A stretch of DNA of 54,101 bases from Candidatus Aminicenantales bacterium (GCA_049696855.1 JBAVUQ010000162.1:1-54101); one strand, 5' to 3'. Positions 1-54,101 are shown, counted from the first letter of the stretch. The notes: generated by a model from the sequence alone, not told the origin. Numbers and translations are program-made.

Positions 1-1
1 G

Positions 2-700
2 CAACTCGGTGCCTTGACCGGCAGCCGAATTCTCGGCGTCCGCCGGCGCGGCAAGATGCTCCTGATCTCATGCGAAGGCGGTCGGACCCTCGTCTTCCAC
101 CTCAAGATGACCGGCCAGTTTCTTTTCGCCGCGGCCTCAGACCCGCGCGACAAGCATACCCGCTTGATCATGCGCTTCGATGACGGCAAGAACGAGCTCC
201 GTTTCCGCGATGTCAGGAAGTTCGGCTTCCTGCTCTGCCTCGACGGCGATCCCGAATCGGCCTGCGCGGAGCTCGCCTGCCTCGGCCCCGAACCGCTCGA
301 AATAGGGCTTCCGGAATTCGCCTCGATCCTCAAAGCGCATCGCGGCCGCATCAAGAGCGTCCTCCTCGACCAGAGGCGGCTCGCCGGCATCGGGAATATC
401 TACGCCGACGAGATGCTCTTCGAAGCCCGCATCCACCCGGAAAGGCCGGCATCATCGCTCAGGGCGGCTGCGGTCGAGCGGCTTTACAGGTCCATGAAGA
501 ACGTCCTTTCGCTGGCCATCGCCGGGAAGGGCTCGACCCTCCGGGACTATCGCGACGCCGAAGGCAACGAGGGCAGCTTCCAGGAATCTCACCGGGTCTA
601 CGGCCGGACCGGAGAGCCCTGCGTCTCCTGCGGCAGACCGATCCGCGTGAAGCGCATCGGCGGCCGCTCAAGCCATTTCTGCCCCAGGTGTCAGAGATAG
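2..700 (+). CDS. mutM: Formamidopyrimidine-DNA glycosylase (Fpg/MutM), N-terminus cut by window edge
   Basis: The frame is open from the window edge, and the ORF-track start at 14 is an internal TTG. It has the H2TH-type segment GNIYADEMLFEARIHPERP and the C-terminal zinc finger CVSC-x16-CPRC typical of Fpg/Nei. Confidence 0.9.
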   Translation, partial: QLGALTGSRILGVRRRGKMLLISCEGGRTLVFHLKMTGQFLFAAASDPRDKHTRLIMRFDDGKNELRFRDVRKFGFLLCLDGDPESACAELACLGPEPLEIGLPEFASILKAHRGRIKSVLLDQRRLAGIGNIYADEMLFEARIHPERPASSLRAAAVERLYRSMKNVLSLAIAGKGSTLRDYRDAEGNEGSFQESHRVYGRTGEPCVSCGRPIRVKRIGGRSSHFCPRCQR

Positions 701-725
701 AAGCCGCGCCGGGCCTGACCGTGGG

Positions 726-755
726 TTGACATTGTTTCCCTCTTCTCCCTATGAT
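726..755 (+). promoter_or_regulatory. Candidate sigma70-type promoter (TTGACA-18 nt-TATGAT) for the SH3-domain gene
   Basis: TTGACA at 726-731 and TATGAT at 750-755. The ORF-track TTG start at 726 is therefore more likely the -35 box than a start codon. Confidence 0.4.
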
Positions 756-782
756 GACCCCAGACTCGCTGTGGAGGCCTTC

Positions 783-1268
783 ATGAAAAAACCTTTTCGC
801 CTCGGGGCCCTGGCCCTGGCGGTCCTGCTCGTCTTCGTCTATCTTCTTGCCGACACGATCATGGTCAAGATCAAATCGACCAGCGTCCGGCGGGATCCCA
901 AGTTCTATGCGGCCTCCCTGGCCACGATCCCGGCCGGGACCGCGCTCGAAAAGCTCGCGGCCAAGGACGGCTGGTTCCAGGTCAAGACCAAGAGCGGCGT
1001 AACGGGTTGGGTCCACTCGAGCGCCATCGACACCCGGAAATTCGACCTGACGGCCTTGGGCGGCTCCCAGAGCACCCAGGCCTCCACGAGCGAGGTCGCC
1101 TTGGCCGCCAAGGGGTTCAACAAGCGGGTGGAGGACAGCTATCGGGCCAAGAACGCCGCGGCCGATTATGCCGGCGTCGATAAGATGGAGAGGTTCAGCA
1201 TCCGTCCGTCCGATGTCGAGGAGTTCCTCAAGCGGGGCAAGCTCGGGGAGTTCGGAGGCGGCCGATGA
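783..1268 (+). CDS. Membrane-anchored/secreted bacterial SH3-domain protein
   Basis: ATG at 783 is preceded by GGAGG. It has an N-terminal hydrophobic anchor (LGALALAVLLVFVYLL) and an SH3b-like segment GWFQVKTKSGVTGWVHSSAI. Confidence 0.7.
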   Translation: MKKPFRLGALALAVLLVFVYLLADTIMVKIKSTSVRRDPKFYAASLATIPAGTALEKLAAKDGWFQVKTKSGVTGWVHSSAIDTRKFDLTALGGSQSTQASTSEVALAAKGFNKRVEDSYRAKNAAADYAGVDKMERFSIRPSDVEEFLKRGKLGEFGGGR

Positions 1269-2182
1269 ACGCCCGGCTGCGCGCGGTGACCGGTTTGGCG
1301 GCCATGGCGGCGACGGCACTCCTCTCGGGATGCTCCGCCGTCCAGAAGGGCGCCGATATTCTGGCGGGCCAGGGCAAGATCTCCGAGAAGGACCGGGCGG
1401 CCATCGTCGGCACGAGCCAAGCCCTGCGCTCGACGTTCGCCGACATCACGGACGAGGAGGAGTACTACATCGGCCGGGCCGTGTCCGCCCTGATCCTCTC
1501 CCGTTACAGCACGGTCGACGATGCCGCTTTCACGCATTACCTGAACCTCGTGGGCATGGCCGTCGTTTATAGTTCCGACCGGCCCGAAACCTACGGCGGC
1601 TACCACTTCACGGTCCTCGATTCCGATGAGGTCAACGCCATGGCGGCCCCCGGCGGGTTCGTCTTCGTCACCAGGGGCCTCGTCCGGCGCTGCGCGGACG
1701 AAGAGACCCTGGCCGCGATCCTCGCCCACGAGATCGGGCACGTCGCGGCCCGCCACGGGCTCCAGTCCATCAAGAAATCGCGCCTCGTCGATGCGTTCGC
1801 GGTCATCGGCAGCACGGCGGCCAGCCAGCTCAACTCGGAAGAACTCACGAAGCTCACCGGCCTCTTCGAGGGCGCGCTCGGGGATGTCCTCGAGACCCTC
1901 ATCGGCCGCGGCTATGACCGGAAATACGAGTTCGAAGCCGACGAACTTTCCGTCAAGTTCACCGCCCGGACGGGCTACAATCCCGCCGGCCTGGCCGCGT
2001 TCCTGGAGAGCATGGAGCAGGACAAGCCGTCCGGCCCGGTCGCCGGCTGGTTCAAAACGCACCCGACTCCCGCCGATCGATTGGCCAGGGTCCAGGCCGA
2101 GATCGAGGCGCTCGCCTCCGTGCCGGCGAAGCTCGATATCCGGACCGCCCGGTTCGCCGCCGAGGTCAAGCGGCTGAAGTGA
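1265..2182 (+). CDS. M48-family zinc metallopeptidase lipoprotein
   Basis: ATGA start/stop overlap with the upstream gene. It has a lipobox LLSGC and the HExxH motif in AHEIGHVAARH. Confidence 0.85.
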   Translation: MNARLRAVTGLAAMAATALLSGCSAVQKGADILAGQGKISEKDRAAIVGTSQALRSTFADITDEEEYYIGRAVSALILSRYSTVDDAAFTHYLNLVGMAVVYSSDRPETYGGYHFTVLDSDEVNAMAAPGGFVFVTRGLVRRCADEETLAAILAHEIGHVAARHGLQSIKKSRLVDAFAVIGSTAASQLNSEELTKLTGLFEGALGDVLETLIGRGYDRKYEFEADELSVKFTARTGYNPAGLAAFLESMEQDKPSGPVAGWFKTHPTPADRLARVQAEIEALASVPAKLDIRTARFAAEVKRLK

Positions 2183-2215
2183 GGCTCCCGGGTCTTTGCC
2201 CGGGGTGACGGGACC

Positions 2216-4324
2216 ATGAAGGACAAAGGCGGACGCTTCCTGCGGAACAAGCTCCTGCGCGGGGCCGCGATCGGTCTGGCGGCGTTCGCCGTCACGGCCG
2301 CCTTCTGGGGGTTGGACGTCTTCCGCTCTCTCGAGTGGAAGTCCTGGGACGCGCGGCTGCGGCTCGGCGCCGATCCGTCCCGCGCCGCCGCGGACATCGT
2401 CCTTCTCGCGGTCGACCAGGCCAGCTTGGACGCCTACAACAAGCAGCAGGGCCTGCCCTGGCCCTGGCCGCGGCAAATCTACGCGGCCGTCCTCGATTTC
2501 CTGAAGACCGGCGGGGCGAAGGCGGTCTTCTTCGACCTCATCTTGACCGAGCCCTCGGGCTTCGGGATCGAGGACGACGCCGCGTTCGCCGCCGCCATCG
2601 CCCGCTCGGGAACCGTCTTCCTTCCTTTCTTCCTGAGCAAGGATATCCGGCAGGAAGACGACGCCGCGGCGGCCGCGCTGCGACGTTTCGCGCTCGCAGG
2701 AGGGTCCGTCCCGCCGCGGGCTGTCCAGCCCTACAATTCAGTGACGCTTCCGCTCCAGGATCTGATGGAAAGCGTCCGGGGCATGGGGAACGTCCAGCTC
2801 GCTCCCGACGGCGATTCCGTCTATCGGCGCATCCCTCTCGTATTCTCCTACAAGGGCCTGACTCTGCCGGGCCTGCCTCTCGCGCTGGCCGAACAGGCCG
2901 GGGCGCCGCTCGACCTCGGCCGAATCCCGCTCGACCGCTCGGGCCGGATGATCCTCCGCTTCCATGGGCCGGCAGGGACCTACAAGACCTATTCGATCGC
3001 CGCCGTGATCAACTCGCAGGCCCAGATCGAGGAGGGGACGGCTCCGCAGATCGAGCCCGGCGAATTCGCCGGCAAGACCGTGATCGTCGGGACGACGGCG
3101 CCCGGGCTTTACGACCTGCGGCCGACGCCGTTCGGAGGGATCTATCCGGGCATGGAGATCCTGGCCACGACCGTCGACAATCTCGTCCATGGAGATCATG
3201 TCCGGCCCGTCCCGGCTGCGGTCACCGCCGGCTGGATCCTGGCGCTCTCGCTTCTCGCCGGCCTGGGGACGACGCTCCTGAAGAAGATCTGGCACCTGGC
3301 GGTCCTCCTCCTTTTTGTGCTGGCCCTGCCCGCCTCGGCCGCCTGGCTGACTTTCCGGGCCGGCGTCTGGCTCGCCTTCGCGGCGCCTCTCTTCGCCGTC
3401 CTGGCCGGCTTCATCGCGGCTTCGCTCCTCAATTACGGCGTCGAGGGCCGCCAGCGCCGGTTCATCAAGAGCGTCTTCCGCTTCTACCTGAGCCCCGACG
3501 TCATCGACCGGGTCCTCGAAAATCCCGGCCTTCTCAAGCTCGGCGGCGAGCGCCGGGAAATCACGGCCTTCTTCTCCGACCTCGCGGGCTTCACCTCCAT
3601 CTCCGAGGGACTTTCGCCGGAGGCCCTCGTCGGCCTCCTGAATGCCTACCTCTCGGAGATGACGGACATCATCCTGGGCCTGGGCGGGACGCTGGACAAG
3701 TACGAAGGCGACGCGATCATCGCCTTCTGGAACTCCCCACTCGACCAGCCCGACCACGCCCTCCGGGCCTGCCGCGCGGCCCTCAGATGCCAAAAGCGGC
3801 TGGCCGAGCTCCGAGAGGAATTCAAGCGCAGGTCGGGCCACGAAGTCAGGATGAGGATCGGCCTCAGCTCCGGGCCCGCCGTCGTGGGCAACATGGGCTC
3901 GGAGAGGCGGTTCGATTACACGGCCATGGGCGACACGATGAACCTGGCCTCGAGGCTCGAAGGCGCCTGCAAGGCGTACAGGATATTCACGCTCGTCAGC
4001 GAGGAGACGGCGTCCCGGGTCCGGGACGAGATCGTGACGAGGGAAGCGGACATGATCCGTGTCGTCGGCAAGAGGCGACCCATCCGCATCTTCGAGCTCA
4101 TCGGTGAGAAAGATGACGTCGCCGCGGACGGGATCGAGCGGATCAGCCGCTTCCATGCCGCCCTCGAAGCCTATCGGGCCGGGCAGTGGGCGAGCGCCCG
4201 GCCGTTGTTCGAGGCCCTCGTGGGCGATCCGGTCGCGGAGGTCTATGCCGGCCGTTGCCGGTCGTTCGCGGCCTCGCCGCCTCCCGGCGACTGGGACGGC
4301 GTCTACGAAATGAAGGAAAAATAG
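2216..4324 (+). CDS. CHASE2 sensor domain-containing class III adenylate/guanylate cyclase
   Basis: 702 aa with an N-terminal TM, a long periplasmic CHASE2-like region and three or four TM helices. The cyclase catalytic core shows ITAFFSDLAGFT, YEGDAIIAFW and GDTMNLASRLE. Confidence 0.9.
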   Translation: MKDKGGRFLRNKLLRGAAIGLAAFAVTAAFWGLDVFRSLEWKSWDARLRLGADPSRAAADIVLLAVDQASLDAYNKQQGLPWPWPRQIYAAVLDFLKTGGAKAVFFDLILTEPSGFGIEDDAAFAAAIARSGTVFLPFFLSKDIRQEDDAAAAALRRFALAGGSVPPRAVQPYNSVTLPLQDLMESVRGMGNVQLAPDGDSVYRRIPLVFSYKGLTLPGLPLALAEQAGAPLDLGRIPLDRSGRMILRFHGPAGTYKTYSIAAVINSQAQIEEGTAPQIEPGEFAGKTVIVGTTAPGLYDLRPTPFGGIYPGMEILATTVDNLVHGDHVRPVPAAVTAGWILALSLLAGLGTTLLKKIWHLAVLLLFVLALPASAAWLTFRAGVWLAFAAPLFAVLAGFIAASLLNYGVEGRQRRFIKSVFRFYLSPDVIDRVLENPGLLKLGGERREITAFFSDLAGFTSISEGLSPEALVGLLNAYLSEMTDIILGLGGTLDKYEGDAIIAFWNSPLDQPDHALRACRAALRCQKRLAELREEFKRRSGHEVRMRIGLSSGPAVVGNMGSERRFDYTAMGDTMNLASRLEGACKAYRIFTLVSEETASRVRDEIVTREADMIRVVGKRRPIRIFELIGEKDDVAADGIERISRFHAALEAYRAGQWASARPLFEALVGDPVAEVYAGRCRSFAASPPPGDWDGVYEMKEK

Positions 4325-4341
4325 GGGGCCGGAAACACGCC

Positions 4342-5172
4342 ATGGAAGTCACGATCTGGGGCGCGAGGGGGACATTCCCGTCGCCGCGGAAAGACACCGT
4401 CCGCTACGGCGGCCACACCTGCTGCCTGTCGCTGCGGACCGCGGCCGGGGAGTACATCGTCGTCGATTCGGGGACCGGGATCAGGGACCTCGGCGAGCGC
4501 ATCATGGCCGAGGGCGAAGCGGCCGGGAACGGCCCGGTCCGGATCCATCTCCTCCTGACCCATTTCCACCTCGACCATGTCATCGGCTTCCCTTTCTTCC
4601 GGCCGCTCTATTCGCCCCAAGCGACGGTTTTTATCCACGCGCCGGCCGCGCCCGGGGAGACACGGAAGCACCTGGCCGGTTTGATGGCCGGCAGATACTT
4701 CCCGCTCGGGCTGGACGAAACTCCCTCGACGAAAGTCTTCCTGGAATTCGAGCCGGGACTGGTCATCGGCGGCGTCGGGATCTCGTCCTGCCCTCTCGTC
4801 CACCCGCAGGGAAGCGTCGCCTACCGGTTCGAGCGGGGCGGGACGAGCCTCGTCTCCGCGACGGACACCGAGCATCCGGAAAAGGGGATCGACGGTCGGT
4901 TGGCCGCTTTCGCCGCGGGGGCGACGCGCCTCGTTTACGACGCGATGTTCACGCCCGAGGAGTACGCGGCGGGAAAGAAGGGCTGGGGACATTCGACCTG
5001 GCTCGCGGGGACGGAGCTCGCGGCCGGGGCCCGCGTCGGCGGCCTCATCCTGTCGCACCACAGCCCCGATCACACCGACGAGATGGTGGACCGGCTCCTG
5101 GCGTCAGCCCGGCGGAATTTCCCCCGGACCGACGCGGCGCGTCAAGGCTCGACTTGGGACATTTCGGCATGA
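4342..5172 (+). CDS. MBL-fold metallohydrolase, candidate cyclic-nucleotide phosphodiesterase
   Basis: ATG at 4342 lies 17 nt after the cyclase stop; the ORF-track start at 4186 overlaps the cyclase in another frame. The metal motif is THFHLDHVIG (HxHxDH, also the HxHLDH core of class II cAMP phosphodiesterases). Confidence 0.75.
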   Translation: MEVTIWGARGTFPSPRKDTVRYGGHTCCLSLRTAAGEYIVVDSGTGIRDLGERIMAEGEAAGNGPVRIHLLLTHFHLDHVIGFPFFRPLYSPQATVFIHAPAAPGETRKHLAGLMAGRYFPLGLDETPSTKVFLEFEPGLVIGGVGISSCPLVHPQGSVAYRFERGGTSLVSATDTEHPEKGIDGRLAAFAAGATRLVYDAMFTPEEYAAGKKGWGHSTWLAGTELAAGARVGGLILSHHSPDHTDEMVDRLLASARRNFPRTDAARQGSTWDISA

Positions 5173-5217
5173 ATAGCGCGGTCGCCGCCCGGCGTTCGAT
5201 TTCGAAAGGATGATCCG

Positions 5218-6834
5218 ATGGCGAAAAACATGTCTCCGGAGCTGAGGCTCTACGTCGAGATCCTTTTCACTCTGATCTTCCTGGCCGCGGCCGGGTTCAT
5301 CCAGGCCCTCCTGCGCCGGGCGTTCGTCCGGCGCCCCGTATCGAGACGGACGCCCTGGGAGAATGCCGTCGCGCGCCTGTCCTTTCCGCTGGGTCTTCTG
5401 GCGGCATCCCTGATCGTGAAATGGCCGGCCTTCCGGGAAACGCTTTCGCTGAGCCCGCGGTACTTCGAGATCCTGGACGCGGTGTTCATCTTCGCCGTCA
5501 TCTTTTTCCTCGTCCGGCTGATGGACGCCCTGCTCCAGCTCTTCTACGCGAAGAAGGGACGTCCCTTTCCGCTGCCCCGCGTTCTCCACGGCTTCATCCT
5601 GCTCGTCATCTACCTGGCCGTCGTTTTCGCCGTGCTCGACCGCTTCCTCAGGATCGACATCAAGCCGTTGCTGGCCGGCTCGGCCATCCTGACCGCGGTC
5701 ATCGGCCTGGCCCTCCAGGGGGTGCTCAGCAACATCCTGGCCGGGATGTCCCTGCACTATACCAAGTCCTTCAGCCGGGGCGATTGGATCAGGGTCGGCG
5801 ACACGGAAGGCGTCGTCGTCGACACGAACTGGCGGGAGACCCGGATCATCGACGCGGCCAGGAACATCATCATCTTCCCCAACAGCGAAGTGGCGTCACG
5901 GATGATCACGAATTATTCCCTGCCCGACAACCTGGTGGAGGTCGTCCTCGCGGTCAAGGTCGGATCCGACGCTCCGCCGGCGGCCGTGCTGGAGGCGCTG
6001 GACGAGGCCGCCCGGGAGGTCCCGGATGTCGTCCTTGAGCCGCCGCCCAAGGCCCGCGTCGCGGGCTACAACGACTTCGGGATGTCCTATGTCCTGAAGG
6101 TCCACATCGTCGACTATTCCCGCAAGGACGACATCATCGCGGAGATCGCCCGGCTCGTCTGGTACAAATTCCAGAGGCGGGGCATCGAGGCTCCTTTCCA
6201 GCTCGAGAGCAAGGTCCGGCAGGTGCTGGGCGCCGTCAAGCCGGAAGGCCGGGCAGCGGCGGCCGCCGCCGATCAGGAAAGAAACAGCCGGGATCTGGCG
6301 CGATCTTCCTTCCTCCGCGTCCAGGAAGGGGAGAAGGCCGGGGGGATGATCCTCTCGGACGAGGAGATCCGGGACCTGGCGTCGCGGGCGCGCCGGGTGA
6401 CGTTCGCCGCGAACGAGGTCCTGTTCCGCCAGGGGGACCGGGGGGAGAACTGCTACCTCGTCGCAAGGGGAAAGGTCCGGGGCGAGATCATCTACGAGGA
6501 GGATGGGAAAAAGTACACGACGGACTTCGAGATCGGGCCCGGAGGGATCGTCGGCGAGATGTCCCTGTTCACGGGGATCCCGCGGACCGCGACGGTCGTC
6601 GTCCGCGAGGATGCCGAGCTCCTCGAAGTCGGGGCCGAAGCCTTCGCCGGGTCGCTCGCGAGGAACCCCGCCCTTGCCGATGCGGTCGCCGAGATCGTCA
6701 GCGGCCGGAACAAGACGAATCTCGAGATGCTCCGCAAGATCAAAGAGCTCTCCTCGAAGGACCTGGAAGGCAGCACGAACAAGAAGTCCATCCTCGAATA
6801 CCTGAAAAAGCTCGTCCACATGTTCAAGCGGTAA
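5218..6834 (+). CDS. MscS-family mechanosensitive channel with C-terminal cyclic-nucleotide-binding domain (bCNG-like)
   Basis: TM helices are followed by an MscS beta-domain (FSRGDWIRVGDTEGVVVDTNWRETRI). The C-terminal cNMP-binding fold shows FRQGDRGENCYLVARGKV and GEMSLFTGIPRTATVVV. Confidence 0.9.
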   Translation: MAKNMSPELRLYVEILFTLIFLAAAGFIQALLRRAFVRRPVSRRTPWENAVARLSFPLGLLAASLIVKWPAFRETLSLSPRYFEILDAVFIFAVIFFLVRLMDALLQLFYAKKGRPFPLPRVLHGFILLVIYLAVVFAVLDRFLRIDIKPLLAGSAILTAVIGLALQGVLSNILAGMSLHYTKSFSRGDWIRVGDTEGVVVDTNWRETRIIDAARNIIIFPNSEVASRMITNYSLPDNLVEVVLAVKVGSDAPPAAVLEALDEAAREVPDVVLEPPPKARVAGYNDFGMSYVLKVHIVDYSRKDDIIAEIARLVWYKFQRRGIEAPFQLESKVRQVLGAVKPEGRAAAAAADQERNSRDLARSSFLRVQEGEKAGGMILSDEEIRDLASRARRVTFAANEVLFRQGDRGENCYLVARGKVRGEIIYEEDGKKYTTDFEIGPGGIVGEMSLFTGIPRTATVVVREDAELLEVGAEAFAGSLARNPALADAVAEIVSGRNKTNLEMLRKIKELSSKDLEGSTNKKSILEYLKKLVHMFKR

Positions 6835-6886
6835 GAGGAGCATGTCTCGAGGGAGCCGTCCCCGGCGGAGGGCCGGCCCTCCTGGA

Positions 6887-6915
6887 TTGAAACCCCGCCG
6901 GGTTTTCGCTATAGT
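6887..6915 (+). promoter_or_regulatory. Candidate sigma70-type promoter for tRNA-Arg (TTGAAA-17 nt-TATAGT)
   Basis: TTGAAA at 6887-6892, a 17-nt spacer and TATAGT at 6910-6915, which ends 19 nt before the tRNA 5' end. Confidence 0.45.
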
Positions 6916-6934
6916 AAGCGCAATTCCTCTGAGT

Positions 6935-7009
6935 GCCCCTGTAGCTCAGTATGGATAGAGCAGCGGATTCCTAATCCGTTTGTCGCCTGTTCGAGTCAGG
7001 CCAGGGGCA
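6935..7009 (+). tRNA. tRNA-Arg (anticodon CCU), CCA not encoded
   Basis: Cloverleaf folded by hand. Acceptor GCCCCTG/CAGGGGC, D arm GCTC-AGTATGGAT-AGAGC, anticodon arm GCGGA-TTCCTAA-TCCGT, variable TTGTC and T arm GCCTG-TTCGAGT-CAGGC. Confidence 0.9.
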
Positions 7010-7110
7010 CTTCATTTTTCTGACTAAAGGTGCTCAAAGGAAGACAAGCCCTTCTCCCCTGGAAATCGGGTTTTCCCCATATGTCCAGAGGAGTGGGGAA
7101 TAGGACTCCT

Positions 7111-7866
7111 TCAGGGCCTTTGATCTTTGAGGAAGATCTTAATCCTCGGATCGTCACGGATCTTCTCGAATTCCGCATCCCGGAGGATCCTCGACCATTC
7201 CGAGAAGCCGGCCTCTCGGGCCCTGACCAGATAGTCCACGGTCTTATCGATGTTGCCTGCGGCAGCATAGGCCTTGGCATAGGCGAAGTACGTCTCTTTC
7301 ATGTCAAAGGACGAAGAGGGAAACGTGGTGACCAGCTCTTTGTGGTTTTCCAGGTAATTCGGGTCGAGGGCGATCCCCCGGGAAAGATATCGAATCCCTT
7401 CTTCGATGTGCCCGAGGTTGAAAAGCAGGATCCCCAGGCTGTAATTGGCGGAGATCAGGTCCGGGGAGAGCGCTAGAGCTCTTTTATAAAGTTCCTCGGC
7501 CCTGGCGTAATCAGCCTTGATGGAGTAGACGCCGGCCAGGTTGTTGTACGCCGTGGCGAACGATGCGTCCACGGCCATCGCCTTTTCGAATTGCTCCCGG
7601 GCCTGATCATAATCCTTTTGGTGGAAATAGCAGAGCCCCAGATAGTTGTGGGCCTTGGCCGAATCGGGCTTGACCTCCACGGCGGCTCGGAACTCGGTCA
7701 CGGCCCTTCCATACTCGCCCTGAGCCAAGAAAGAAATACCCCGCTCAAGGGCGAGATCGAAGGAGCGGCCTCCCGAAGCTGAGGCCGAGGGGGGCGGGAC
7801 CGCATGGCCTGCGCAGGCGGAAGCCGCGACAAGGCAGAAAACGGCCAGGATCAATGTTTTCCTCAT
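7111..7866 (-). CDS. Tetratricopeptide-repeat lipoprotein
   Basis: Signal peptide with lipobox (LVAASAC), followed by several 34-residue TPR-like repeats (AxxYxxLGxxYxxxxxYxxAxxxFxKAL pattern). Confidence 0.85.
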   Translation of the reverse strand: MRKTLILAVFCLVAASACAGHAVPPPSASASGGRSFDLALERGISFLAQGEYGRAVTEFRAAVEVKPDSAKAHNYLGLCYFHQKDYDQAREQFEKAMAVDASFATAYNNLAGVYSIKADYARAEELYKRALALSPDLISANYSLGILLFNLGHIEEGIRYLSRGIALDPNYLENHKELVTTFPSSSFDMKETYFAYAKAYAAAGNIDKTVDYLVRAREAGFSEWSRILRDAEFEKIRDDPRIKIFLKDQRP

Positions 7867-8184
7867 CTTTCTTCTCCGGACAGACCTTCGATTCTTATCT
7901 TATATATAGGAGCGGGTGGCCATGATGTCAAGGCGTCCGGGACCGCGGTCGGAGCTTCGAATCCTCTCAGGCTCGCCACCTTTTTCACCCCACGCCTCAA
8001 GTCATTTACGCCGGCAGCAGACATTTGGGCCCAGGTCAGCGAATTTTGGGAGCTCTATGCGACTTGACAACGGACATATGTGGACCTATCTATAAATAAG
8101 GCAAAGATCCTGGTTATTATCAGGCTCCCTAGGCAGATTGCGATTATGGGGGGCTCGAAATCTCTGAGAACGAGGGGGTGAGTC

Positions 8185-8454
8185 ATGAAATTCATTTCTT
8201 TCTGGGAAATGAAGCCTGAGGACGCGGGAAAGGTCATCCAAAAATTCAGCAAGAGAGAGGACGTTGGCTTGAAGACACTGTACGGACCCTGCCACATCGG
8301 TGGCCAAGCCAAGGGGTTCACTATCTTCGAAGCCGATGACCCCAGTGTGCTCATGAATTATACCAACTTCTACATGCCAGAGCTGACGATGACCATCTAT
8401 CCCATACACGAATCTAAAGAAGTGGCTGCGAACTGGGTCAAACATCATAAGTAA
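8185..8454 (+). CDS. Small hypothetical protein (89 aa; resembles DUF3303-type proteins from memory)
   Basis: ATG is preceded by GGGGGTGAG, in a lower-GC context. I can verify no catalytic motif. Confidence 0.55.
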   Translation: MKFISFWEMKPEDAGKVIQKFSKREDVGLKTLYGPCHIGGQAKGFTIFEADDPSVLMNYTNFYMPELTMTIYPIHESKEVAANWVKHHK

Positions 8455-8641
8455 ACAATCGGCCGCAAGATGGGAGTCAGCGACCGGACCTGGTTCGAAC
8501 CCCCGGCCGTCGGCCGGAGCACTGTTCTGCCTGGGATGCAAGGGCCTGACGGCCCGGGTCTCAACCGGACCCTTTTCGGATCCAAAGGTCGGAGGTTCGA
8601 ATCCTGAGTACTGAGAATCCCGATTCTTAGAGGAGGAGAGG

Positions 8642-9058
8642 ATGAACTGGAAACGCTTTCTTGCGGCCAGCTTTGTGACCTATGTGGTCGTCCAAGCCAT
8701 GGACTTCATCATCAATGAAGTCTTCATGAAGGGCGCCAACGAATCGCTGAAGAGCCTTTGGCGGCCGAACATGAGGTCCAGGATGTGGGTGATGTACGTC
8801 GTCGGAGTGCTCGTGGCGCTGCTGTTCACCTACATTTTCGTCAAGGGCCGCGAAGGCAAGGGCATTGCCGAGGGTGTTCGCTACGGGATTATCATTTGGC
8901 TGTTCGTCAGTGCGCCAATGAGCGTGTCCATGTGGGTGCTGCTGCCGATCCCGTATATCATCATCCTCCGATGGATGCTGTACGGTCTGCTGGAGATGCT
9001 CGTCGCGGGGATCCTGGTCGCGGTTATCTACAAACCCCTGGGTTTATCCAAGACCTAG
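8642..9058 (+). CDS. Small integral membrane protein (about 4 TM; DUF1761-like from memory)
   Basis: Strong RBS (AGGAGGAGAGG) before the ATG, hydrophobic helices throughout, and a hairpin terminator immediately after the stop. Confidence 0.6.
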   Translation: MNWKRFLAASFVTYVVVQAMDFIINEVFMKGANESLKSLWRPNMRSRMWVMYVVGVLVALLFTYIFVKGREGKGIAEGVRYGIIIWLFVSAPMSVSMWVLLPIPYIIILRWMLYGLLEMLVAGILVAVIYKPLGLSKT

Positions 9059-9075
9059 TGCCCCGCTGGGGCACT
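9057..9075. terminator. Hairpin between convergent genes (AGTGCCCC-GCT-GGGGCACT), possible bidirectional terminator
   Basis: Perfect 8-bp stem with a 3-nt loop, followed by TCGTTTCTATTT. It sits between the stop at 9058 (+) and the stop at 9082 (-). Confidence 0.5.
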
Positions 9076-9081
9076 TCGTTT

Positions 9082-10908
9082 CTATTTAAGCCAGGCGCCG
9101 AGAAGGGCTTTCTGCGGAACGGTCGGATTTGGCAGCGGCCTGATCTTGAAAGTTCGCTCGGTCTTGGTCCCAAACACCAGCTCGGTCTCGCGGACGCTTC
9201 CGCGCCTCGAGTAAAGGACCTTGACCTTATCCCCCGGCTTGTGGGCGTTGAGCGTTTCCGAGAACGAACGCTGGACGACGCGCGTTCCGCCGATGGCCAG
9301 GATCTCGTCCTGGGCGCTAAGGCCGGCGAGCGAGGCGGGGGAGCCCGGCTCGATGGTCGAAATGACGATGCTCTCGTTCTGGCCCTGGGTCGAAGCGCCG
9401 AACCAAGGGGAGGATGCGGGGCGCGGTTCGACGTCGATCCCGAGGCCGGCATAGCCCAGGTACCTGGCGTAGTCCCATTTCTCGATCGTCGGGGCGTAAA
9501 CGTCGAAGATCTCGTCCAGAGAAACGCCGGCCGTCCGCTCGCAGACGTCGCGGAACTCGCGGTCGGTGAAACCGCGCTTCTTGTCCTTGTAGAAGGTCCG
9601 ATAGAGCGTCCGCATGACGTCGTCGAGGGAAGAGCGTCCCTTGGAGGCGTCGCGGATCTTGAGGTCGAGCAGAAGCCCCAAGCCGCAGCCGATGTCGTAG
9701 TAAGAAATCGTTGTGTTGGCCGCGTGCTCGCTGCGACCGAAAAAGCCCGTCCAGGTGTCGAAGCTCGAGAGGGTCGCCGATTGGTGGAGACGTCCGGGGG
9801 CGTTCTCGTAGTTGGCGATGGTCGAACCGAGCCGCTCGAGGACCTCGTCGCGGGCCATCAGTCCGGCCCGGTTCAGGAGCACGAATTCGTAATAGACAGT
9901 GCCCCCCTCGGAGAACCAGAGCATGTTCGTATAATTCTCGCGGTCGTAGTCGAAAGGGCCGAGGGCGACGGGCCGGATCGACTTGACGTTGAAGAGATGG
10001 AAGTACTCGTGGGCGATGAAGCTCAGCCAACCCTGGTAGCCCTTGGGGGTCTCAAGGGAACCCGGATTGAGGGTGACGGCCGTCGAGTTCAGGTGCTCAA
10101 GCCCGCCGCCGCCGGGGCCGATGATGAGGAAGGAGTAGTGGCGGTAGGGGAGCTCGCCCATGAGAGCCGCCGCGGCCTCGACGATCTTTTTGAGGTCGCC
10201 CGTGAACTTCGCCCGGTCGATCGAGCCGAGGTCGTAGGCCGCCACGGCATGGGGGTGTCCGGCGGCCTCGAAGGTCAGGATCTCCTGATTGCCTATGAGG
10301 ACCGGGCAGTCGTAAAGGGTGTCGAAATCGGGCGCGGTGAAGGTGTTGGGACGGCCGGGGACGGGATCGAGGCCCGTCGAGACCTGCTTCCAGTCGGGAG
10401 GGGATTGGACCGTGAGCCTCACCGGGTCCTTCAAGCGGCCGGCGATGTGCATGAAAACCCCGGCCGGCGTGATGAATCCGCCGTCATCACTAAGATAGCT
10501 GTCGGCGACGAAGCGGGTGAAGGCGTAGACGTCATAGCTCACGACAATGGACGGCGCCTTGCTGGCCCGAACGCGCCAGGTGTTCTTGGCCGTCTTTTCG
10601 ACGGGGAGCTCCCGCCCGTCCCCGTCCTCGGCGCCGAAGTCCTTGACGAATTTGGCGTAGTCCATGATCCGATAATAGCCGGGCGTCCAGACGGGCATCT
10701 TGAAATCCTGCGCCCCGCCTCCGAGTCCGTCCGCGCGGATGACGACATGGTAGTAATGAGACGCCGGCCTGTCCATTGAGACCGTAATGGATATGGACGG
10801 AGCGGCGGATCGCGCTTGGGCCGGGCCGGGAGCCGGCGTTAGAGCAAGAACGAAGACAATGAAGAGGACCTTGACGCAGGCGATGGCTCTGTGCGATGGG
10901 GTGTCCAT
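9082..10908 (-). CDS. M61-family (glycyl aminopeptidase-like) metallopeptidase with C-terminal PDZ domain
   Basis: 608 aa with a signal peptide, HExxH in AHEYFHLFNVK, and a PDZ-like C-terminus (GSPASLAGLSAQDEILAIGG). Confidence 0.9.
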   Translation of the reverse strand: MDTPSHRAIACVKVLFIVFVLALTPAPGPAQARSAAPSISITVSMDRPASHYYHVVIRADGLGGGAQDFKMPVWTPGYYRIMDYAKFVKDFGAEDGDGRELPVEKTAKNTWRVRASKAPSIVVSYDVYAFTRFVADSYLSDDGGFITPAGVFMHIAGRLKDPVRLTVQSPPDWKQVSTGLDPVPGRPNTFTAPDFDTLYDCPVLIGNQEILTFEAAGHPHAVAAYDLGSIDRAKFTGDLKKIVEAAAALMGELPYRHYSFLIIGPGGGGLEHLNSTAVTLNPGSLETPKGYQGWLSFIAHEYFHLFNVKSIRPVALGPFDYDRENYTNMLWFSEGGTVYYEFVLLNRAGLMARDEVLERLGSTIANYENAPGRLHQSATLSSFDTWTGFFGRSEHAANTTISYYDIGCGLGLLLDLKIRDASKGRSSLDDVMRTLYRTFYKDKKRGFTDREFRDVCERTAGVSLDEIFDVYAPTIEKWDYARYLGYAGLGIDVEPRPASSPWFGASTQGQNESIVISTIEPGSPASLAGLSAQDEILAIGGTRVVQRSFSETLNAHKPGDKVKVLYSRRGSVRETELVFGTKTERTFKIRPLPNPTVPQKALLGAWLK

Positions 10909-11096
10909 GTTCGCTCCTCCGGGGTTCGGCCAACGAAGGGTATACCCCAGGCGAGAGGGGGAGTCAATTCATCCATCCCCCGTATCCGCAGATGAGTCAG
11001 CCGCCCCAGGGGGCCTCCAACAATAATCGTTTGACATCTTCTCCCGACTTATTACAGAATGGCCGTTGATTTGGGAGCTCAAAATGAGGAGGCGTT

Positions 11097-11495
11097 ATGC
11101 GTTTTACCAAGTATGCGTTGGCGCTTTTGGTTGTCATGTTGGTGACTTCCTGCGCGACGATCTTCAAAGGCACAAAAAGCCCTGTTAAGTTCGGCTCCAA
11201 CCCAGCCGGTGCGGAAGTGTATATCGATGGAAAATTGATGGGCAAGACCCCCATCAATTTTGAATTGACCTCAAAGAGAACCTATGTCATCGATTTTAAA
11301 TTTGAGGGTCAGACAAAAACAATGAAGTTGAACAATAAGATCGGTATCCAATGGATCGTTCTGGATGTGTTGGGCGGACTTATCCCCGTCGTCGTGGATG
11401 CGGTAACCGGAGATTGGTATCAACTCAAGCCGAAAGATGTCAATGTCGATTTCGTATCGCCGGGGCGATTTGAACCTTCCCCGAGTCCTTTATAA
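11097..11495 (+). CDS. PEGA-domain lipoprotein
   Basis: Lipobox LVTSC and a PEGA-type segment GSNPAGAEVYIDGKLMGKTPINFEL. Confidence 0.8.
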   Translation: MRFTKYALALLVVMLVTSCATIFKGTKSPVKFGSNPAGAEVYIDGKLMGKTPINFELTSKRTYVIDFKFEGQTKTMKLNNKIGIQWIVLDVLGGLIPVVVDAVTGDWYQLKPKDVNVDFVSPGRFEPSPSPL

Positions 11496-11516
11496 TAAGA
11501 CAGAGTTGCCGACATA

Positions 11517-11532
11517 AGCCCCCCGGGCTTTT
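11517..11532 (+). terminator. Possible intrinsic terminator after the PEGA gene
   Basis: AGCCC-CCC-GGGCT stem-loop followed by TTTTGTG. Confidence 0.4.
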
Positions 11533-11628
11533 GTGATTGATTTTGCCCCCGGGCGACCTGAGCCGTTTTCCGTTTTGGATTTACCGTACTAAATGCATCT
11601 GGCATAGAATCAATGAGGAATGGGCTGG

Positions 11629-11683
11629 GCGGGTTCCTAATCCGTTTGTCGCCTGTCCGAATCAGGCCAGGGGCACGTCATTT
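11629..11683 (+). repeat. Direct repeat of the 3' part of tRNA-Arg (putative att scar)
   Basis: 51 of 55 nt are identical to 6963-7017 (anticodon stem to acceptor end plus 8 nt downstream). No matching tRNA 5' half lies upstream. Confidence 0.85.
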
Positions 11684-11799
11684 AACTCACTGAATATGAA
11701 TGGATTAAGTGGATTTCCGTGGGCTAGGCGGAGCCCTGCCACTAAGAATGTCGGAGCCTCAGAGGGACTGGACCTTTCTTAAGGGATGAAGTCCCGCGG

Positions 11800-11828
11800 T
11801 TGACATTCAGGGACTGCCCGGCTATATA
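11800..11828 (+). promoter_or_regulatory. Candidate sigma70-type promoter (TTGACA-17 nt-TATATA)
   Basis: TTGACA at 11800-11805 and TATATA at 11823-11828, 38 nt upstream of the ATG at 11866. Confidence 0.45.
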
Positions 11829-11865
11829 AAAAGGAAAGGCGGAGATTCTCTTGGGGAAAGGGAGC

Positions 11866-12552
11866 ATGAAAAAACCTTACGTCAAGAAGCTCGATCAGAT
11901 CGGGAAGATTTCGGTTTGGATCGTGAACGGCCAGTACATCCGGAAGGCGATCGACGAGGAGTTCACCAATTTCGGCCAACACTTCCGGTTCCGGTTCATC
12001 CCCCGCAACGAGTTCTGGATCGACCAGGAGCATGGACCCGGCGAGCAGCAGTTTTTCATCGACCACCTGCTCGTCGAGCATCGGCTGATGGCCGGCGGGA
12101 TGGGTTACGATAAGGCCCTGGTCAAGGCCGACGCCCTCGAACGGAATGAGCGCCTCCGGAGCCAGCAGGTGGAAGACATCCTATCCCTGAACCGCGAGCA
12201 TGTCATCGAGGACATCCACAAGACCCTGCTCAAGAAGTACAGCGGGACGGTCAAGGTCTGGGTCGTCAAGGGGGAGCTCGTCCGGAGCATTTACTTTATC
12301 GACTTCACCGAGGGCGGTCACGACAAGGTCTACCGCTTCATTCCGAAGAACGAAGTCTGGCTGGACGACGACCTGGCCTCGGACGAGCGCAAGTTCGTCC
12401 TCCTCCACGAACTCCACGAGCGTCATCTGATGAGTCTGGGTTGGCCCTATTTCCAGGCGCACCGTTCGGCGAGCAAGATCGAATACCATTGCCGGGCGCA
12501 CCCGGAAGACCTCGAGGCGAACCTCCAGGCCGAACGGGGAAAGAACAACTGA
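11866..12552 (+). CDS. Hypothetical protein built from two homologous ~100-aa halves
   Basis: ATG at 11866 follows GGAAAGGGAG. The halves align: KISVWIVNGQYIRK..FRFRFIPRNEFWIDQE..HLLVEHRLM versus VKVWVVKGELVRS..KVYRFIPKNEVWLDDD..LHELHERHLM. Confidence 0.65.
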   Translation: MKKPYVKKLDQIGKISVWIVNGQYIRKAIDEEFTNFGQHFRFRFIPRNEFWIDQEHGPGEQQFFIDHLLVEHRLMAGGMGYDKALVKADALERNERLRSQQVEDILSLNREHVIEDIHKTLLKKYSGTVKVWVVKGELVRSIYFIDFTEGGHDKVYRFIPKNEVWLDDDLASDERKFVLLHELHERHLMSLGWPYFQAHRSASKIEYHCRAHPEDLEANLQAERGKNN

Positions 12553-12623
12553 AGCCGATGAATTTCGAAGCGCCCCGATTTCATTTGATCGAAGGAATCC
12601 TGTAGATTCGAAAGAAGGCCGAG

Positions 12624-13106
12624 ATGAAACTGAAATTCAGAACAACTCCCGTAAAGAACGATGTCAAAAGGATCAGGGAGATCGTCGAGTCTTCCGGGTT
12701 CTTTTATGATTTTGAGACCGATGTGGCCGTCGAACTGGTCGAGGAGCGTCTTGCGGAAGGCGAATCGTCGGGCTATCATTTCGTTTTTGCCGAGGTCGAC
12801 GATGTGACCGTCGCCTATTCGTGTTTCGGCCATGTCGAAATGACGAAATCGTGCTTCGATCTTTACTGGATCGCCACACATCGTGATTTCAGGGGCCAAG
12901 GCATCGGAAAAAAACTCCTGGATGAGACCTACCGTCAGGCCAGGAAGATGGGATGCACAATGCTGATTGCCGAGACCTCGGGACGCGAGAAGTATGCTCC
13001 CACAAGGGCTTTTTATGATCGCGCCGAGTTTGCCCTTGAGGCGACGATCCGCGATTATTACGATAAGGGTGATGACAAACTGATCTATATCAAAAGATTC
13101 GACTAG
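12624..13106 (+). CDS. GNAT-family N-acetyltransferase
   Basis: 160 aa with the acetyl-CoA loop RGQGIGKKLL. The first 60 nt contain 24 G+C by my hand count, visibly below the window norm. Confidence 0.85.
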   Translation: MKLKFRTTPVKNDVKRIREIVESSGFFYDFETDVAVELVEERLAEGESSGYHFVFAEVDDVTVAYSCFGHVEMTKSCFDLYWIATHRDFRGQGIGKKLLDETYRQARKMGCTMLIAETSGREKYAPTRAFYDRAEFALEATIRDYYDKGDDKLIYIKRFD

Positions 13107-13151
13107 GGATAGTCGCCGGGGATCTGGCGCGCATTTGGCCCGGCCGGACGA

Positions 13152-13928
13152 TCACGGGCGTTCCCGCCGTTCCGTGGCCAAATGGAATAAGTAGATCAAT
13201 TTGCAGCTGATCTCGAGCGCTTCCCGGGGTTCAGCGACGGGCACATCGGTCTTGAAGTGCCCGGTCAGCCGCTCATCGAAGATCGCCAGCGGGAACCACT
13301 CCCGAAGCTTGGTGACGGCGACGTCGAAGTTCGCCGGAGCGGACGGGGTCCGCTCGGCGCCCAGGAAGCCGTAATCAAGGTGGTTCTGGAGCATCTCCGC
13401 GCGCGGATCAGAGGATCTTCTATCGTAGATCCTGACAAAGTCTTCGGATCGGAACGACTCGGCGGTGCCCTTTGTGGTGACCCGCCGCATGACCGGGAAG
13501 CCGCCTGTCAGCACCGTAGCCGGCACGTTGAGCTTCATCTTGGTGGTCGAGGTCTTTGCCTGCGTGATGCTCCGCATCCTCCCCCTCATGATCAGGAATG
13601 CGTCGCCGGCTTCAACCCTGATCTCGCCGCCTTGCCTGTCCCCGAATATCACTTCTCCTTCTCCGGATCTCGCCGTGTGCGCTCTGAAGCCGGCCGGGCG
13701 GTTTCGAAGCTCGGTATCCTTGCAGATAAAGGCCACGAGTCCGGCCTCCCTCAGCCTCCGAGCGATCGAGTCCGCCGTCTCGGCGTCGGGGGGAGAGACG
13801 ATGATCCTGGGAATCCCTCCGGCGAGCAGGAGACGCGTGTCGACGATCTCTTTGCCGACGAGGAAGGCCACCCTCTCGATCAGGTCCGCGCTGAGCGTTT
13901 TCGGTGGAGCCACGGCGACATGGACCAT
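13152..13928 (-). CDS. Hypothetical protein (258 aa)
   Basis: Long ORF with coding-like G/C third positions. It has no TM segment and no motif I recognise. Confidence 0.55.
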   Translation of the reverse strand: MVHVAVAPPKTLSADLIERVAFLVGKEIVDTRLLLAGGIPRIIVSPPDAETADSIARRLREAGLVAFICKDTELRNRPAGFRAHTARSGEGEVIFGDRQGGEIRVEAGDAFLIMRGRMRSITQAKTSTTKMKLNVPATVLTGGFPVMRRVTTKGTAESFRSEDFVRIYDRRSSDPRAEMLQNHLDYGFLGAERTPSAPANFDVAVTKLREWFPLAIFDERLTGHFKTDVPVAEPREALEISCKLIYLFHLATERRERP

Positions 13929-14062
13929 GATGGGCCAATCTTAGCATCGTTATGGAGTTCCTTCAATGAAGGCCTTTGGGGCCGCGATCATCCCGGATTT
14001 CGAGCAGCTCCTTGGCATAATTCCCCAAATCCTGCTAAGTTAGTATCCCGATAGCATAAGGC

Positions 14063-14917
14063 ATGCGAAAAATCTCGCAATCGATATATGACCGCCTGGA
14101 CAACGCGGTTTACAGCGCTCAGGGCGATGAGTGGTGGCAGCCCGATTCCGCATTCTATCAGATGAAGGTTTTCCTCAATCCCGTTCGGGTGGCCTACGCG
14201 AAAAGGAAGCTCGTCGAGGAAGCCAGGATCGATCCCAAAGCCACGGCCGCACTGGACGTCGGCTGCGGCGGGGGATTCCTGGCCGAAGAGATCGCCCGGA
14301 TGGGCTTCGATACGACCGGCGTCGATCCTTCCGCGCGGTCCGTCCAGGCGGCAGCCACCCACGCGCATGAGAACGGCTTGAATATCCAGTACCGGACGGG
14401 CACGGGTGAATCTCTCCCCTTCGAAGAGGAGTCCTTCGGCGTCGTCTTCTGCTGTGACGTGCTGGAGCATGTGCGCGACCTGCCGAGGGTCGTTTCCGAG
14501 ATCTCCCGGGTCCTGAAGCCGGGAGGCGTGTTCTGCTACGATACCTTCAACCGGACCTGGCTGAGCCGGCTGGCCGCGATCAAGATCAGCCAGGTCTGGA
14601 AGCCGTGGGCCTTCATGCCCCCGAACCTCCATGTCTGGAGGATGTTCATCAAGCCCGGCGAAATGAAATCGCTGCTCCGGCAAAACGGCCTGGAGTGGAA
14701 AGAACACCGGGGCCTTATTCCCGACATTCCCATCCCCCGGCTCCTCGGCTATCTGCGCAAGAGGGCCAGGGGCGAATGGACCTACGCCGAACTCGCCGCC
14801 AAGGTCCGGATGGTCGAAAGCCGCATCACGGCGGTCATGTACATGGGCTGTGCCATCAAAAGACGGCCGTCCGGAGCAGACACCGATCCGAAGCAGCTGG
14901 AGAAAGAATATGGATGA
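14063..14917 (+). CDS. Class I SAM-dependent methyltransferase (UbiG-like)
   Basis: SAM motif I LDVGCGGGFLAEEIARMG followed by VDPS, and motif II VVFCCDVLEHV. Confidence 0.85.
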   Translation: MRKISQSIYDRLDNAVYSAQGDEWWQPDSAFYQMKVFLNPVRVAYAKRKLVEEARIDPKATAALDVGCGGGFLAEEIARMGFDTTGVDPSARSVQAAATHAHENGLNIQYRTGTGESLPFEEESFGVVFCCDVLEHVRDLPRVVSEISRVLKPGGVFCYDTFNRTWLSRLAAIKISQVWKPWAFMPPNLHVWRMFIKPGEMKSLLRQNGLEWKEHRGLIPDIPIPRLLGYLRKRARGEWTYAELAAKVRMVESRITAVMYMGCAIKRRPSGADTDPKQLEKEYG

Positions 14918-16748
14918 CGTCCTGAAGACCGCCAAGAATTGCCGGCACTACGCGATGTGCAAGATCGATTTCCTGGGGAGCGGCGTCTGCGCCTCGGGGC
15001 TGGAAAAGCACTATGTCAGCTACTATCCGGAGGGGCGGATGGACCTCTATGCCGCCCTGGCGGAGAACAAGATCCCGATCACGGAAAAGTGCCTCGACAT
15101 CGCCGCAAGCTGCGACCTCTGCGGCAAGTGCGATTACCAGTGTTACTTTGTCACCGAGCTGCGGCCCTCCCGCGTCATGGCCGCGCTCAAGGACCTCGTC
15201 GCCGCCCACGTGCAGCGGGGAGGGACGGTCCTCAAAGCTCCGGAGGATCCGCTGCTCCGCGATATCCGGCGGATCGTCGGCGAAGAATGGGCGACGAACG
15301 ACCAGGCCGTCACCGTCACGTATTCCCATGACCCCGGCCCCCTGACGGTCGCCAAGATGCCGGCCTATGTCGTTCTGCCCAGGACCAGGGAGGAGATATC
15401 GGCGCTCCTGAAGCTCTTCAAGGCCCACCGCGTCCCCTGGGTGGTCCGCGGCAACGGTTCTCAGAATGCCGGCCTCAGCCTCTCCGAGGGGGCCGTCATC
15501 GACCTGAACCGGATGAAGGACATCGCCTTCGATGAAAAGAACTGGGCGGTCAAGGTGGGCGGCGGCGTTCCGGCCTTCGACCTCCAACGCGAGGCGGCCC
15601 GGCGCGGCTACCGCGTCAACGTCGCCGAACCGGCGGCCCTGGTGTGCTCCAACATGATCTGCTCGGGGATCTTTTCGACTTTCCTGACCGCGTACGGGAC
15701 GGCCGCGGACAATTGCGTCGACGCCGAGTTCGTGGCCAGGGACGGCTCGTTCTTCTCGCTCAGCGACAAGAACGCCCCCAACGTGTTCGCCTTCAAGCAG
15801 GCCGACCAGGAGGCCCCCGGAATCTGCACGGCCGTGAGCATGAAGCTCCATCCCGTGACCGGGGATGAGTCGGGGGTCCTCGTTCCCTTCGATTCGCTGG
15901 AAAAGGCCCTCGACTTTTCCAGGGAATGCGCCGTCCGGCGCATCGGCCTGGCCATCGGAATCCTCGGGGGCGGGTACATGTCGTCCTTCCTGGCCCCGAC
16001 GAAGAAGCTGGCCGCGGAGGTCCGGGACGTCTTCGAGAAGAAGCTGGGCATCGCCCATCTGGTCCTGGTGATCGGCGATCGCTATGCCATCCAGAGCGTC
16101 CTGGCCATGGGGCACCCGGTCTTCGATCAGCGGCTCTTCAAGGCCCTCAGCCTGGGCCTGACTTCCCTCCGATCGGCCGGGTGGCCGGATCTTCTGGGCC
16201 AGCTTTCCGCCGTCGAGCCGTTCTCTTACCTCCGGATCAAGGGCTTCGCGGAGATCGTGGAGGCGGCCGTGGCGCCGTCGGCCGCGAGCCTGGCCGCGGC
16301 GGTCGATCCGGACCTCCGTCCGTTCTTCGAGGAGGTTTTCAGCCGGCCGGAGATGACGGACCTGGTCTGGCTGAACATGTTCAGGATCCTGAGCTCGAGG
16401 ATGGGACGGGACAAGCAGTTCGCCGTGAACATCATCTACATGCCCCTCGAACGGGAGTTGATCACCGCGATGTCCGAGGGGTTCAAGCGGATCGCCGACC
16501 GCCACGGGCTTGCGAACGATCTGGGCTTCATCACGCCCCTCGACGGCGGGAAACGATGCATCCTCGAATACGATTATTACTTTGACCAGACCGATCCCGA
16601 GGAGATCTCCCGGGCCCGGCTGGCGGCGATGGACGCCGGCGGGCTGATCATGGAGTATTCGGCCAAGCTGGGCACCATCCGCTGGATCCGGCACGTCGTG
16701 AATCAGGGCTTCAGCCGCATGGAGGACCTTCTCTACGGCAAAGCTTGA
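14910..16748 (+). CDS. FAD-binding (PCMH-type) oxidoreductase with N-terminal Cys-rich Fe-S-like domain
   Basis: ATG at 14910 overlaps the methyltransferase stop by 8 nt. It has the motif CDLCGKCDYQC (CxxCxxCxxxC) and an FAD_binding_4-like segment AYVVLPRTREEISALLKLFKAHRVPWVVRGNGSQNAG. Confidence 0.8.
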   Translation: MDDVLKTAKNCRHYAMCKIDFLGSGVCASGLEKHYVSYYPEGRMDLYAALAENKIPITEKCLDIAASCDLCGKCDYQCYFVTELRPSRVMAALKDLVAAHVQRGGTVLKAPEDPLLRDIRRIVGEEWATNDQAVTVTYSHDPGPLTVAKMPAYVVLPRTREEISALLKLFKAHRVPWVVRGNGSQNAGLSLSEGAVIDLNRMKDIAFDEKNWAVKVGGGVPAFDLQREAARRGYRVNVAEPAALVCSNMICSGIFSTFLTAYGTAADNCVDAEFVARDGSFFSLSDKNAPNVFAFKQADQEAPGICTAVSMKLHPVTGDESGVLVPFDSLEKALDFSRECAVRRIGLAIGILGGGYMSSFLAPTKKLAAEVRDVFEKKLGIAHLVLVIGDRYAIQSVLAMGHPVFDQRLFKALSLGLTSLRSAGWPDLLGQLSAVEPFSYLRIKGFAEIVEAAVAPSAASLAAAVDPDLRPFFEEVFSRPEMTDLVWLNMFRILSSRMGRDKQFAVNIIYMPLERELITAMSEGFKRIADRHGLANDLGFITPLDGGKRCILEYDYYFDQTDPEEISRARLAAMDAGGLIMEYSAKLGTIRWIRHVVNQGFSRMEDLLYGKA

Positions 16749-16757
16749 GGGGCAAAA

Positions 16758-17678
16758 ATGCAGCGCGGATTCAAAGAGGAATTTCAGAGACTCTGGAAGA
16801 CGCATTTCGACGGGGCGGAGCTGCCCCTCGCCTTCTTCTACACGGATGAACAGGATGTCTCCGGCCCTCCACCCCAGGCGGACCGCTGCCTCATCGCCAA
16901 CTTGGCCAGGGTTCGCGACGGAACGCCGACACGCTTCGGGAGCGGGGCCATCGCGTGTGCCGGCGGCCGGCGCTATACGGGGTTCTCCGAGACGTTGATG
17001 CCGAACTTCGAATACTTTCTCTCCTGCGGCATCCCCGGAAAGATGGAAGGGGAGCGCTATAAGAAGTCCCCCGAGCTGGTCCGCGAATTCTTGGCCAAAG
17101 CCCCCAGATTCAGAGCCCCCAAGAAATATATCGTGTTCAAGCGCTGGGATCAGCTGGATGCGAAGGACGATCCCGACGTGGTCGTGTTTTTTGCCCGACC
17201 CGATGTCCTCTCGGGCCTCTTTACCTTGGCCAGCTTCGATACGGCGGACGAGAGCGGGGTCTTCACGCCTTTCGGGGCGGGATGCGGGTCCACCGTTCTT
17301 TATCCCTATCTGGAAAAGGACAAGCCCGATCCGAGAGGCGTGATCGGGATGTTCGACCCTTCAGCTCGGCCCCACGTCCCCGCCGGGACCCTCACCTTTG
17401 CCGCACCGATGACCAAATTCATCCGCATGGTCGAAAATGCGGAAGAAAGCTTCCTCACGACTCCGACATGGAACGTGATCCTGAAAAGGATCATGGAGGG
17501 GCCGGAGGCCCCGCCCGGTGCTATGGGGGATCGGGATGGGTGTCCAGGATTCGCTGCTCAAGGCCGTTCTCTCGGACATCGTCCCCTCGGAGAAACGCGG
17601 CACGGCGTTCGGTCTGTTCGACACCGGCTTCGGCATCGCCTGGTTCGCAGGCAGCGCCGTCATGGGTTTTCTCTATGA
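16758..17678 (+). CDS. DUF169-like protein (3' end probably not native)
   Basis: It starts 9 nt after the upstream stop, and the N-terminal 240 aa resemble DUF169 from memory. The last ~55 codons run out of frame across an MFS gene remnant. Confidence 0.6.
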   Translation: MQRGFKEEFQRLWKTHFDGAELPLAFFYTDEQDVSGPPPQADRCLIANLARVRDGTPTRFGSGAIACAGGRRYTGFSETLMPNFEYFLSCGIPGKMEGERYKKSPELVREFLAKAPRFRAPKKYIVFKRWDQLDAKDDPDVVVFFARPDVLSGLFTLASFDTADESGVFTPFGAGCGSTVLYPYLEKDKPDPRGVIGMFDPSARPHVPAGTLTFAAPMTKFIRMVENAEESFLTTPTWNVILKRIMEGPEAPPGAMGDRDGCPGFAAQGRSLGHRPLGETRHGVRSVRHRLRHRLVRRQRRHGFSL

Positions 17679-17778
17679 CCGGTCGGTGCCGGCGGTCATC
17701 GTCTTCTCCGTAGTCCTCCAGCTGGCGGCCCGGCCGGTGTTCCTTCTGGCCAGAAAGCGGCCGCCGCGCGCCGGGTAG
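17518..17778 (+). pseudogene. 3' fragment of an MFS transporter gene
   Basis: The 86-aa frame-1 ORF reads like the last two or three TM helices of an MFS protein (SEKRGTAFGLFDTGFGIAWFAGSAVMGFLYD). No N-terminal part is present upstream. Confidence 0.5.
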
Positions 17779-17787
17779 GACGCCGCG

Positions 17788-18540
17788 CTAACCGCGCGGT
17801 CCCCAGGTCCAGTAATAGGCGGCGTAGGCATAAAAATGGCTCGGGCCGTGCAAGTCCCGGCCGGCGGAGACCATGAAGATCTGTCCCTTCCCGACGGACA
17901 GAAGGGCGCCAAGGTTGAAGCCGGTCTCCCCGGTCTCTCCCGGGGCTTTGGACGAATTGGCGGTGATTTCCGCGCCGAGCGTGATCCGTTTGGAAAGATC
18001 GCGCTGGGCCTCCCAGCCCACCACCCAATAGCTCTTGTTCCCCGGACCCGGATTGATCCAGTAACCGCCGCCGCCGTAGGTCGTCCACGGCCCCCAGCTC
18101 TTTTGGAGCCAGACAGGCAGGAATATCTGAACATGTCCGCTCCCCAGACCGCGGGCCGGGCTTCCGGCGGGCACCTCGATGTGCGGGAATGTCCCGATCT
18201 GAGGTCTCGAGCGGGTTTCACCGACGAACCTGACCTTGACCCCGAATTCGACGTCGCCGGGGCCGTACTGGAAGGGGAGCCCTCTCGGCTTGGCATAGGC
18301 CATCGGCATGATCAGGTGGAGCATGACGTTCGTGACAGCCCCATAATTGACCTCGATATGCGGGAGAGTGCCCGAAACATCATTGCGGGTGAAGAAGTGC
18401 TGGGAGGCGAGGTAGAGCTCCCAATTGCGGAGGTTGAGGGGAACAGGATCATCCGTGAAGAAAGGAGGCCCTGCCCAGAGGGCGGAGGAAAGGGCGGCCG
18501 CGAAAAAGAGCCCCGATAGGAGCTTCGACGCCATTTTCAT
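17788..18540 (-). CDS. Outer-membrane beta-barrel protein (MetA-pathway/phenol-degradation-like transporter family, from memory)
   Basis: Signal peptide MKMASKLLSGLFFAAALSSALWA, alternating aromatic/glycine strands, and a C-terminus ending in YYWTWGPRG. Confidence 0.6.
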   Translation of the reverse strand: MKMASKLLSGLFFAAALSSALWAGPPFFTDDPVPLNLRNWELYLASQHFFTRNDVSGTLPHIEVNYGAVTNVMLHLIMPMAYAKPRGLPFQYGPGDVEFGVKVRFVGETRSRPQIGTFPHIEVPAGSPARGLGSGHVQIFLPVWLQKSWGPWTTYGGGGYWINPGPGNKSYWVVGWEAQRDLSKRITLGAEITANSSKAPGETGETGFNLGALLSVGKGQIFMVSAGRDLHGPSHFYAYAAYYWTWGPRG

Positions 18541-18635
18541 CGGATTGTTTCCCCCCGCCACGATTATAGGCGACCCAAGCCGTCTGGTCAAAGGCCGCAG
18601 CGTTCAGAATCCGTTTCGGATCGGGGTCGGGCTTA

Positions 18636-19520
18636 TCACTTCTTCCCGAGGCTGCGGTAGACCAGCTCCAGCCATCGGGGAGCGTTCATGAATCCTTTGG
18701 CCCACGGCTCCAGGCTCGCCGGCACCGCCGCGGCCTTGATCTCGTCGAGCGTCTTGCCCGCCTTCATCATCCCGCGGACGAAGTCGGCCGATTCCGCCAG
18801 CATATTCCGGAAGGCCTTGAGCTCGGCCGCCCCTCCGAGCGGGCCGTGCCCGGGGATGATCTTGACGCCGGCCGGCAGGCCGGCCAGGATCGTATCCAGG
18901 TCGCGCACCCAGCTCTCGATGTCGCCGCCGTTGGCCACGTCGAGGAAGGGGAACATGCCGTTGAAGAACATGTCGCCCATGTGCACGACCTTGAGCCCGT
19001 CGAAGAAGGCCACGGTGTCCCCGTCGGTGTGGGCGTGCGGGAAGTGGACCAGCCGGATCTCCTGGCCTCCCGCATAGGCTGTGACCTTATCCGCAAACGT
19101 GATATCGGGCAGCGCCGTCGCCGGCAGGGCCTTGGTGACTCCGCCCATGAGCGTCTGGTCCCTGGCCAGAAGGGCCCGGACGTTCTCGTGGGCGATGATC
19201 GCCGCTCCCGGCCCGAAGGCCTTGTTGCCGTCCGTATGGTCGGAATGCCAGTGCGTATCGACCAGGACCCGTACCCGGCCGCCGCCCGGCAGGGACTTGA
19301 CGGCCTCCCGGACCGCTCCGGCCGTGCCCTCGAACATGGCGTCGATCATGAACAGTCCCGCGTCGTCGGCCACGACGCCGATGTTGCCTCCGCCGCCCTC
19401 GACCATGTAAACAGGCCCGGCGACGGGCACGAGGGTGATCGGAGGCGGCGCCTGCCCCGCGGGTCCGAGCAACGCCAAGGCGCACACTGCGAACAGGACC
19501 TTCAAAGCACTCGAATTCAT
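18636..19520 (-). CDS. Secreted MBL-fold metallohydrolase
   Basis: Signal peptide plus the metal motifs THWHSDHTDGN and HAHTDGD. Confidence 0.85.
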   Translation of the reverse strand: MNSSALKVLFAVCALALLGPAGQAPPPITLVPVAGPVYMVEGGGGNIGVVADDAGLFMIDAMFEGTAGAVREAVKSLPGGGRVRVLVDTHWHSDHTDGNKAFGPGAAIIAHENVRALLARDQTLMGGVTKALPATALPDITFADKVTAYAGGQEIRLVHFPHAHTDGDTVAFFDGLKVVHMGDMFFNGMFPFLDVANGGDIESWVRDLDTILAGLPAGVKIIPGHGPLGGAAELKAFRNMLAESADFVRGMMKAGKTLDEIKAAAVPASLEPWAKGFMNAPRWLELVYRSLGKK

Positions 19521-19545
19521 CGGGAACCTCCCTTCGCCGTCGCGT

Positions 19546-20406
19546 TTAGAGTTCGGCGCCGATCGCCTCTTTTAGGCCGTCGAGGCCGGCCGCGGCGACC
19601 CGCTCGCCGATCATGGCGATCCGTCGCGGCTCGGAGAAGCTGAGGACGCCCTGGTCGACGGGAACCCTCAGGACGAAATCGGCGTGCCGCGCCCGTTCCT
19701 CGAAGGATGCCGCCGAGGCCACCTCGACCGTCCTCTGAACGATCTGGAACGTGCTCTTGAGACGGTCCTTCGACACTCTCTTGAGCGGCCGATGGACGTC
19801 CACGAGGACCGCGACCTCGGCCCCGGCGGTCTTGGCGGCCTCGACGGGGGCGCTGTTGAGGACGCCGCCATCGAGCAGGAGCATGCCGCCCATCCGGACC
19901 GGCGCGAAGACGAGCGGCAGCGACATCGTCGCCCGGAGGGCCCGGATGAGCTTGCCCCTGGTGAACAGGATTTCCCGGCCGGAGACGAGATCGACGGCGT
20001 TGCAGAGGAACTTGACCGGCAGGTCCTCGATGCGGACATTGCCCACGCACCTTTTCAAATAGCCTTCGATGGCGTCTTCCTTGTCCACGCCGATCTTGTG
20101 GATGAAACGGTTCTTGGTGTCCGTGAACAGCAGGTACTCGAACAGGTTCCGCGAACGGCTGAACAGACCCCGGCGGCGGGCCCTGTCGGCGGCGTCTTCG
20201 AGTCCCATGCCGTCGAGCATCTCCGTCAGCCTGGCCCCCGAGAGGCCGGCCGCGAAGAGCCCTCCGACGAGCGCCCCCATGGACGTCCCGGCGATGACGT
20301 CCGGAAGGAGCCCCTTCTTCTCGAGGAGGCGCAGCACGCCGATATGGGCAAGCCCCCGGGCGCCGCCGCCCATGAGGACCAGGGCCCACGTTTTGGAGGC
20401 TCTCAT
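19546..20406 (-). CDS. Patatin-like phospholipase
   Basis: Oxyanion loop GGGARGLAHIGV, nucleophile elbow GTSMG, and a DGG motif in LLLDGGVLN. Confidence 0.9.
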   Translation of the reverse strand: MRASKTWALVLMGGGARGLAHIGVLRLLEKKGLLPDVIAGTSMGALVGGLFAAGLSGARLTEMLDGMGLEDAADRARRRGLFSRSRNLFEYLLFTDTKNRFIHKIGVDKEDAIEGYLKRCVGNVRIEDLPVKFLCNAVDLVSGREILFTRGKLIRALRATMSLPLVFAPVRMGGMLLLDGGVLNSAPVEAAKTAGAEVAVLVDVHRPLKRVSKDRLKSTFQIVQRTVEVASAASFEERARHADFVLRVPVDQGVLSFSEPRRIAMIGERVAAAGLDGLKEAIGAEL

Positions 20407-20546
20407 GCGGGATGCCTAAGGATAACACCGCGCCGGGAGCCCGTCAACGGAGCGGCCGGGGGGTGAGAAATCACCGGCGGATTCACCCCCCGGGGTGATT
20501 GCCTGCGCGCCCGGCGGGCTCATCATCGATGGCGAAGGAGCCGGAC

Positions 20547-20909
20547 ATGTTCGAGAGACGCAAAAGACATCGGTTCGTCGAGCGGAATGAGATCCTCGTC
20601 CGGACCACCGTCGACAAATACCAGGGCGCGGGCATCGCCGCCCACACCTACGACCTGTCCACGGGCGGGGCCAGGATCATCGCTTCAAAAGGCTATCCGG
20701 TCGGGACTTTCATCAAGATCCGCCTCAACCTCGCGGGTTCGGACCAGTCCGTCAACCTCGACGGGGAAGTGAAGTGGCTCAAGCCGACGCCGGACGAAAA
20801 TCTCTATGAGATCGGCGTGGAGTTCGAGCGGCTGACGTCCCAGGCCGTGCTCGCCCTGATCCGCCATCTCTACGGCCGGAACGAGGGCATTCCCACGACC
20901 GTCGCCTAG
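20547..20909 (+). CDS. PilZ-domain protein
   Basis: ATG at 20547 lies 6 nt after AAGGAG. It has RRKRHRF (RxxxR) and DLSTGGARI (DxSxxG) c-di-GMP-binding motifs. Confidence 0.75.
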   Translation: MFERRKRHRFVERNEILVRTTVDKYQGAGIAAHTYDLSTGGARIIASKGYPVGTFIKIRLNLAGSDQSVNLDGEVKWLKPTPDENLYEIGVEFERLTSQAVLALIRHLYGRNEGIPTTVA

Positions 20910-20935
20910 CCTGGACTATTCATAAAAACGCCAGG

Positions 20936-22060
20936 CTACTTCCCGTCCTTCAAATAGAATCCCGCCACTTTAAGCGCCATGGCCGAGGCGTCGATATCCG
21001 AGCGGTTCGCCAGGACGATGACCGTGAGCCCGTCGGCCGTGAAACGCTCGATCGCCGTCCGGAAGCCCACCGTCTCCCCGTAGTGCCACATCCGGGGATG
21101 GCCCTGCCAAGCGTTGAGGAACCAGCCGAAGCCGTAATCGGCCGGCTCGCCGTCGGGCCCGGTCGGCCCCTTGCCCGGGACGCGGACGGGGGTCAGGGCC
21201 GGCCCCATCTCTTCCTCGGTGAGCAGGAGGCGGCGCCGGAGGGATTCGTCCCAGATGGAGAGGTCGTAAAGCGACGAATAGACGCCCCCGTCGCCGAGGG
21301 TCGCCGACGTGGGGCTCTGGTCGGTGAAGCGCCACCGGCCGTCCTCCTCCGTGTAGCCGAAGGCGCGGTCGGAGACTTTCGTCCGGCCCCGGACGAAGGC
21401 CACGGTGTTGTCCATCTTCAGCGGGGCGAAGATGCGCTCGCGGAGGAAGGCGGGGAAGGGCAGGCCCGAGACCTTCTCGACGATGAGCCCGAGCAGGACA
21501 TAGCCCGAGTTGCTGTAGCGCCAGTGGGCCCCCGGCGCGAACCAGCCGGCTTTCTGGCCTTTGAGAAGCTCGAGCACCCCGGCGTCGTCGATCTGCGCCT
21601 GTTCGACGGGAACGGAAGGGTCCGCCGGAGGCATCAGATCCTCGTAATCGGGAAGTCCCGAGGTGTGGTTGAGAAGGTGGCGGACGGTGATGGCGCGGCC
21701 GTATTCCGGGAAACCGGGCAAAAGACCGGACAGGCTGTCTTCGTAACGGAGCTTGCCGTCGCGCACGAGCAGCATCACGGCCGCCGCGGTGAACTGCTTG
21801 GTGACCGAAGCCAGGCGGAAGGCCGTCCGGCCGTCGATCGGACGCATGGCCTGAAGGTCCCCGACGCCGCGCCTGCCGAGATAGGCGACTTTTCCGCCGG
21901 CGATCACCAGGATCCCCGCCCCGGGCTCGCGCTCGGAGCCGATGCGGGCCAGGAGCGCGTCGGCCAGCCTGTTGGGCTTGTCCGCGGCCCCGGCCGGCCG
22001 GCCCGCGACGAGGAGCGGCAGGGCCAGCATGAGGAGAACTTGACCCATGGACATGTCCAT
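20936..22060 (-). CDS. Serine hydrolase of the class C beta-lactamase/PBP family
   Basis: The start is placed at MDMSMGQVLLMLALPLL (signal peptide). It has SxxK in SVTKQF and YxN in YSNSGY. The ORF-track upstream extension overlaps the preceding gene. Confidence 0.85.
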   Translation of the reverse strand: MDMSMGQVLLMLALPLLVAGRPAGAADKPNRLADALLARIGSEREPGAGILVIAGGKVAYLGRRGVGDLQAMRPIDGRTAFRLASVTKQFTAAAVMLLVRDGKLRYEDSLSGLLPGFPEYGRAITVRHLLNHTSGLPDYEDLMPPADPSVPVEQAQIDDAGVLELLKGQKAGWFAPGAHWRYSNSGYVLLGLIVEKVSGLPFPAFLRERIFAPLKMDNTVAFVRGRTKVSDRAFGYTEEDGRWRFTDQSPTSATLGDGGVYSSLYDLSIWDESLRRRLLLTEEEMGPALTPVRVPGKGPTGPDGEPADYGFGWFLNAWQGHPRMWHYGETVGFRTAIERFTADGLTVIVLANRSDIDASAMALKVAGFYLKDGK

Positions 22061-22115
22061 CTCGAGCGCATCGTAGACCAGAGGCGCGTCGAATTCAAGG
22101 CCTGGCCCTTCGAGG

Positions 22116-24269
22116 TCAGATGCGGAGCAGGTAAGAGACCTTGAGGGTGATCGAGTAGCCGCCGACCCGGACGAAGAACTCGTTCCGCTCGCTCTTCTTG
22201 AGCGCGAGCTGGACGACGTTGCCGGCCCCGAAATAGTACCCGACCAGGAAATCGAGGCTGTATTGCTTCTCCCGGGTTTCGCCGAAGTAGCGCGTGTTGA
22301 GGAACAGGCTCCGGGTGAGCTGGTAATGGAGGGCCGTCTCATAGGTCAGGCCGTCGAAGACCTCGGTTCCGCTGAGGTCCGAGGTCTGCCGGATCCAGCC
22401 TCCCTGGACCGACCACTCGAAGTTGGAGCGCGGCCGCAGCACCAGCTGACCCTCGATGTTCGTCTCGGCGCCGGGGACGACGGCCGTGTATTCCTCGTTG
22501 TAGACGCCCCGCTTTTCCCAGCCGGCCTCGACATTGACCTCTTTGAAAAAGCCTCCGCGATCCCAGCTGAGGTCAAGAAAGTAGCCCCGGGTCTTGATGT
22601 CGTCCGGCGTCCAGACAAGCTTATCGTCGACGTCGAGGACCTGGTACTTGCTCCGGCCGAGCTGAATTCCGCCGTGGAAATCGATGCGGTTGAAGAGCTC
22701 GGAGAAGACCATCAGCTCCACGGTTTCGCCGGTGGCGTTGCCGTAGGAATCCTGGCGGGCCACCCCGCCGACGTCGAAGCTGAAGCGCTTGAAGAGCCCC
22801 TTGTTGTAGCGCCAGGCGTGGCCGACCATGAGGTCGAAGGATTGGATGTCCTTCTGGTCGAGGTAGCCGGTGCTGATGTCGACGTTGTCCTCGATCCTCT
22901 GGAAGCCTCCCATGACCTGCAGGCCCGCGTCCGGCTCCCGCTGGAAGCCGAGCTGATAGATGCCGTTGCGGGAGTTGGGCACGCCCTCGTTGAAGGTGAA
23001 GGCGCCCATGCCCTGGATATAGTAAAAGTCCTTGAAATTGAAATTGAAGTCGACGGCCACGTTCTGGTTGCGGGCGTCGCCGTCGCGGACTCCGGCGTAA
23101 TAGACCCCGACCTGCGAGTTCTTGAGGATGTCCTTCTGGACGCGGAAAACGCCGAAATAGGAGTCGCGCGGATCCTCGTCCGTGCCGACGTCGACCTTGT
23201 TGATCGCCCCGAGGATGCCGAAGCCGAAGCCGCCGGTCTTGCCCGAGATTTTGGCCGCGGCCCGGGGATTCCGGATGCGGCGGGAGTAGAACAGGCTGAC
23301 GCCGCCTTCGTCGTATTCGTCGTTCTCCCCCAGCGTGAAATAGCGGCTGCCCTCGGTGAAGAAGGGCCGATGCTCCTGAAGGTAGTTCTCGTACGGCGAG
23401 AGCTGATAGATGAACGGGTCGGATTCGACCTCGCTGAAGTCGGGGCTGGCCGTGACGTCGAGATAGAGGTTGGGCTTGATGCCCCACTTGGCGTCGAGGC
23501 CGGCCGCGGCCTTGGTGTCCGTCTCGCGGCCCTCCGCGGCGTCGAATTCGGACGTTCGGACGCCCGCATAAGGGAAGAACTCGAGGTTGTAGCCCGGCCT
23601 GAGGCCGCTCAGGCCCCGGAGCTCGCCGCTCTGTTGAAGCTCGGGCAGGTCGCGCTTGACGTCGGTCCAAAAGTCCGTCTCGTTGAGGCGGTTGATGTAG
23701 CGCTCGAAGTTGACGCCCCAGACGGCGAGCTTCTTGGCCGAGAAGCGGAGCGATTTGAAGGGGATGGCCATCTCGGCGCTCCAGCCGTCCGGGCGAATGA
23801 CGGCCTCGGACTTCCAGATCGTCTCGACGGAGTTCTTCTGGACGCCCCTGGGATTGACCTCGAATTCGATGCTCGTCCGCTTGTCGTTGTAGGCGTCGAG
23901 GATGAGCTTGATCGAGTCGTTGTTCTCGTACTCGTTGCGCGGCGTCAGCTCGGCCCAGATCTTGCGGGGCTCCGAATCCTTCATGAGAAAGGCGAAATAG
24001 AGATAGTCCTGGTCAAAGGCCGCCCAGACGAACGTCTCTTCGGAAGCCTTGACGCCGTTAATGGGATCGTACTGGGTGAAGTCGTCGACGGGCTTGATCG
24101 CCTTCCAGCAGGCGTCGTCGATGTAGCCGTCGATCCTCGGCGGCGCCGTGACGACCGGGCGCACATCGAGGACCTTGAGCGGCTCCTGCGCGGCGAGCGG
24201 GGCGGCGAGGAGGGCGAAGAGCGCGGGGACGAGCAGTCCGGTCGATGCGCGGTGTCGGCGGTGCGGCAT
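22116..24269 (-). CDS. CBM9/DOMON-like domain protein with large barrel-like C-terminal region (DUF5916-like)
   Basis: In-frame ATG at 24269 gives a signal peptide (LLVPALFALLAAPLAAQ). The N-domain IDGYIDDACWKAIKPVDDFTQYDP..YLYFAFLMKDSEP is CBM9-like, and the remainder is rich in alternating beta-strand patterns, ending in LKVSYLLRI. Confidence 0.8.
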   Translation of the reverse strand: MPHRRHRASTGLLVPALFALLAAPLAAQEPLKVLDVRPVVTAPPRIDGYIDDACWKAIKPVDDFTQYDPINGVKASEETFVWAAFDQDYLYFAFLMKDSEPRKIWAELTPRNEYENNDSIKLILDAYNDKRTSIEFEVNPRGVQKNSVETIWKSEAVIRPDGWSAEMAIPFKSLRFSAKKLAVWGVNFERYINRLNETDFWTDVKRDLPELQQSGELRGLSGLRPGYNLEFFPYAGVRTSEFDAAEGRETDTKAAAGLDAKWGIKPNLYLDVTASPDFSEVESDPFIYQLSPYENYLQEHRPFFTEGSRYFTLGENDEYDEGGVSLFYSRRIRNPRAAAKISGKTGGFGFGILGAINKVDVGTDEDPRDSYFGVFRVQKDILKNSQVGVYYAGVRDGDARNQNVAVDFNFNFKDFYYIQGMGAFTFNEGVPNSRNGIYQLGFQREPDAGLQVMGGFQRIEDNVDISTGYLDQKDIQSFDLMVGHAWRYNKGLFKRFSFDVGGVARQDSYGNATGETVELMVFSELFNRIDFHGGIQLGRSKYQVLDVDDKLVWTPDDIKTRGYFLDLSWDRGGFFKEVNVEAGWEKRGVYNEEYTAVVPGAETNIEGQLVLRPRSNFEWSVQGGWIRQTSDLSGTEVFDGLTYETALHYQLTRSLFLNTRYFGETREKQYSLDFLVGYYFGAGNVVQLALKKSERNEFFVRVGGYSITLKVSYLLRI

Positions 24270-24363
24270 TCTGCGGGCTCCTAAAGGCACGATTGTACAT
24301 CCTTTTGACGCGAGATGGCCGGATTTCTTCCCGTAGAAAAGCCGGGGGAGGACCGCCGATCGC

Positions 24364-25425
24364 CTACATCCGGCCGGCCGCAGGACTGCCGGCTGGGCCC
24401 GCGGGACGGTCCCCCGCGCTTCCCTGCGGGTGGCAGGAATAGCAGGCGGGGGAACTGTACGAGTATCCGGTGACGTCCCTGTGATGGCTGTCCGTCGACG
24501 CCTTCTCGTGGCATCCGAGGCAGTTGAAGACCCGGAAATCGCTCGTCTGATGGCATTCGGAACAGGCCAGCCCCGAGTGCCTCCCGGACCGGATGGGGAA
24601 GGGATGGTCGAAATTCGCGCCCGACCAGCCGGTCGCGGATGTCCCGTGGCATGACGGGCAATCGGTCGGGAACCCGGAGGCCCGGTGGTTGGGATCGGTC
24701 GTGCCGCTGTAATCGGCGAGGTGGCAGGACACGCATTCCGTCGATGTGCCCTGGTAGACGCCGTTCTTGTGGCAGTCCGAACAGAGGGCCGTCTTGTGCC
24801 GGCCCTGAAGAGCGAAGCCGGTGTGCGCGATCGACGCGTCCGACCAGCTTCGCTGGGAGTGGCATGACGGACATGTCGTCGGGAAGCCGGCCTGGAAGTG
24901 GTTCGGGTCCTGGGCCCCCCGGTAATCGGCTTCGTGGCATCCGAAGCAATCCGTCGGGCGGGCCGAGAAGCCGGCGCTCCCGTGGCAGGCCTCGCAGTCG
25001 AGGGTCCGATGGATGCCCTCGAGCCGGTAGCCCACGTTCGTTTCGTGGCTCCAGAGTGCCGGATCGACCTTTTTCCAGGATTGGGGCGTATGACAGTCGG
25101 CGCAGCGCGTGCCGAGGCGGAGGGAGTAGCGGTCGTCCTGGCGCCGCTCCCAGTGGCAGACCTCGCAGTCGGTCGGCGTGCCTTCGAAGACCAGGTTGAT
25201 GTGGCACTCCCGGCAGTCCAGAGTCCGGTGCTTGCCGACGAGCGGGAAGTTGGTCCGGTCATGGGATTCGATCGTTCCCTGCCGGCCGATCCGGGAGGGC
25301 TTGGCCGCTGCTCCGGCTTTTTCCTGCCCCGTGCCCGGTCCGGCCCCGAGGACGAGAAGGATCGGGAGGATGAGCGCTCCGGCCATGGCCATGGCCGGAG
25401 CGGATTTCGTTCGGATGCGGGTCAT
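24364..25425 (-). CDS. Secreted dodecahaem c-type cytochrome (paired-CxxCH type)
   Basis: Signal peptide plus 12 CxxCH motifs counted (CRECH, CEVCH, CADCH, CEACH, CFGCH, CPSCH, CSDCH, CVSCH, CPSCH, CSECH, CLGCH, CYSCH). Confidence 0.9.
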   Translation of the reverse strand: MTRIRTKSAPAMAMAGALILPILLVLGAGPGTGQEKAGAAAKPSRIGRQGTIESHDRTNFPLVGKHRTLDCRECHINLVFEGTPTDCEVCHWERRQDDRYSLRLGTRCADCHTPQSWKKVDPALWSHETNVGYRLEGIHRTLDCEACHGSAGFSARPTDCFGCHEADYRGAQDPNHFQAGFPTTCPSCHSQRSWSDASIAHTGFALQGRHKTALCSDCHKNGVYQGTSTECVSCHLADYSGTTDPNHRASGFPTDCPSCHGTSATGWSGANFDHPFPIRSGRHSGLACSECHQTSDFRVFNCLGCHEKASTDSHHRDVTGYSYSSPACYSCHPQGSAGDRPAGPAGSPAAGRM

Positions 25426-25432
25426 GGCGTCC

Positions 25433-26731
25433 TCACCGGCTCCTGTAGATCAGCCGGACGAACAGAAAGTGCTCGTTATCGCCGGAGTGAAGGAATCCGC
25501 CGTACTCGATCGAGGCCGAGAGCTCCCGGCCGAGCCGGATGAGGGTCCCGAGCGCGACATTCCGATAGTCGGCGATGGTGATGGGCAGGGGTTCCCCCGT
25601 GCCCGGATCGAACCGCAGCCCCCGGAACGTGTTCGAGAAGCTGGCGTTCAACGAGAAACGCCCCAGATCCTTGGTCAGCGAGACATAATAGGAATCGGAT
25701 TCGGACAGGTCGCCGCGGTTGAGGGCGTAGTTCCCGACGACGGTCAGGCCCGGCATCAGGAAGTTCCAAACGGAGGCGCCGAAGCGCCAGGTGTGGTTGA
25801 CGATGCCGAGGTCGTTCTGCCGGCTTTCCTGGCGGGCCACGGAGAGCCGCAGCCCGCGGACCGGCTTGAGACTGAACCGGACCCCGTAATAGCTCGAATA
25901 ATAGAACCGCTCGACGTCCTGGTTGAACAGCGTCGGGTCCTGGGACGCTTCGATGAGGTAGCGGTGGAAATCGAGCCCCTTGCCGGAGCTGTAGCTCGCG
26001 GTCACGTCGGCCTTCGAGCCGAGGTCGAGGCGGATATTCCCGAACAGCCGGGACAGGCGGTTCGTTCCGGCGACATGGCGGCCGAGCTCGTACTCGGCGT
26101 CGCCGTACAGGACCAGGATCCGGCGCACCGGGAGGAACAGGGTCCCGTAGGCGAACCGGCGCTCGACGCTGCCGTCGAACATCAGCTGGCTTACGGTCAA
26201 GCCGGCCGTCCGTCCCTGAGGTCCGAGCCAGCGGACGAAGGCGCCGGCCTTATAATATTTCGAATCCAGCCGGGCGATGTACGGCGTCGATTCGAGACCG
26301 CCGAAGGCGCCGACAAGAAAGTCGCGTCCGAGCTTGATCCCGGCCATCCCGCCGAGGAGCGCGCCGATCCCCGCGGTATCGTAAAGGTTCATCTGGCCGA
26401 GCGACAGATAGAACCGCGAGCCCGGCTTGTCGAACGTCAGGCGGGCGCTGTAGAGGATGAGCTGGTTGGTCGTCCGGTCCCGGATGCCGACCCTGTCGCG
26501 GGCGTCCAGATCCAGGGTCCAGCCCTGTCCCGGAGGATCGATCAAGACGAACTTGACCCGGGCCGAGACCTGATTGGAGAAGATCCCGTCGGAGTAGCGC
26601 GAGCCGTTCCAGTCGAGATAGACGGTCTCTTTTTGATAGAAGGAGGATGCGGGGTATTGGGCGGGCAGCCGTGTCGCGGAGAGAAGGAGCCCCGCCGCGA
26701 CGAGGAGCCAGGCCGCTATCGCGCGTCGCAC
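25433..26731 (-). CDS. Predicted outer-membrane beta-barrel (porin-like) protein
   Basis: Signal peptide MRRAIAAWLLVAAGLLLSATRLPAQ, no Cys, and repeated amphipathic strands with Y/F/G-rich turns. It lies 2 nt after one cytochrome gene and 7 nt before the other. Confidence 0.65.
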   Translation of the reverse strand: MRRAIAAWLLVAAGLLLSATRLPAQYPASSFYQKETVYLDWNGSRYSDGIFSNQVSARVKFVLIDPPGQGWTLDLDARDRVGIRDRTTNQLILYSARLTFDKPGSRFYLSLGQMNLYDTAGIGALLGGMAGIKLGRDFLVGAFGGLESTPYIARLDSKYYKAGAFVRWLGPQGRTAGLTVSQLMFDGSVERRFAYGTLFLPVRRILVLYGDAEYELGRHVAGTNRLSRLFGNIRLDLGSKADVTASYSSGKGLDFHRYLIEASQDPTLFNQDVERFYYSSYYGVRFSLKPVRGLRLSVARQESRQNDLGIVNHTWRFGASVWNFLMPGLTVVGNYALNRGDLSESDSYYVSLTKDLGRFSLNASFSNTFRGLRFDPGTGEPLPITIADYRNVALGTLIRLGRELSASIEYGGFLHSGDNEHFLFVRLIYRSR

Positions 26732-26733
26732 GA

Positions 26734-27306
26734 TCAGATCCCCTCCGTCCGCCGCCCGACGGACCAGCTGTCCTGGTCATGGCACGACAAGCAGAGATCC
26801 TGTTTGCCGGGATGAGGCGAGGTATGACAGCCCTTGCAGCCCGCGACCTTGAGAAGATAGGACCGGCCGTATTTCCTCGGCAGGACGTTGGCCGGCGCAT
26901 GGCAGGTGTCGCAGGATTTGACCTTGAGATGGGCGCCCTGGAGGTCCGCGCCGGTCTCGGCATGGTCGAAATCCGCGGGATCCAGGTTGAGGAGGTCGGC
27001 CTGCCGGCCCTGATGCTCGGCGTGACAGATGCCGCAGTCCTCGGCCTTATCGCGGTGGAAGCCCCGAGGGGCGGCGATCCGGGAGGCGATTTCTGTATGG
27101 CAGGCCAGGCACTTGGCTGGGCCTGTCTTGCCGGGGGCGACGTGGCAGGCCGAGCAATCGCCCTCTCCTGGCTTGGCCGCATGCGAGGCGCTGAGCGGGC
27201 CGGGCATCTCCTGGGCGGCCCCGGACCCGCGGGCGACAGGGGAGAGGACCAGGGCCAGGATCACGCCCAGGCCGGCGAGCGGGAGGATCGAGCTCTGGCT
27301 TGCCAT
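26734..27306 (-). CDS. Secreted hexahaem c-type cytochrome
   Basis: 6 CxxCH motifs (CSACH, CLACH, CGICH, CDTCH, CKGCH, CLSCH). The start is set at the second ATG (27306) because the promoter candidate's -10 box ends only 2 nt upstream of the first ATG (27324). Confidence 0.85.
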   Translation of the reverse strand: MASQSSILPLAGLGVILALVLSPVARGSGAAQEMPGPLSASHAAKPGEGDCSACHVAPGKTGPAKCLACHTEIASRIAAPRGFHRDKAEDCGICHAEHQGRQADLLNLDPADFDHAETGADLQGAHLKVKSCDTCHAPANVLPRKYGRSYLLKVAGCKGCHTSPHPGKQDLCLSCHDQDSWSVGRRTEGI

Positions 27307-27326
27307 AAATCCTACTATGTCCATAT

Positions 27327-27355
27327 ATCCTATCTATATAATAGGAACCTGTCAA
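27327..27355 (-). promoter_or_regulatory. Candidate sigma70-type promoter of the cytochrome operon (TTGACA-17 nt-TAGGAT)
   Basis: On the minus strand, TTGACA at 27355-27350 and TAGGAT at 27332-27327. A short palindrome TCCTAT-N7-ATAGGA overlaps it. Confidence 0.45.
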
Positions 27356-27479
27356 ATACGATCGAACCTCCGGCCCTGTGCCGGACGGGGATTTCCTCCC
27401 CATGTTCACCTTTAGAGGTGATTGACGGTCATGGGGGCTAATCGGATGATAGGCCTGAAAAAGCGCAAGGAGTCCGACC

Positions 27480-28799
27480 ATGGCCAAAATACTGCTCTTG
27501 GATTTCACCCAGACGGACAAAGACCGGCTGGTCTCCGAAAAGTACGACGTGGAGCTGCGGCAGACCGGCTGGATGACAGGCCTGGACAATCCCCTCGACC
27601 TGCCCTACGACAGCGAGATCGTTTTCTACCAGATCGGAGGCGAGACCGCGGCCGTCCGGCCCGATCTCCACGCCGGCGTCCACGAGACGCTCATGGAACG
27701 GGCCCGCGCGGGGACCCGGGTCGTCTGCTTCATCGGTGACGGCGAGGTGTCCCGGCTGACCAACATCGTCGGCCCCGTGGATGGGCTCCAGGCCCTGGAA
27801 AGCGCCCGGCCGGACGCGGTCGTCTTCAATCCGAGGGCCATCTTTCATGTCCCCTTCGAGCGCTTCAAACCCGACATCGCCAAGGCCTTCCGTCTCCTGC
27901 CCGAAACATTCGGGGACGGCGTCTGGGAAAAAGAATCCTCGGTCAACGGCAAGTTCGAGTTCCTGGCCAAGACGACCGACGGCGCGCCCGTGGCCATGCT
28001 CATCCGGAAGGGCCGGGGCTCACTCCTGCTCCTGCCTTCGTTCGGGCCGAAGAACGTCGACATCGTCGATCACATCCTCAAGGACAAGCTGCCGCTTGCG
28101 CCCGAGATCGTCGCCGAGGCCCCCGTGGGCTGGCTCGAAGCCGACGATTATGCCTTCCCCGAGCTCAAGGCCCTGATGGCCAAGCGGGACGACGAAAAGC
28201 GGAAGTTCGCGGAGATCCTGGACGACTACGACAGGCAGATCAAGGACCTGAAGACGGGCGGCCAGGAGGAATTCCACCGCCTGCTCAACGGCGAAGGCGC
28301 GGCCCTCAAGAAGGCCGTCGTCAACACGTTCCGCTACCTCGGCTGGGGCAGGGTCGTGGACGTCGACCAGTACTGGAAGAACACGATCCGGAACAAGGAA
28401 GAGGACGCCTGGGTCATCGACCCCGCCGACATGCCTGTCGAAGCCGGCCTGCGCAAGGGCGAGCTGGTCATCCTCCTGGCCCGCGGCGGCAAGAACTGGG
28501 CGACCGACGACGAGTGCGCCCTCCTTCAGAAATACAAAGGCCGCCGGATGCAGGAGTTCGACAATACGCGCATGAAGGCCGTCCTCGTCGGCAACTATTT
28601 CTCCTCGGCCGAGGCCAAGTCCCGGCCGAACCCCTTCTCGGCCGCCCAGATCGAAGAGGCCCAGAAAGACGGCAACGGGCTCCTCACGTCGTATGAGCTC
28701 TTCCGGGCCATCAAGGCCGAGAAGGAGAACCGCATCTCCAAGGACGCGATCCGGGACCAGATCAAGCTCAAGACCGGCCTGATCACCTTCGACATCTGA
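27480..28799 (+). CDS. Orphan hypothetical protein (439 aa) with central coiled coil and possible degenerate PD-(D/E)xK-like C-terminal region
   Basis: ATG follows AAGGAG. The N-terminal KILLLDF-type alpha/beta start is followed by a charged helix (KRDDEKRKFAEILDDYDRQIKDLK). The C-terminal pattern is FRYLGWGRVVDVD..EEDAWVID..GELVILLARGGKNW. Confidence 0.7.
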   Translation: MAKILLLDFTQTDKDRLVSEKYDVELRQTGWMTGLDNPLDLPYDSEIVFYQIGGETAAVRPDLHAGVHETLMERARAGTRVVCFIGDGEVSRLTNIVGPVDGLQALESARPDAVVFNPRAIFHVPFERFKPDIAKAFRLLPETFGDGVWEKESSVNGKFEFLAKTTDGAPVAMLIRKGRGSLLLLPSFGPKNVDIVDHILKDKLPLAPEIVAEAPVGWLEADDYAFPELKALMAKRDDEKRKFAEILDDYDRQIKDLKTGGQEEFHRLLNGEGAALKKAVVNTFRYLGWGRVVDVDQYWKNTIRNKEEDAWVIDPADMPVEAGLRKGELVILLARGGKNWATDDECALLQKYKGRRMQEFDNTRMKAVLVGNYFSSAEAKSRPNPFSAAQIEEAQKDGNGLLTSYELFRAIKAEKENRISKDAIRDQIKLKTGLITFDI

Positions 28800-28805
28800 T
28801 AAGAC

Positions 28806-28901
28806 GGGGTCAAACCTATACTTTTCTAGTTTTTCCCGGACCGATGTTTTCCACTCGGCAAAATCGACGTCGAAAAACTAGAAAAGTATAGGTTTGACCC
28901 C
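28806..28901. repeat. Hairpin repeat copy A: perfect 29-bp inverted repeat around a 38-nt loop
   Basis: GGGGTCAAACCTATACTTTTCTAGTTTTT (28806-28834) is the exact reverse complement of 28873-28901. It begins 6 nt after the stop at 28799. Confidence 0.9.
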
Positions 28902-28909
28902 CTCTGTTT

Positions 28910-28918
28910 TGATAGAAT
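28910..28918 (+). promoter_or_regulatory. Candidate extended -10 promoter (TGaTAGAAT) giving a possibly leaderless transporter mRNA
   Basis: TG at 28910-28911 and TAGAAT at 28913-28918. The ATG at 28926 is only 7 nt downstream and has no Shine-Dalgarno sequence. Confidence 0.35.
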
Positions 28919-28925
28919 CCCGGCC

Positions 28926-30863
28926 ATGAACCTGACCTGGATCGATTGGGGCATCGTCGCCGCCGTCTTCGCCTTCATCATCGGCGTCGTCATCCTCAGC
29001 AAGCCGCTCATGCGCAGCGTGTCCGACTTTCTGGCCGCCGGCCGGACCGGCGGACGGTACCTCATCAGCCTGTCCCAGGGCACGGCCTCGCTCGGGGCCA
29101 TCACCATCGTCGGCATGCTCGAGATGAATTTCATCGCCGGCTTCGCCATGCGCTGGTGGGAGATGGTCATGGCCGTCGTCGTCGTCGGCATCAGCGTCTC
29201 GGGCTGGGTCCTGTACCGGTTCCGCCAGACGCGGGCCCTGACCATGGCCCAGTTCTTCGAGATCCGCTACAGCCGGACCTTCCGCGTCTTCGCCGGGGCC
29301 CTGGCCTTCCTCTCCGGGATTATCAACTTCGGCATCTTCCCGGCCGTGAGCGCCCGCTTCTTCATCTACTTCTGCGGTCTGCCGAAGACGGTCGATCTCC
29401 TCGGCCTCCAGGTCTCGACCTTCGCCCTGATCATGATCGTCATTCTCTGGATCCCGCTCTACTTCGTCTTCAGCGGCGGCCAGATCGCGGTCATGATCAC
29501 CGACTTCCTCCAGGGCATCTTCGTCAACGCCGTCTTCATCGTCATCGTCATCGTCTTGATGCTCAAGGTCGACTGGTCCCAGATCGCCCAGGCCCTGGCC
29601 CTGGCCCCGGCCGACGCCTCGCTCGTCAACCCGTTCCACACGGGCAGCACCAAGGATTACAACTTCTGGTACTTTTTCATCGGCATGATCGGGGTCATCT
29701 ACGGCAAGCTGTCGTGGCAGGGGACCCAGGCCTACAACGCCTCGGCCAAGAGCGCCCACGAGGCCAAGATGGGAGACGTCCTGGCCAACTGGCGGGGCAT
29801 CCCGCAGTGGGGCCTGTTCCTCGTCTTCGTGCCCATCGTCGCCTACACGTTCTGGCACGGGCAGGGGTTCGCGTCCGCGGCCGCATCGGTCCGGCCCGTC
29901 CTCGACGGCCTGGGGTCGGAGGCCCTGCGGAGCCAGCTGACCGTGCCGATCGCCCTGACCAAGCTCCTGCCGGTCGGGCTCATGGGAGCTTTCGCCGCGG
30001 TCATGCTGGCCGCCGCGATCGGCTGCAACGAGACCTATCTCCACTCCTGGGGCAGCATCTTCATCCAGGACGTGGTCATGCCCATCCGGAAGAAACCCTT
30101 CGCGCCGAAGGAGCACCTGAAGTTCCTCAAGCTCTCGATCCTGGGGGTGGCCGCCTTCAGCTTCGTCTTCAGCCTGCTCTTCCAGCAGAGCGAATACATC
30201 TTCCTCTTCTTCGCCATCACCGGGGCCATCTTCGCCGGGGGGAGCGGCGCGGTCATCATCGGCGGGCTGTACTGGAAGCGCGGCACGACGGCCGCCGCCT
30301 GGGCGGCCATGGTCGTCGGCTCGGTCGTGGCCGTCGGCGGCATCGTCGTCAAACAGCTCGTGCCCGGGTTCCCCGTCAACGGCCAGATGTTCTGGGGGCT
30401 GGCCATGGCCGGGTCGAGCGTTGTCTACGTCGTCGTCTCGCTCCTCACGGGCCGCCGCACGGCCTTCGACATGGACAAGATGCTCCACCGCGGGAAGTAC
30501 CTGATCCGCGAGGAGTGCACCGTGGTCGACGCGGCCCCGGTCAAGGGCTGGAAGGTTCTGGGCATGGGCCGGGAGTTCACCCGTTGGGACAAGGTCATCT
30601 ACGTCGCGACCTATGCCTGGACGGCGAGCTGGGTCGTCGTCTTTATCACCGGCACGGTCCTCAACCTGACCCGCGAGGTCTCGACGGCGGCCTGGCTCGG
30701 CTTCTGGAAGACCTACACCATGATCTACCTGGCCGCGTCGATCTTCGTCATCGTCTGGTTCTCGATCGGCGGCCTCATCAATTTGAAGGAGATGATCGCG
30801 ACGCTCAAGGTCATGAAGCGCGATCCCTCCGACCAGGGCTTCGTCGAGCGGGACCGGGGCTGA
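28926..30863 (+). CDS. Sodium:solute symporter (SSS) family transporter
   Basis: 645 aa with about 14 hydrophobic helices and SSS-like segments (FLAAGRTGGRYLISLSQGTASLGAITIVG). Confidence 0.85.
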   Translation: MNLTWIDWGIVAAVFAFIIGVVILSKPLMRSVSDFLAAGRTGGRYLISLSQGTASLGAITIVGMLEMNFIAGFAMRWWEMVMAVVVVGISVSGWVLYRFRQTRALTMAQFFEIRYSRTFRVFAGALAFLSGIINFGIFPAVSARFFIYFCGLPKTVDLLGLQVSTFALIMIVILWIPLYFVFSGGQIAVMITDFLQGIFVNAVFIVIVIVLMLKVDWSQIAQALALAPADASLVNPFHTGSTKDYNFWYFFIGMIGVIYGKLSWQGTQAYNASAKSAHEAKMGDVLANWRGIPQWGLFLVFVPIVAYTFWHGQGFASAAASVRPVLDGLGSEALRSQLTVPIALTKLLPVGLMGAFAAVMLAAAIGCNETYLHSWGSIFIQDVVMPIRKKPFAPKEHLKFLKLSILGVAAFSFVFSLLFQQSEYIFLFFAITGAIFAGGSGAVIIGGLYWKRGTTAAAWAAMVVGSVVAVGGIVVKQLVPGFPVNGQMFWGLAMAGSSVVYVVVSLLTGRRTAFDMDKMLHRGKYLIREECTVVDAAPVKGWKVLGMGREFTRWDKVIYVATYAWTASWVVVFITGTVLNLTREVSTAAWLGFWKTYTMIYLAASIFVIVWFSIGGLINLKEMIATLKVMKRDPSDQGFVERDRG

Positions 30864-30874
30864 GGGGAGGCACC

Positions 30875-31843
30875 ATGCGCCGATATCCCGGGAATCCGAT
30901 CCTGACCAGGGCCGAGATGCCCGATATTCCGCCCTTGCTCACGGACGTGACCTCGGTGTTCAATCCGGGCGCCGTGATGGACGGCGGCATCACCAGCTTG
31001 ATGCTCCGCGTCCAGGCCCGGTCGCGTGAGACGTTCATGGTCATGGCCGAAAGCGCCGACGGCTTCCGGTTCGTTGTCCGGCCGGAGATCGTGAACTTCG
31101 CCGGGATCGAGAGCGTCAGGGACAGGATCTACCATGTCTACGACGCCAGGATCACCCGTCTCGAAGGGGCGCACTATGTCATGTTCGCCATGGACATGGA
31201 CAGCGGCTGCCGGCTGGGACTGGCCCGGACCGAGGATCTCCGGGACTTCCGCTTCCTCGGGGTCACGTCGACGGACGACGTCCGGAACGGCGTCCTCTTT
31301 CCGGAGAAGATCGGCGGCCTGTACCTCAGGCTGGAGCGGCCCAACACGGCCAGGCTCGAGGGCGGCCCGACGACGGGAAGCGAGATCTGGCTGGCCGGGT
31401 CGGACGACCTCATCGGCTGGCGCCGGCTCGGGCCGGTCATGGGGGGGCGCTTCCACTACTGGGACGAGTACATCGGTTCGGGGCCTCCCCCGGTCAAGAC
31501 GCGCCAAGGGTGGCTTCACGTCTATCACGGCGTCGCGACGCACTTCGGCAGCGCCAATATCTACCAGGCCGGGGTCGTCCTGCTCGATCTGCGCGATCCG
31601 ACCAAGGTCCTCGGGCGGTCGCGAGGCAATATCCTCGAGCCGAGGGAATGCTACGAGCTCGCCGGCCAGGTCCCGAACGTCGTTTTTCCATCCGGGATGG
31701 TCGTCGAAGAATGCGATGCGGAGGGCTACGCCCTGGCGTCGAGTCCGGTCCGGGTCTATTACGGCGCCGCCGACACGGCCGTCGGCCTGGCCGTGACGAC
31801 GATCGGCGAGCTCCTGGACGCGGCCTCCGAGCCGCCGGTTTGA
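30875..31843 (+). CDS. GH130-family glycoside phosphorylase/hydrolase (beta-mannoside type)
   Basis: ATG at 30875 lies 11 nt after the symporter stop. GH130-like segments are VFNPGAV, RLGLARTEDLRDF, NGVLFPEKIGG, GWLHVYHGV and VYYGAADT. Confidence 0.85.
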   Translation: MRRYPGNPILTRAEMPDIPPLLTDVTSVFNPGAVMDGGITSLMLRVQARSRETFMVMAESADGFRFVVRPEIVNFAGIESVRDRIYHVYDARITRLEGAHYVMFAMDMDSGCRLGLARTEDLRDFRFLGVTSTDDVRNGVLFPEKIGGLYLRLERPNTARLEGGPTTGSEIWLAGSDDLIGWRRLGPVMGGRFHYWDEYIGSGPPPVKTRQGWLHVYHGVATHFGSANIYQAGVVLLDLRDPTKVLGRSRGNILEPRECYELAGQVPNVVFPSGMVVEECDAEGYALASSPVRVYYGAADTAVGLAVTTIGELLDAASEPPV

Positions 31844-31860
31844 CCCCTTCTTCTTTATAT
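31837..31860 (+). repeat. Partial copy of the hairpin-repeat right end plus flank
   Basis: GGTTTGACCCCTTCTTCTTTATAT matches 40117-40140 at 23 of 24 nt. It contains the GH130 stop codon (31841-31843). Confidence 0.7.
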
Positions 31861-31898
31861 GCTAAAAAGGACTGTCATTCGGCCCGCGGGAGAGAACA

Positions 31899-32555
31899 AT
31901 GAAGAGAACGGAGAGGCATCACCTCAAAGAAGACGACATGGCCCAAGGCGTCCACTGGCTGGGCGCATTCTTCCAGGACTACCGCCGCGAGATCAATATC
32001 GTCGCCGCCGCGATCGGCTTCGCGGCTATCGTCTTCGTCGGCCTCCTCACCGTCCGCTCCCACGCCCGGAGCGTCCGGAGCAAGGCCGTCGGCGAGGTCA
32101 CGGCCCTGGCCGCCGAAGTCAGCCTGAAGCCGGAGAAGCTGGCCGATCTCGAAAAGCTCGCGGCCGGGGGGAGGACCGCCCGCTTCGCCGGTCTCGAGCT
32201 GGCCCGGTACTGGGCCGAGAAGAGCGACTGGGCCAAGGCGGAATCCTACCTGGCGAAGATCCCGGCGGGGCCGAAGGATCTCCTCTTTTACCAGACCGAG
32301 GACCTCAAGGCCCAGATCGCCCTCGGTAAAAAGGATTTCGACGCGGCCATCACCATCTACAAGAGAATCGCCGAGGAGAAGCCGAAGGTCTACCCGATCG
32401 ACGCGGCCCTGTTCCACTTGGCCGAGAGCCAGGAGCTCAAGGGCGAGACCGCGGCGGCGCTCGAGCTCTACAAGAAGCTCCAGGCCGATTACCCCCAGTC
32501 CTATTTCGGCTATGAGGCGTCCCTCAAAGTCGGCAAGCTGGAGGCCCGAAAATAG
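31899..32555 (+). CDS. Membrane-anchored TPR-like protein (YfgM-like)
   Basis: An N-terminal single TM (IVAAAIGFAAIVFVGLL) is followed by TPR-like helices (ALFHLAESQELKGETAAALELYKKLQADYPQS). Confidence 0.7.
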   Translation: MKRTERHHLKEDDMAQGVHWLGAFFQDYRREINIVAAAIGFAAIVFVGLLTVRSHARSVRSKAVGEVTALAAEVSLKPEKLADLEKLAAGGRTARFAGLELARYWAEKSDWAKAESYLAKIPAGPKDLLFYQTEDLKAQIALGKKDFDAAITIYKRIAEEKPKVYPIDAALFHLAESQELKGETAAALELYKKLQADYPQSYFGYEASLKVGKLEARK

Positions 32556-32870
<315 letters not shown>

Positions 32871-32897
32871 TCCCGCGCGGCCGGACTCGCCTTGAAC

Positions 32898-32930
32898 GAG
32901 GAGTGAACCCGCTTCACTCCTCTTTTTTTT
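32898..32930 (+). terminator. Intrinsic terminator
   Basis: Perfect 10-bp stem GAGGAGTGAA/TTCACTCCTC with a 5-nt loop, followed by T8. Confidence 0.8.
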
Positions 32931-32939
32931 CACCCGACC

Positions 32940-33875
32940 ATGAGCGACATGCCGCGCGGACAGAAGACCTGGCTGAACGGGCTTCTCTTCGCCCTGACGA
33001 TCCTGACGACGTGGTTCGCCGGCCTGTTCTTCGCCCTGTCCTTCCTGTCGACCGGAGGCGCGCCGGACGCCTCGCTCCTTGATCCCCGCGTCGTCGGCCT
33101 GGGCTTCCTCTACGCCCTGGCCTTGATGACCATCCTCACCGGACACGAGCTCGGCCACTACCTGACCTGCCGCCGCTATGGGGTCCTGGCCACCTACCCG
33201 TTCTTCATCCCGGGCCCGCCGTTCCTGGGGACGTTCGGCGCCTTCATCCGCATCAAGTCCCCCGTCCGCTTCAAGCATCAGATCTTCGACGTCGGCGCGA
33301 ACGGGCCCCTGACCGGATTCGCCCTGGCCCTGCCCGCCCTCGTCATCGGCCTGGCGTTCTCGAAGGTCGGCCCCGTCCCCGTGACACCGGATACGATCTC
33401 GTTCGGCGAGCCGCTCCTCTTCAGGCTCCTGAGCGGGCTCTTCTTCGGCCGGATCCCCGAGGGTTCGTCCCTCATCCTGCACCCGGTCGGCTTCGCCGGC
33501 TGGGTCGGCCTGCTGGTCACGGCCATCAACCTGGTGCCCCTCGGGCAGCTGGACGGCGGCCACGTCGCCTACGCCCTTCTCGGCCGGCGCGCTCGGCTCC
33601 TTTCGCGGATCATGGTCGGTTTTCTCGCCGTCATGGGGCTCTTTTTCCATCTGACCTGGCTCATCCTGGCGGCCGTTCTTCTTATTTTTGAATTCCGATC
33701 GAAGATGCGCCTCCAGCATCCGCCGGTCCTCGACGAAGACGCCCCGCTCGGGGCGCGAAGGACCATCCTGAGCCTCGTGATCCTCCTCATTTTTATCCTG
33801 TCTTTCATTCCCGACCCGGTCAAAGGCGTCGGGTTGCTGGACCTGCTCAAAGGCGCGGCGGGGGCTGGCGGATGA
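32940..33875 (+). CDS. M50-family site-2 protease-like membrane metallopeptidase
   Basis: Multi-TM protein with HELGHY (HExxH) in a TM helix and a downstream LVPLGQLDGGH motif. Confidence 0.85.
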   Translation: MSDMPRGQKTWLNGLLFALTILTTWFAGLFFALSFLSTGGAPDASLLDPRVVGLGFLYALALMTILTGHELGHYLTCRRYGVLATYPFFIPGPPFLGTFGAFIRIKSPVRFKHQIFDVGANGPLTGFALALPALVIGLAFSKVGPVPVTPDTISFGEPLLFRLLSGLFFGRIPEGSSLILHPVGFAGWVGLLVTAINLVPLGQLDGGHVAYALLGRRARLLSRIMVGFLAVMGLFFHLTWLILAAVLLIFEFRSKMRLQHPPVLDEDAPLGARRTILSLVILLIFILSFIPDPVKGVGLLDLLKGAAGAGG

Positions 33876-34021
33876 CCCATTTGGCACGTTTTGTGACTCG
33901 TATTTATTCACATATTGTGTGGAAATACTGTGGAAAAGGACCGCTTCCGTCGAGGCAATGCCCGCTCCTGCATGAACATAGCTCGGATTGCACAAGAATT
34001 CGTCACGGCCGCAATTCCCGC

Positions 34022-34052
34022 CTTTTCAATGAGTTAATAAACCATTGAAAAG
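34022..34052. promoter_or_regulatory. Perfect 10-bp inverted repeat (CTTTTCAATG-N11-CATTGAAAAG), candidate operator overlapping a -35 box
   Basis: The arms at 34022-34031 and 34043-34052 are exact reverse complements. TTGAAA (34045-34050) followed 18 nt later by TAAGAT (34069-34074) lies upstream of the ATG at 34099. Confidence 0.45.
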
Positions 34053-34098
34053 ACTGATGTTGTGGCGTTAAGATAAAGGACGGCCGAAGGAGGCTTTC

Positions 34099-34782
34099 AT
34101 GGCCGACCAGTTCCGCGAAGCCGAGGCGACATTCTCGCTCCTGCGCGAAAAATTCAAGGACAAAAGGATCTCGCCGCAGGAGTTCGCCGATTCCCTGAAG
34201 CAGCTCCGCATCAAGGACGAAGAGGGGCGCTTCTGGGTGATCGGGGCGCAGAGCGGCAAGTGGTACGCCTTCGAGAACGGCGAGTGGGTCGAGGCCAAGC
34301 CTCCGTCCCAGATGGAAAAGAAAGCGATCTGCATCGCCTGCGGGTTCGAGAATGACCTCGAGGCCGAATCCTGCGCCCGCTGCGGCAGCCGAGGCGACGA
34401 ATCCGCGCCGGAAGCGCTGGCCGCCCGTGACGGGGCGGGGCCCGCGGCGGCCCTCGAAGCGACCCCGGCGCGGGCCGGTTCGGTGACCACCCTCCGCTCC
34501 GTCGACATCGCCTCCTTCCTGTGGTTCTTCGGAGTGCTCGGCCTCTTTGCCGGGATCCTTTTCGGCCTGCTCGCCGGCGCGACCGGTCTCTTCTCAGGCT
34601 TCGTCGCCCGCCTGCCGGCGTTCTTCGCCGACCACCGGGGGGACCTTTTGGGCGGACTCGCCTTCTCCGTGGCCGGCGGGATCCTGGGCTTCGCGATCGG
34701 CGCCGGGACGGGAGCGGCCGCGGCCGTCGTCTCGAACGGGATCCTGTCGCTCATCGGCGGAGTCAGGCTCCGCCGCTCCTGA
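34099..34782 (+). CDS. GYF_2-like/zinc-ribbon protein with C-terminal glycine-rich TM region
   Basis: RFWVIGAQSGKWYAFENGEWVEAKP (GYF_2-like), a zinc ribbon CIACG-x11-CARCG, and two Gly-rich hydrophobic helices at the C-terminus. Confidence 0.65.
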   Translation: MADQFREAEATFSLLREKFKDKRISPQEFADSLKQLRIKDEEGRFWVIGAQSGKWYAFENGEWVEAKPPSQMEKKAICIACGFENDLEAESCARCGSRGDESAPEALAARDGAGPAAALEATPARAGSVTTLRSVDIASFLWFFGVLGLFAGILFGLLAGATGLFSGFVARLPAFFADHRGDLLGGLAFSVAGGILGFAIGAGTGAAAAVVSNGILSLIGGVRLRRS

Positions 34783-37054
34783 GCTTCGCGAGTCCCCAGG
34801 CGATCTGTCCGAGCGAGAGTGATTCGTCGTTGGGCGAATAGGCCAACGGCCGGAACACCCGGAATCCTTTGGCCCCAAGCCGCCTCTCCGTGCTTTCGAG
34901 AAGCCGCCTGTTGAGAAAGACCCCTCCGGCGAGCGAGACATCCTCCGTCCCGCGGAACCGCCGGGCCCTCTCCGCGACGCGGACGATGAGCTCGGCCAGG
35001 GAATCGTGGAACTTCGCCGATACGATCTTCACGGGCACGCCCTCCTCGACGTCGCGGACGAGGGCGCGGACGAGGGGCGCGAACGAGACCTCGATCGGGC
35101 GGCCGGGTCCCGCCTCGGTCAAGTCGACCGGATAGCGGCCGCGAGTGGCCCGGTCGGCGGCGGCCTCGAAGCGCATGGCCGCCTCGGCCTCGAATTCGAG
35201 ACGCTCGGGCGCCGTCCCGGCGATGAACGACACGGCGTCGAAGAGACGGCCGCAGCTCGACGTGAGAGGACTGCGGAGGCCGCTCCGGCTCATCTGGAGA
35301 ACGGCGGCGCGGCGCGAGCGCCCGATCCGGCGGAGGGCCGCGAGGTCGGGGATCGTTCCGCCGAACGCTTTATCGAGCCAAGCCAGGGCCATCCGCCACG
35401 GCTCGCGCGCCGCGAGGTCGCCGCCGGGGAGGGGCACCGGCTCGAACCGGGCGAAGCGCTCGAAGTCTCGATAATCGGCCAGCAGGAACTCCCCGCCCCA
35501 GGCCGTCCCGTCCTCGCCGTAGCCGTACCCGTCGAGGGCCACACCCAGGACGCGCCGCCGCGGCTCATGCCCGTGCTCGAGGAGCGGGGCCAGGACGTGG
35601 GCGTGGTGATGCTGGACGCGATAGTGGGGGAGGCCCATCCGGGAGGCATACCGGGTCGTCCGGAAATCGGGGTGCAGGTCCGAGACGACGGCTTCGGGGC
35701 GGGCGTCGAAGAGCCGGAGGAGATGGGCCAGGGTCTCCTCGAAATAGCCGAAGTTCCTGTAGTCGTCGAGGTCGCCGAGGAACTGGCTGGTGACGACGTA
35801 GCCGTTCTTGTAGAGGGAGATGGTGTCCTTGAGCTCGCCTCCGAGGGCGACGAGGACGCGCTCGGACCGGAGCGCCTCCGGAACGGGCTGCGGGTAGGGG
35901 ACATAGCCGCGGGCCCGGCGGACGAAGAGGGGGCGGCCCGCGACGACCTTGACGACCGAGTCGTCGGCCCGCATCGCGATCGGGCGGTTGTGGCTCAGCA
36001 CGGCCCGGCAAAGTCCGCGGACGCCCTCCCGCTCCTCCTTGATGATCGGGGCGTCCTTGGCGTTGGAGCTCGTGGCCACGATGAGATCGAGGCGCTCGAG
36101 GAGGAGGCGGTGGAGGGGCGTGTAGGGCAGCATGAAGCCGATCTCGTCGAGGCCGGGCGCGATGAGCGGGATGTCCCGCTTCTTCCTGAGGAGGACGATC
36201 GGCCGCCGCGGCGAGAGCAGGAGCTCGCGCTCGGCCGGCGAAACGACGGCGAAGCGCCGGACGACCGCGAGATCGCGGGCCATCAGGGCGAGGGGCTTCG
36301 TCCGGCGGGCCTTGGTCCGGCGCAGGCGGGCGACGGCCGGCGCGTTGAACGGGTCGCAGACCAGGTGAAAGCCGCCGAGCCCCTTGACGGCCAGGACCTG
36401 TCCGGAGCGGATAAGGGCCACGGCCTCGGGGATGTCGCCGCGGAGCCTGCGGCCCGAGCGGGCGTCGACGAGAGTCAGGCGCGGCCCGCAGACCGGGCAG
36501 GCGATCGGCTGGGCGTGGTGGCGCCGGTCGAGGGGGTCCTCGTATTCGCGGCGGCAGTCCGGGCACATCGTGAAGCCGGCCATGGTCGTCCGCGAGCGGT
36601 CATAGGGCAGGCCGCGGACGATGGTGTAGCGCGGGCCGCAGTTGGTGCAATTGGTGAAGGCGTAGCGGTAGCGGCGCTCTCCCGGGGTCTCGATCTCCCT
36701 GGCGCAGTCGGGGCAGGTGGCGATGTCGGGCGAGATGAAGACGAAGCCGGCGCGATCGCGTGTCTCGCGGATCTCGAAGCCGGAGAGGCCCTCGACCGGC
36801 GCCGGGCGGAGGTCGAGCTTTTCGATGACGGCGAGAGGGGGCAGGCCGGCCCGCAGGGCGGCGGGGAACTCTTCGCGGACGACCCGGAACGGCCCCTCGA
36901 CATGGATCTCGACGCCGGAACCGGCGTTCTCGACCCAGCCGTCGAGACCGAGCTTCCGGGCCAGGCGGTACACGCAGGGCCGGAAGCCGACGCCCTGGAC
37001 GACGCCGAACACCGTGAGACGGGCGGCCGATCGGCGTCCGGTCGGGGCGGTCAT
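34763..37054 (-). CDS. hypF: [NiFe]-hydrogenase maturation carbamoyltransferase HypF
   Basis: 763 aa with an N-terminal acylphosphatase-like domain (VFGVVQGVGFRP), paired CxxC zinc fingers (CPDC..CTNCGPR; CPDC..CPVCGP), a YrdC-like domain and a Kae1-like C-terminal domain. Confidence 0.95.
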   Translation of the reverse strand: MTAPTGRRSAARLTVFGVVQGVGFRPCVYRLARKLGLDGWVENAGSGVEIHVEGPFRVVREEFPAALRAGLPPLAVIEKLDLRPAPVEGLSGFEIRETRDRAGFVFISPDIATCPDCAREIETPGERRYRYAFTNCTNCGPRYTIVRGLPYDRSRTTMAGFTMCPDCRREYEDPLDRRHHAQPIACPVCGPRLTLVDARSGRRLRGDIPEAVALIRSGQVLAVKGLGGFHLVCDPFNAPAVARLRRTKARRTKPLALMARDLAVVRRFAVVSPAERELLLSPRRPIVLLRKKRDIPLIAPGLDEIGFMLPYTPLHRLLLERLDLIVATSSNAKDAPIIKEEREGVRGLCRAVLSHNRPIAMRADDSVVKVVAGRPLFVRRARGYVPYPQPVPEALRSERVLVALGGELKDTISLYKNGYVVTSQFLGDLDDYRNFGYFEETLAHLLRLFDARPEAVVSDLHPDFRTTRYASRMGLPHYRVQHHHAHVLAPLLEHGHEPRRRVLGVALDGYGYGEDGTAWGGEFLLADYRDFERFARFEPVPLPGGDLAAREPWRMALAWLDKAFGGTIPDLAALRRIGRSRRAAVLQMSRSGLRSPLTSSCGRLFDAVSFIAGTAPERLEFEAEAAMRFEAAADRATRGRYPVDLTEAGPGRPIEVSFAPLVRALVRDVEEGVPVKIVSAKFHDSLAELIVRVAERARRFRGTEDVSLAGGVFLNRRLLESTERRLGAKGFRVFRPLAYSPNDESLSLGQIAWGLAKLRSGGA

Positions 37055-37067
37055 GCGCGGCGTCCCG

Positions 37068-37631
37068 TCACGACGAGGTCCGCTTGAGGGCGGCGGCGTC
37101 CCGGCTATAAACGCAGCCGCAATAGTCTTGCCGGTAGAGCCCGTGGGCCCGGCTGAGGTCGACGCTCTTCTTGAAGCCGTCCTTCTTTTTGAAGTCCGCT
37201 TCGAGAAAGGCGATGCCGTGACGGACGGCGAACTGGCGGCCCATCCGGTTCAGGACCGCCGCCTTCTTCCAGGGACTGAGGCTCATGACCGTGGTGAAGG
37301 CGTCGAACCCCTCGCGGGCCGCGCGCGCCGCCGTCCGGGCGAGCCGCACGGCGTAGCAGACGTCGCAGCGGCGGCCCTTCTCCGGCTCATCCTTGAATTT
37401 CAAGGTCAGGGCGGTCCAGCCCTCCGGATCGTAGTCGTCCTCGATCAGGCCGACGCCCGAGGCGAGGGCGATCTTGCGGGCTTCGTCGAGCCGGAGGTCG
37501 TACTCCCGGCGCGGCTGGATGTTCGAATTCGAAAAGAATCCGGTCACCTCGTAGCCGTCCTTGAGCACGCCGAAGACATAGAGAGCGTCGGGCGCGCAGC
37601 AGACGTGGACCAGGATGCGGGGCTTTCGCAC
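37068..37631 (-). CDS. queH: Epoxyqueuosine reductase QueH (DUF208)
   Basis: VHVCCAPDA and DYCGCVYS motifs. A GTG start is proposed at 37631, 4 nt after the upstream stop, because the ORF-track N-terminal extension overlaps the upstream gene. Confidence 0.8.
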   Translation of the reverse strand: MRKPRILVHVCCAPDALYVFGVLKDGYEVTGFFSNSNIQPRREYDLRLDEARKIALASGVGLIEDDYDPEGWTALTLKFKDEPEKGRRCDVCYAVRLARTAARAAREGFDAFTTVMSLSPWKKAAVLNRMGRQFAVRHGIAFLEADFKKKDGFKKSVDLSRAHGLYRQDYCGCVYSRDAAALKRTSS

Positions 37632-37635
37632 GGGA

Positions 37636-38673
37636 CTAGGCCAGGTGCTCCAGGCGGGCTTCGAGATCGGCGATGGCCTTGTCGACGCCGTCGATCTGGA
37701 AGTAGATGACCGCCAGTTCCTCATGGTCGATCCGCGAGGCATCGAGGATGCGGCCGACGCTCTCGAACAGGGGCTCCATGAGCCGCTTGACGTCGACGAT
37801 CTTGTCCTGGATGCGCTCCTTGGCCCTTTGCCACTCCCGGATCTCCTTTTCGCGCGCCTGGAGCCGTTCGCGGTACTCTTCCTCGATGCGCTGGATGGCG
37901 GCGTTGAAGACGCGCACCCGGGCCTCGACCTCCTCGAGACGGCGGTCGAGGCGGTAACGCTCTTCCTGGAGACGAGGCGCTTTCTCGCGCAGGGCGGTGA
38001 CGAGCCCGATCAGGGAGGCCGCCTTTTCCCTGTCCCTGTCCAATCGGGCGGCCCGGTCGGATTCGGAGGGTCGGGCCGTCGCCTCGAGCTGACGGATGTC
38101 CTTTTCGACCTCGGCGAGCTGGGCCTCGGCGGACTCGGCCTCGCGGAGGGACGATTCCAGGGCTTCGAGGATCTCGTTCTTCTTGTTGGCCAGCGCGAGC
38201 ATCTCCTCCTGGTGCGGCCGCCGGGCCTCCTCCTGCTCGGCGACGAGCTCCCGGAACCGCTTGAGCGCGGCGTCGTGCTCGCGGCCGAGGACCTCGATGC
38301 GCGAGTAGACGTCGTGCCAGGTCTTCTGATGGTGGCCGATCTCCTGGTCGAGGACGGACAGCTTGGCGCATTCCTCCTCGATGCAGGACGCCTGGACATC
38401 CTCGCTCCAAGCTTGCTTCCCGAGCTCCCGCCAGAGCGCGGTTTTCTTCTCCCGTTCCCTTTTCAGCCTGGCCTGGATCCGGAGGCGGAGCATGTGGCGG
38501 CGGGCGCCCGACAGGAAAGCGCTGATGCGCCGGCGGAGGTCCTTGTCGCGGAGGAAGATGAAGACGACGAGCAGCAGGATGACGCAGAGCAGGAACCACA
38601 GCAGCCAGAACGGAAGACCTTCCGCGGCGCCGGCGGCGGGCTGGACCTGGAGGCTCGCTTCCACGCCCTCCAT
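37636..38673 (-). CDS. Membrane-anchored long coiled-coil protein (function unknown)
   Basis: The start is taken at MEGVEASL (38673). One TM (FWLLWFLLCVILLLVVFIF) is followed by ~280 aa of heptad-rich E/R/K/L sequence. Confidence 0.65.
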   Translation of the reverse strand: MEGVEASLQVQPAAGAAEGLPFWLLWFLLCVILLLVVFIFLRDKDLRRRISAFLSGARRHMLRLRIQARLKREREKKTALWRELGKQAWSEDVQASCIEEECAKLSVLDQEIGHHQKTWHDVYSRIEVLGREHDAALKRFRELVAEQEEARRPHQEEMLALANKKNEILEALESSLREAESAEAQLAEVEKDIRQLEATARPSESDRAARLDRDREKAASLIGLVTALREKAPRLQEERYRLDRRLEEVEARVRVFNAAIQRIEEEYRERLQAREKEIREWQRAKERIQDKIVDVKRLMEPLFESVGRILDASRIDHEELAVIYFQIDGVDKAIADLEARLEHLA

Positions 38674-38717
38674 TATGTCACAGGGCCCGCACCCCCGACA
38701 ACAAGAAGGGGTCAAAC

Positions 38718-40046
38718 TAGGCCTGTCCGGTTGTTGTTTTTTAAAAGTCTTCTAACTTATTGAATAAGTTTTAAAAAGGGGCATTTTCGAGCGTTTTCGA
38801 TTTGAACGGTCCTCCCTGTTGGGTGTATGGCCATCCTTGAGCCCCGTGAGGGGCAAGGAGGGGCCGATGAACGCTGGCCGGACGATCCTCGCTCAGCTCA
38901 TGGAGTTCATCCCCCGACATGAGTTCAAGCGATGCGTCGCGCGTTATCGGGGTCATTACAAGGTCCAGAGCTTTTCCTGCTGGGACCAGTTCCTCTGCAT
39001 GGCCTTCGCTCAACTGACCTTCCGGGAGAGCCTGCGCGACATCGAGGCCTGCCTCCGGTCGATCTCCGGCCGGCTCTATCACTGCGGCTTCCGCGGCCGT
39101 GTCTCCCGCAGCACCATAGCCGATGCCAACGAGCATCGCGACTGGAGGATCTACGCCGATTTTGCCCGTGTCCTCATCGACCGGGCCCGCCTCCTCTATC
39201 GCGACGAGGACCTCGGGCTGGAGTTGGACGAGACCATCTATGCCTTCGACTCGACGACGATCGACCTCTGCCTGTCCCTTTTCCCCTGGGCCCCCTTCCA
39301 ACAACGGAAGGCGGCCGTCAAGCTGCACACCCTGCTCGACTTACGCGGCTCCATCCCGACCTTCATCAGGGTCACGGACGGCCGCGTCCACGATGTCCTC
39401 GTCCTCGATGAGATCATCCCCGAGCCCGGTAGCTTTTATGTCCTGGACCGGGGATATATCTGCTTCAAGAGGCTCTATCGGCTGCATCAGAGCCAGGCCT
39501 TCTTTATCATCCGGGCCCGCCGCGGCCTGCAGTTCCGCCGGGTCTACTCCCACCCCGTCGACCGCTCCCAAGGTCTGCTCTTCGACCAAACGATCGTTTT
39601 GACCGGCGTTGCCACCCAGGCGTTCTATCCCGAAAGGCTTCGCCGCGTCGGTGTCTTCGACCCGAAACAGCCGAACTTCTGCCTCTTGACGAACCACTTC
39701 GGACTTCCCGCCTCGACCATCGCAGCCCTCTACAAGCACCGTTGGAAGATCGAGCTGTTCTTCCGCTGGATCAAGCAACACCTGCATATCAAGTCCTTCT
39801 TCGGCACTTCGAGGAACGCCGTCATGACCCAGATCTGGATAGCCATGGCCGTGTACGCTCTGGTCGCGATCGTCAGAAAAGAGCTCAATATCGACCGCCC
39901 ACTCTACACCATCTTACAGGTGATCAGCGTGAATCCGTTCAGCCAAACGCCATTAAATGAACTACTTAAGCAAAGCGACGGACCGGTCCAATATGTTGCT
40001 GATCCTAACCAGTTGATTTTATTCGAATAATAACCGGACAGGCCTA
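38718..40046 (+). mobile_element. Complete IS4-family insertion sequence (1329 bp)
   Basis: 15-bp perfect terminal inverted repeats TAGGCCTGTCCGGTT (38718-38732) and AACCGGACAGGCCTA (40032-40046). They are flanked by the 9-bp direct duplication GGGTCAAAC (38709-38717 and 40047-40055). Confidence 0.9.
38867..40030 (+). CDS. IS4-family DDE transposase
   Basis: 387 aa from the ATG at 38867. The N-terminus ILAQLMEFIPRHEFKRCVARYRGHYKVQSFSCWDQFLCMAFAQL is typical of this IS4 subgroup, with YVLDRGY and YKHRWKIELFFRWIKQ DDE-region motifs. Confidence 0.9.
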   Translation: MNAGRTILAQLMEFIPRHEFKRCVARYRGHYKVQSFSCWDQFLCMAFAQLTFRESLRDIEACLRSISGRLYHCGFRGRVSRSTIADANEHRDWRIYADFARVLIDRARLLYRDEDLGLELDETIYAFDSTTIDLCLSLFPWAPFQQRKAAVKLHTLLDLRGSIPTFIRVTDGRVHDVLVLDEIIPEPGSFYVLDRGYICFKRLYRLHQSQAFFIIRARRGLQFRRVYSHPVDRSQGLLFDQTIVLTGVATQAFYPERLRRVGVFDPKQPNFCLLTNHFGLPASTIAALYKHRWKIELFFRWIKQHLHIKSFFGTSRNAVMTQIWIAMAVYALVAIVRKELNIDRPLYTILQVISVNPFSQTPLNELLKQSDGPVQYVADPNQLILFE

Positions 40047-40127
40047 GGGTCAAACCTATTTTTCGTTACTTTCTTGAGCCTGGGCCCGCCTTCTTTTCGT
40101 AAAGTAACGAAAAATAGGTTTGACCCC
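40047..40127. repeat. Hairpin repeat copy B: perfect 26/27-bp inverted repeat around a 28-nt loop (left tip hit by the IS)
   Basis: GGGTCAAACCTATTTTTCGTTACTTT (40047-40072) is the reverse complement of 40101-40126. The outer 14 nt are shared with copy A. It ends 3 nt before the stop of the minus-strand gene at 40131. Confidence 0.9.
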
Positions 40128-40130
40128 TTC

Positions 40131-40634
40131 TTATTTATATTGCCGGAACAGGCGGACGAGGGTGTCCTTGGTCATGAGCTCCGATTGCCGGAAGCGGATG
40201 ACACCTTTGCGGTCGATGACGATCGTGGCGGGGATATAATCTCCGGGCTCATAGGCCGTGATGATCTCGGGCGTCGCCAGGGCGATCGGGTAATTGATGC
40301 CCATCTTGCGCGTCCAGTCGAGGAGGGCGGGACCGGTCGTCTGGTCTACGGAGAGGCCGAGGATCTCCAGCCCTTCACCCTTGAGCTCCTTGTAGGCCGC
40401 GATGAGATCGGGGATCTCCCGGCGGCAGGGCGGGCACCACGTCGCCCAAAAGTTGATGACCAGGACCTTACCCTTGTAGGCGGCCAGGTTCAGGGAGTTC
40501 CCCTGGAGGTCCTGGACCGAGAAAGCCGGCGCGGGAACAGCCTCGGCATCCTGACGGGACTGGGCGCAAGCGGCTGCCCCAAGGGCAAGCATCAAAATGA
40601 CGGTCGATGCCGAAACGGCGATAAGCTTCTTCAT
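40131..40634 (-). CDS. TlpA/ResA-like thiol:disulfide oxidoreductase (thioredoxin fold), secreted
   Basis: ATG at 40634 follows GAGGAG. It has a signal peptide and the active site WATWCPPC. Confidence 0.85.
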   Translation of the reverse strand: MKKLIAVSASTVILMLALGAAACAQSRQDAEAVPAPAFSVQDLQGNSLNLAAYKGKVLVINFWATWCPPCRREIPDLIAAYKELKGEGLEILGLSVDQTTGPALLDWTRKMGINYPIALATPEIITAYEPGDYIPATIVIDRKGVIRFRQSELMTKDTLVRLFRQYK

Positions 40635-40703
40635 CAAGCGCTCCTCATTTCGCGGGGATCTGATCAAGACGATATCAAGTATAGGGGAAGGGCAACGGGG
40701 CGT

Positions 40704-41609
40704 CTAGGCGCAGCCCTTGGTCAGGCGCTCCCAGCGGGCGTCGACTTCGGCCTGGACAGCCGCGATTTGCTCGGGCCCGAGGTGCCGGAAGCGGCCCTGG
40801 AGGCGCAGATAGTCATCGACCGGCTTCCTCTCCTTGAGCTTCAGGTTGAGCGTCGTCTTTTCGCCGTTCTCGATCTCCAGCAGCGGGAAGTAGCCGTTTT
40901 GGACGGCCATACGGGCCAGCTTGATCGTATCGTCGGGCCGGCTCTTCCAGCCCGTCGGGCAGGGCGCGTAAACGTGGAAAAATCGCGTGCCCTTGATGTC
41001 CTTGGCCTTTTTCATCTTCTTGAAGAAATCCTCCGGGTGGGAGATGCTGGCCGTGGCGATATAGGGGATGCGGTGCGCGGCCATGATGGCCACGATGTCC
41101 TTCTTGGGCCGGGTCTTGAAGTGCTTGACCGGCGTCGTCGTCGTCCAGGCGCCATAGGGCGTCGCCGACGAGCGCTGGATGCCCGTGTTCATATAGGCTT
41201 CATTGTCGTAACAGACGTAGATGATGTCCTCGTTCCGCTCGGCCGCCCCGGACAGGGCCTGGATGCCGATATCGAAGGTGCCGCCGTCGCCGGCCCAGGC
41301 GACGACCGTCGTCTCCTTGTCGCCCGTCATCTCCAGGCCGGCCTTGACCCCCGTCGCCGTCGACGCGGCCGTCTCGAACGCGCAATGATAGATCGGCACG
41401 TCCATCGAAGAGTAAGGATAGGGCCCGTCGATGACGGCCCAGCAGCAGGCGGGGATGCAGAGGACGGTCTGCTTCCCCAGGGCCTTGAGCATGTACCGCA
41501 TGGCCAGCGTGGCGCCGCAGCCCTGGCAGGCCAGATGGCCGCAGGCCATCAGCTCGTCGGCCGGCAGGGTCATCGTGAACTTTCTCTGTTTTTTGACTTC
41601 TTGGCTCAT
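40704..41609 (-). CDS. porB: 2-oxoacid (pyruvate):ferredoxin oxidoreductase beta subunit (TPP-binding)
   Basis: GDGGTFDIG TPP motif and CQGCG. The start overlaps the porA stop (ATGA). Confidence 0.9.
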   Translation of the reverse strand: MSQEVKKQRKFTMTLPADELMACGHLACQGCGATLAMRYMLKALGKQTVLCIPACCWAVIDGPYPYSSMDVPIYHCAFETAASTATGVKAGLEMTGDKETTVVAWAGDGGTFDIGIQALSGAAERNEDIIYVCYDNEAYMNTGIQRSSATPYGAWTTTTPVKHFKTRPKKDIVAIMAAHRIPYIATASISHPEDFFKKMKKAKDIKGTRFFHVYAPCPTGWKSRPDDTIKLARMAVQNGYFPLLEIENGEKTTLNLKLKERKPVDDYLRLQGRFRHLGPEQIAAVQAEVDARWERLTKGCA

Positions 41610-42760
41610 TTCTTGACTCCGATCCAGACGATCTCCTCGCCGGCCCTCTCCTTGGCCATCGCGTCCGCGGCGACCTCCTTGAACGAGTCGGTCGTGATGT
41701 CGCGCCCGCCCAGCCCGGCGATGTAGCCGATGATCGGCGGCATGCCCGGCCGGCCGTAGACCGCGGACTTCACTTCCTGGTAAAAAATGCCGCCCGCGCC
41801 GTAGGAGCAGTTCCGGTCGACGACGGCCGCCTTCTTGACTTTCGCCAGGACCTCGCGGACCCGGTCGAACGGGAAGGGCCGGAAGACCTTGATGCGCAGG
41901 TTCCCGGCCTTGACCCCGGACGTCCTGAGCTGGTCGACGGCCACCCGCGCCGTGTAGCCCGCCGTCCCCGAGGTGACGAAGATGAAATCGGCGTCGTCGC
42001 ACCGGTACGGGTCGACGAGCCCGAGGTTGCGGCCGAAAAGCTTTTCGTACTCGCGGCCCGTCTCCTCGATCAGGGCCGGCGCCTTCTCCATGTCCTTCTC
42101 GAGCTTGTAGCGGAGCTCCATGTAGTGCTCGGCGCCGGTCAGGCCGCCGAACGCCCGCGGATCGGCCGGGGTCAGCTTGATCGCCGGCCTGAACGGCGGC
42201 AGGTACTTGTCGACCAGGGCCTGATCCGGGACGTCGACGACCTCGTAGGTGTGGGACAAGGCGAAGGCGTCGAGGACGACCATGGCCGGGATCATCAGCG
42301 TCTCCGCGACCTTGAACGCCTGGATGACCGTGTCGACGACCTCCTGGTTCGAGGCGCAGTAGAACTGCATCCAGCCCGTGTCCCGCTGGGACAGGCTGTC
42401 GTTCTGGTCCGTCCAGATCGACCAGCCGGGGGCCATGGACCGGTTGATGTTGCCCATGACAACGGGGTGGCGCCCGCCGCCAGCCCAGTGGAGCATCTCG
42501 TGCATCAGGGCCAGCCCCTGGGACGAGGTCGCCGTGAACGTCCGCGCCCCGGCGACCGACGCGCCGATGCAGGAGGCCATGGCCGAGTGCTCCGACTCGA
42601 CCTTGATGAACTGGGCGTCGAGGGTCCCGTCGGAGCACATCTCCGAGAGGAGCTCGACGACCTGGGTCTGCGGCGTGATCGGGTAGGCGGAGATGACCTG
42701 CGACCGCGCCAGCATCGCGCCGTAGGACAGCGCGTGGTTGCCCATGATGACTTTTTTCAT
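41606..42760 (-). CDS. porA: 2-oxoacid (pyruvate):ferredoxin oxidoreductase alpha subunit
   Basis: MKKVIMGNHALSYGAMLARSQVISAYPITPQT is a typical N-terminus. 384 aa, with the start overlapping the porD stop. Confidence 0.9.
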   Translation of the reverse strand: MKKVIMGNHALSYGAMLARSQVISAYPITPQTQVVELLSEMCSDGTLDAQFIKVESEHSAMASCIGASVAGARTFTATSSQGLALMHEMLHWAGGGRHPVVMGNINRSMAPGWSIWTDQNDSLSQRDTGWMQFYCASNQEVVDTVIQAFKVAETLMIPAMVVLDAFALSHTYEVVDVPDQALVDKYLPPFRPAIKLTPADPRAFGGLTGAEHYMELRYKLEKDMEKAPALIEETGREYEKLFGRNLGLVDPYRCDDADFIFVTSGTAGYTARVAVDQLRTSGVKAGNLRIKVFRPFPFDRVREVLAKVKKAAVVDRNCSYGAGGIFYQEVKSAVYGRPGMPPIIGYIAGLGGRDITTDSFKEVAADAMAKERAGEEIVWIGVKK

Positions 42761-43053
42761 CTCCGTTCCTCCACCATGACGATGCACTTGGCCGGGCATT
42801 CCTCGGCGCAGATGCCGCAGCCCTTGCAGTAGTCGTAGTCCACGACCGGCCACTCGTCGACGATCTCGATCGACGGCTCGGGGCAGAATTTCCAGCAGAT
42901 GCCGCACTGGATGCACTTGCTGAGATCGATCTCGGGCCGGATGTTCCGCCAGGCCCCGGTCAGGTTGTGGGTCTGGTGGCCGACCGAGCAGATCATGAGC
43001 GGCATCTCTTCGGCCGAGTTGAAGACGACCTTCTTGGCTTTCTTGGGTCTCAT
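42757..43053 (-). CDS. porD: 2-oxoacid:ferredoxin oxidoreductase delta subunit (2x[4Fe-4S])
   Basis: CIQCGICWKFCP and CKGCGICAEECP motifs in 98 aa. Confidence 0.9.
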   Translation of the reverse strand: MRPKKAKKVVFNSAEEMPLMICSVGHQTHNLTGAWRNIRPEIDLSKCIQCGICWKFCPEPSIEIVDEWPVVDYDYCKGCGICAEECPAKCIVMVEERR

Positions 43054-43065
43054 GGCGTCCTTCCC

Positions 43066-43608
43066 TCAGGCCCTCTCGTAGGCTTCCCGGGCCGCCTCGA
43101 CGTTGTCCTCGGGCTTGATGGCGATCCCCTCGCGGATGGCCGCGGCCAGGGACTCGAGCTTGGTCAGGCCGAGGATCTTGATGACCGCTCCGGCGATGGC
43201 CGTGTTGACGATCGGCGCGGCCAGGCTGCCGAGCTTGTGCGCGACGGCGATCTCCGTGGCGTTGATCGTCCGGACGTTGAACCGGCCGTGGAACGGAAAG
43301 TCCCCGGGCCGGCGGTCGCTGTTGATGATGATTGTGCCGCCCGGCTTGAGGCCCTCGGTGATGTCGATGGCCTCGACCAGGGTCGGGTCGACGACGACGA
43401 CATGGTCGGGCGCATAGATGCGGCTCTTGTCGAAGATCTGATGGTCGTCGATGCGGATGAAGGCCACGACCGGCGAGCCGCGCCGCTCGACCCCGAACTC
43501 GGGATAGGCCTGGACCCATTTGCCCTCTTTGGCGATGGCATCGGCCAGGATCTTGGAGGCGACGACGGTCCCCTGACCGCCGCGGCCGTGGAAACGGATT
43601 TCGACCAT
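43066..43608 (-). CDS. porG: 2-oxoacid:ferredoxin oxidoreductase gamma subunit
   Basis: IRFHGRGGQGTVVASKILA is a typical N-terminus. 180 aa, first gene of the porGDAB order. Confidence 0.9.
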   Translation of the reverse strand: MVEIRFHGRGGQGTVVASKILADAIAKEGKWVQAYPEFGVERRGSPVVAFIRIDDHQIFDKSRIYAPDHVVVVDPTLVEAIDITEGLKPGGTIIINSDRRPGDFPFHGRFNVRTINATEIAVAHKLGSLAAPIVNTAIAGAVIKILGLTKLESLAAAIREGIAIKPEDNVEAAREAYERA

Positions 43609-43641
43609 AGGCCTCTCCTTAACGGTGTTGGATGAAGCGTT

Positions 43642-43670
43642 ATTATAAGCCCCTCGGGGAGGCGGGTCAA
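43642..43670 (-). promoter_or_regulatory. Candidate sigma70-type promoter of porGDAB (TTGACC-17 nt-TATAAT)
   Basis: On the minus strand, TTGACC at 43670-43665 and TATAAT at 43647-43642, with AAGGAGAGG before the porG ATG. Confidence 0.55.
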
Positions 43671-44512
43671 TCCGGTCGCGCTTGATAGAGCTTCTTCAGC
43701 ATGACCGCGTCGCCCTCGAGGTTCGGGCTCTCGCAGATGACCAGGCCCTCGACGCCGAGGTCGCGCAGAACCTCCAGCCATTCGTCGTAGCGGAAATCCG
43801 TCTCCTCGAGGTTGAGATGCTTGATCTCGCCCCTGTCCCCGAACTGGATCCCGGCGATGTGGATGTGGACGCTGCCGAGCGACCGGGGGCCGAGCTTGCG
43901 GGCCACCTTGTTCAGGACGCGCTCGAATTCCAGGTACGAATTGACCTTGCCCTCGCGCGCGTAGAGGTGCGAGAAATCGAGGCAGGGCTGGAGCCCGTCG
44001 ACGTCGCGGCAGAGGGACAGCACTTCATCGAGTGATCCGAACTGGGACCGCTTGCCCATGGTTTCGACGCGCAGAGCGATGGGCAGCCGCTCGGTCCGGA
44101 CGATGGACATCAGGGTCTTGAGCTCGGCCTTGACCGCCGCGTAGGTCTTTTCCGCCGGATCCTTTCCGTAGAAGGCGGCGTGGAAGACGACGCTCCCGGC
44201 GCCGCAGGCCGCGCCGACGCGGACCGTCTTGAGCAGCCGCTCCCGGCTCTGAAGCCTGATGCCGGGGTTCTCGGAGTTGAAGTTGATATGGTAGGGGGCG
44301 TGGACGCTCAGCCGGACGCCCGTCCCGGCGGCCTTCTCCCGGACCCTGGCGGCCGTGTCCAAGCCCATCTTGACGCCGTTGACGAACTCGATCTCCAGAG
44401 CGTCGAGGCCGAGGGCCTTGATGCGGTCTATCCCGGCCAGGCTCGAGTCGTCGGCCGAGGAAAATGGGACTCCGGCGGTGCCGAACAGAAGGCCTCTAGC
44501 CGCACTCGCCAT
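43667..44512 (-). CDS. TIM-barrel xylose-isomerase-like/endonuclease IV family protein
   Basis: In-frame ATG at 44512 ([14 protein letters not shown]). AP_endonuc_2-like segments are [31 protein letters not shown] and HIHIAG. Confidence 0.75.
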
Positions 44513-45803
44513 CGGCCTTCTCCCCGGAGCCGAGGAATTCGCTGACGATGCGCATGGCGCAGAAATCGCCGCACATGGAGCAGGCCTTGCTCCGGGTCTT
44601 GCGCCGTTTCCGTACGGCCGCGAACTTGATCGGGTCAATGGCCAGCCGCCGCTGCGTCTCCCAGTCGAGGCGCTTGCGGGCCCGGGCGAGCTCGAGGTCG
44701 CGGGCCAGGGCGCCGGGAACGCCCTTGACGATATCGGCCGCGTGGGCCGCGATCTTCGACGCGATGAGCCCCTCGCGGACGTCATCGTCGCTCGGCAGGC
44801 CGAGGTGCTCGGCGGGGGTGACGTAGCACAGGAAGTCGGCCCCGGCGGCCGCGGCCACGGCCCCGCCGATGGCCGAGACGATGTGGTCATACCCGGGGGC
44901 GATGTCGGTGACGAGCGGTCCGAGGACGTAGAACGGCGCGCCGTCGCAGACCCGTTTCTCGAGGCGCATGTTCATCTCGACCTGGTCGAGCGGCACATGG
45001 CCCGGGCCTTCGACCATGACCTGGACCCCGGCTTCTCTCGAGCGCTTGACCAGCTCGCCGAGGGTCAGCAGCTCCTCGATCTGAGGCCGGTCGGTCGCGT
45101 CGAGGACGGAACCCGGCCGGAGCCCGTCCCCCAGGCTGAGCGTCACGTCGTGGCGCCGGGCGATCTCGAGCAGGCGGTCGAACCGGGCGTAGAACGGGTT
45201 CTCTCTTCCGTTATGGAGCATCCACGCGAGCAGGAACGCCCCGCCGCGGGAGACGACGTCGGCGACGCGGCCCTGCTTTTTCAGGCGGTCGATGGCCTTC
45301 AGCGTCAGGCCGCTGTGGACGGTCATGAAATCGACGCCTTCGCGGGCCTGCGAATCAACCGCCTCGAACAGATCGTCCTCGGTCATGTCGACGATGGATT
45401 CCCGGCGGGCGATGGCCATGACCGCCGCCTGGTAGATGGGCACGGTCCCCAAGGGGATGGGCGTCCGGGCGAGAATGGCCTTGCGGATCCGCTTCAGGTC
45501 GCCGCCCGTGCTCAGGTCCATCAGGGTATCGGCGCCGTAGTCCAGGCTGATCCGGACCTTGCGCAGCTCGTCGGCCAGGAGCGGAAAATCGCGGGACGTG
45601 CCGAGATTGACGTTGACCTTGGTCCGCAGCCCTTTGCCGATGCCCGCCGGCCGGTCCGGGGCGTGGCGCGGATTGAAAGGGATGACCACGAGACCCCGGC
45701 CGACGAGATCGGCCAGCTTTTCCGGGACGACACCCTCGGCCCGGGCGACCTTCTTCAGGGCCTGGCTGAGGATGCCTTGTCTCGCCTTTTCCGTCTGTGT
45801 CAT
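44496..45803 (-). CDS. thiC: Phosphomethylpyrimidine synthase ThiC
   Basis: 435 aa with ThiC segments [25 protein letters not shown] and a C-terminal CSMCGDFCA cluster motif. Confidence 0.95.
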
Positions 45804-45838
45804 GGTGGGTCGAACGCGTCCGACAGAATGGGACTCAG

Positions 45839-45867
45839 AGTATAGAGGACGCTCCCCGGACTGTCAA
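45839..45867 (-). promoter_or_regulatory. Candidate sigma70-type promoter close to thiC (TTGACA-17 nt-TATACT)
   Basis: On the minus strand, TTGACA at 45867-45862 and TATACT at 45844-45839. The -10 box ends 35 nt before the ATG. Confidence 0.4.
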
Positions 45868-46102
45868 GAAACCGGACGGCGGGCCGAGGATTAGCCCGGC
45901 CGCATTTTCGCCTCACCCCTAAGGGTCATATCCGGAGGGCGTTTTTCACCCCCCCTATCATCCGGGCCGACGATTGCCCGTCAGGGGAGGGCCCCCTACC
46001 ATGGACGTGTGATGTTGGCCGCGAGGTGCGGCGTTTTATCCAACGGCGGTAGCCTGCCGCGAAGAGGGGGCTCGCCGTCGTCCCCCCGGACGTGGTATCC
46101 TG

Positions 46103-46603
46103 ATGACCAAGATGTCGGCCGTCAAGAAGTTCCTTACCTACGTCCTGCCGCTGCTTTTGTTGCTGGCCCTCATCTTTCCCGTGTGGAACCGGTCCCTCGG
46201 CTCGAGCCGCATCTACGAGACCTTCGCCGACGTTTTCCGCTGGGTCCTGCCGCACGCTTCGCGGCACGCGCTCGACGCGACGTACATCGTCCTCCGCAAG
46301 ATGCTCCACTTCTTCACGTACGGGTTGCTGGCCTTTCTCTTCTACCGGGCTTTCCGCGCCGGCCAGAAGCCCTTCTGGTCGAAGAGAACAGGCGTCCAGG
46401 CCGCGGCGGCCGCGATCGCCTACGGTTTCACCGACGAGTTCCTCCAGTCGTTCGTCCCCAACCGCGTCGGCAGCCCCTTTGACTGGGCCGTGGACACCGC
46501 GGGCATCCTGACGGTTATCGCCTTGCTGTCCTGGGTGGGCGGCCGGAGCCATGCGGATCCCCATTCCCGGCCGGGCCCGGCGCGGCCGGATCGTCCCGCT
46601 TGA
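46103..46603 (+). CDS. VanZ-like family membrane protein
   Basis: Four hydrophobic helices with RKMLHFFTYGLLAFLFYRAF and FTDEFLQSFVPNRVGSPFDWAVDTAGIL, as in VanZ-like proteins. Confidence 0.75.
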   Translation: MTKMSAVKKFLTYVLPLLLLLALIFPVWNRSLGSSRIYETFADVFRWVLPHASRHALDATYIVLRKMLHFFTYGLLAFLFYRAFRAGQKPFWSKRTGVQAAAAAIAYGFTDEFLQSFVPNRVGSPFDWAVDTAGILTVIALLSWVGGRSHADPHSRPGPARPDRPA

Positions 46604-46655
46604 TCCGGCCGCCGTCGATCATCCTATCTGGCGGAAAATAAAATATTTAGAGGAA

Positions 46656-46684
46656 CTTGACAAGTCCCCGGAGGGACCCTATCA
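46656..46684 (+). promoter_or_regulatory. Candidate sigma70-type promoter (TTGACA-17 nt-TATCAT) with an AT-rich upstream tract
   Basis: TTGACA at 46656-46661 and TATCAT at 46679-46684, with AAGGAGAAAG before the ATG at 46709. Confidence 0.55.
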
Positions 46685-46708
46685 TATCCATCGCCAAGGA
46701 GAAAGCCC

Positions 46709-47491
46709 ATGAGGCCAGGTGCCAAGGGAGTCGTCTCTTGGGGATCGGCGCTGGCGCTGATCCTCATGCTGACGTCGTCGGTTGCCAGCCCCCAGGAGTC
46801 CGATAAAGGAAACCTGATCGGGTTCATTTTCGCCGCGGACGGCTCGACCCCGGTCGCGGGCGCCGTCGTCGTGGTCAAGAACCTGATGACGGGCGTCGTC
46901 ACCGAAGCCGGGGAATCCGACGGGCTGGGCATTTTCAAGGTCGCGGGGCTCAACGTCGGGCTCTATGCGCTCGGCGTCCGGTCGGCTTCGGGGAGCTATA
47001 ATTCCCAGGATTTCTTCGGGATCTCGGCCCGGCAGACGGCCAAGATCTCGGTCGCCCTGAATCCTTACGATTCGGCGGCCGCCGCGGGCGCCGCCGCCGT
47101 CATCAGGGAACAGCGGGAGAAGGGCGAGGCCTTTATCGGGAAGATCGTCAAGTACTATCCCGAGACGAAGGAAGCGGATGTCTTCATCGAGATCGGGCTC
47201 ATCCAGGCGGACGACCGCATCCACGTCAAGGGCCAGGCCACGGATTTCTATCAGGACGTGAAGGGCCTGAAGGCTTACGGGGCCAGGATGAAGCGCGTCA
47301 CGGTCAGCCGCACCGCCAACTTCAGGGCGTCCAAGCCCTGCGCGGCAGGCGACTTTATCTACGTCGTCTGCAGGCGCGGCGTCCCGCCTTTCTTCCTGGC
47401 GCCGCTCGGCATCGCCGCCATCGTCGCCGGAGCCGTGCCCCTGGCCGCGACCTTCGAGGACGAGCCGGTTTCGCCGTTCAAGATCAAGTAA
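46709..47491 (+). CDS. Secreted carboxypeptidase-regulatory-like (CarboxypepD_reg) domain protein with C-terminal hydrophobic segment
   Basis: Signal peptide, a segment GFIFAADGSTPVAGAVVVVKNLMTGVVTEAGESDGLGIFKVAGLNVGLYAL, and a hydrophobic stretch near the C-terminus. Confidence 0.6.
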   Translation: MRPGAKGVVSWGSALALILMLTSSVASPQESDKGNLIGFIFAADGSTPVAGAVVVVKNLMTGVVTEAGESDGLGIFKVAGLNVGLYALGVRSASGSYNSQDFFGISARQTAKISVALNPYDSAAAAGAAAVIREQREKGEAFIGKIVKYYPETKEADVFIEIGLIQADDRIHVKGQATDFYQDVKGLKAYGARMKRVTVSRTANFRASKPCAAGDFIYVVCRRGVPPFFLAPLGIAAIVAGAVPLAATFEDEPVSPFKIK

Positions 47492-47543
47492 CGGATCTCA
47501 CTCCCGGAGTCCGGCCTCCGCATCCCCCAGGGGGGGCTCCTCT

Positions 47544-48608
47544 TTGAGCGATCTTCATTCCTCCCGTCTTCTTATCCTCTGCGCCCGTCCCGGTGATGAC
47601 CCCGGCGGGCGGTCGGGAGCCCTGCGCCTGGCCGCCGCCGTGCGCGATTGGGACAAGGCCCTCGCCAAGGCCGGGAGCGAGGGTGTCCTTCCTCTCCTCT
47701 ATTGGACTCTCCGCGACGACGCGGGCGCCGTGCCCGCTGCCGTCCTGGAGACGCTCCGCCTCGCCTTCCTGGGGAACCTGGCCCGGACGTCCCAGGTCTA
47801 CCGCGAGCTGGAGCTCTTTCTCGAATCCGTTCGCCGCTCCGGCCTCCGTGCCGCTCTCACCAAGGGAGGCCGGCTGGCCCTGGACGTCTACGCCGACGCC
47901 GCCCTGCGTCCGTTCTGGGATGTGGATTTCATCGTCCATCCGGCCGATTGGGCCGGGCTCCGGGCGATCCTCGCCGGCCTGGACTTTGCCGAGGCTTCGA
48001 ACGGCGTCCTTGACGGTCCCGGCGCCGCGGTGCCGTCCCTCGGCTGGACCTATTCGCCCTATTTCAAGAAGGGTTCGCTCGTCCTCGAATTCCACGATCA
48101 TCCCCTCGGACTCCGCTTCCCCGGCCAAGGAGGCGACGGCTTCTGGTCTTCGGCCGGCCGGCTGCGCGTCCGCGGCACCGAAGCGATGGTCCTGCCGGCC
48201 GAGAACGAGCTCTGCCATCTCTGCGTCCACGCCCAGAAGCACTCGTATCAAAAGCTCATCTGGCTCGCCGATATCGCCCGTCTGGCGGGGAGGGCCGGGC
48301 TCGACTGGAACTGGGTCTGCCGCATCGCCCAGGCCGAGCGGATCAAGGGCCCCGTGTTCTATGGCCTCCACCTGGCCGAGACTCTTTGGCCCGGATCCGT
48401 CCCGCCCGAGGCGCGTCAGGACCTGCGTCCCGGGCCGGTCGAATCGGCCGGGCTCCGCTTTTTCTGGCCTCCGGCTGCGACGGCCTCCCGGAGCGTCGCG
48501 ACGGCCTGGCCCTATGATATGCCCTCGCTCTTCTCGCTCTGGGAGCGCCGCGATCCCGTTCTGGCCGCGCGGACCCTGGGCCGGATCTTCTTCCCGCCCA
48601 AGGCGTAA
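47544..48608 (+). CDS. Uncharacterised nucleotidyltransferase-family protein (NTP_transf_5-like, from memory)
   Basis: 354 aa with a TTG start as listed, so the start is uncertain. RPFWDVDFIVHPADW resembles the catalytic D-x-D of this family. Confidence 0.6.
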   Translation: MSDLHSSRLLILCARPGDDPGGRSGALRLAAAVRDWDKALAKAGSEGVLPLLYWTLRDDAGAVPAAVLETLRLAFLGNLARTSQVYRELELFLESVRRSGLRAALTKGGRLALDVYADAALRPFWDVDFIVHPADWAGLRAILAGLDFAEASNGVLDGPGAAVPSLGWTYSPYFKKGSLVLEFHDHPLGLRFPGQGGDGFWSSAGRLRVRGTEAMVLPAENELCHLCVHAQKHSYQKLIWLADIARLAGRAGLDWNWVCRIAQAERIKGPVFYGLHLAETLWPGSVPPEARQDLRPGPVESAGLRFFWPPAATASRSVATAWPYDMPSLFSLWERRDPVLAARTLGRIFFPPKA

Positions 48609-48681
48609 TATCCCTTCCTGATCCCCGCCTGTTTTCTCCGCCCCCCGTATCTGCTAACATAAAGGGCGGAAGCTCGAAACG

Positions 48682-49293
48682 ATGACAAAACCACGCTTCA
48701 AGGGGCCGGCGGTCTTCGCCGCCCTGGCGATGCTCGCGGCCGCCGCCGGCGCGGTCTTCGCCGAAGTGCCGCCCGAGGTCAGGGCCAAGGCGGCCGGGAT
48801 CTTCGCCGCGCTGGAGAAGATCGAGGCCGAAGCGGAGCGGACCCCGGCCCTGGCCGTGCCGCCTTTGTCCGGGACCAGCCCCGGCAGCCGCAGCCTGACC
48901 TTCAGCGAGGCCGAGCTCAACGCCTACGCCGCCTGCCGGCTCGAGAACGAACCCTACGTCAGAGCGGCCGTCCTCAAGCTCCTGGCCGGCGACATGATCG
49001 AGGGCCGCGTCACCATCGACCTCGGCAAGCCCCAGGCCTCCGGCCTCATTCCGCAAAGGCAGGACCTGCTCTTCGCGGCCCGCATCGAGACGCGGGACGG
49101 GAAGATCCGGATCGCCATGGACAGCCTTTATCTCGGCACCCAGGCCATCTCGCCGGCCTTCATCGACATCGTCATCGGCGTCGTCTCGCGTCTCCAGGGC
49201 GTCGAGCCGACATCCCTCAAAGACTGGTACGACCTGCCGCCGGGCGTCCTGCGGCTCGAATCGCGGCCTGGCCAGGTCGTCGTCATCTACTGA
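48682..49293 (+). CDS. Secreted hypothetical protein (203 aa)
   Basis: Signal peptide AVFAALAMLAAAAGAVFA. I recognise no motif. Confidence 0.55.
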   Translation: MTKPRFKGPAVFAALAMLAAAAGAVFAEVPPEVRAKAAGIFAALEKIEAEAERTPALAVPPLSGTSPGSRSLTFSEAELNAYAACRLENEPYVRAAVLKLLAGDMIEGRVTIDLGKPQASGLIPQRQDLLFAARIETRDGKIRIAMDSLYLGTQAISPAFIDIVIGVVSRLQGVEPTSLKDWYDLPPGVLRLESRPGQVVVIY

Positions 49294-49294
49294 C

Positions 49295-49936
49295 ATGATC
49301 AGGATCATCAGCGGCATCTATAAGGGGCGCCGCCTCAAGCTCGTGCCCAGCGCGTCGGTCCGTCCGATGCAGGACAAGGTCAAGGGGGCGCTCTTCAACA
49401 TCGTCGGCGACAGGCTCCGCGGCGGCGTCTGCCTCGACGGCTTCGCGGGGACGGGCTCGGTCGGCCTCGAGGCCCTGAGCCGCGGAGCCGACACCTGCGT
49501 CTTCGTCGATGAGTTTTATCCGTCGATCAAGGTCATCAAGCAGAACGTCGCCAAGTGCGGGGCCGAGGAGAAATCGGTCGTCATCCACAAGGAGTTCAAC
49601 CGGGCCGTCATCGACCTGGCCAAGCAGGGCGTCCGCTTCGACGTCATCTTCCTCGACCCGCCCTACCGGCTTCTGGAGGAACGGAATCCGCTCAAGGTCA
49701 TCCGCAAGCGCGGCCTGCTCAAGGCGGGCGGCCTCATCGTCCTCCGCCACTACTTCAAGATCAAGCCGAAGCTCGGCGACTTCAAGCTCGAGCGCCGGGT
49801 GAAGCTCGGCGACGACATCCTGGCCCTGTTCTCGCCCCTGCCCCCCGGAGGCGGGACGGCCGCGGACGCGGCCGTGCCCGATCTGCCGAAGCGGGGCTTG
49901 CCCGCGGCCCGCCGTTCCCCTAAAATGGGGTCATGA
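49295..49936 (+). CDS. rsmD: 16S rRNA (guanine966-N2)-methyltransferase RsmD with C-terminal extension
   Basis: MIRIISGIYKGRRL, DGFAGTGSVGLEALSRGA and IFLDPPY motifs, plus a Pro/Ala-rich ~30-aa tail. Confidence 0.85.
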   Translation: MIRIISGIYKGRRLKLVPSASVRPMQDKVKGALFNIVGDRLRGGVCLDGFAGTGSVGLEALSRGADTCVFVDEFYPSIKVIKQNVAKCGAEEKSVVIHKEFNRAVIDLAKQGVRFDVIFLDPPYRLLEERNPLKVIRKRGLLKAGGLIVLRHYFKIKPKLGDFKLERRVKLGDDILALFSPLPPGGGTAADAAVPDLPKRGLPAARRSPKMGS

Positions 49937-50787
49937 AGAAAGCCGGGGGTGGGGCGGATCCGTTCTGGAAAGAGGCCCCTCTCGTCGATGAGAGCGAGAT
50001 CTTCTCCGAGCTCCACGTCAAGCAGGGCAGCTCGCTGTTCCTCGGGCGCTACTCCGCCAACGAGATCCTGGCCGTCCTCAACAAGAAGGGCTTCCTCAAG
50101 GAGGCCCGCCAGCGCTTTCTCTGGCCGCTCACTTACGATCTCGATTCGTCCGACTATCCGGTCCAGAGGCTGCAGATCTTTCTGCGCGAGCCCGGGCCGG
50201 AAAACGTCATCGTCGACGTCAAGATCAAGGAATGCGACTTTGTCGCCAAGGCGGCCGCGGAGGGCCTGCCGGCCCTGCCGCCGCAGAAGGCCCTGGCCTT
50301 CGAGTGGCTGACCCTCCAGAACCCGTTGGTCAAGCGGGGCGAGCCCTTCTCGCCGCTCCCCGGCCAGACCCGCCCGGGCCTGAGCATGCGCTCGAAGATC
50401 ATGGACCTGTTCGTCTACCTCGGCCGCCTGACACGCAAGGACTGCCTGCTGGCCTTTCCCGCCTTCTTCCACAATGGCGTCCTCTTCTCGCGCTATTTCC
50501 ACTTCTGGAACCCCGCCAAGGAAGCCGAGGTCCTGGCCATCCGCCGGACCTTCAGGCACATGCCCTTCCGCCAGCTCGCCTGGGTCGTCCACTTGAACTG
50601 CCTGAGGCGGGCCGACGGGTCCGTCTACGAGTGGCAGGCCGAGGAGCAGCTCTATCCGTTCACCCGCCCGCTCAAGGACTATTTCGATTCCCGGCGCTAC
50701 AGGGAGATCGTGAAAACGGGGCTCAAGACGCTTCAATTCACGGTCGACCAGTCCGAATTCGAGCGCAAATCCGTCGATATCCCCTGA
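49933..50787 (+). CDS. Hypothetical protein (284 aa)
   Basis: ATGA overlap with the rsmD stop and a coding-like composition. I recognise no motif. Confidence 0.55.
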   Translation: MKKAGGGADPFWKEAPLVDESEIFSELHVKQGSSLFLGRYSANEILAVLNKKGFLKEARQRFLWPLTYDLDSSDYPVQRLQIFLREPGPENVIVDVKIKECDFVAKAAAEGLPALPPQKALAFEWLTLQNPLVKRGEPFSPLPGQTRPGLSMRSKIMDLFVYLGRLTRKDCLLAFPAFFHNGVLFSRYFHFWNPAKEAEVLAIRRTFRHMPFRQLAWVVHLNCLRRADGSVYEWQAEEQLYPFTRPLKDYFDSRRYREIVKTGLKTLQFTVDQSEFERKSVDIP

Positions 50788-50899
50788 TTTGCCGACCGTT
50801 ATGTTTGACCGGGGATAGCCTCAGAATTCCTGGGACACGATACGAAATTCAGAAATTTCGTTCATGTCCCGGAATTCACGCCGGGTCCGGTCGGCAAAT
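50787..50899. other. 113-nt nested imperfect palindrome (four coaxial stems) between the hypothetical gene and rpmE
   Basis: The exact pairings are 50787-50798/50888-50899 (12 bp), 50824-50830/50871-50877 (7 bp), 50832-50837/50865-50870 (6 bp) and 50842-50849/50854-50861 (8 bp, 4-nt loop). Confidence 0.8.
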
Positions 50900-50917
50900 C
50901 CGGGACAATCCCGCCTT

Positions 50918-50946
50918 TTGCGGCGGCGCCTAGATTCTGTTATAAT
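50918..50946 (+). promoter_or_regulatory. Candidate sigma70-type promoter of rpmE-prfA-prmC (TTGCGG-17 nt-TATAAT)
   Basis: TTGCGG at 50918-50923 and TATAAT at 50941-50946, with AAGGAG before the ATG at 50970. Confidence 0.5.
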
Positions 50947-50969
50947 ACCGCGCTCAAGGAGATCGTTCC

Positions 50970-51248
50970 ATGAAGAAAGACGTCCATCCCGAATACCAGG
51001 AATGCCTCGTGACCTGCGCCTGCGGCAGCACGTTCAAGACGAGGTCGACCAAGAAGGAGATCCGGGTCGAGATCTGCTCCCAGTGCCATCCCTTCTTCAC
51101 CGGCAAGCAGAAGTTCATCGACAGCGCCGGCCGCGTCGAGAAGTTCAAGAAGAAATTCGGCGACGCCAAGGACATCAAGGCCGCCAAGGATGCCAGGGCG
51201 GCCCGGGACGTCAAGAGCCTGGCGAAGAAGAAAAAATCGTCTCGATGA
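50970..51248 (+). CDS. rpmE: 50S ribosomal protein L31 (zinc-binding type) with Lys-rich C-terminal tail
   Basis: [23 protein letters not shown] and GRVEKF motifs, then a ~25-aa K/A-rich tail. Confidence 0.95.
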
Positions 51249-52348
51249 TCTCGGAACTCCAGGCGATCGAGGACAAGTATCGCCAACTGACAGCCGCCCT
51301 CTCCGATCCCGCGATCGCCGCCAACCCCCAGAAGATCCGCGAGCTGGCCAAGGAGCGGGCCGAGCTCGAGCCCGTGTTCCGGAAATACGAGGAGTGGAAG
51401 CGCGTCCGCAAGGACCGTGACGAGGCCCGGGCCATCCTGGCCGATCCCTCGAACGACCCCGAGCTCAAGCGCATGGCCGAGGGCGAGGCGGAGATGCTCG
51501 ATGCCCGGGAGAACGTCCTCGCCGGCGAGCTCCGGACGATGCTGCTTCCCAAGGACCCCAACGACGCGAAGGACGTCATCCTCGAGATCCGGGCCGGGGC
51601 CGGAGGGGACGAAGCGTCCCTGTTCGCCCAGGACCTCTTCCGGATGTACTCCCGGTTCGCCGAGAAGAAAAACTGGAAGTTCGAGGTCCTGGACACGAGC
51701 CTCTCGCCCGTCGGCGGGATCAAGGAGGCGATCGGCGAGATCCGCGGCAAAGGCGCCTACTCGCTCCTCAAGTACGAAAGCGGCGTCCACCGCGTCCAGC
51801 GCGTCCCCAAGACCGAGGCTTCCGGCCGCATCCACACGTCGACCGCGACCGTGGCCGTCCTGCCGGAAGCCGAGGAGATCGATCTCAAGATCGATCCCAA
51901 GGACCTCAAGATCGAGGCCTTCGGCTCGTCCGGGCCGGGCGGCCAGAACGTCAACCGGAACTACACCGCGATCCGCATCACCCACAAGCCGTCGGGGCTC
52001 GTCGTCTCCTGCCAGGACGAGAAATCCCAGCACCGGAACAAGGAGAAGGCTCTCCGAGTCCTGCGTTCGCGGCTCATGGACATCGCCCAGCGCGAGCAGC
52101 AGGCCATGATCGCCGACAATCGCCGCTCCCAGGTCGGGACGGGGGAGCGGAGCGAGAAGATCCGGACCTACAACTTTCCCCAATCCCGGATCACCGACCA
52201 CCGGCTGAACGAGAACTTCCACAACATCGAGGGCTTCCTGGACGGGGACCTCGACGAGATCCTGGACCATCTCGTCCGCCAGGCCCAAGCCCAGGCCCTG
52301 GGCGAGACCGGGCGCGACGCCGGCCAGGCCAAGGACGTTGGACGCTAA
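51245..52348 (+). CDS. prfA: Peptide chain release factor 1
   Basis: ATGA overlap with the rpmE stop. It has the PxT-type recognition segment ([16 protein letters not shown]) and the GGQ motif ([10 protein letters not shown]). Confidence 0.95.
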
Positions 52349-53186
52349 CACGACCCTGAACGAGCTCTTCCGCCGCGGCGTCGTTCTTTTGGGCGACCAG
52401 CCCCAAGCCGTCCTCGAAGCGAAAGTCCTATTGCTGCGGGCGGCGGCCATCTCCGAGGAGCGCTTTCTCGCGGCCCCGGACAGACCCTGCCCGCCGAGGG
52501 CCGAGGCCTTTTTCGAGCGCCTCGTCGCCAAAAGGCTCGACGGCGTGCCCCTGTCCCATCTCACCGGGACCAAGGAGTTCTGGTCGATCCCGATCGAGGT
52601 GACGCCGTCGGTGCTCGTGCCGCGGCCCGAGACCGAAGGCCTGGTCGAAAAGGTCCTCGAGCTTTCGACTCGCGAGACCGAGACGATCCTCGACGTCGGG
52701 ACGGGCAGCGGCTGCATCGCCATCGCCCTGGCCAAAGAGCTCCCCCGGGCCGAGATCCAGGCCGTCGACATCTCGGAGAGGGCCCTGCGCGTCGCCCGGC
52801 GGAACGCCGCCCGGCAGAAGGTGAAGCGCATCGAGTTCCGCAGAAGCGATCTGTTCTCGGCCTTCCGCGCGACCGGCGTCCGGTTCGACTTCATCGTTTC
52901 GAACCCGCCTTACGTCTCGCGGGCGGAATGGGACGTCCTGGAGCCCGACGTGAAGGATTTCGAGCCGCGGCGCGCGCTCCTCGCCGGCGAATCCGGCCTC
53001 GAGACGATCGAACGCCTGGTCCGCCGCTCCGGGACTTTCCTGAAACCGGGCGGCTACCTCATCTTCGAGATCGGCGAGGGGCAGAGGGACAAGGTGCTCG
53101 GCCTTTTCAACCGCTGTTGGACCGAGATCGAGACGGCCTGGGACCTGGCCGGCAAGCCCCGGGTCATCACGGCCCGGCGGGCCTAG
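52338..53186 (+). CDS. prmC: Release factor glutamine N5-methyltransferase PrmC (HemK)
   Basis: TTG start overlapping the prfA 3' end. It has [15 protein letters not shown] and NPPY motifs. Confidence 0.9.
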
Positions 53187-54101
53187 GCCGCCTCCTCCCG
53201 TATCCGGAACTGGGTTTCGTAGAGAGAGGCGTAGAGCCCGCCCTTGGCCAGAAGCTCCGCGTGCGTCCCCCGCTCGACGAGCCGCCCCGCCTCCAGCACC
53301 AGGATCATGTCGGCGGCCAGGATCGTGCTCAGGCGGTGGGCGATGACCAGGCTGGTCCGGTTCTTCATGATGCGCTCGAGGGCGTCCTGGATGAGCGCTT
53401 CGGACTGGCTGTCGAGCGACGAGGTGGCCTCGTCCAGGACCAGGATGCGCGGGTTCTTGAGGATGACGCGGGCGATGGCCAGGCGCTGCTTCTCGCCGCC
53501 CGAGAGGCGGTAGCCGCGGTTGCCGACGACCGTGTCGTAGCCTTCGGAGAGGCCGGCGATGAAGTCGTGAATGTTGGCCGCCCGGCAGGCCGCCTCGATC
53601 TCTTCCGCCGCGGCCTCGGGCCGGGCATAGAGGAGATTGGCCCGGATGGTGTCGTTGAAGAGGAACGTCTCCTGCGTCACCATGCCGATCTGATCCGCCA
53701 GGGTGGCCAGGGTGAGGTCGCGCAGATCGTGGCCGTCGATGCTGACCGTGCCCTCCGTCGGGTCATAGAAGCGCGGCAGCATATAGGTGGCCGTCGTCTT
53801 CCCGGACCCGCTCGGGCCGACGAGCGCGGCCAGCCGGCCCGGCTTGATCTCGAAGGTGATGTCGCGGAGGGCCCAGCAGCGGGCGGCCGGAGCTTGAGGG
53901 GCCGGCGTCCCGTTCCCGTTTCGCGTCGCGACCGTCTTGAGCTTCCCGCCCTCCTGGGACAGGGGAGGGGCGGTCATGGCCGGACTGCGGGGGCCGCCGA
54001 AGCGGACGACATCGGCCAGGCCCGCGGCGGCCGCCTCCTCGGCGGCGTCGTCCGGCTGATAGCTGAAGGAGACCTTGTCGAAGCGGACGTCGCCCCGGAC
54101 G
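53183..54101 (-). CDS. ABC exporter (ABCB/MsbA-type) ATP-binding domain; N-terminal TMD lies beyond the window
   Basis: The frame stays open to the window edge ([14 protein letters not shown]...). It has Walker [10 protein letters not shown], signature LSGGEKQR and Walker [10 protein letters not shown]. Confidence 0.9.

Follow-up and report, generated by a model that had tools for sequence, protein, structure and literature searches.

The five minus-strand genes that run in one direction at positions 20936-27355 of a 54,101-nt stretch of DNA from a Candidatus Aminicenantales bacterium (the whole stretch is referred to here as the window) raise the question of whether they encode a conduit for electrons across the outer membrane and, if so, which known system it resembles and which of the five products belong to it. 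A first-pass annotation had described a Geobacter-like porin-cytochrome (Pcc) conduit extended by a DOMON/CBM9-like protein. On re-reading, its gene layout, the intergenic gaps (2, 7, 94, and 55 nt), the 6 and 12 CxxCH motifs, and the absence of Cys from a 432-aa protein were all recovered; the gene for this protein is separated by 2 nt from that of a hexahaem cytochrome (cyt6) and by 7 nt from that of a dodecahaem cytochrome (cyt12). A 1048-aa open reading frame at 22116-25262 was rejected: the real gene is the 717-aa one, whose high GC content produces the longer frame as an artefact. The proposed promoter, TTGACA-17-TAGGAT, is present on the minus strand at 27355-27327, upstream of the cyt6 gene in a 173-bp divergent intergenic region, but, being a consensus match (10/12 positions; 3 sites versus 0.7 expected), it stands as a sigma-70-like candidate. 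Within the TAGGAT element, AGGA might also act as the ribosome-binding site of an alternative start codon, the ATG at 27324; the N termini of homologues favour the cyt6 start at 27306.

The 432-aa protein (25433-26731, minus strand), which has a GTG start and a signal peptide ending in LPA/QYP, matched no family above cut-off in Pfam or NCBIfam. Its AlphaFold2 model has 22 strands connected by very short loops (pLDDT 80.3), and a Foldseek search with the model returned outer-membrane barrels only, the best matches being the usher barrels FimD/PapC and the OprD/Occ porins (E ~1e-10). Judged from the model and these matches, which agree with the topology that had been proposed, the protein is an outer-membrane beta-barrel. 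The family is found in metagenomic proteins only, mostly from Aminicenantes. Its most conserved segments are the predicted extracellular loops L3 (aa 115-123) and L7 (aa 252-278), and conservation of this kind, unusual for exposed loops, fits a protein-protein interface.

Both cytochromes, cyt6 (190 aa; 26734-27306, minus strand) and cyt12 (353 aa; 24364-25425, minus strand), carry Sec signal peptides, have all their Cys within CxxCH motifs, and contain exactly two His per haem (12 and 24, respectively), which fits all-bis-His ligation. The Pfam matches are Cytochrome_C7/Paired_CXXCH_1 for cyt6 and Cytochrom_CIII for cyt12 (1.6e-12), and each has a family motif near its N terminus, PGPLSxxH...CxxCH and SHDxTNFPLxGKHR, respectively. 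A search for a lipobox found none in cyt6 and, as noted previously, none in cyt12; it is also absent from 54/62 members of the cyt12 family. The two tandem copies of CxxCH-x-ADY-x-G-xx-DPNH-xxx-GFPT-x-CPSCH reported in cyt12 were both found again and are part of a trihaem module of 71-77 aa that occurs four times (all on the minus strand): module 1 (aa 60-132) at 25030-25248, modules 2 (aa 133-203; 24817-25029) and 3 (aa 204-276; 24598-24816) with the first and second of these copies, and module 4 with the C-terminal tail (aa 277-353) at 24367-24597. Across loci the downstream cytochrome ranges from 9 to 36 haems in 3-haem steps, the count being divisible by 3 in 54 of 57 complete genes, and the terminal module (...GYSYSSxxCYxCHP) is kept even in remote two-gene relatives (L076). 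In the nearest relative module 3 is duplicated, giving 15 haems, and locus L061 contains a 219-nt tandem repeat in 10.6 copies of 96% identity; the near-identical repeat and the extra module suggest that module gain is recent. The AlphaFold2 model of cyt12 has a pLDDT of 45.8.

Conservation in relatives, which had been proposed as a check, was examined at 68 barrel loci from species-representative genomes of Aminicenantes/Acidobacteriota, five genomes giving two loci each. A cytochrome gene lies downstream of the barrel in 62/68, upstream in 57/68, and on both sides in 53/68, and dozens of species retain the order of the triad, even where barrel identity is as low as 36-40%. The median gap between the barrel gene and the downstream cytochrome gene is 10 nt, their stop and start codons often overlapping, and a neighbourhood comparison identified the triad cytochromes as the only conserved genes around the barrel. 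By these sequence comparisons, the cytochrome-barrel-cytochrome unit is a conserved module of the porin-cytochrome type. The upstream protein is a 6-haem homologue in 44 loci, and in long-type loci it has 23/24 haems, with cyt6-like N- and C-terminal parts placed around six trihaem repeats; from its sequence, cyt6 is identified as the short form of a periplasmic multihaem cytochrome. Two loci (L016 and L048) lack cyt6 and retain the barrel and a cyt12-type cytochrome. An inner-membrane protein of ~290 aa and ~5 TM segments, with SGxxG and two W-x3-H-x13-H motifs, is encoded in 8/8 long-type versus 0/29 short-type loci, in a count that ignores kinship. The window, which encodes a hexahaem cytochrome but not this protein, has the short form, and a search of its 54 kb for a secretion system or an inner-membrane partner found none.

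Remote relatives of the barrel (profile E-values 2e-18, 1e-27, 3e-11, and 3e-14) likewise adjoin multihaem cytochromes. In L069, a 15-haem fusion of a cyt6-like N terminus and cyt12-like modules overlaps the barrel gene by 4 nt, and in L076 the barrel gene is overlapped by a cyt12-like C terminus. The order is inner-membrane protein, 59-haem cytochrome, and barrel in L074, and inner-membrane protein, FeS/flavoprotein, 20-haem cytochrome, 40-haem cytochrome, and barrel in L072. No cytochrome adjoins the AMIN-domain barrel relatives (L077) or P0275, and linkage to cytochromes is thus not universal in the wider barrel superfamily.

The MtrAB/MtoAB/PioAB and MtrCAB systems share with the mechanism proposed below a rod-like all-bis-His multihaem cytochrome inside a large beta-barrel, and the two-gene variants with a cytochrome and a barrel (L016, L048, L069, and L076) parallel MtoAB/PioAB. 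There is, however, no similarity of sequence: the barrel had no match to the MtrB_PioB models, its profile (A1) matched no PDB chain, MtrB included, and the OmcA/MtrC-family model gave 20.7 bits against a cut-off of 209. The modelled barrel has 22 strands as opposed to 26 in the Mtr barrel, and the cytochromes are polymers of trihaem modules, whereas those of the Mtr type are decahaems. The EET1-EET4 clusters described in Terriglobia and Verrucomicrobiota from peat (Fiorito et al. 2026 preprint, 10.64898/2026.05.27.727921) are also sequence-divergent, syntenic porin-multihaem cytochrome clusters of uncultured Acidobacteriota, found by the same search logic and read as extracellular electron transfer systems. 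Their lineages (Terriglobales, UBA7540, and Bryobacterales) do not include Aminicenantes, and their cytochromes (OmcE-, MtrC-, MtrA-, and OwcA-like, 8-13 haems) differ in type, by description, from those of the window.

By composition and description, the nearest described system is PCC3, rather than OmaB/OmbB/OmcB of Geobacter. PCC3 is a genomic prediction for Sideroxydans lithotrophicus ES-1, Leptothrix cholodnii SP-6, and other Proteobacteria; its hallmarks are a pair of W-x3-H-x13-H motifs in an inner-membrane protein, a repeat-built periplasmic cytochrome with 21-24 haems, and a 22-strand porin (He et al. 2017, Front Microbiol 8:1584, PMC5566968). It shares with the triad the combination of a porin, a repeat-built periplasmic multihaem cytochrome, and another multihaem cytochrome built of repeats, the "extracellular" one; the amino-acid-to-haem ratios are similarly low (26-30 in PCC3 and 29-32 in the window), and the 22 strands modelled here equal those predicted for the L. 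cholodnii porin. The long-form relatives have the 23/24-haem upstream cytochrome and the ~290-aa SGxxG and W-x3-H-x13-H protein that are hallmarks of PCC3/PCC4. The window operon differs in having no inner-membrane protein and in haem numbers (6 in the "periplasmic" and 12 in the second cytochrome, where the medians in PCC3 are 21 and 34). A far larger barrel, of up to 42 strands, is predicted for many PCC3 porins, and the host belongs to the Aminicenantes (Acidobacteriota) instead of the Proteobacteria.

In the interpretation with which the locus was first annotated, cyt6, the barrel, and cyt12 correspond to OmaB, OmbB, and a surface-exposed OmcB, and the conduit is extended by the 717-aa protein and perhaps by the hydrolase encoded next to it. 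Liu and colleagues are said to have described in 2014 the Pcc complexes of Geobacter sulfurreducens, OmaB/OmbB/OmcB and OmaC/OmbC/OmcC. In these two complexes (Shi et al. 2014, PMC4245776), as in the window, the genes for a periplasmic multihaem cytochrome, for a porin-like protein of similar size, and for a 12-haem cytochrome adjoin one another, and several paralogous clusters may occur in one genome, as in the five genomes with two loci. The gene order differs, however (ombB-omaB-omcB, with the porin first, as opposed to cytochrome-porin-cytochrome); the Geobacter periplasmic partner has 8 haems rather than 6, OmcB is a lipoprotein, unlike cyt12 and most of its family, no OrfR/OrfS-type regulator gene lies beside the triad, and it is PCC3-type hallmarks that the relatives show instead. 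The comparison is valid for architecture only, and the original Pcc-like reading stands to that extent and in its recognition of a conserved module. As for the extension, the 717-aa protein (22116-24269, minus strand), which has a signal peptide, belongs to DUF5916 (PF19313, 1.4e-21, above cut-off), but its CBM9_1 match is below the Pfam cut-off (19.0 versus 23.4 bits), and the Pfam search gave no evidence of a haem-binding DOMON domain. Its gene is co-directional with the triad, 94 nt downstream of cyt12 with no recognisable terminator between, and has its own AGGAG ribosome-binding site. DUF5916 genes lie no more than a few kb from the triad in 14/68 loci, all from the closest clade (barrel identity at least 64%), are separated from it in five of these by 2-4.5 kb of unrelated genes (for an esterase-like protein and BlaI/BlaR-like proteins), and are missing from all 54 more distant loci; the extension is therefore unsupported. 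The fifth product (20936-22060, minus strand; 374 aa) is, as annotated, a secreted SxxK/YxN serine hydrolase of the beta-lactamase fold (PF00144, 4e-66; SVTK and YSN motifs), whose best match is D-aminopeptidase/AmpH-like, far under the equivalog cut-offs; such genes are near the triad in 13/68 loci, again of the closest clade. From this distribution both genes are judged to be lineage-specific neighbours outside the conduit, and the extended Geobacter-type interpretation is considered very improbable.

Two further interpretations concern what the triad does. Porin-cytochrome conduits such as Mtr are reversible in principle, and the triad might take up electrons from extracellular Fe(II), reduced minerals or humics, or partner cells. 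Such a role has been proposed for PCC3, MtoAB, and PioAB; PCC3 was discovered in organisms that oxidise Fe(II), and its authors model it as a route of uptake (PMC5566968); FeGenie-based studies have proposed that Aminicenantes carry genes for iron oxidation (cyc2). The window, however, has no signs of autotrophy or of a high-potential acceptor chain, and the rest of it (GH130, a Na+/solute symporter, pyruvate:ferredoxin oxidoreductase, and HypF) is organotrophic or fermentative in character. In 10 relatives, genes for a TAT-exported molybdenum hydroxylase and its 2Fe-2S subunit are directly upstream, fused into the operon in L048, which fits outward flow from a periplasmic oxidation, and the apparently bis-His haems are typical of low-potential wires, although not diagnostic; uptake is accordingly regarded as doubtful. 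Electrons might, on the other hand, not cross the membrane at all, if the barrel were an ordinary channel admitting a soluble substrate, for which the cytochromes served as periplasmic redox carriers or reductases. The lack of a lipid anchor or recognisable surface-export signal in both cytochromes, the remote barrel relatives with no adjoining cytochrome, and a faint Porin_4 match in one remote relative are consistent with this, but the coupling of barrel and cyt12-type genes, in many cases with the stop codon of one overlapping the start codon of the next, persists across very wide divergence, and the His-to-haem ratio leaves no evident catalytic-type (five-coordinate) site. Further, 22 strands, very short loops, and conserved "outer" loops contrast with the 14-18 strands of diffusion porins, and the 24-59-haem cytochromes beside relatives fit wires and not soluble carriers, so that a substrate channel has little to commend it.

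The triad (24364-27306, minus strand) is most likely a conduit of the porin-cytochrome type for electrons across the outer membrane and looks like a short-form "PCC3"-like system. In the mechanism proposed for this conduit, Sec would export cyt6, the barrel, and cyt12, and the 22-strand barrel would enter the outer membrane and sheathe a rod-like all-bis-His multihaem cytochrome, placing haems at both membrane faces as does MtrA in MtrB. Gene presence and absence suggest that the sheathed protein is most likely of the cyt12 family, because this is the sole cytochrome regularly kept with the barrel (62/68 loci); the copy number of the ~73-aa trihaem module, four here, would set the length of the outer cytochrome. 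It is envisaged that cyt6 docks at the periplasmic side of the barrel and is reduced there either by soluble donors of the periplasm or by a membrane quinol dehydrogenase whose gene lies elsewhere. In long-form relatives, six trihaem modules would lengthen cyt6 to 23/24 haems, and this cytochrome, with the putative dihaem-b inner-membrane protein, may form a wire that possibly spans from the inner to the outer membrane; since the window form has neither, its electron input is probably diffusive. Surface exposure and the electron source are putative because lipobox, secretion system, and inner-membrane partner are all absent, and we infer the direction of flow. The likely role would be to discharge electrons to acceptors that are insoluble or of high molecular weight, for example Fe(III)/Mn(IV) minerals or humic matter. 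The module is present in more than 60 uncultured Aminicenantes species and, if this interpretation is true, hints that these supposed fermenters may respire minerals or humic matter.

The operon region comprises five co-directional genes on the minus strand, separated by gaps of 2, 7, 94, and 55 nucleotides, an arrangement described in the first-pass annotation and reproduced here from the ORF listing and our own counts. They encode a 190-residue hexahaem cytochrome (cyt6; 26734-27306, with a conserved ATG start), a 432-residue barrel protein (25433-26731, with a GTG start), a 353-residue dodecahaem cytochrome (cyt12; 24364-25425), a 717-residue DUF5916 protein (22116-24269; PF19313, 1.4e-21 in Pfam), and a 374-residue protein with a beta-lactamase fold (20936-22060). 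A recount recovered the 6 and 12 CxxCH motifs of the cytochromes, the lack of cysteine in the 432-residue protein, and the tandem ADY...DPNH...GFPT..CPSCH copies, and the description of the last gene as that of a serine hydrolase is borne out by a Pfam match to PF00144 (4e-66). The genes for cyt6 and cyt12 are the sole cytochrome genes of the 54-kb window. The TTGACA-17-TAGGAT sequence that had been put forward as a promoter is present at 27355-27327, but as a promoter it amounts to a match to the consensus, and its TAGGAT −10 element could double as the ribosome-binding site of another potential start codon, the ATG at 27324; the N-termini of homologues favor the start of cyt6 at 27306. A 1048-residue ORF (22116-25262, minus strand) was rejected as a high-GC artefact in which the DUF5916 frame stays open upstream across the cytochrome gene; the DUF5916 start at 24269 is backed by homologue alignments and by the gene's own AGGAG ribosome-binding site, with no clear terminator preceding it. 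Long spurious antisense ORFs span the whole operon region. Rfam and tRNA scans gave no match within the operon region, a tRNA-Arg(CCT) at 6935-7010 (plus strand) being the sole Rfam/ARAGORN match in the window.

The 432-residue protein is modelled as a 22-strand beta-barrel (mean pLDDT 80.3; AlphaFold2 with A1, a 24-sequence alignment of barrel homologues), in which turns of just 2-6 residues on the periplasmic side alternate with longer loops. Foldseek comparison of this model with the PDB returned outer-membrane barrels only, the best matches being the 24-strand ushers FimD and PapC and the OprD/Occ porins (E ~1e-10), in agreement with the topology first proposed for 25433-26731. No Pfam or NCBIfam family matched the protein above cut-off, and the A1 profile matched no chain among PDB sequences at E up to 10; there is therefore no sequence-detectable similarity to solved chains, MtrB included. 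As modelled, the protein is an outer-membrane barrel, and its family lacks annotation. After a word filter there are 258 homologues, every one annotated as hypothetical protein and derived from Aminicenantes/Acidobacteriota metagenome genomes. An HMM search run exhaustively over 1.84 billion cluster representatives yielded just 227 proteins at E up to 1e-3, and a word-filtered search with a profile of remote relatives (A2) gave 7. The most conserved segments are NLYDTAGIG (residues 115-123, in L3) and a 27-residue segment in L7 (residues 252-278), which reads GLDFHRYLIEASQDP... and includes the nearly invariant His256. Both L3 and L7 are loops predicted to face outward, L7 having low model confidence (pLDDT about 47-52); such conservation, atypical for exposed loops, may mark a protein-protein interface.

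A survey limited to a single genome from each species, with neighbors assigned by tblastn and ORF analysis, found 68 loci containing a barrel homologue (L-numbers below), nearly all of them labelled Aminicenantes, Aminicenantia, or Acidobacteriota; five genomes carry two such loci each. A multihaem cytochrome is encoded directly downstream of the barrel in 62 of the 68 loci, the other 6 being truncated or cut off by contig ends, directly upstream in 57, and on both sides in 53, so that the cytochrome-barrel-cytochrome order is kept among relatives, as the first-pass annotation had anticipated for a conduit. The adjacency persists down to 36-40% barrel identity, and the gap between the barrel and the downstream cytochrome has a median of 10 nucleotides. 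In an all-against-all clustering of ORFs from the ±10-kb flanks, the barrel and the cytochromes alone were conserved throughout, and the conduit genes are evidently under purifying selection. The remote barrel relatives that have no adjoining cytochrome are the homologous protein P0275 and those with an AMIN-like N-terminal extension, an extension assigned by eye, Pfam having recognized no domain in the single one scanned. At L069, a remote locus on a 4.29-Mb contig with a local GC content of 44%, the barrel has 444 residues and a faint Porin_4 match.

The proposal that the conduit is extended by the DUF5916 protein fared less well. Its gene is present in 14 of the 68 loci and that of the beta-lactamase-fold protein in 13, all within the closest clade (barrel identity at least 64%), and in five loci (L005, L006, L009, L014, and L018) the cytochrome and DUF5916 genes are separated by 2-4.5 kb of unrelated genes, including those for an esterase-like 600-residue protein and BlaI/BlaR-like genes. 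It is therefore concluded that both are neighbors by descent and not components of the conduit. The 717-residue protein scores 77.3 bits against PF19313 (cut-off 22.6), the match covering only profile positions 4-95 of 572, and its match to CBM9_1 (PF06452) falls below the cut-off (19.0 versus 23.4 bits).

Both cytochromes match c7/c3-type families in Pfam and NCBIfam searches, HMM searches having been recommended in the first-pass annotation. There are 6 CxxCH motifs, 12 cysteines, and 12 histidines in cyt6 (32 residues per haem) and 12, 24, and 24, respectively, in cyt12 (29 residues per haem). Every cysteine thus lies within a haem motif and there are exactly two histidines per haem, which is, in terms of composition, the pattern expected of all-bis-His electron-wire cytochromes. 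Cyt12 consists of four trihaem modules of 71-77 (~73) residues each, the ADY...DPNH...GFPT..CPSCH copies being in modules 2 and 3. In the downstream family to which it belongs, SHDxTNFPLxGKHR is conserved right after the signal peptide, the haem number (9, 12, 15, 18, 21, 24, 27, or 36) is divisible by three for 54 of the 57 complete genes, and there are about 2.0-2.3 histidines per haem. Members of the upstream family, that of cyt6, open with PGPLSxxH...CxxCH and have 6 haems in 44 loci (short-type) and 23 or 24 in about ten more distant loci (long-type); in the larger proteins, the hexahaem N- and C-terminal parts enclose six cyt12-like trihaem repeats. Neither family has a lipobox. The earlier remark that the 12-haem protein has no lipobox cysteine holds, there being no cysteine before the first CxxCH in cyt12 or in 54 of 62 downstream homologues; the rest are non-canonical. 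PDB sequence searches with the barrel profile, cyt12, cyt6, and the DUF5916 protein gave nothing significant, the best match of cyt12 being flavocytochrome c3 (E 0.005) and the matches of cyt6 including 3oue and 1rwj (E 0.07-0.17). An AlphaFold2 model of cyt12 from a 42-sequence alignment was unusable (pLDDT 45.8).

The downstream cytochrome lengthens as its trihaem module is duplicated in tandem and in frame. A 219-nucleotide repeat is present in 10.6 copies with 96% identity at L061:13055-15386, and one of 222 nucleotides in 4.9 copies with 83% identity at L055:14030-15122. The closest relative of the window, P0279 of locus L017, differs from the window protein chiefly in that module 3 (24598-24816 in the window) is present once more, which brings it to 15 haems. 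The window cyt12 gene has no DNA-level tandem repeat, its modules having diverged, and the modules are therefore old.

Porin-cytochrome conduits are recognized generically by a barrel gene directly beside a gene for an exported multihaem cytochrome (Richardson 2012, Shi 2014, He 2017). The window has this layout, with signal-peptide cytochromes encoded 2 and 7 nucleotides from the barrel and with the adjacency repeated in 62 of 68 loci, and by gene architecture the triad of cyt6, barrel, and cyt12 appears to be of this kind. The Geobacter Pcc type has been delimited by BLAST E<0.01 to OmbB, OmaB, or OmcB (Shi et al. 2014, PMC4245776); the triad resembles OmaB/OmbB/OmcB in architecture, and, unlike OmcB, which is a lipoprotein, cyt12 is without a lipobox cysteine. 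The window barrel differs from MtrB/PioB (PF11854, TIGR03509) in matching no Pfam or NCBIfam model and, as the A1 profile, no PDB chain, and from the fused cytochrome-porin Cyc2 in having no cysteine and hence no N-terminal CxxCH. Unlike the c7 polymers of the GSU1996 family (TIGR04257, nanowire_3heme), cyt12 does not match that model and cyt6 reaches 16.4 bits versus a cut-off of 40. Memberships of the Cyc2, MtrB, OmcA/MtrC, HmcA, and c7-polymer groups were rejected on the basis of Pfam/NCBIfam searches, PDB sequence searches, and motif counts.

PCC3, a class of porin-cytochrome cluster that is itself a prediction only, comprises a porin, which has 22 strands in Leptothrix cholodnii; a periplasmic cytochrome assembled from repeats, with 24 haems and repeats of about 66 residues in L. 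cholodnii; another cytochrome, of very large size (median haem numbers of 21 for the periplasmic and 34 for the extracellular protein); and an inner-membrane protein of ~300 residues that has five helices, an SGxxG motif on TM4, and two W-x3-H-x13-H motifs and has been proposed to bind two b haems (He et al. 2017, PMC5566968). The long-type loci encode a membrane protein of ~285-310 residues with about five hydrophobic helices, SGxxG, and two W-x3-H-x13-H motifs, which belongs to no Pfam family and has only a faint Ferric_reduct match. Where at least 5 kb is available on both sides, it is found in 8 of 8 long-type and 0 of 29 short-type loci, occurring solely with the long upstream cytochrome (Fisher's exact p = 2.6e-8, with loci counted without regard to shared ancestry). 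All motifs are present at 11 related long-cytochrome loci (L041, L043, L045, L050, L053, L055, L060-L062, L067, and L071; for example, L061:6697-7569 and L053:14053-14901) and at the remote L072 and L074, and tblastn detected no homologue anywhere in the 54-kb window. Among the remote loci, L074 encodes the membrane protein, a 59-haem cytochrome, and the barrel; L072 encodes the membrane protein, an FeS-flavoprotein, 20-haem and 40-haem cytochromes, and the barrel; and L071 encodes the membrane protein, a 21-haem cytochrome, the barrel, the FeS-flavoprotein, and a 27-haem cytochrome. The upstream cytochromes of all three open with the SPGxLSxxH signature, as does cyt6.

Like PCC3, the window has a porin and two multihaem cytochromes with few residues per haem (29 and 32), cyt12 is built from repeats, and the barrel is modelled with 22 strands, versus 22 in L. 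cholodnii. It differs from PCC3 in that the window locus has no inner-membrane protein, although the wider barrel family has one, and in haem numbers of 6 and 12, which reach 24 and 36 in relatives and 59 in L074. By the described features of PCC3, the window operon looks like a short form of a PCC3-like system.

The gene content of related loci bears on which cytochrome fits the barrel. The hexahaem gene is missing from L016, which is on a 1.95-Mb contig, and from L048, where the genes for a molybdenum enzyme, the barrel, and a 15-haem cytochrome overlap stop to start. Two loci have a two-gene arrangement. At L069, a 15-haem protein combines a cyt6-like N-terminus with cyt12-like modules and its gene overlaps that of the barrel by 4 nucleotides; at L076, the gene for a cytochrome with a cyt12-like C-terminal module overlaps the barrel gene. 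The absence of cyt6 from the former pair, together with these two-gene relatives, points to the barrel and a cyt12-type cytochrome as the invariant core. A topology in the style of PCC3 or Pcc, in which cyt6 would lie inside and cyt12 wholly outside, the two meeting within the barrel, is possible. MtrAB and MtoAB provide the model for a cytochrome rod sheathed by a barrel, and from this analogy we infer a topology in which a cyt12-type rod would be sheathed by the barrel and cross the outer membrane; the smallest downstream cytochromes, with 9 haems, are like MtrA in size. With the rod of cyt12 type in the barrel, cyt6 would act as a periplasmic entry adaptor, and its 23/24-haem counterpart would bridge to the inner-membrane protein.

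No gene identifying an electron donor was found within the window, where the neighbors of the operon encode an Na+/solute symporter, GH130, PilZ, patatin, and metallo-beta-lactamase-fold proteins, the hydrogenase maturation factor HypF (34763-37054, minus strand), and a fragment of pyruvate:ferredoxin oxidoreductase (41606-43519, minus strand). A divergent plus-strand gene (27480-28799) encodes a 439-residue protein that has no Pfam match; the gene is conserved directly upstream of the triad in 16 related loci and stands beside the barrel gene in L016, which has lost the hexahaem gene. At 10 loci, a TAT-exported molybdopterin hydroxylase (MoCoBD_1/2) and a 2Fe-2S subunit are encoded directly upstream on the same strand (L029:6863-9016, L038:615-1142, L048:170-790, and about 7 further loci), and this molybdenum hydroxylase is a possible periplasmic electron donor. 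The short-type locus L007 (L007:12365-13755) has two further genes after that of the 12-haem cytochrome, one for a 5-haem cytochrome and the other for a membrane subunit of the cytochrome b561 type (Ni_hydr_CYTB); as a pair, their products are a candidate for the quinol dehydrogenase that would feed the conduit. At about 10 loci, long-type clusters contain or adjoin a gene for a membrane-anchored protein that combines a zinc ribbon, a 4Fe-4S dicluster, and a pyridine-nucleotide-disulphide-oxidoreductase domain (including L071:7806-9236, L045:3923-5266, and L052:2386-3861); in L055 and L060-L062, this gene separates that of the barrel from that of the downstream cytochrome. As far as can be read from gene content, these possible partners are consistent with an outward flow of electrons from substrate oxidation. 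Inward flow through the conduit has been proposed for PCC3 in iron oxidisers (He et al. 2017, PMC5566968); here it is considered less likely.

A bolder reading, rather unlikely as a whole, combines a "haem ruler", in which in-frame tandem amplification of the 219-bp trihaem module tunes both cytochromes, with a quinone-free mode for the short form. The ruler would set the reach of the two cytochromes, 9-36 haems on the outside and 6-24 on the inside, by the number of module copies, and cytochrome lengths could differ even among near-identical strains. The short form would be a separate operating mode, its hexahaem adaptor fed directly by periplasmic enzymes; candidates are the molybdenum hydroxylases that are TAT-exported and, in relatives, fused to the operon. 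Electrons would then exit via the barrel, bypassing the quinone pool and any inner-membrane component. If true, periplasmic substrate oxidation would be coupled straight to extracellular acceptors in presumed fermenters.

Other features of the window include a CHASE2-adenylate/guanylate cyclase gene (2216-4324, plus strand) near a gene for a mechanosensitive channel with a cyclic-nucleotide-binding domain (5218-6834, plus strand), which may constitute a cNMP signalling pair, and an IS4-like transposase gene (DUF4372 and DDE_Tnp_1; 38819-40030, plus strand). A 267-residue secreted protein (17788-18591, minus strand), which has no Pfam match, an alternating-strand character, and an aromatic-rich tail at its end, may be another small outer-membrane barrel.

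The porin-cytochrome conduit is already known as a kind, and PCC3 is the nearest described type. Searchable full-text literature yielded no description of the cluster in Aminicenantes, and the links between Aminicenantes and iron found there are FeGenie cyc2 matches only; a recent preprint (Fiorito et al. 2026, 10.64898/2026.05.27.727921) describes four other divergent porin-cytochrome architectures, from Terriglobia and Verrucomicrobiota, and leaves Aminicenantes unmentioned. Novelty appears to lie in the lineage, in a barrel family that lacks annotation, in a hexahaem form that does without the membrane protein, in cytochromes that are not lipoproteins, in the quantisation of their length in steps of 3 haems, and in the strict linkage between the long periplasmic wire and the membrane protein. 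The barrel is currently named hypothetical protein and the cytochromes just cytochrome c3 family, and no Pfam or NCBIfam model covers the barrel, so that current annotation tools may miss the system.

The all-or-none link between the long cytochrome and the putative dihaem-b membrane protein, together with the 3-haem quantisation of length, offers design rules for haem wires, and the loci of the barrel family connect the PCC3 idea with a far broader range of lineages. The Aminicenantes (OP8) are abundant, uncultured bacteria of anoxic sediments, aquifers, peat, and digesters and are usually called fermenters; to our knowledge, no cultured host of the conduit exists. An outer-membrane conduit would open to them the respiration of Fe(III)/Mn(IV) minerals or humic substances, or electron uptake, and would alter models of their role in carbon and metal cycling.
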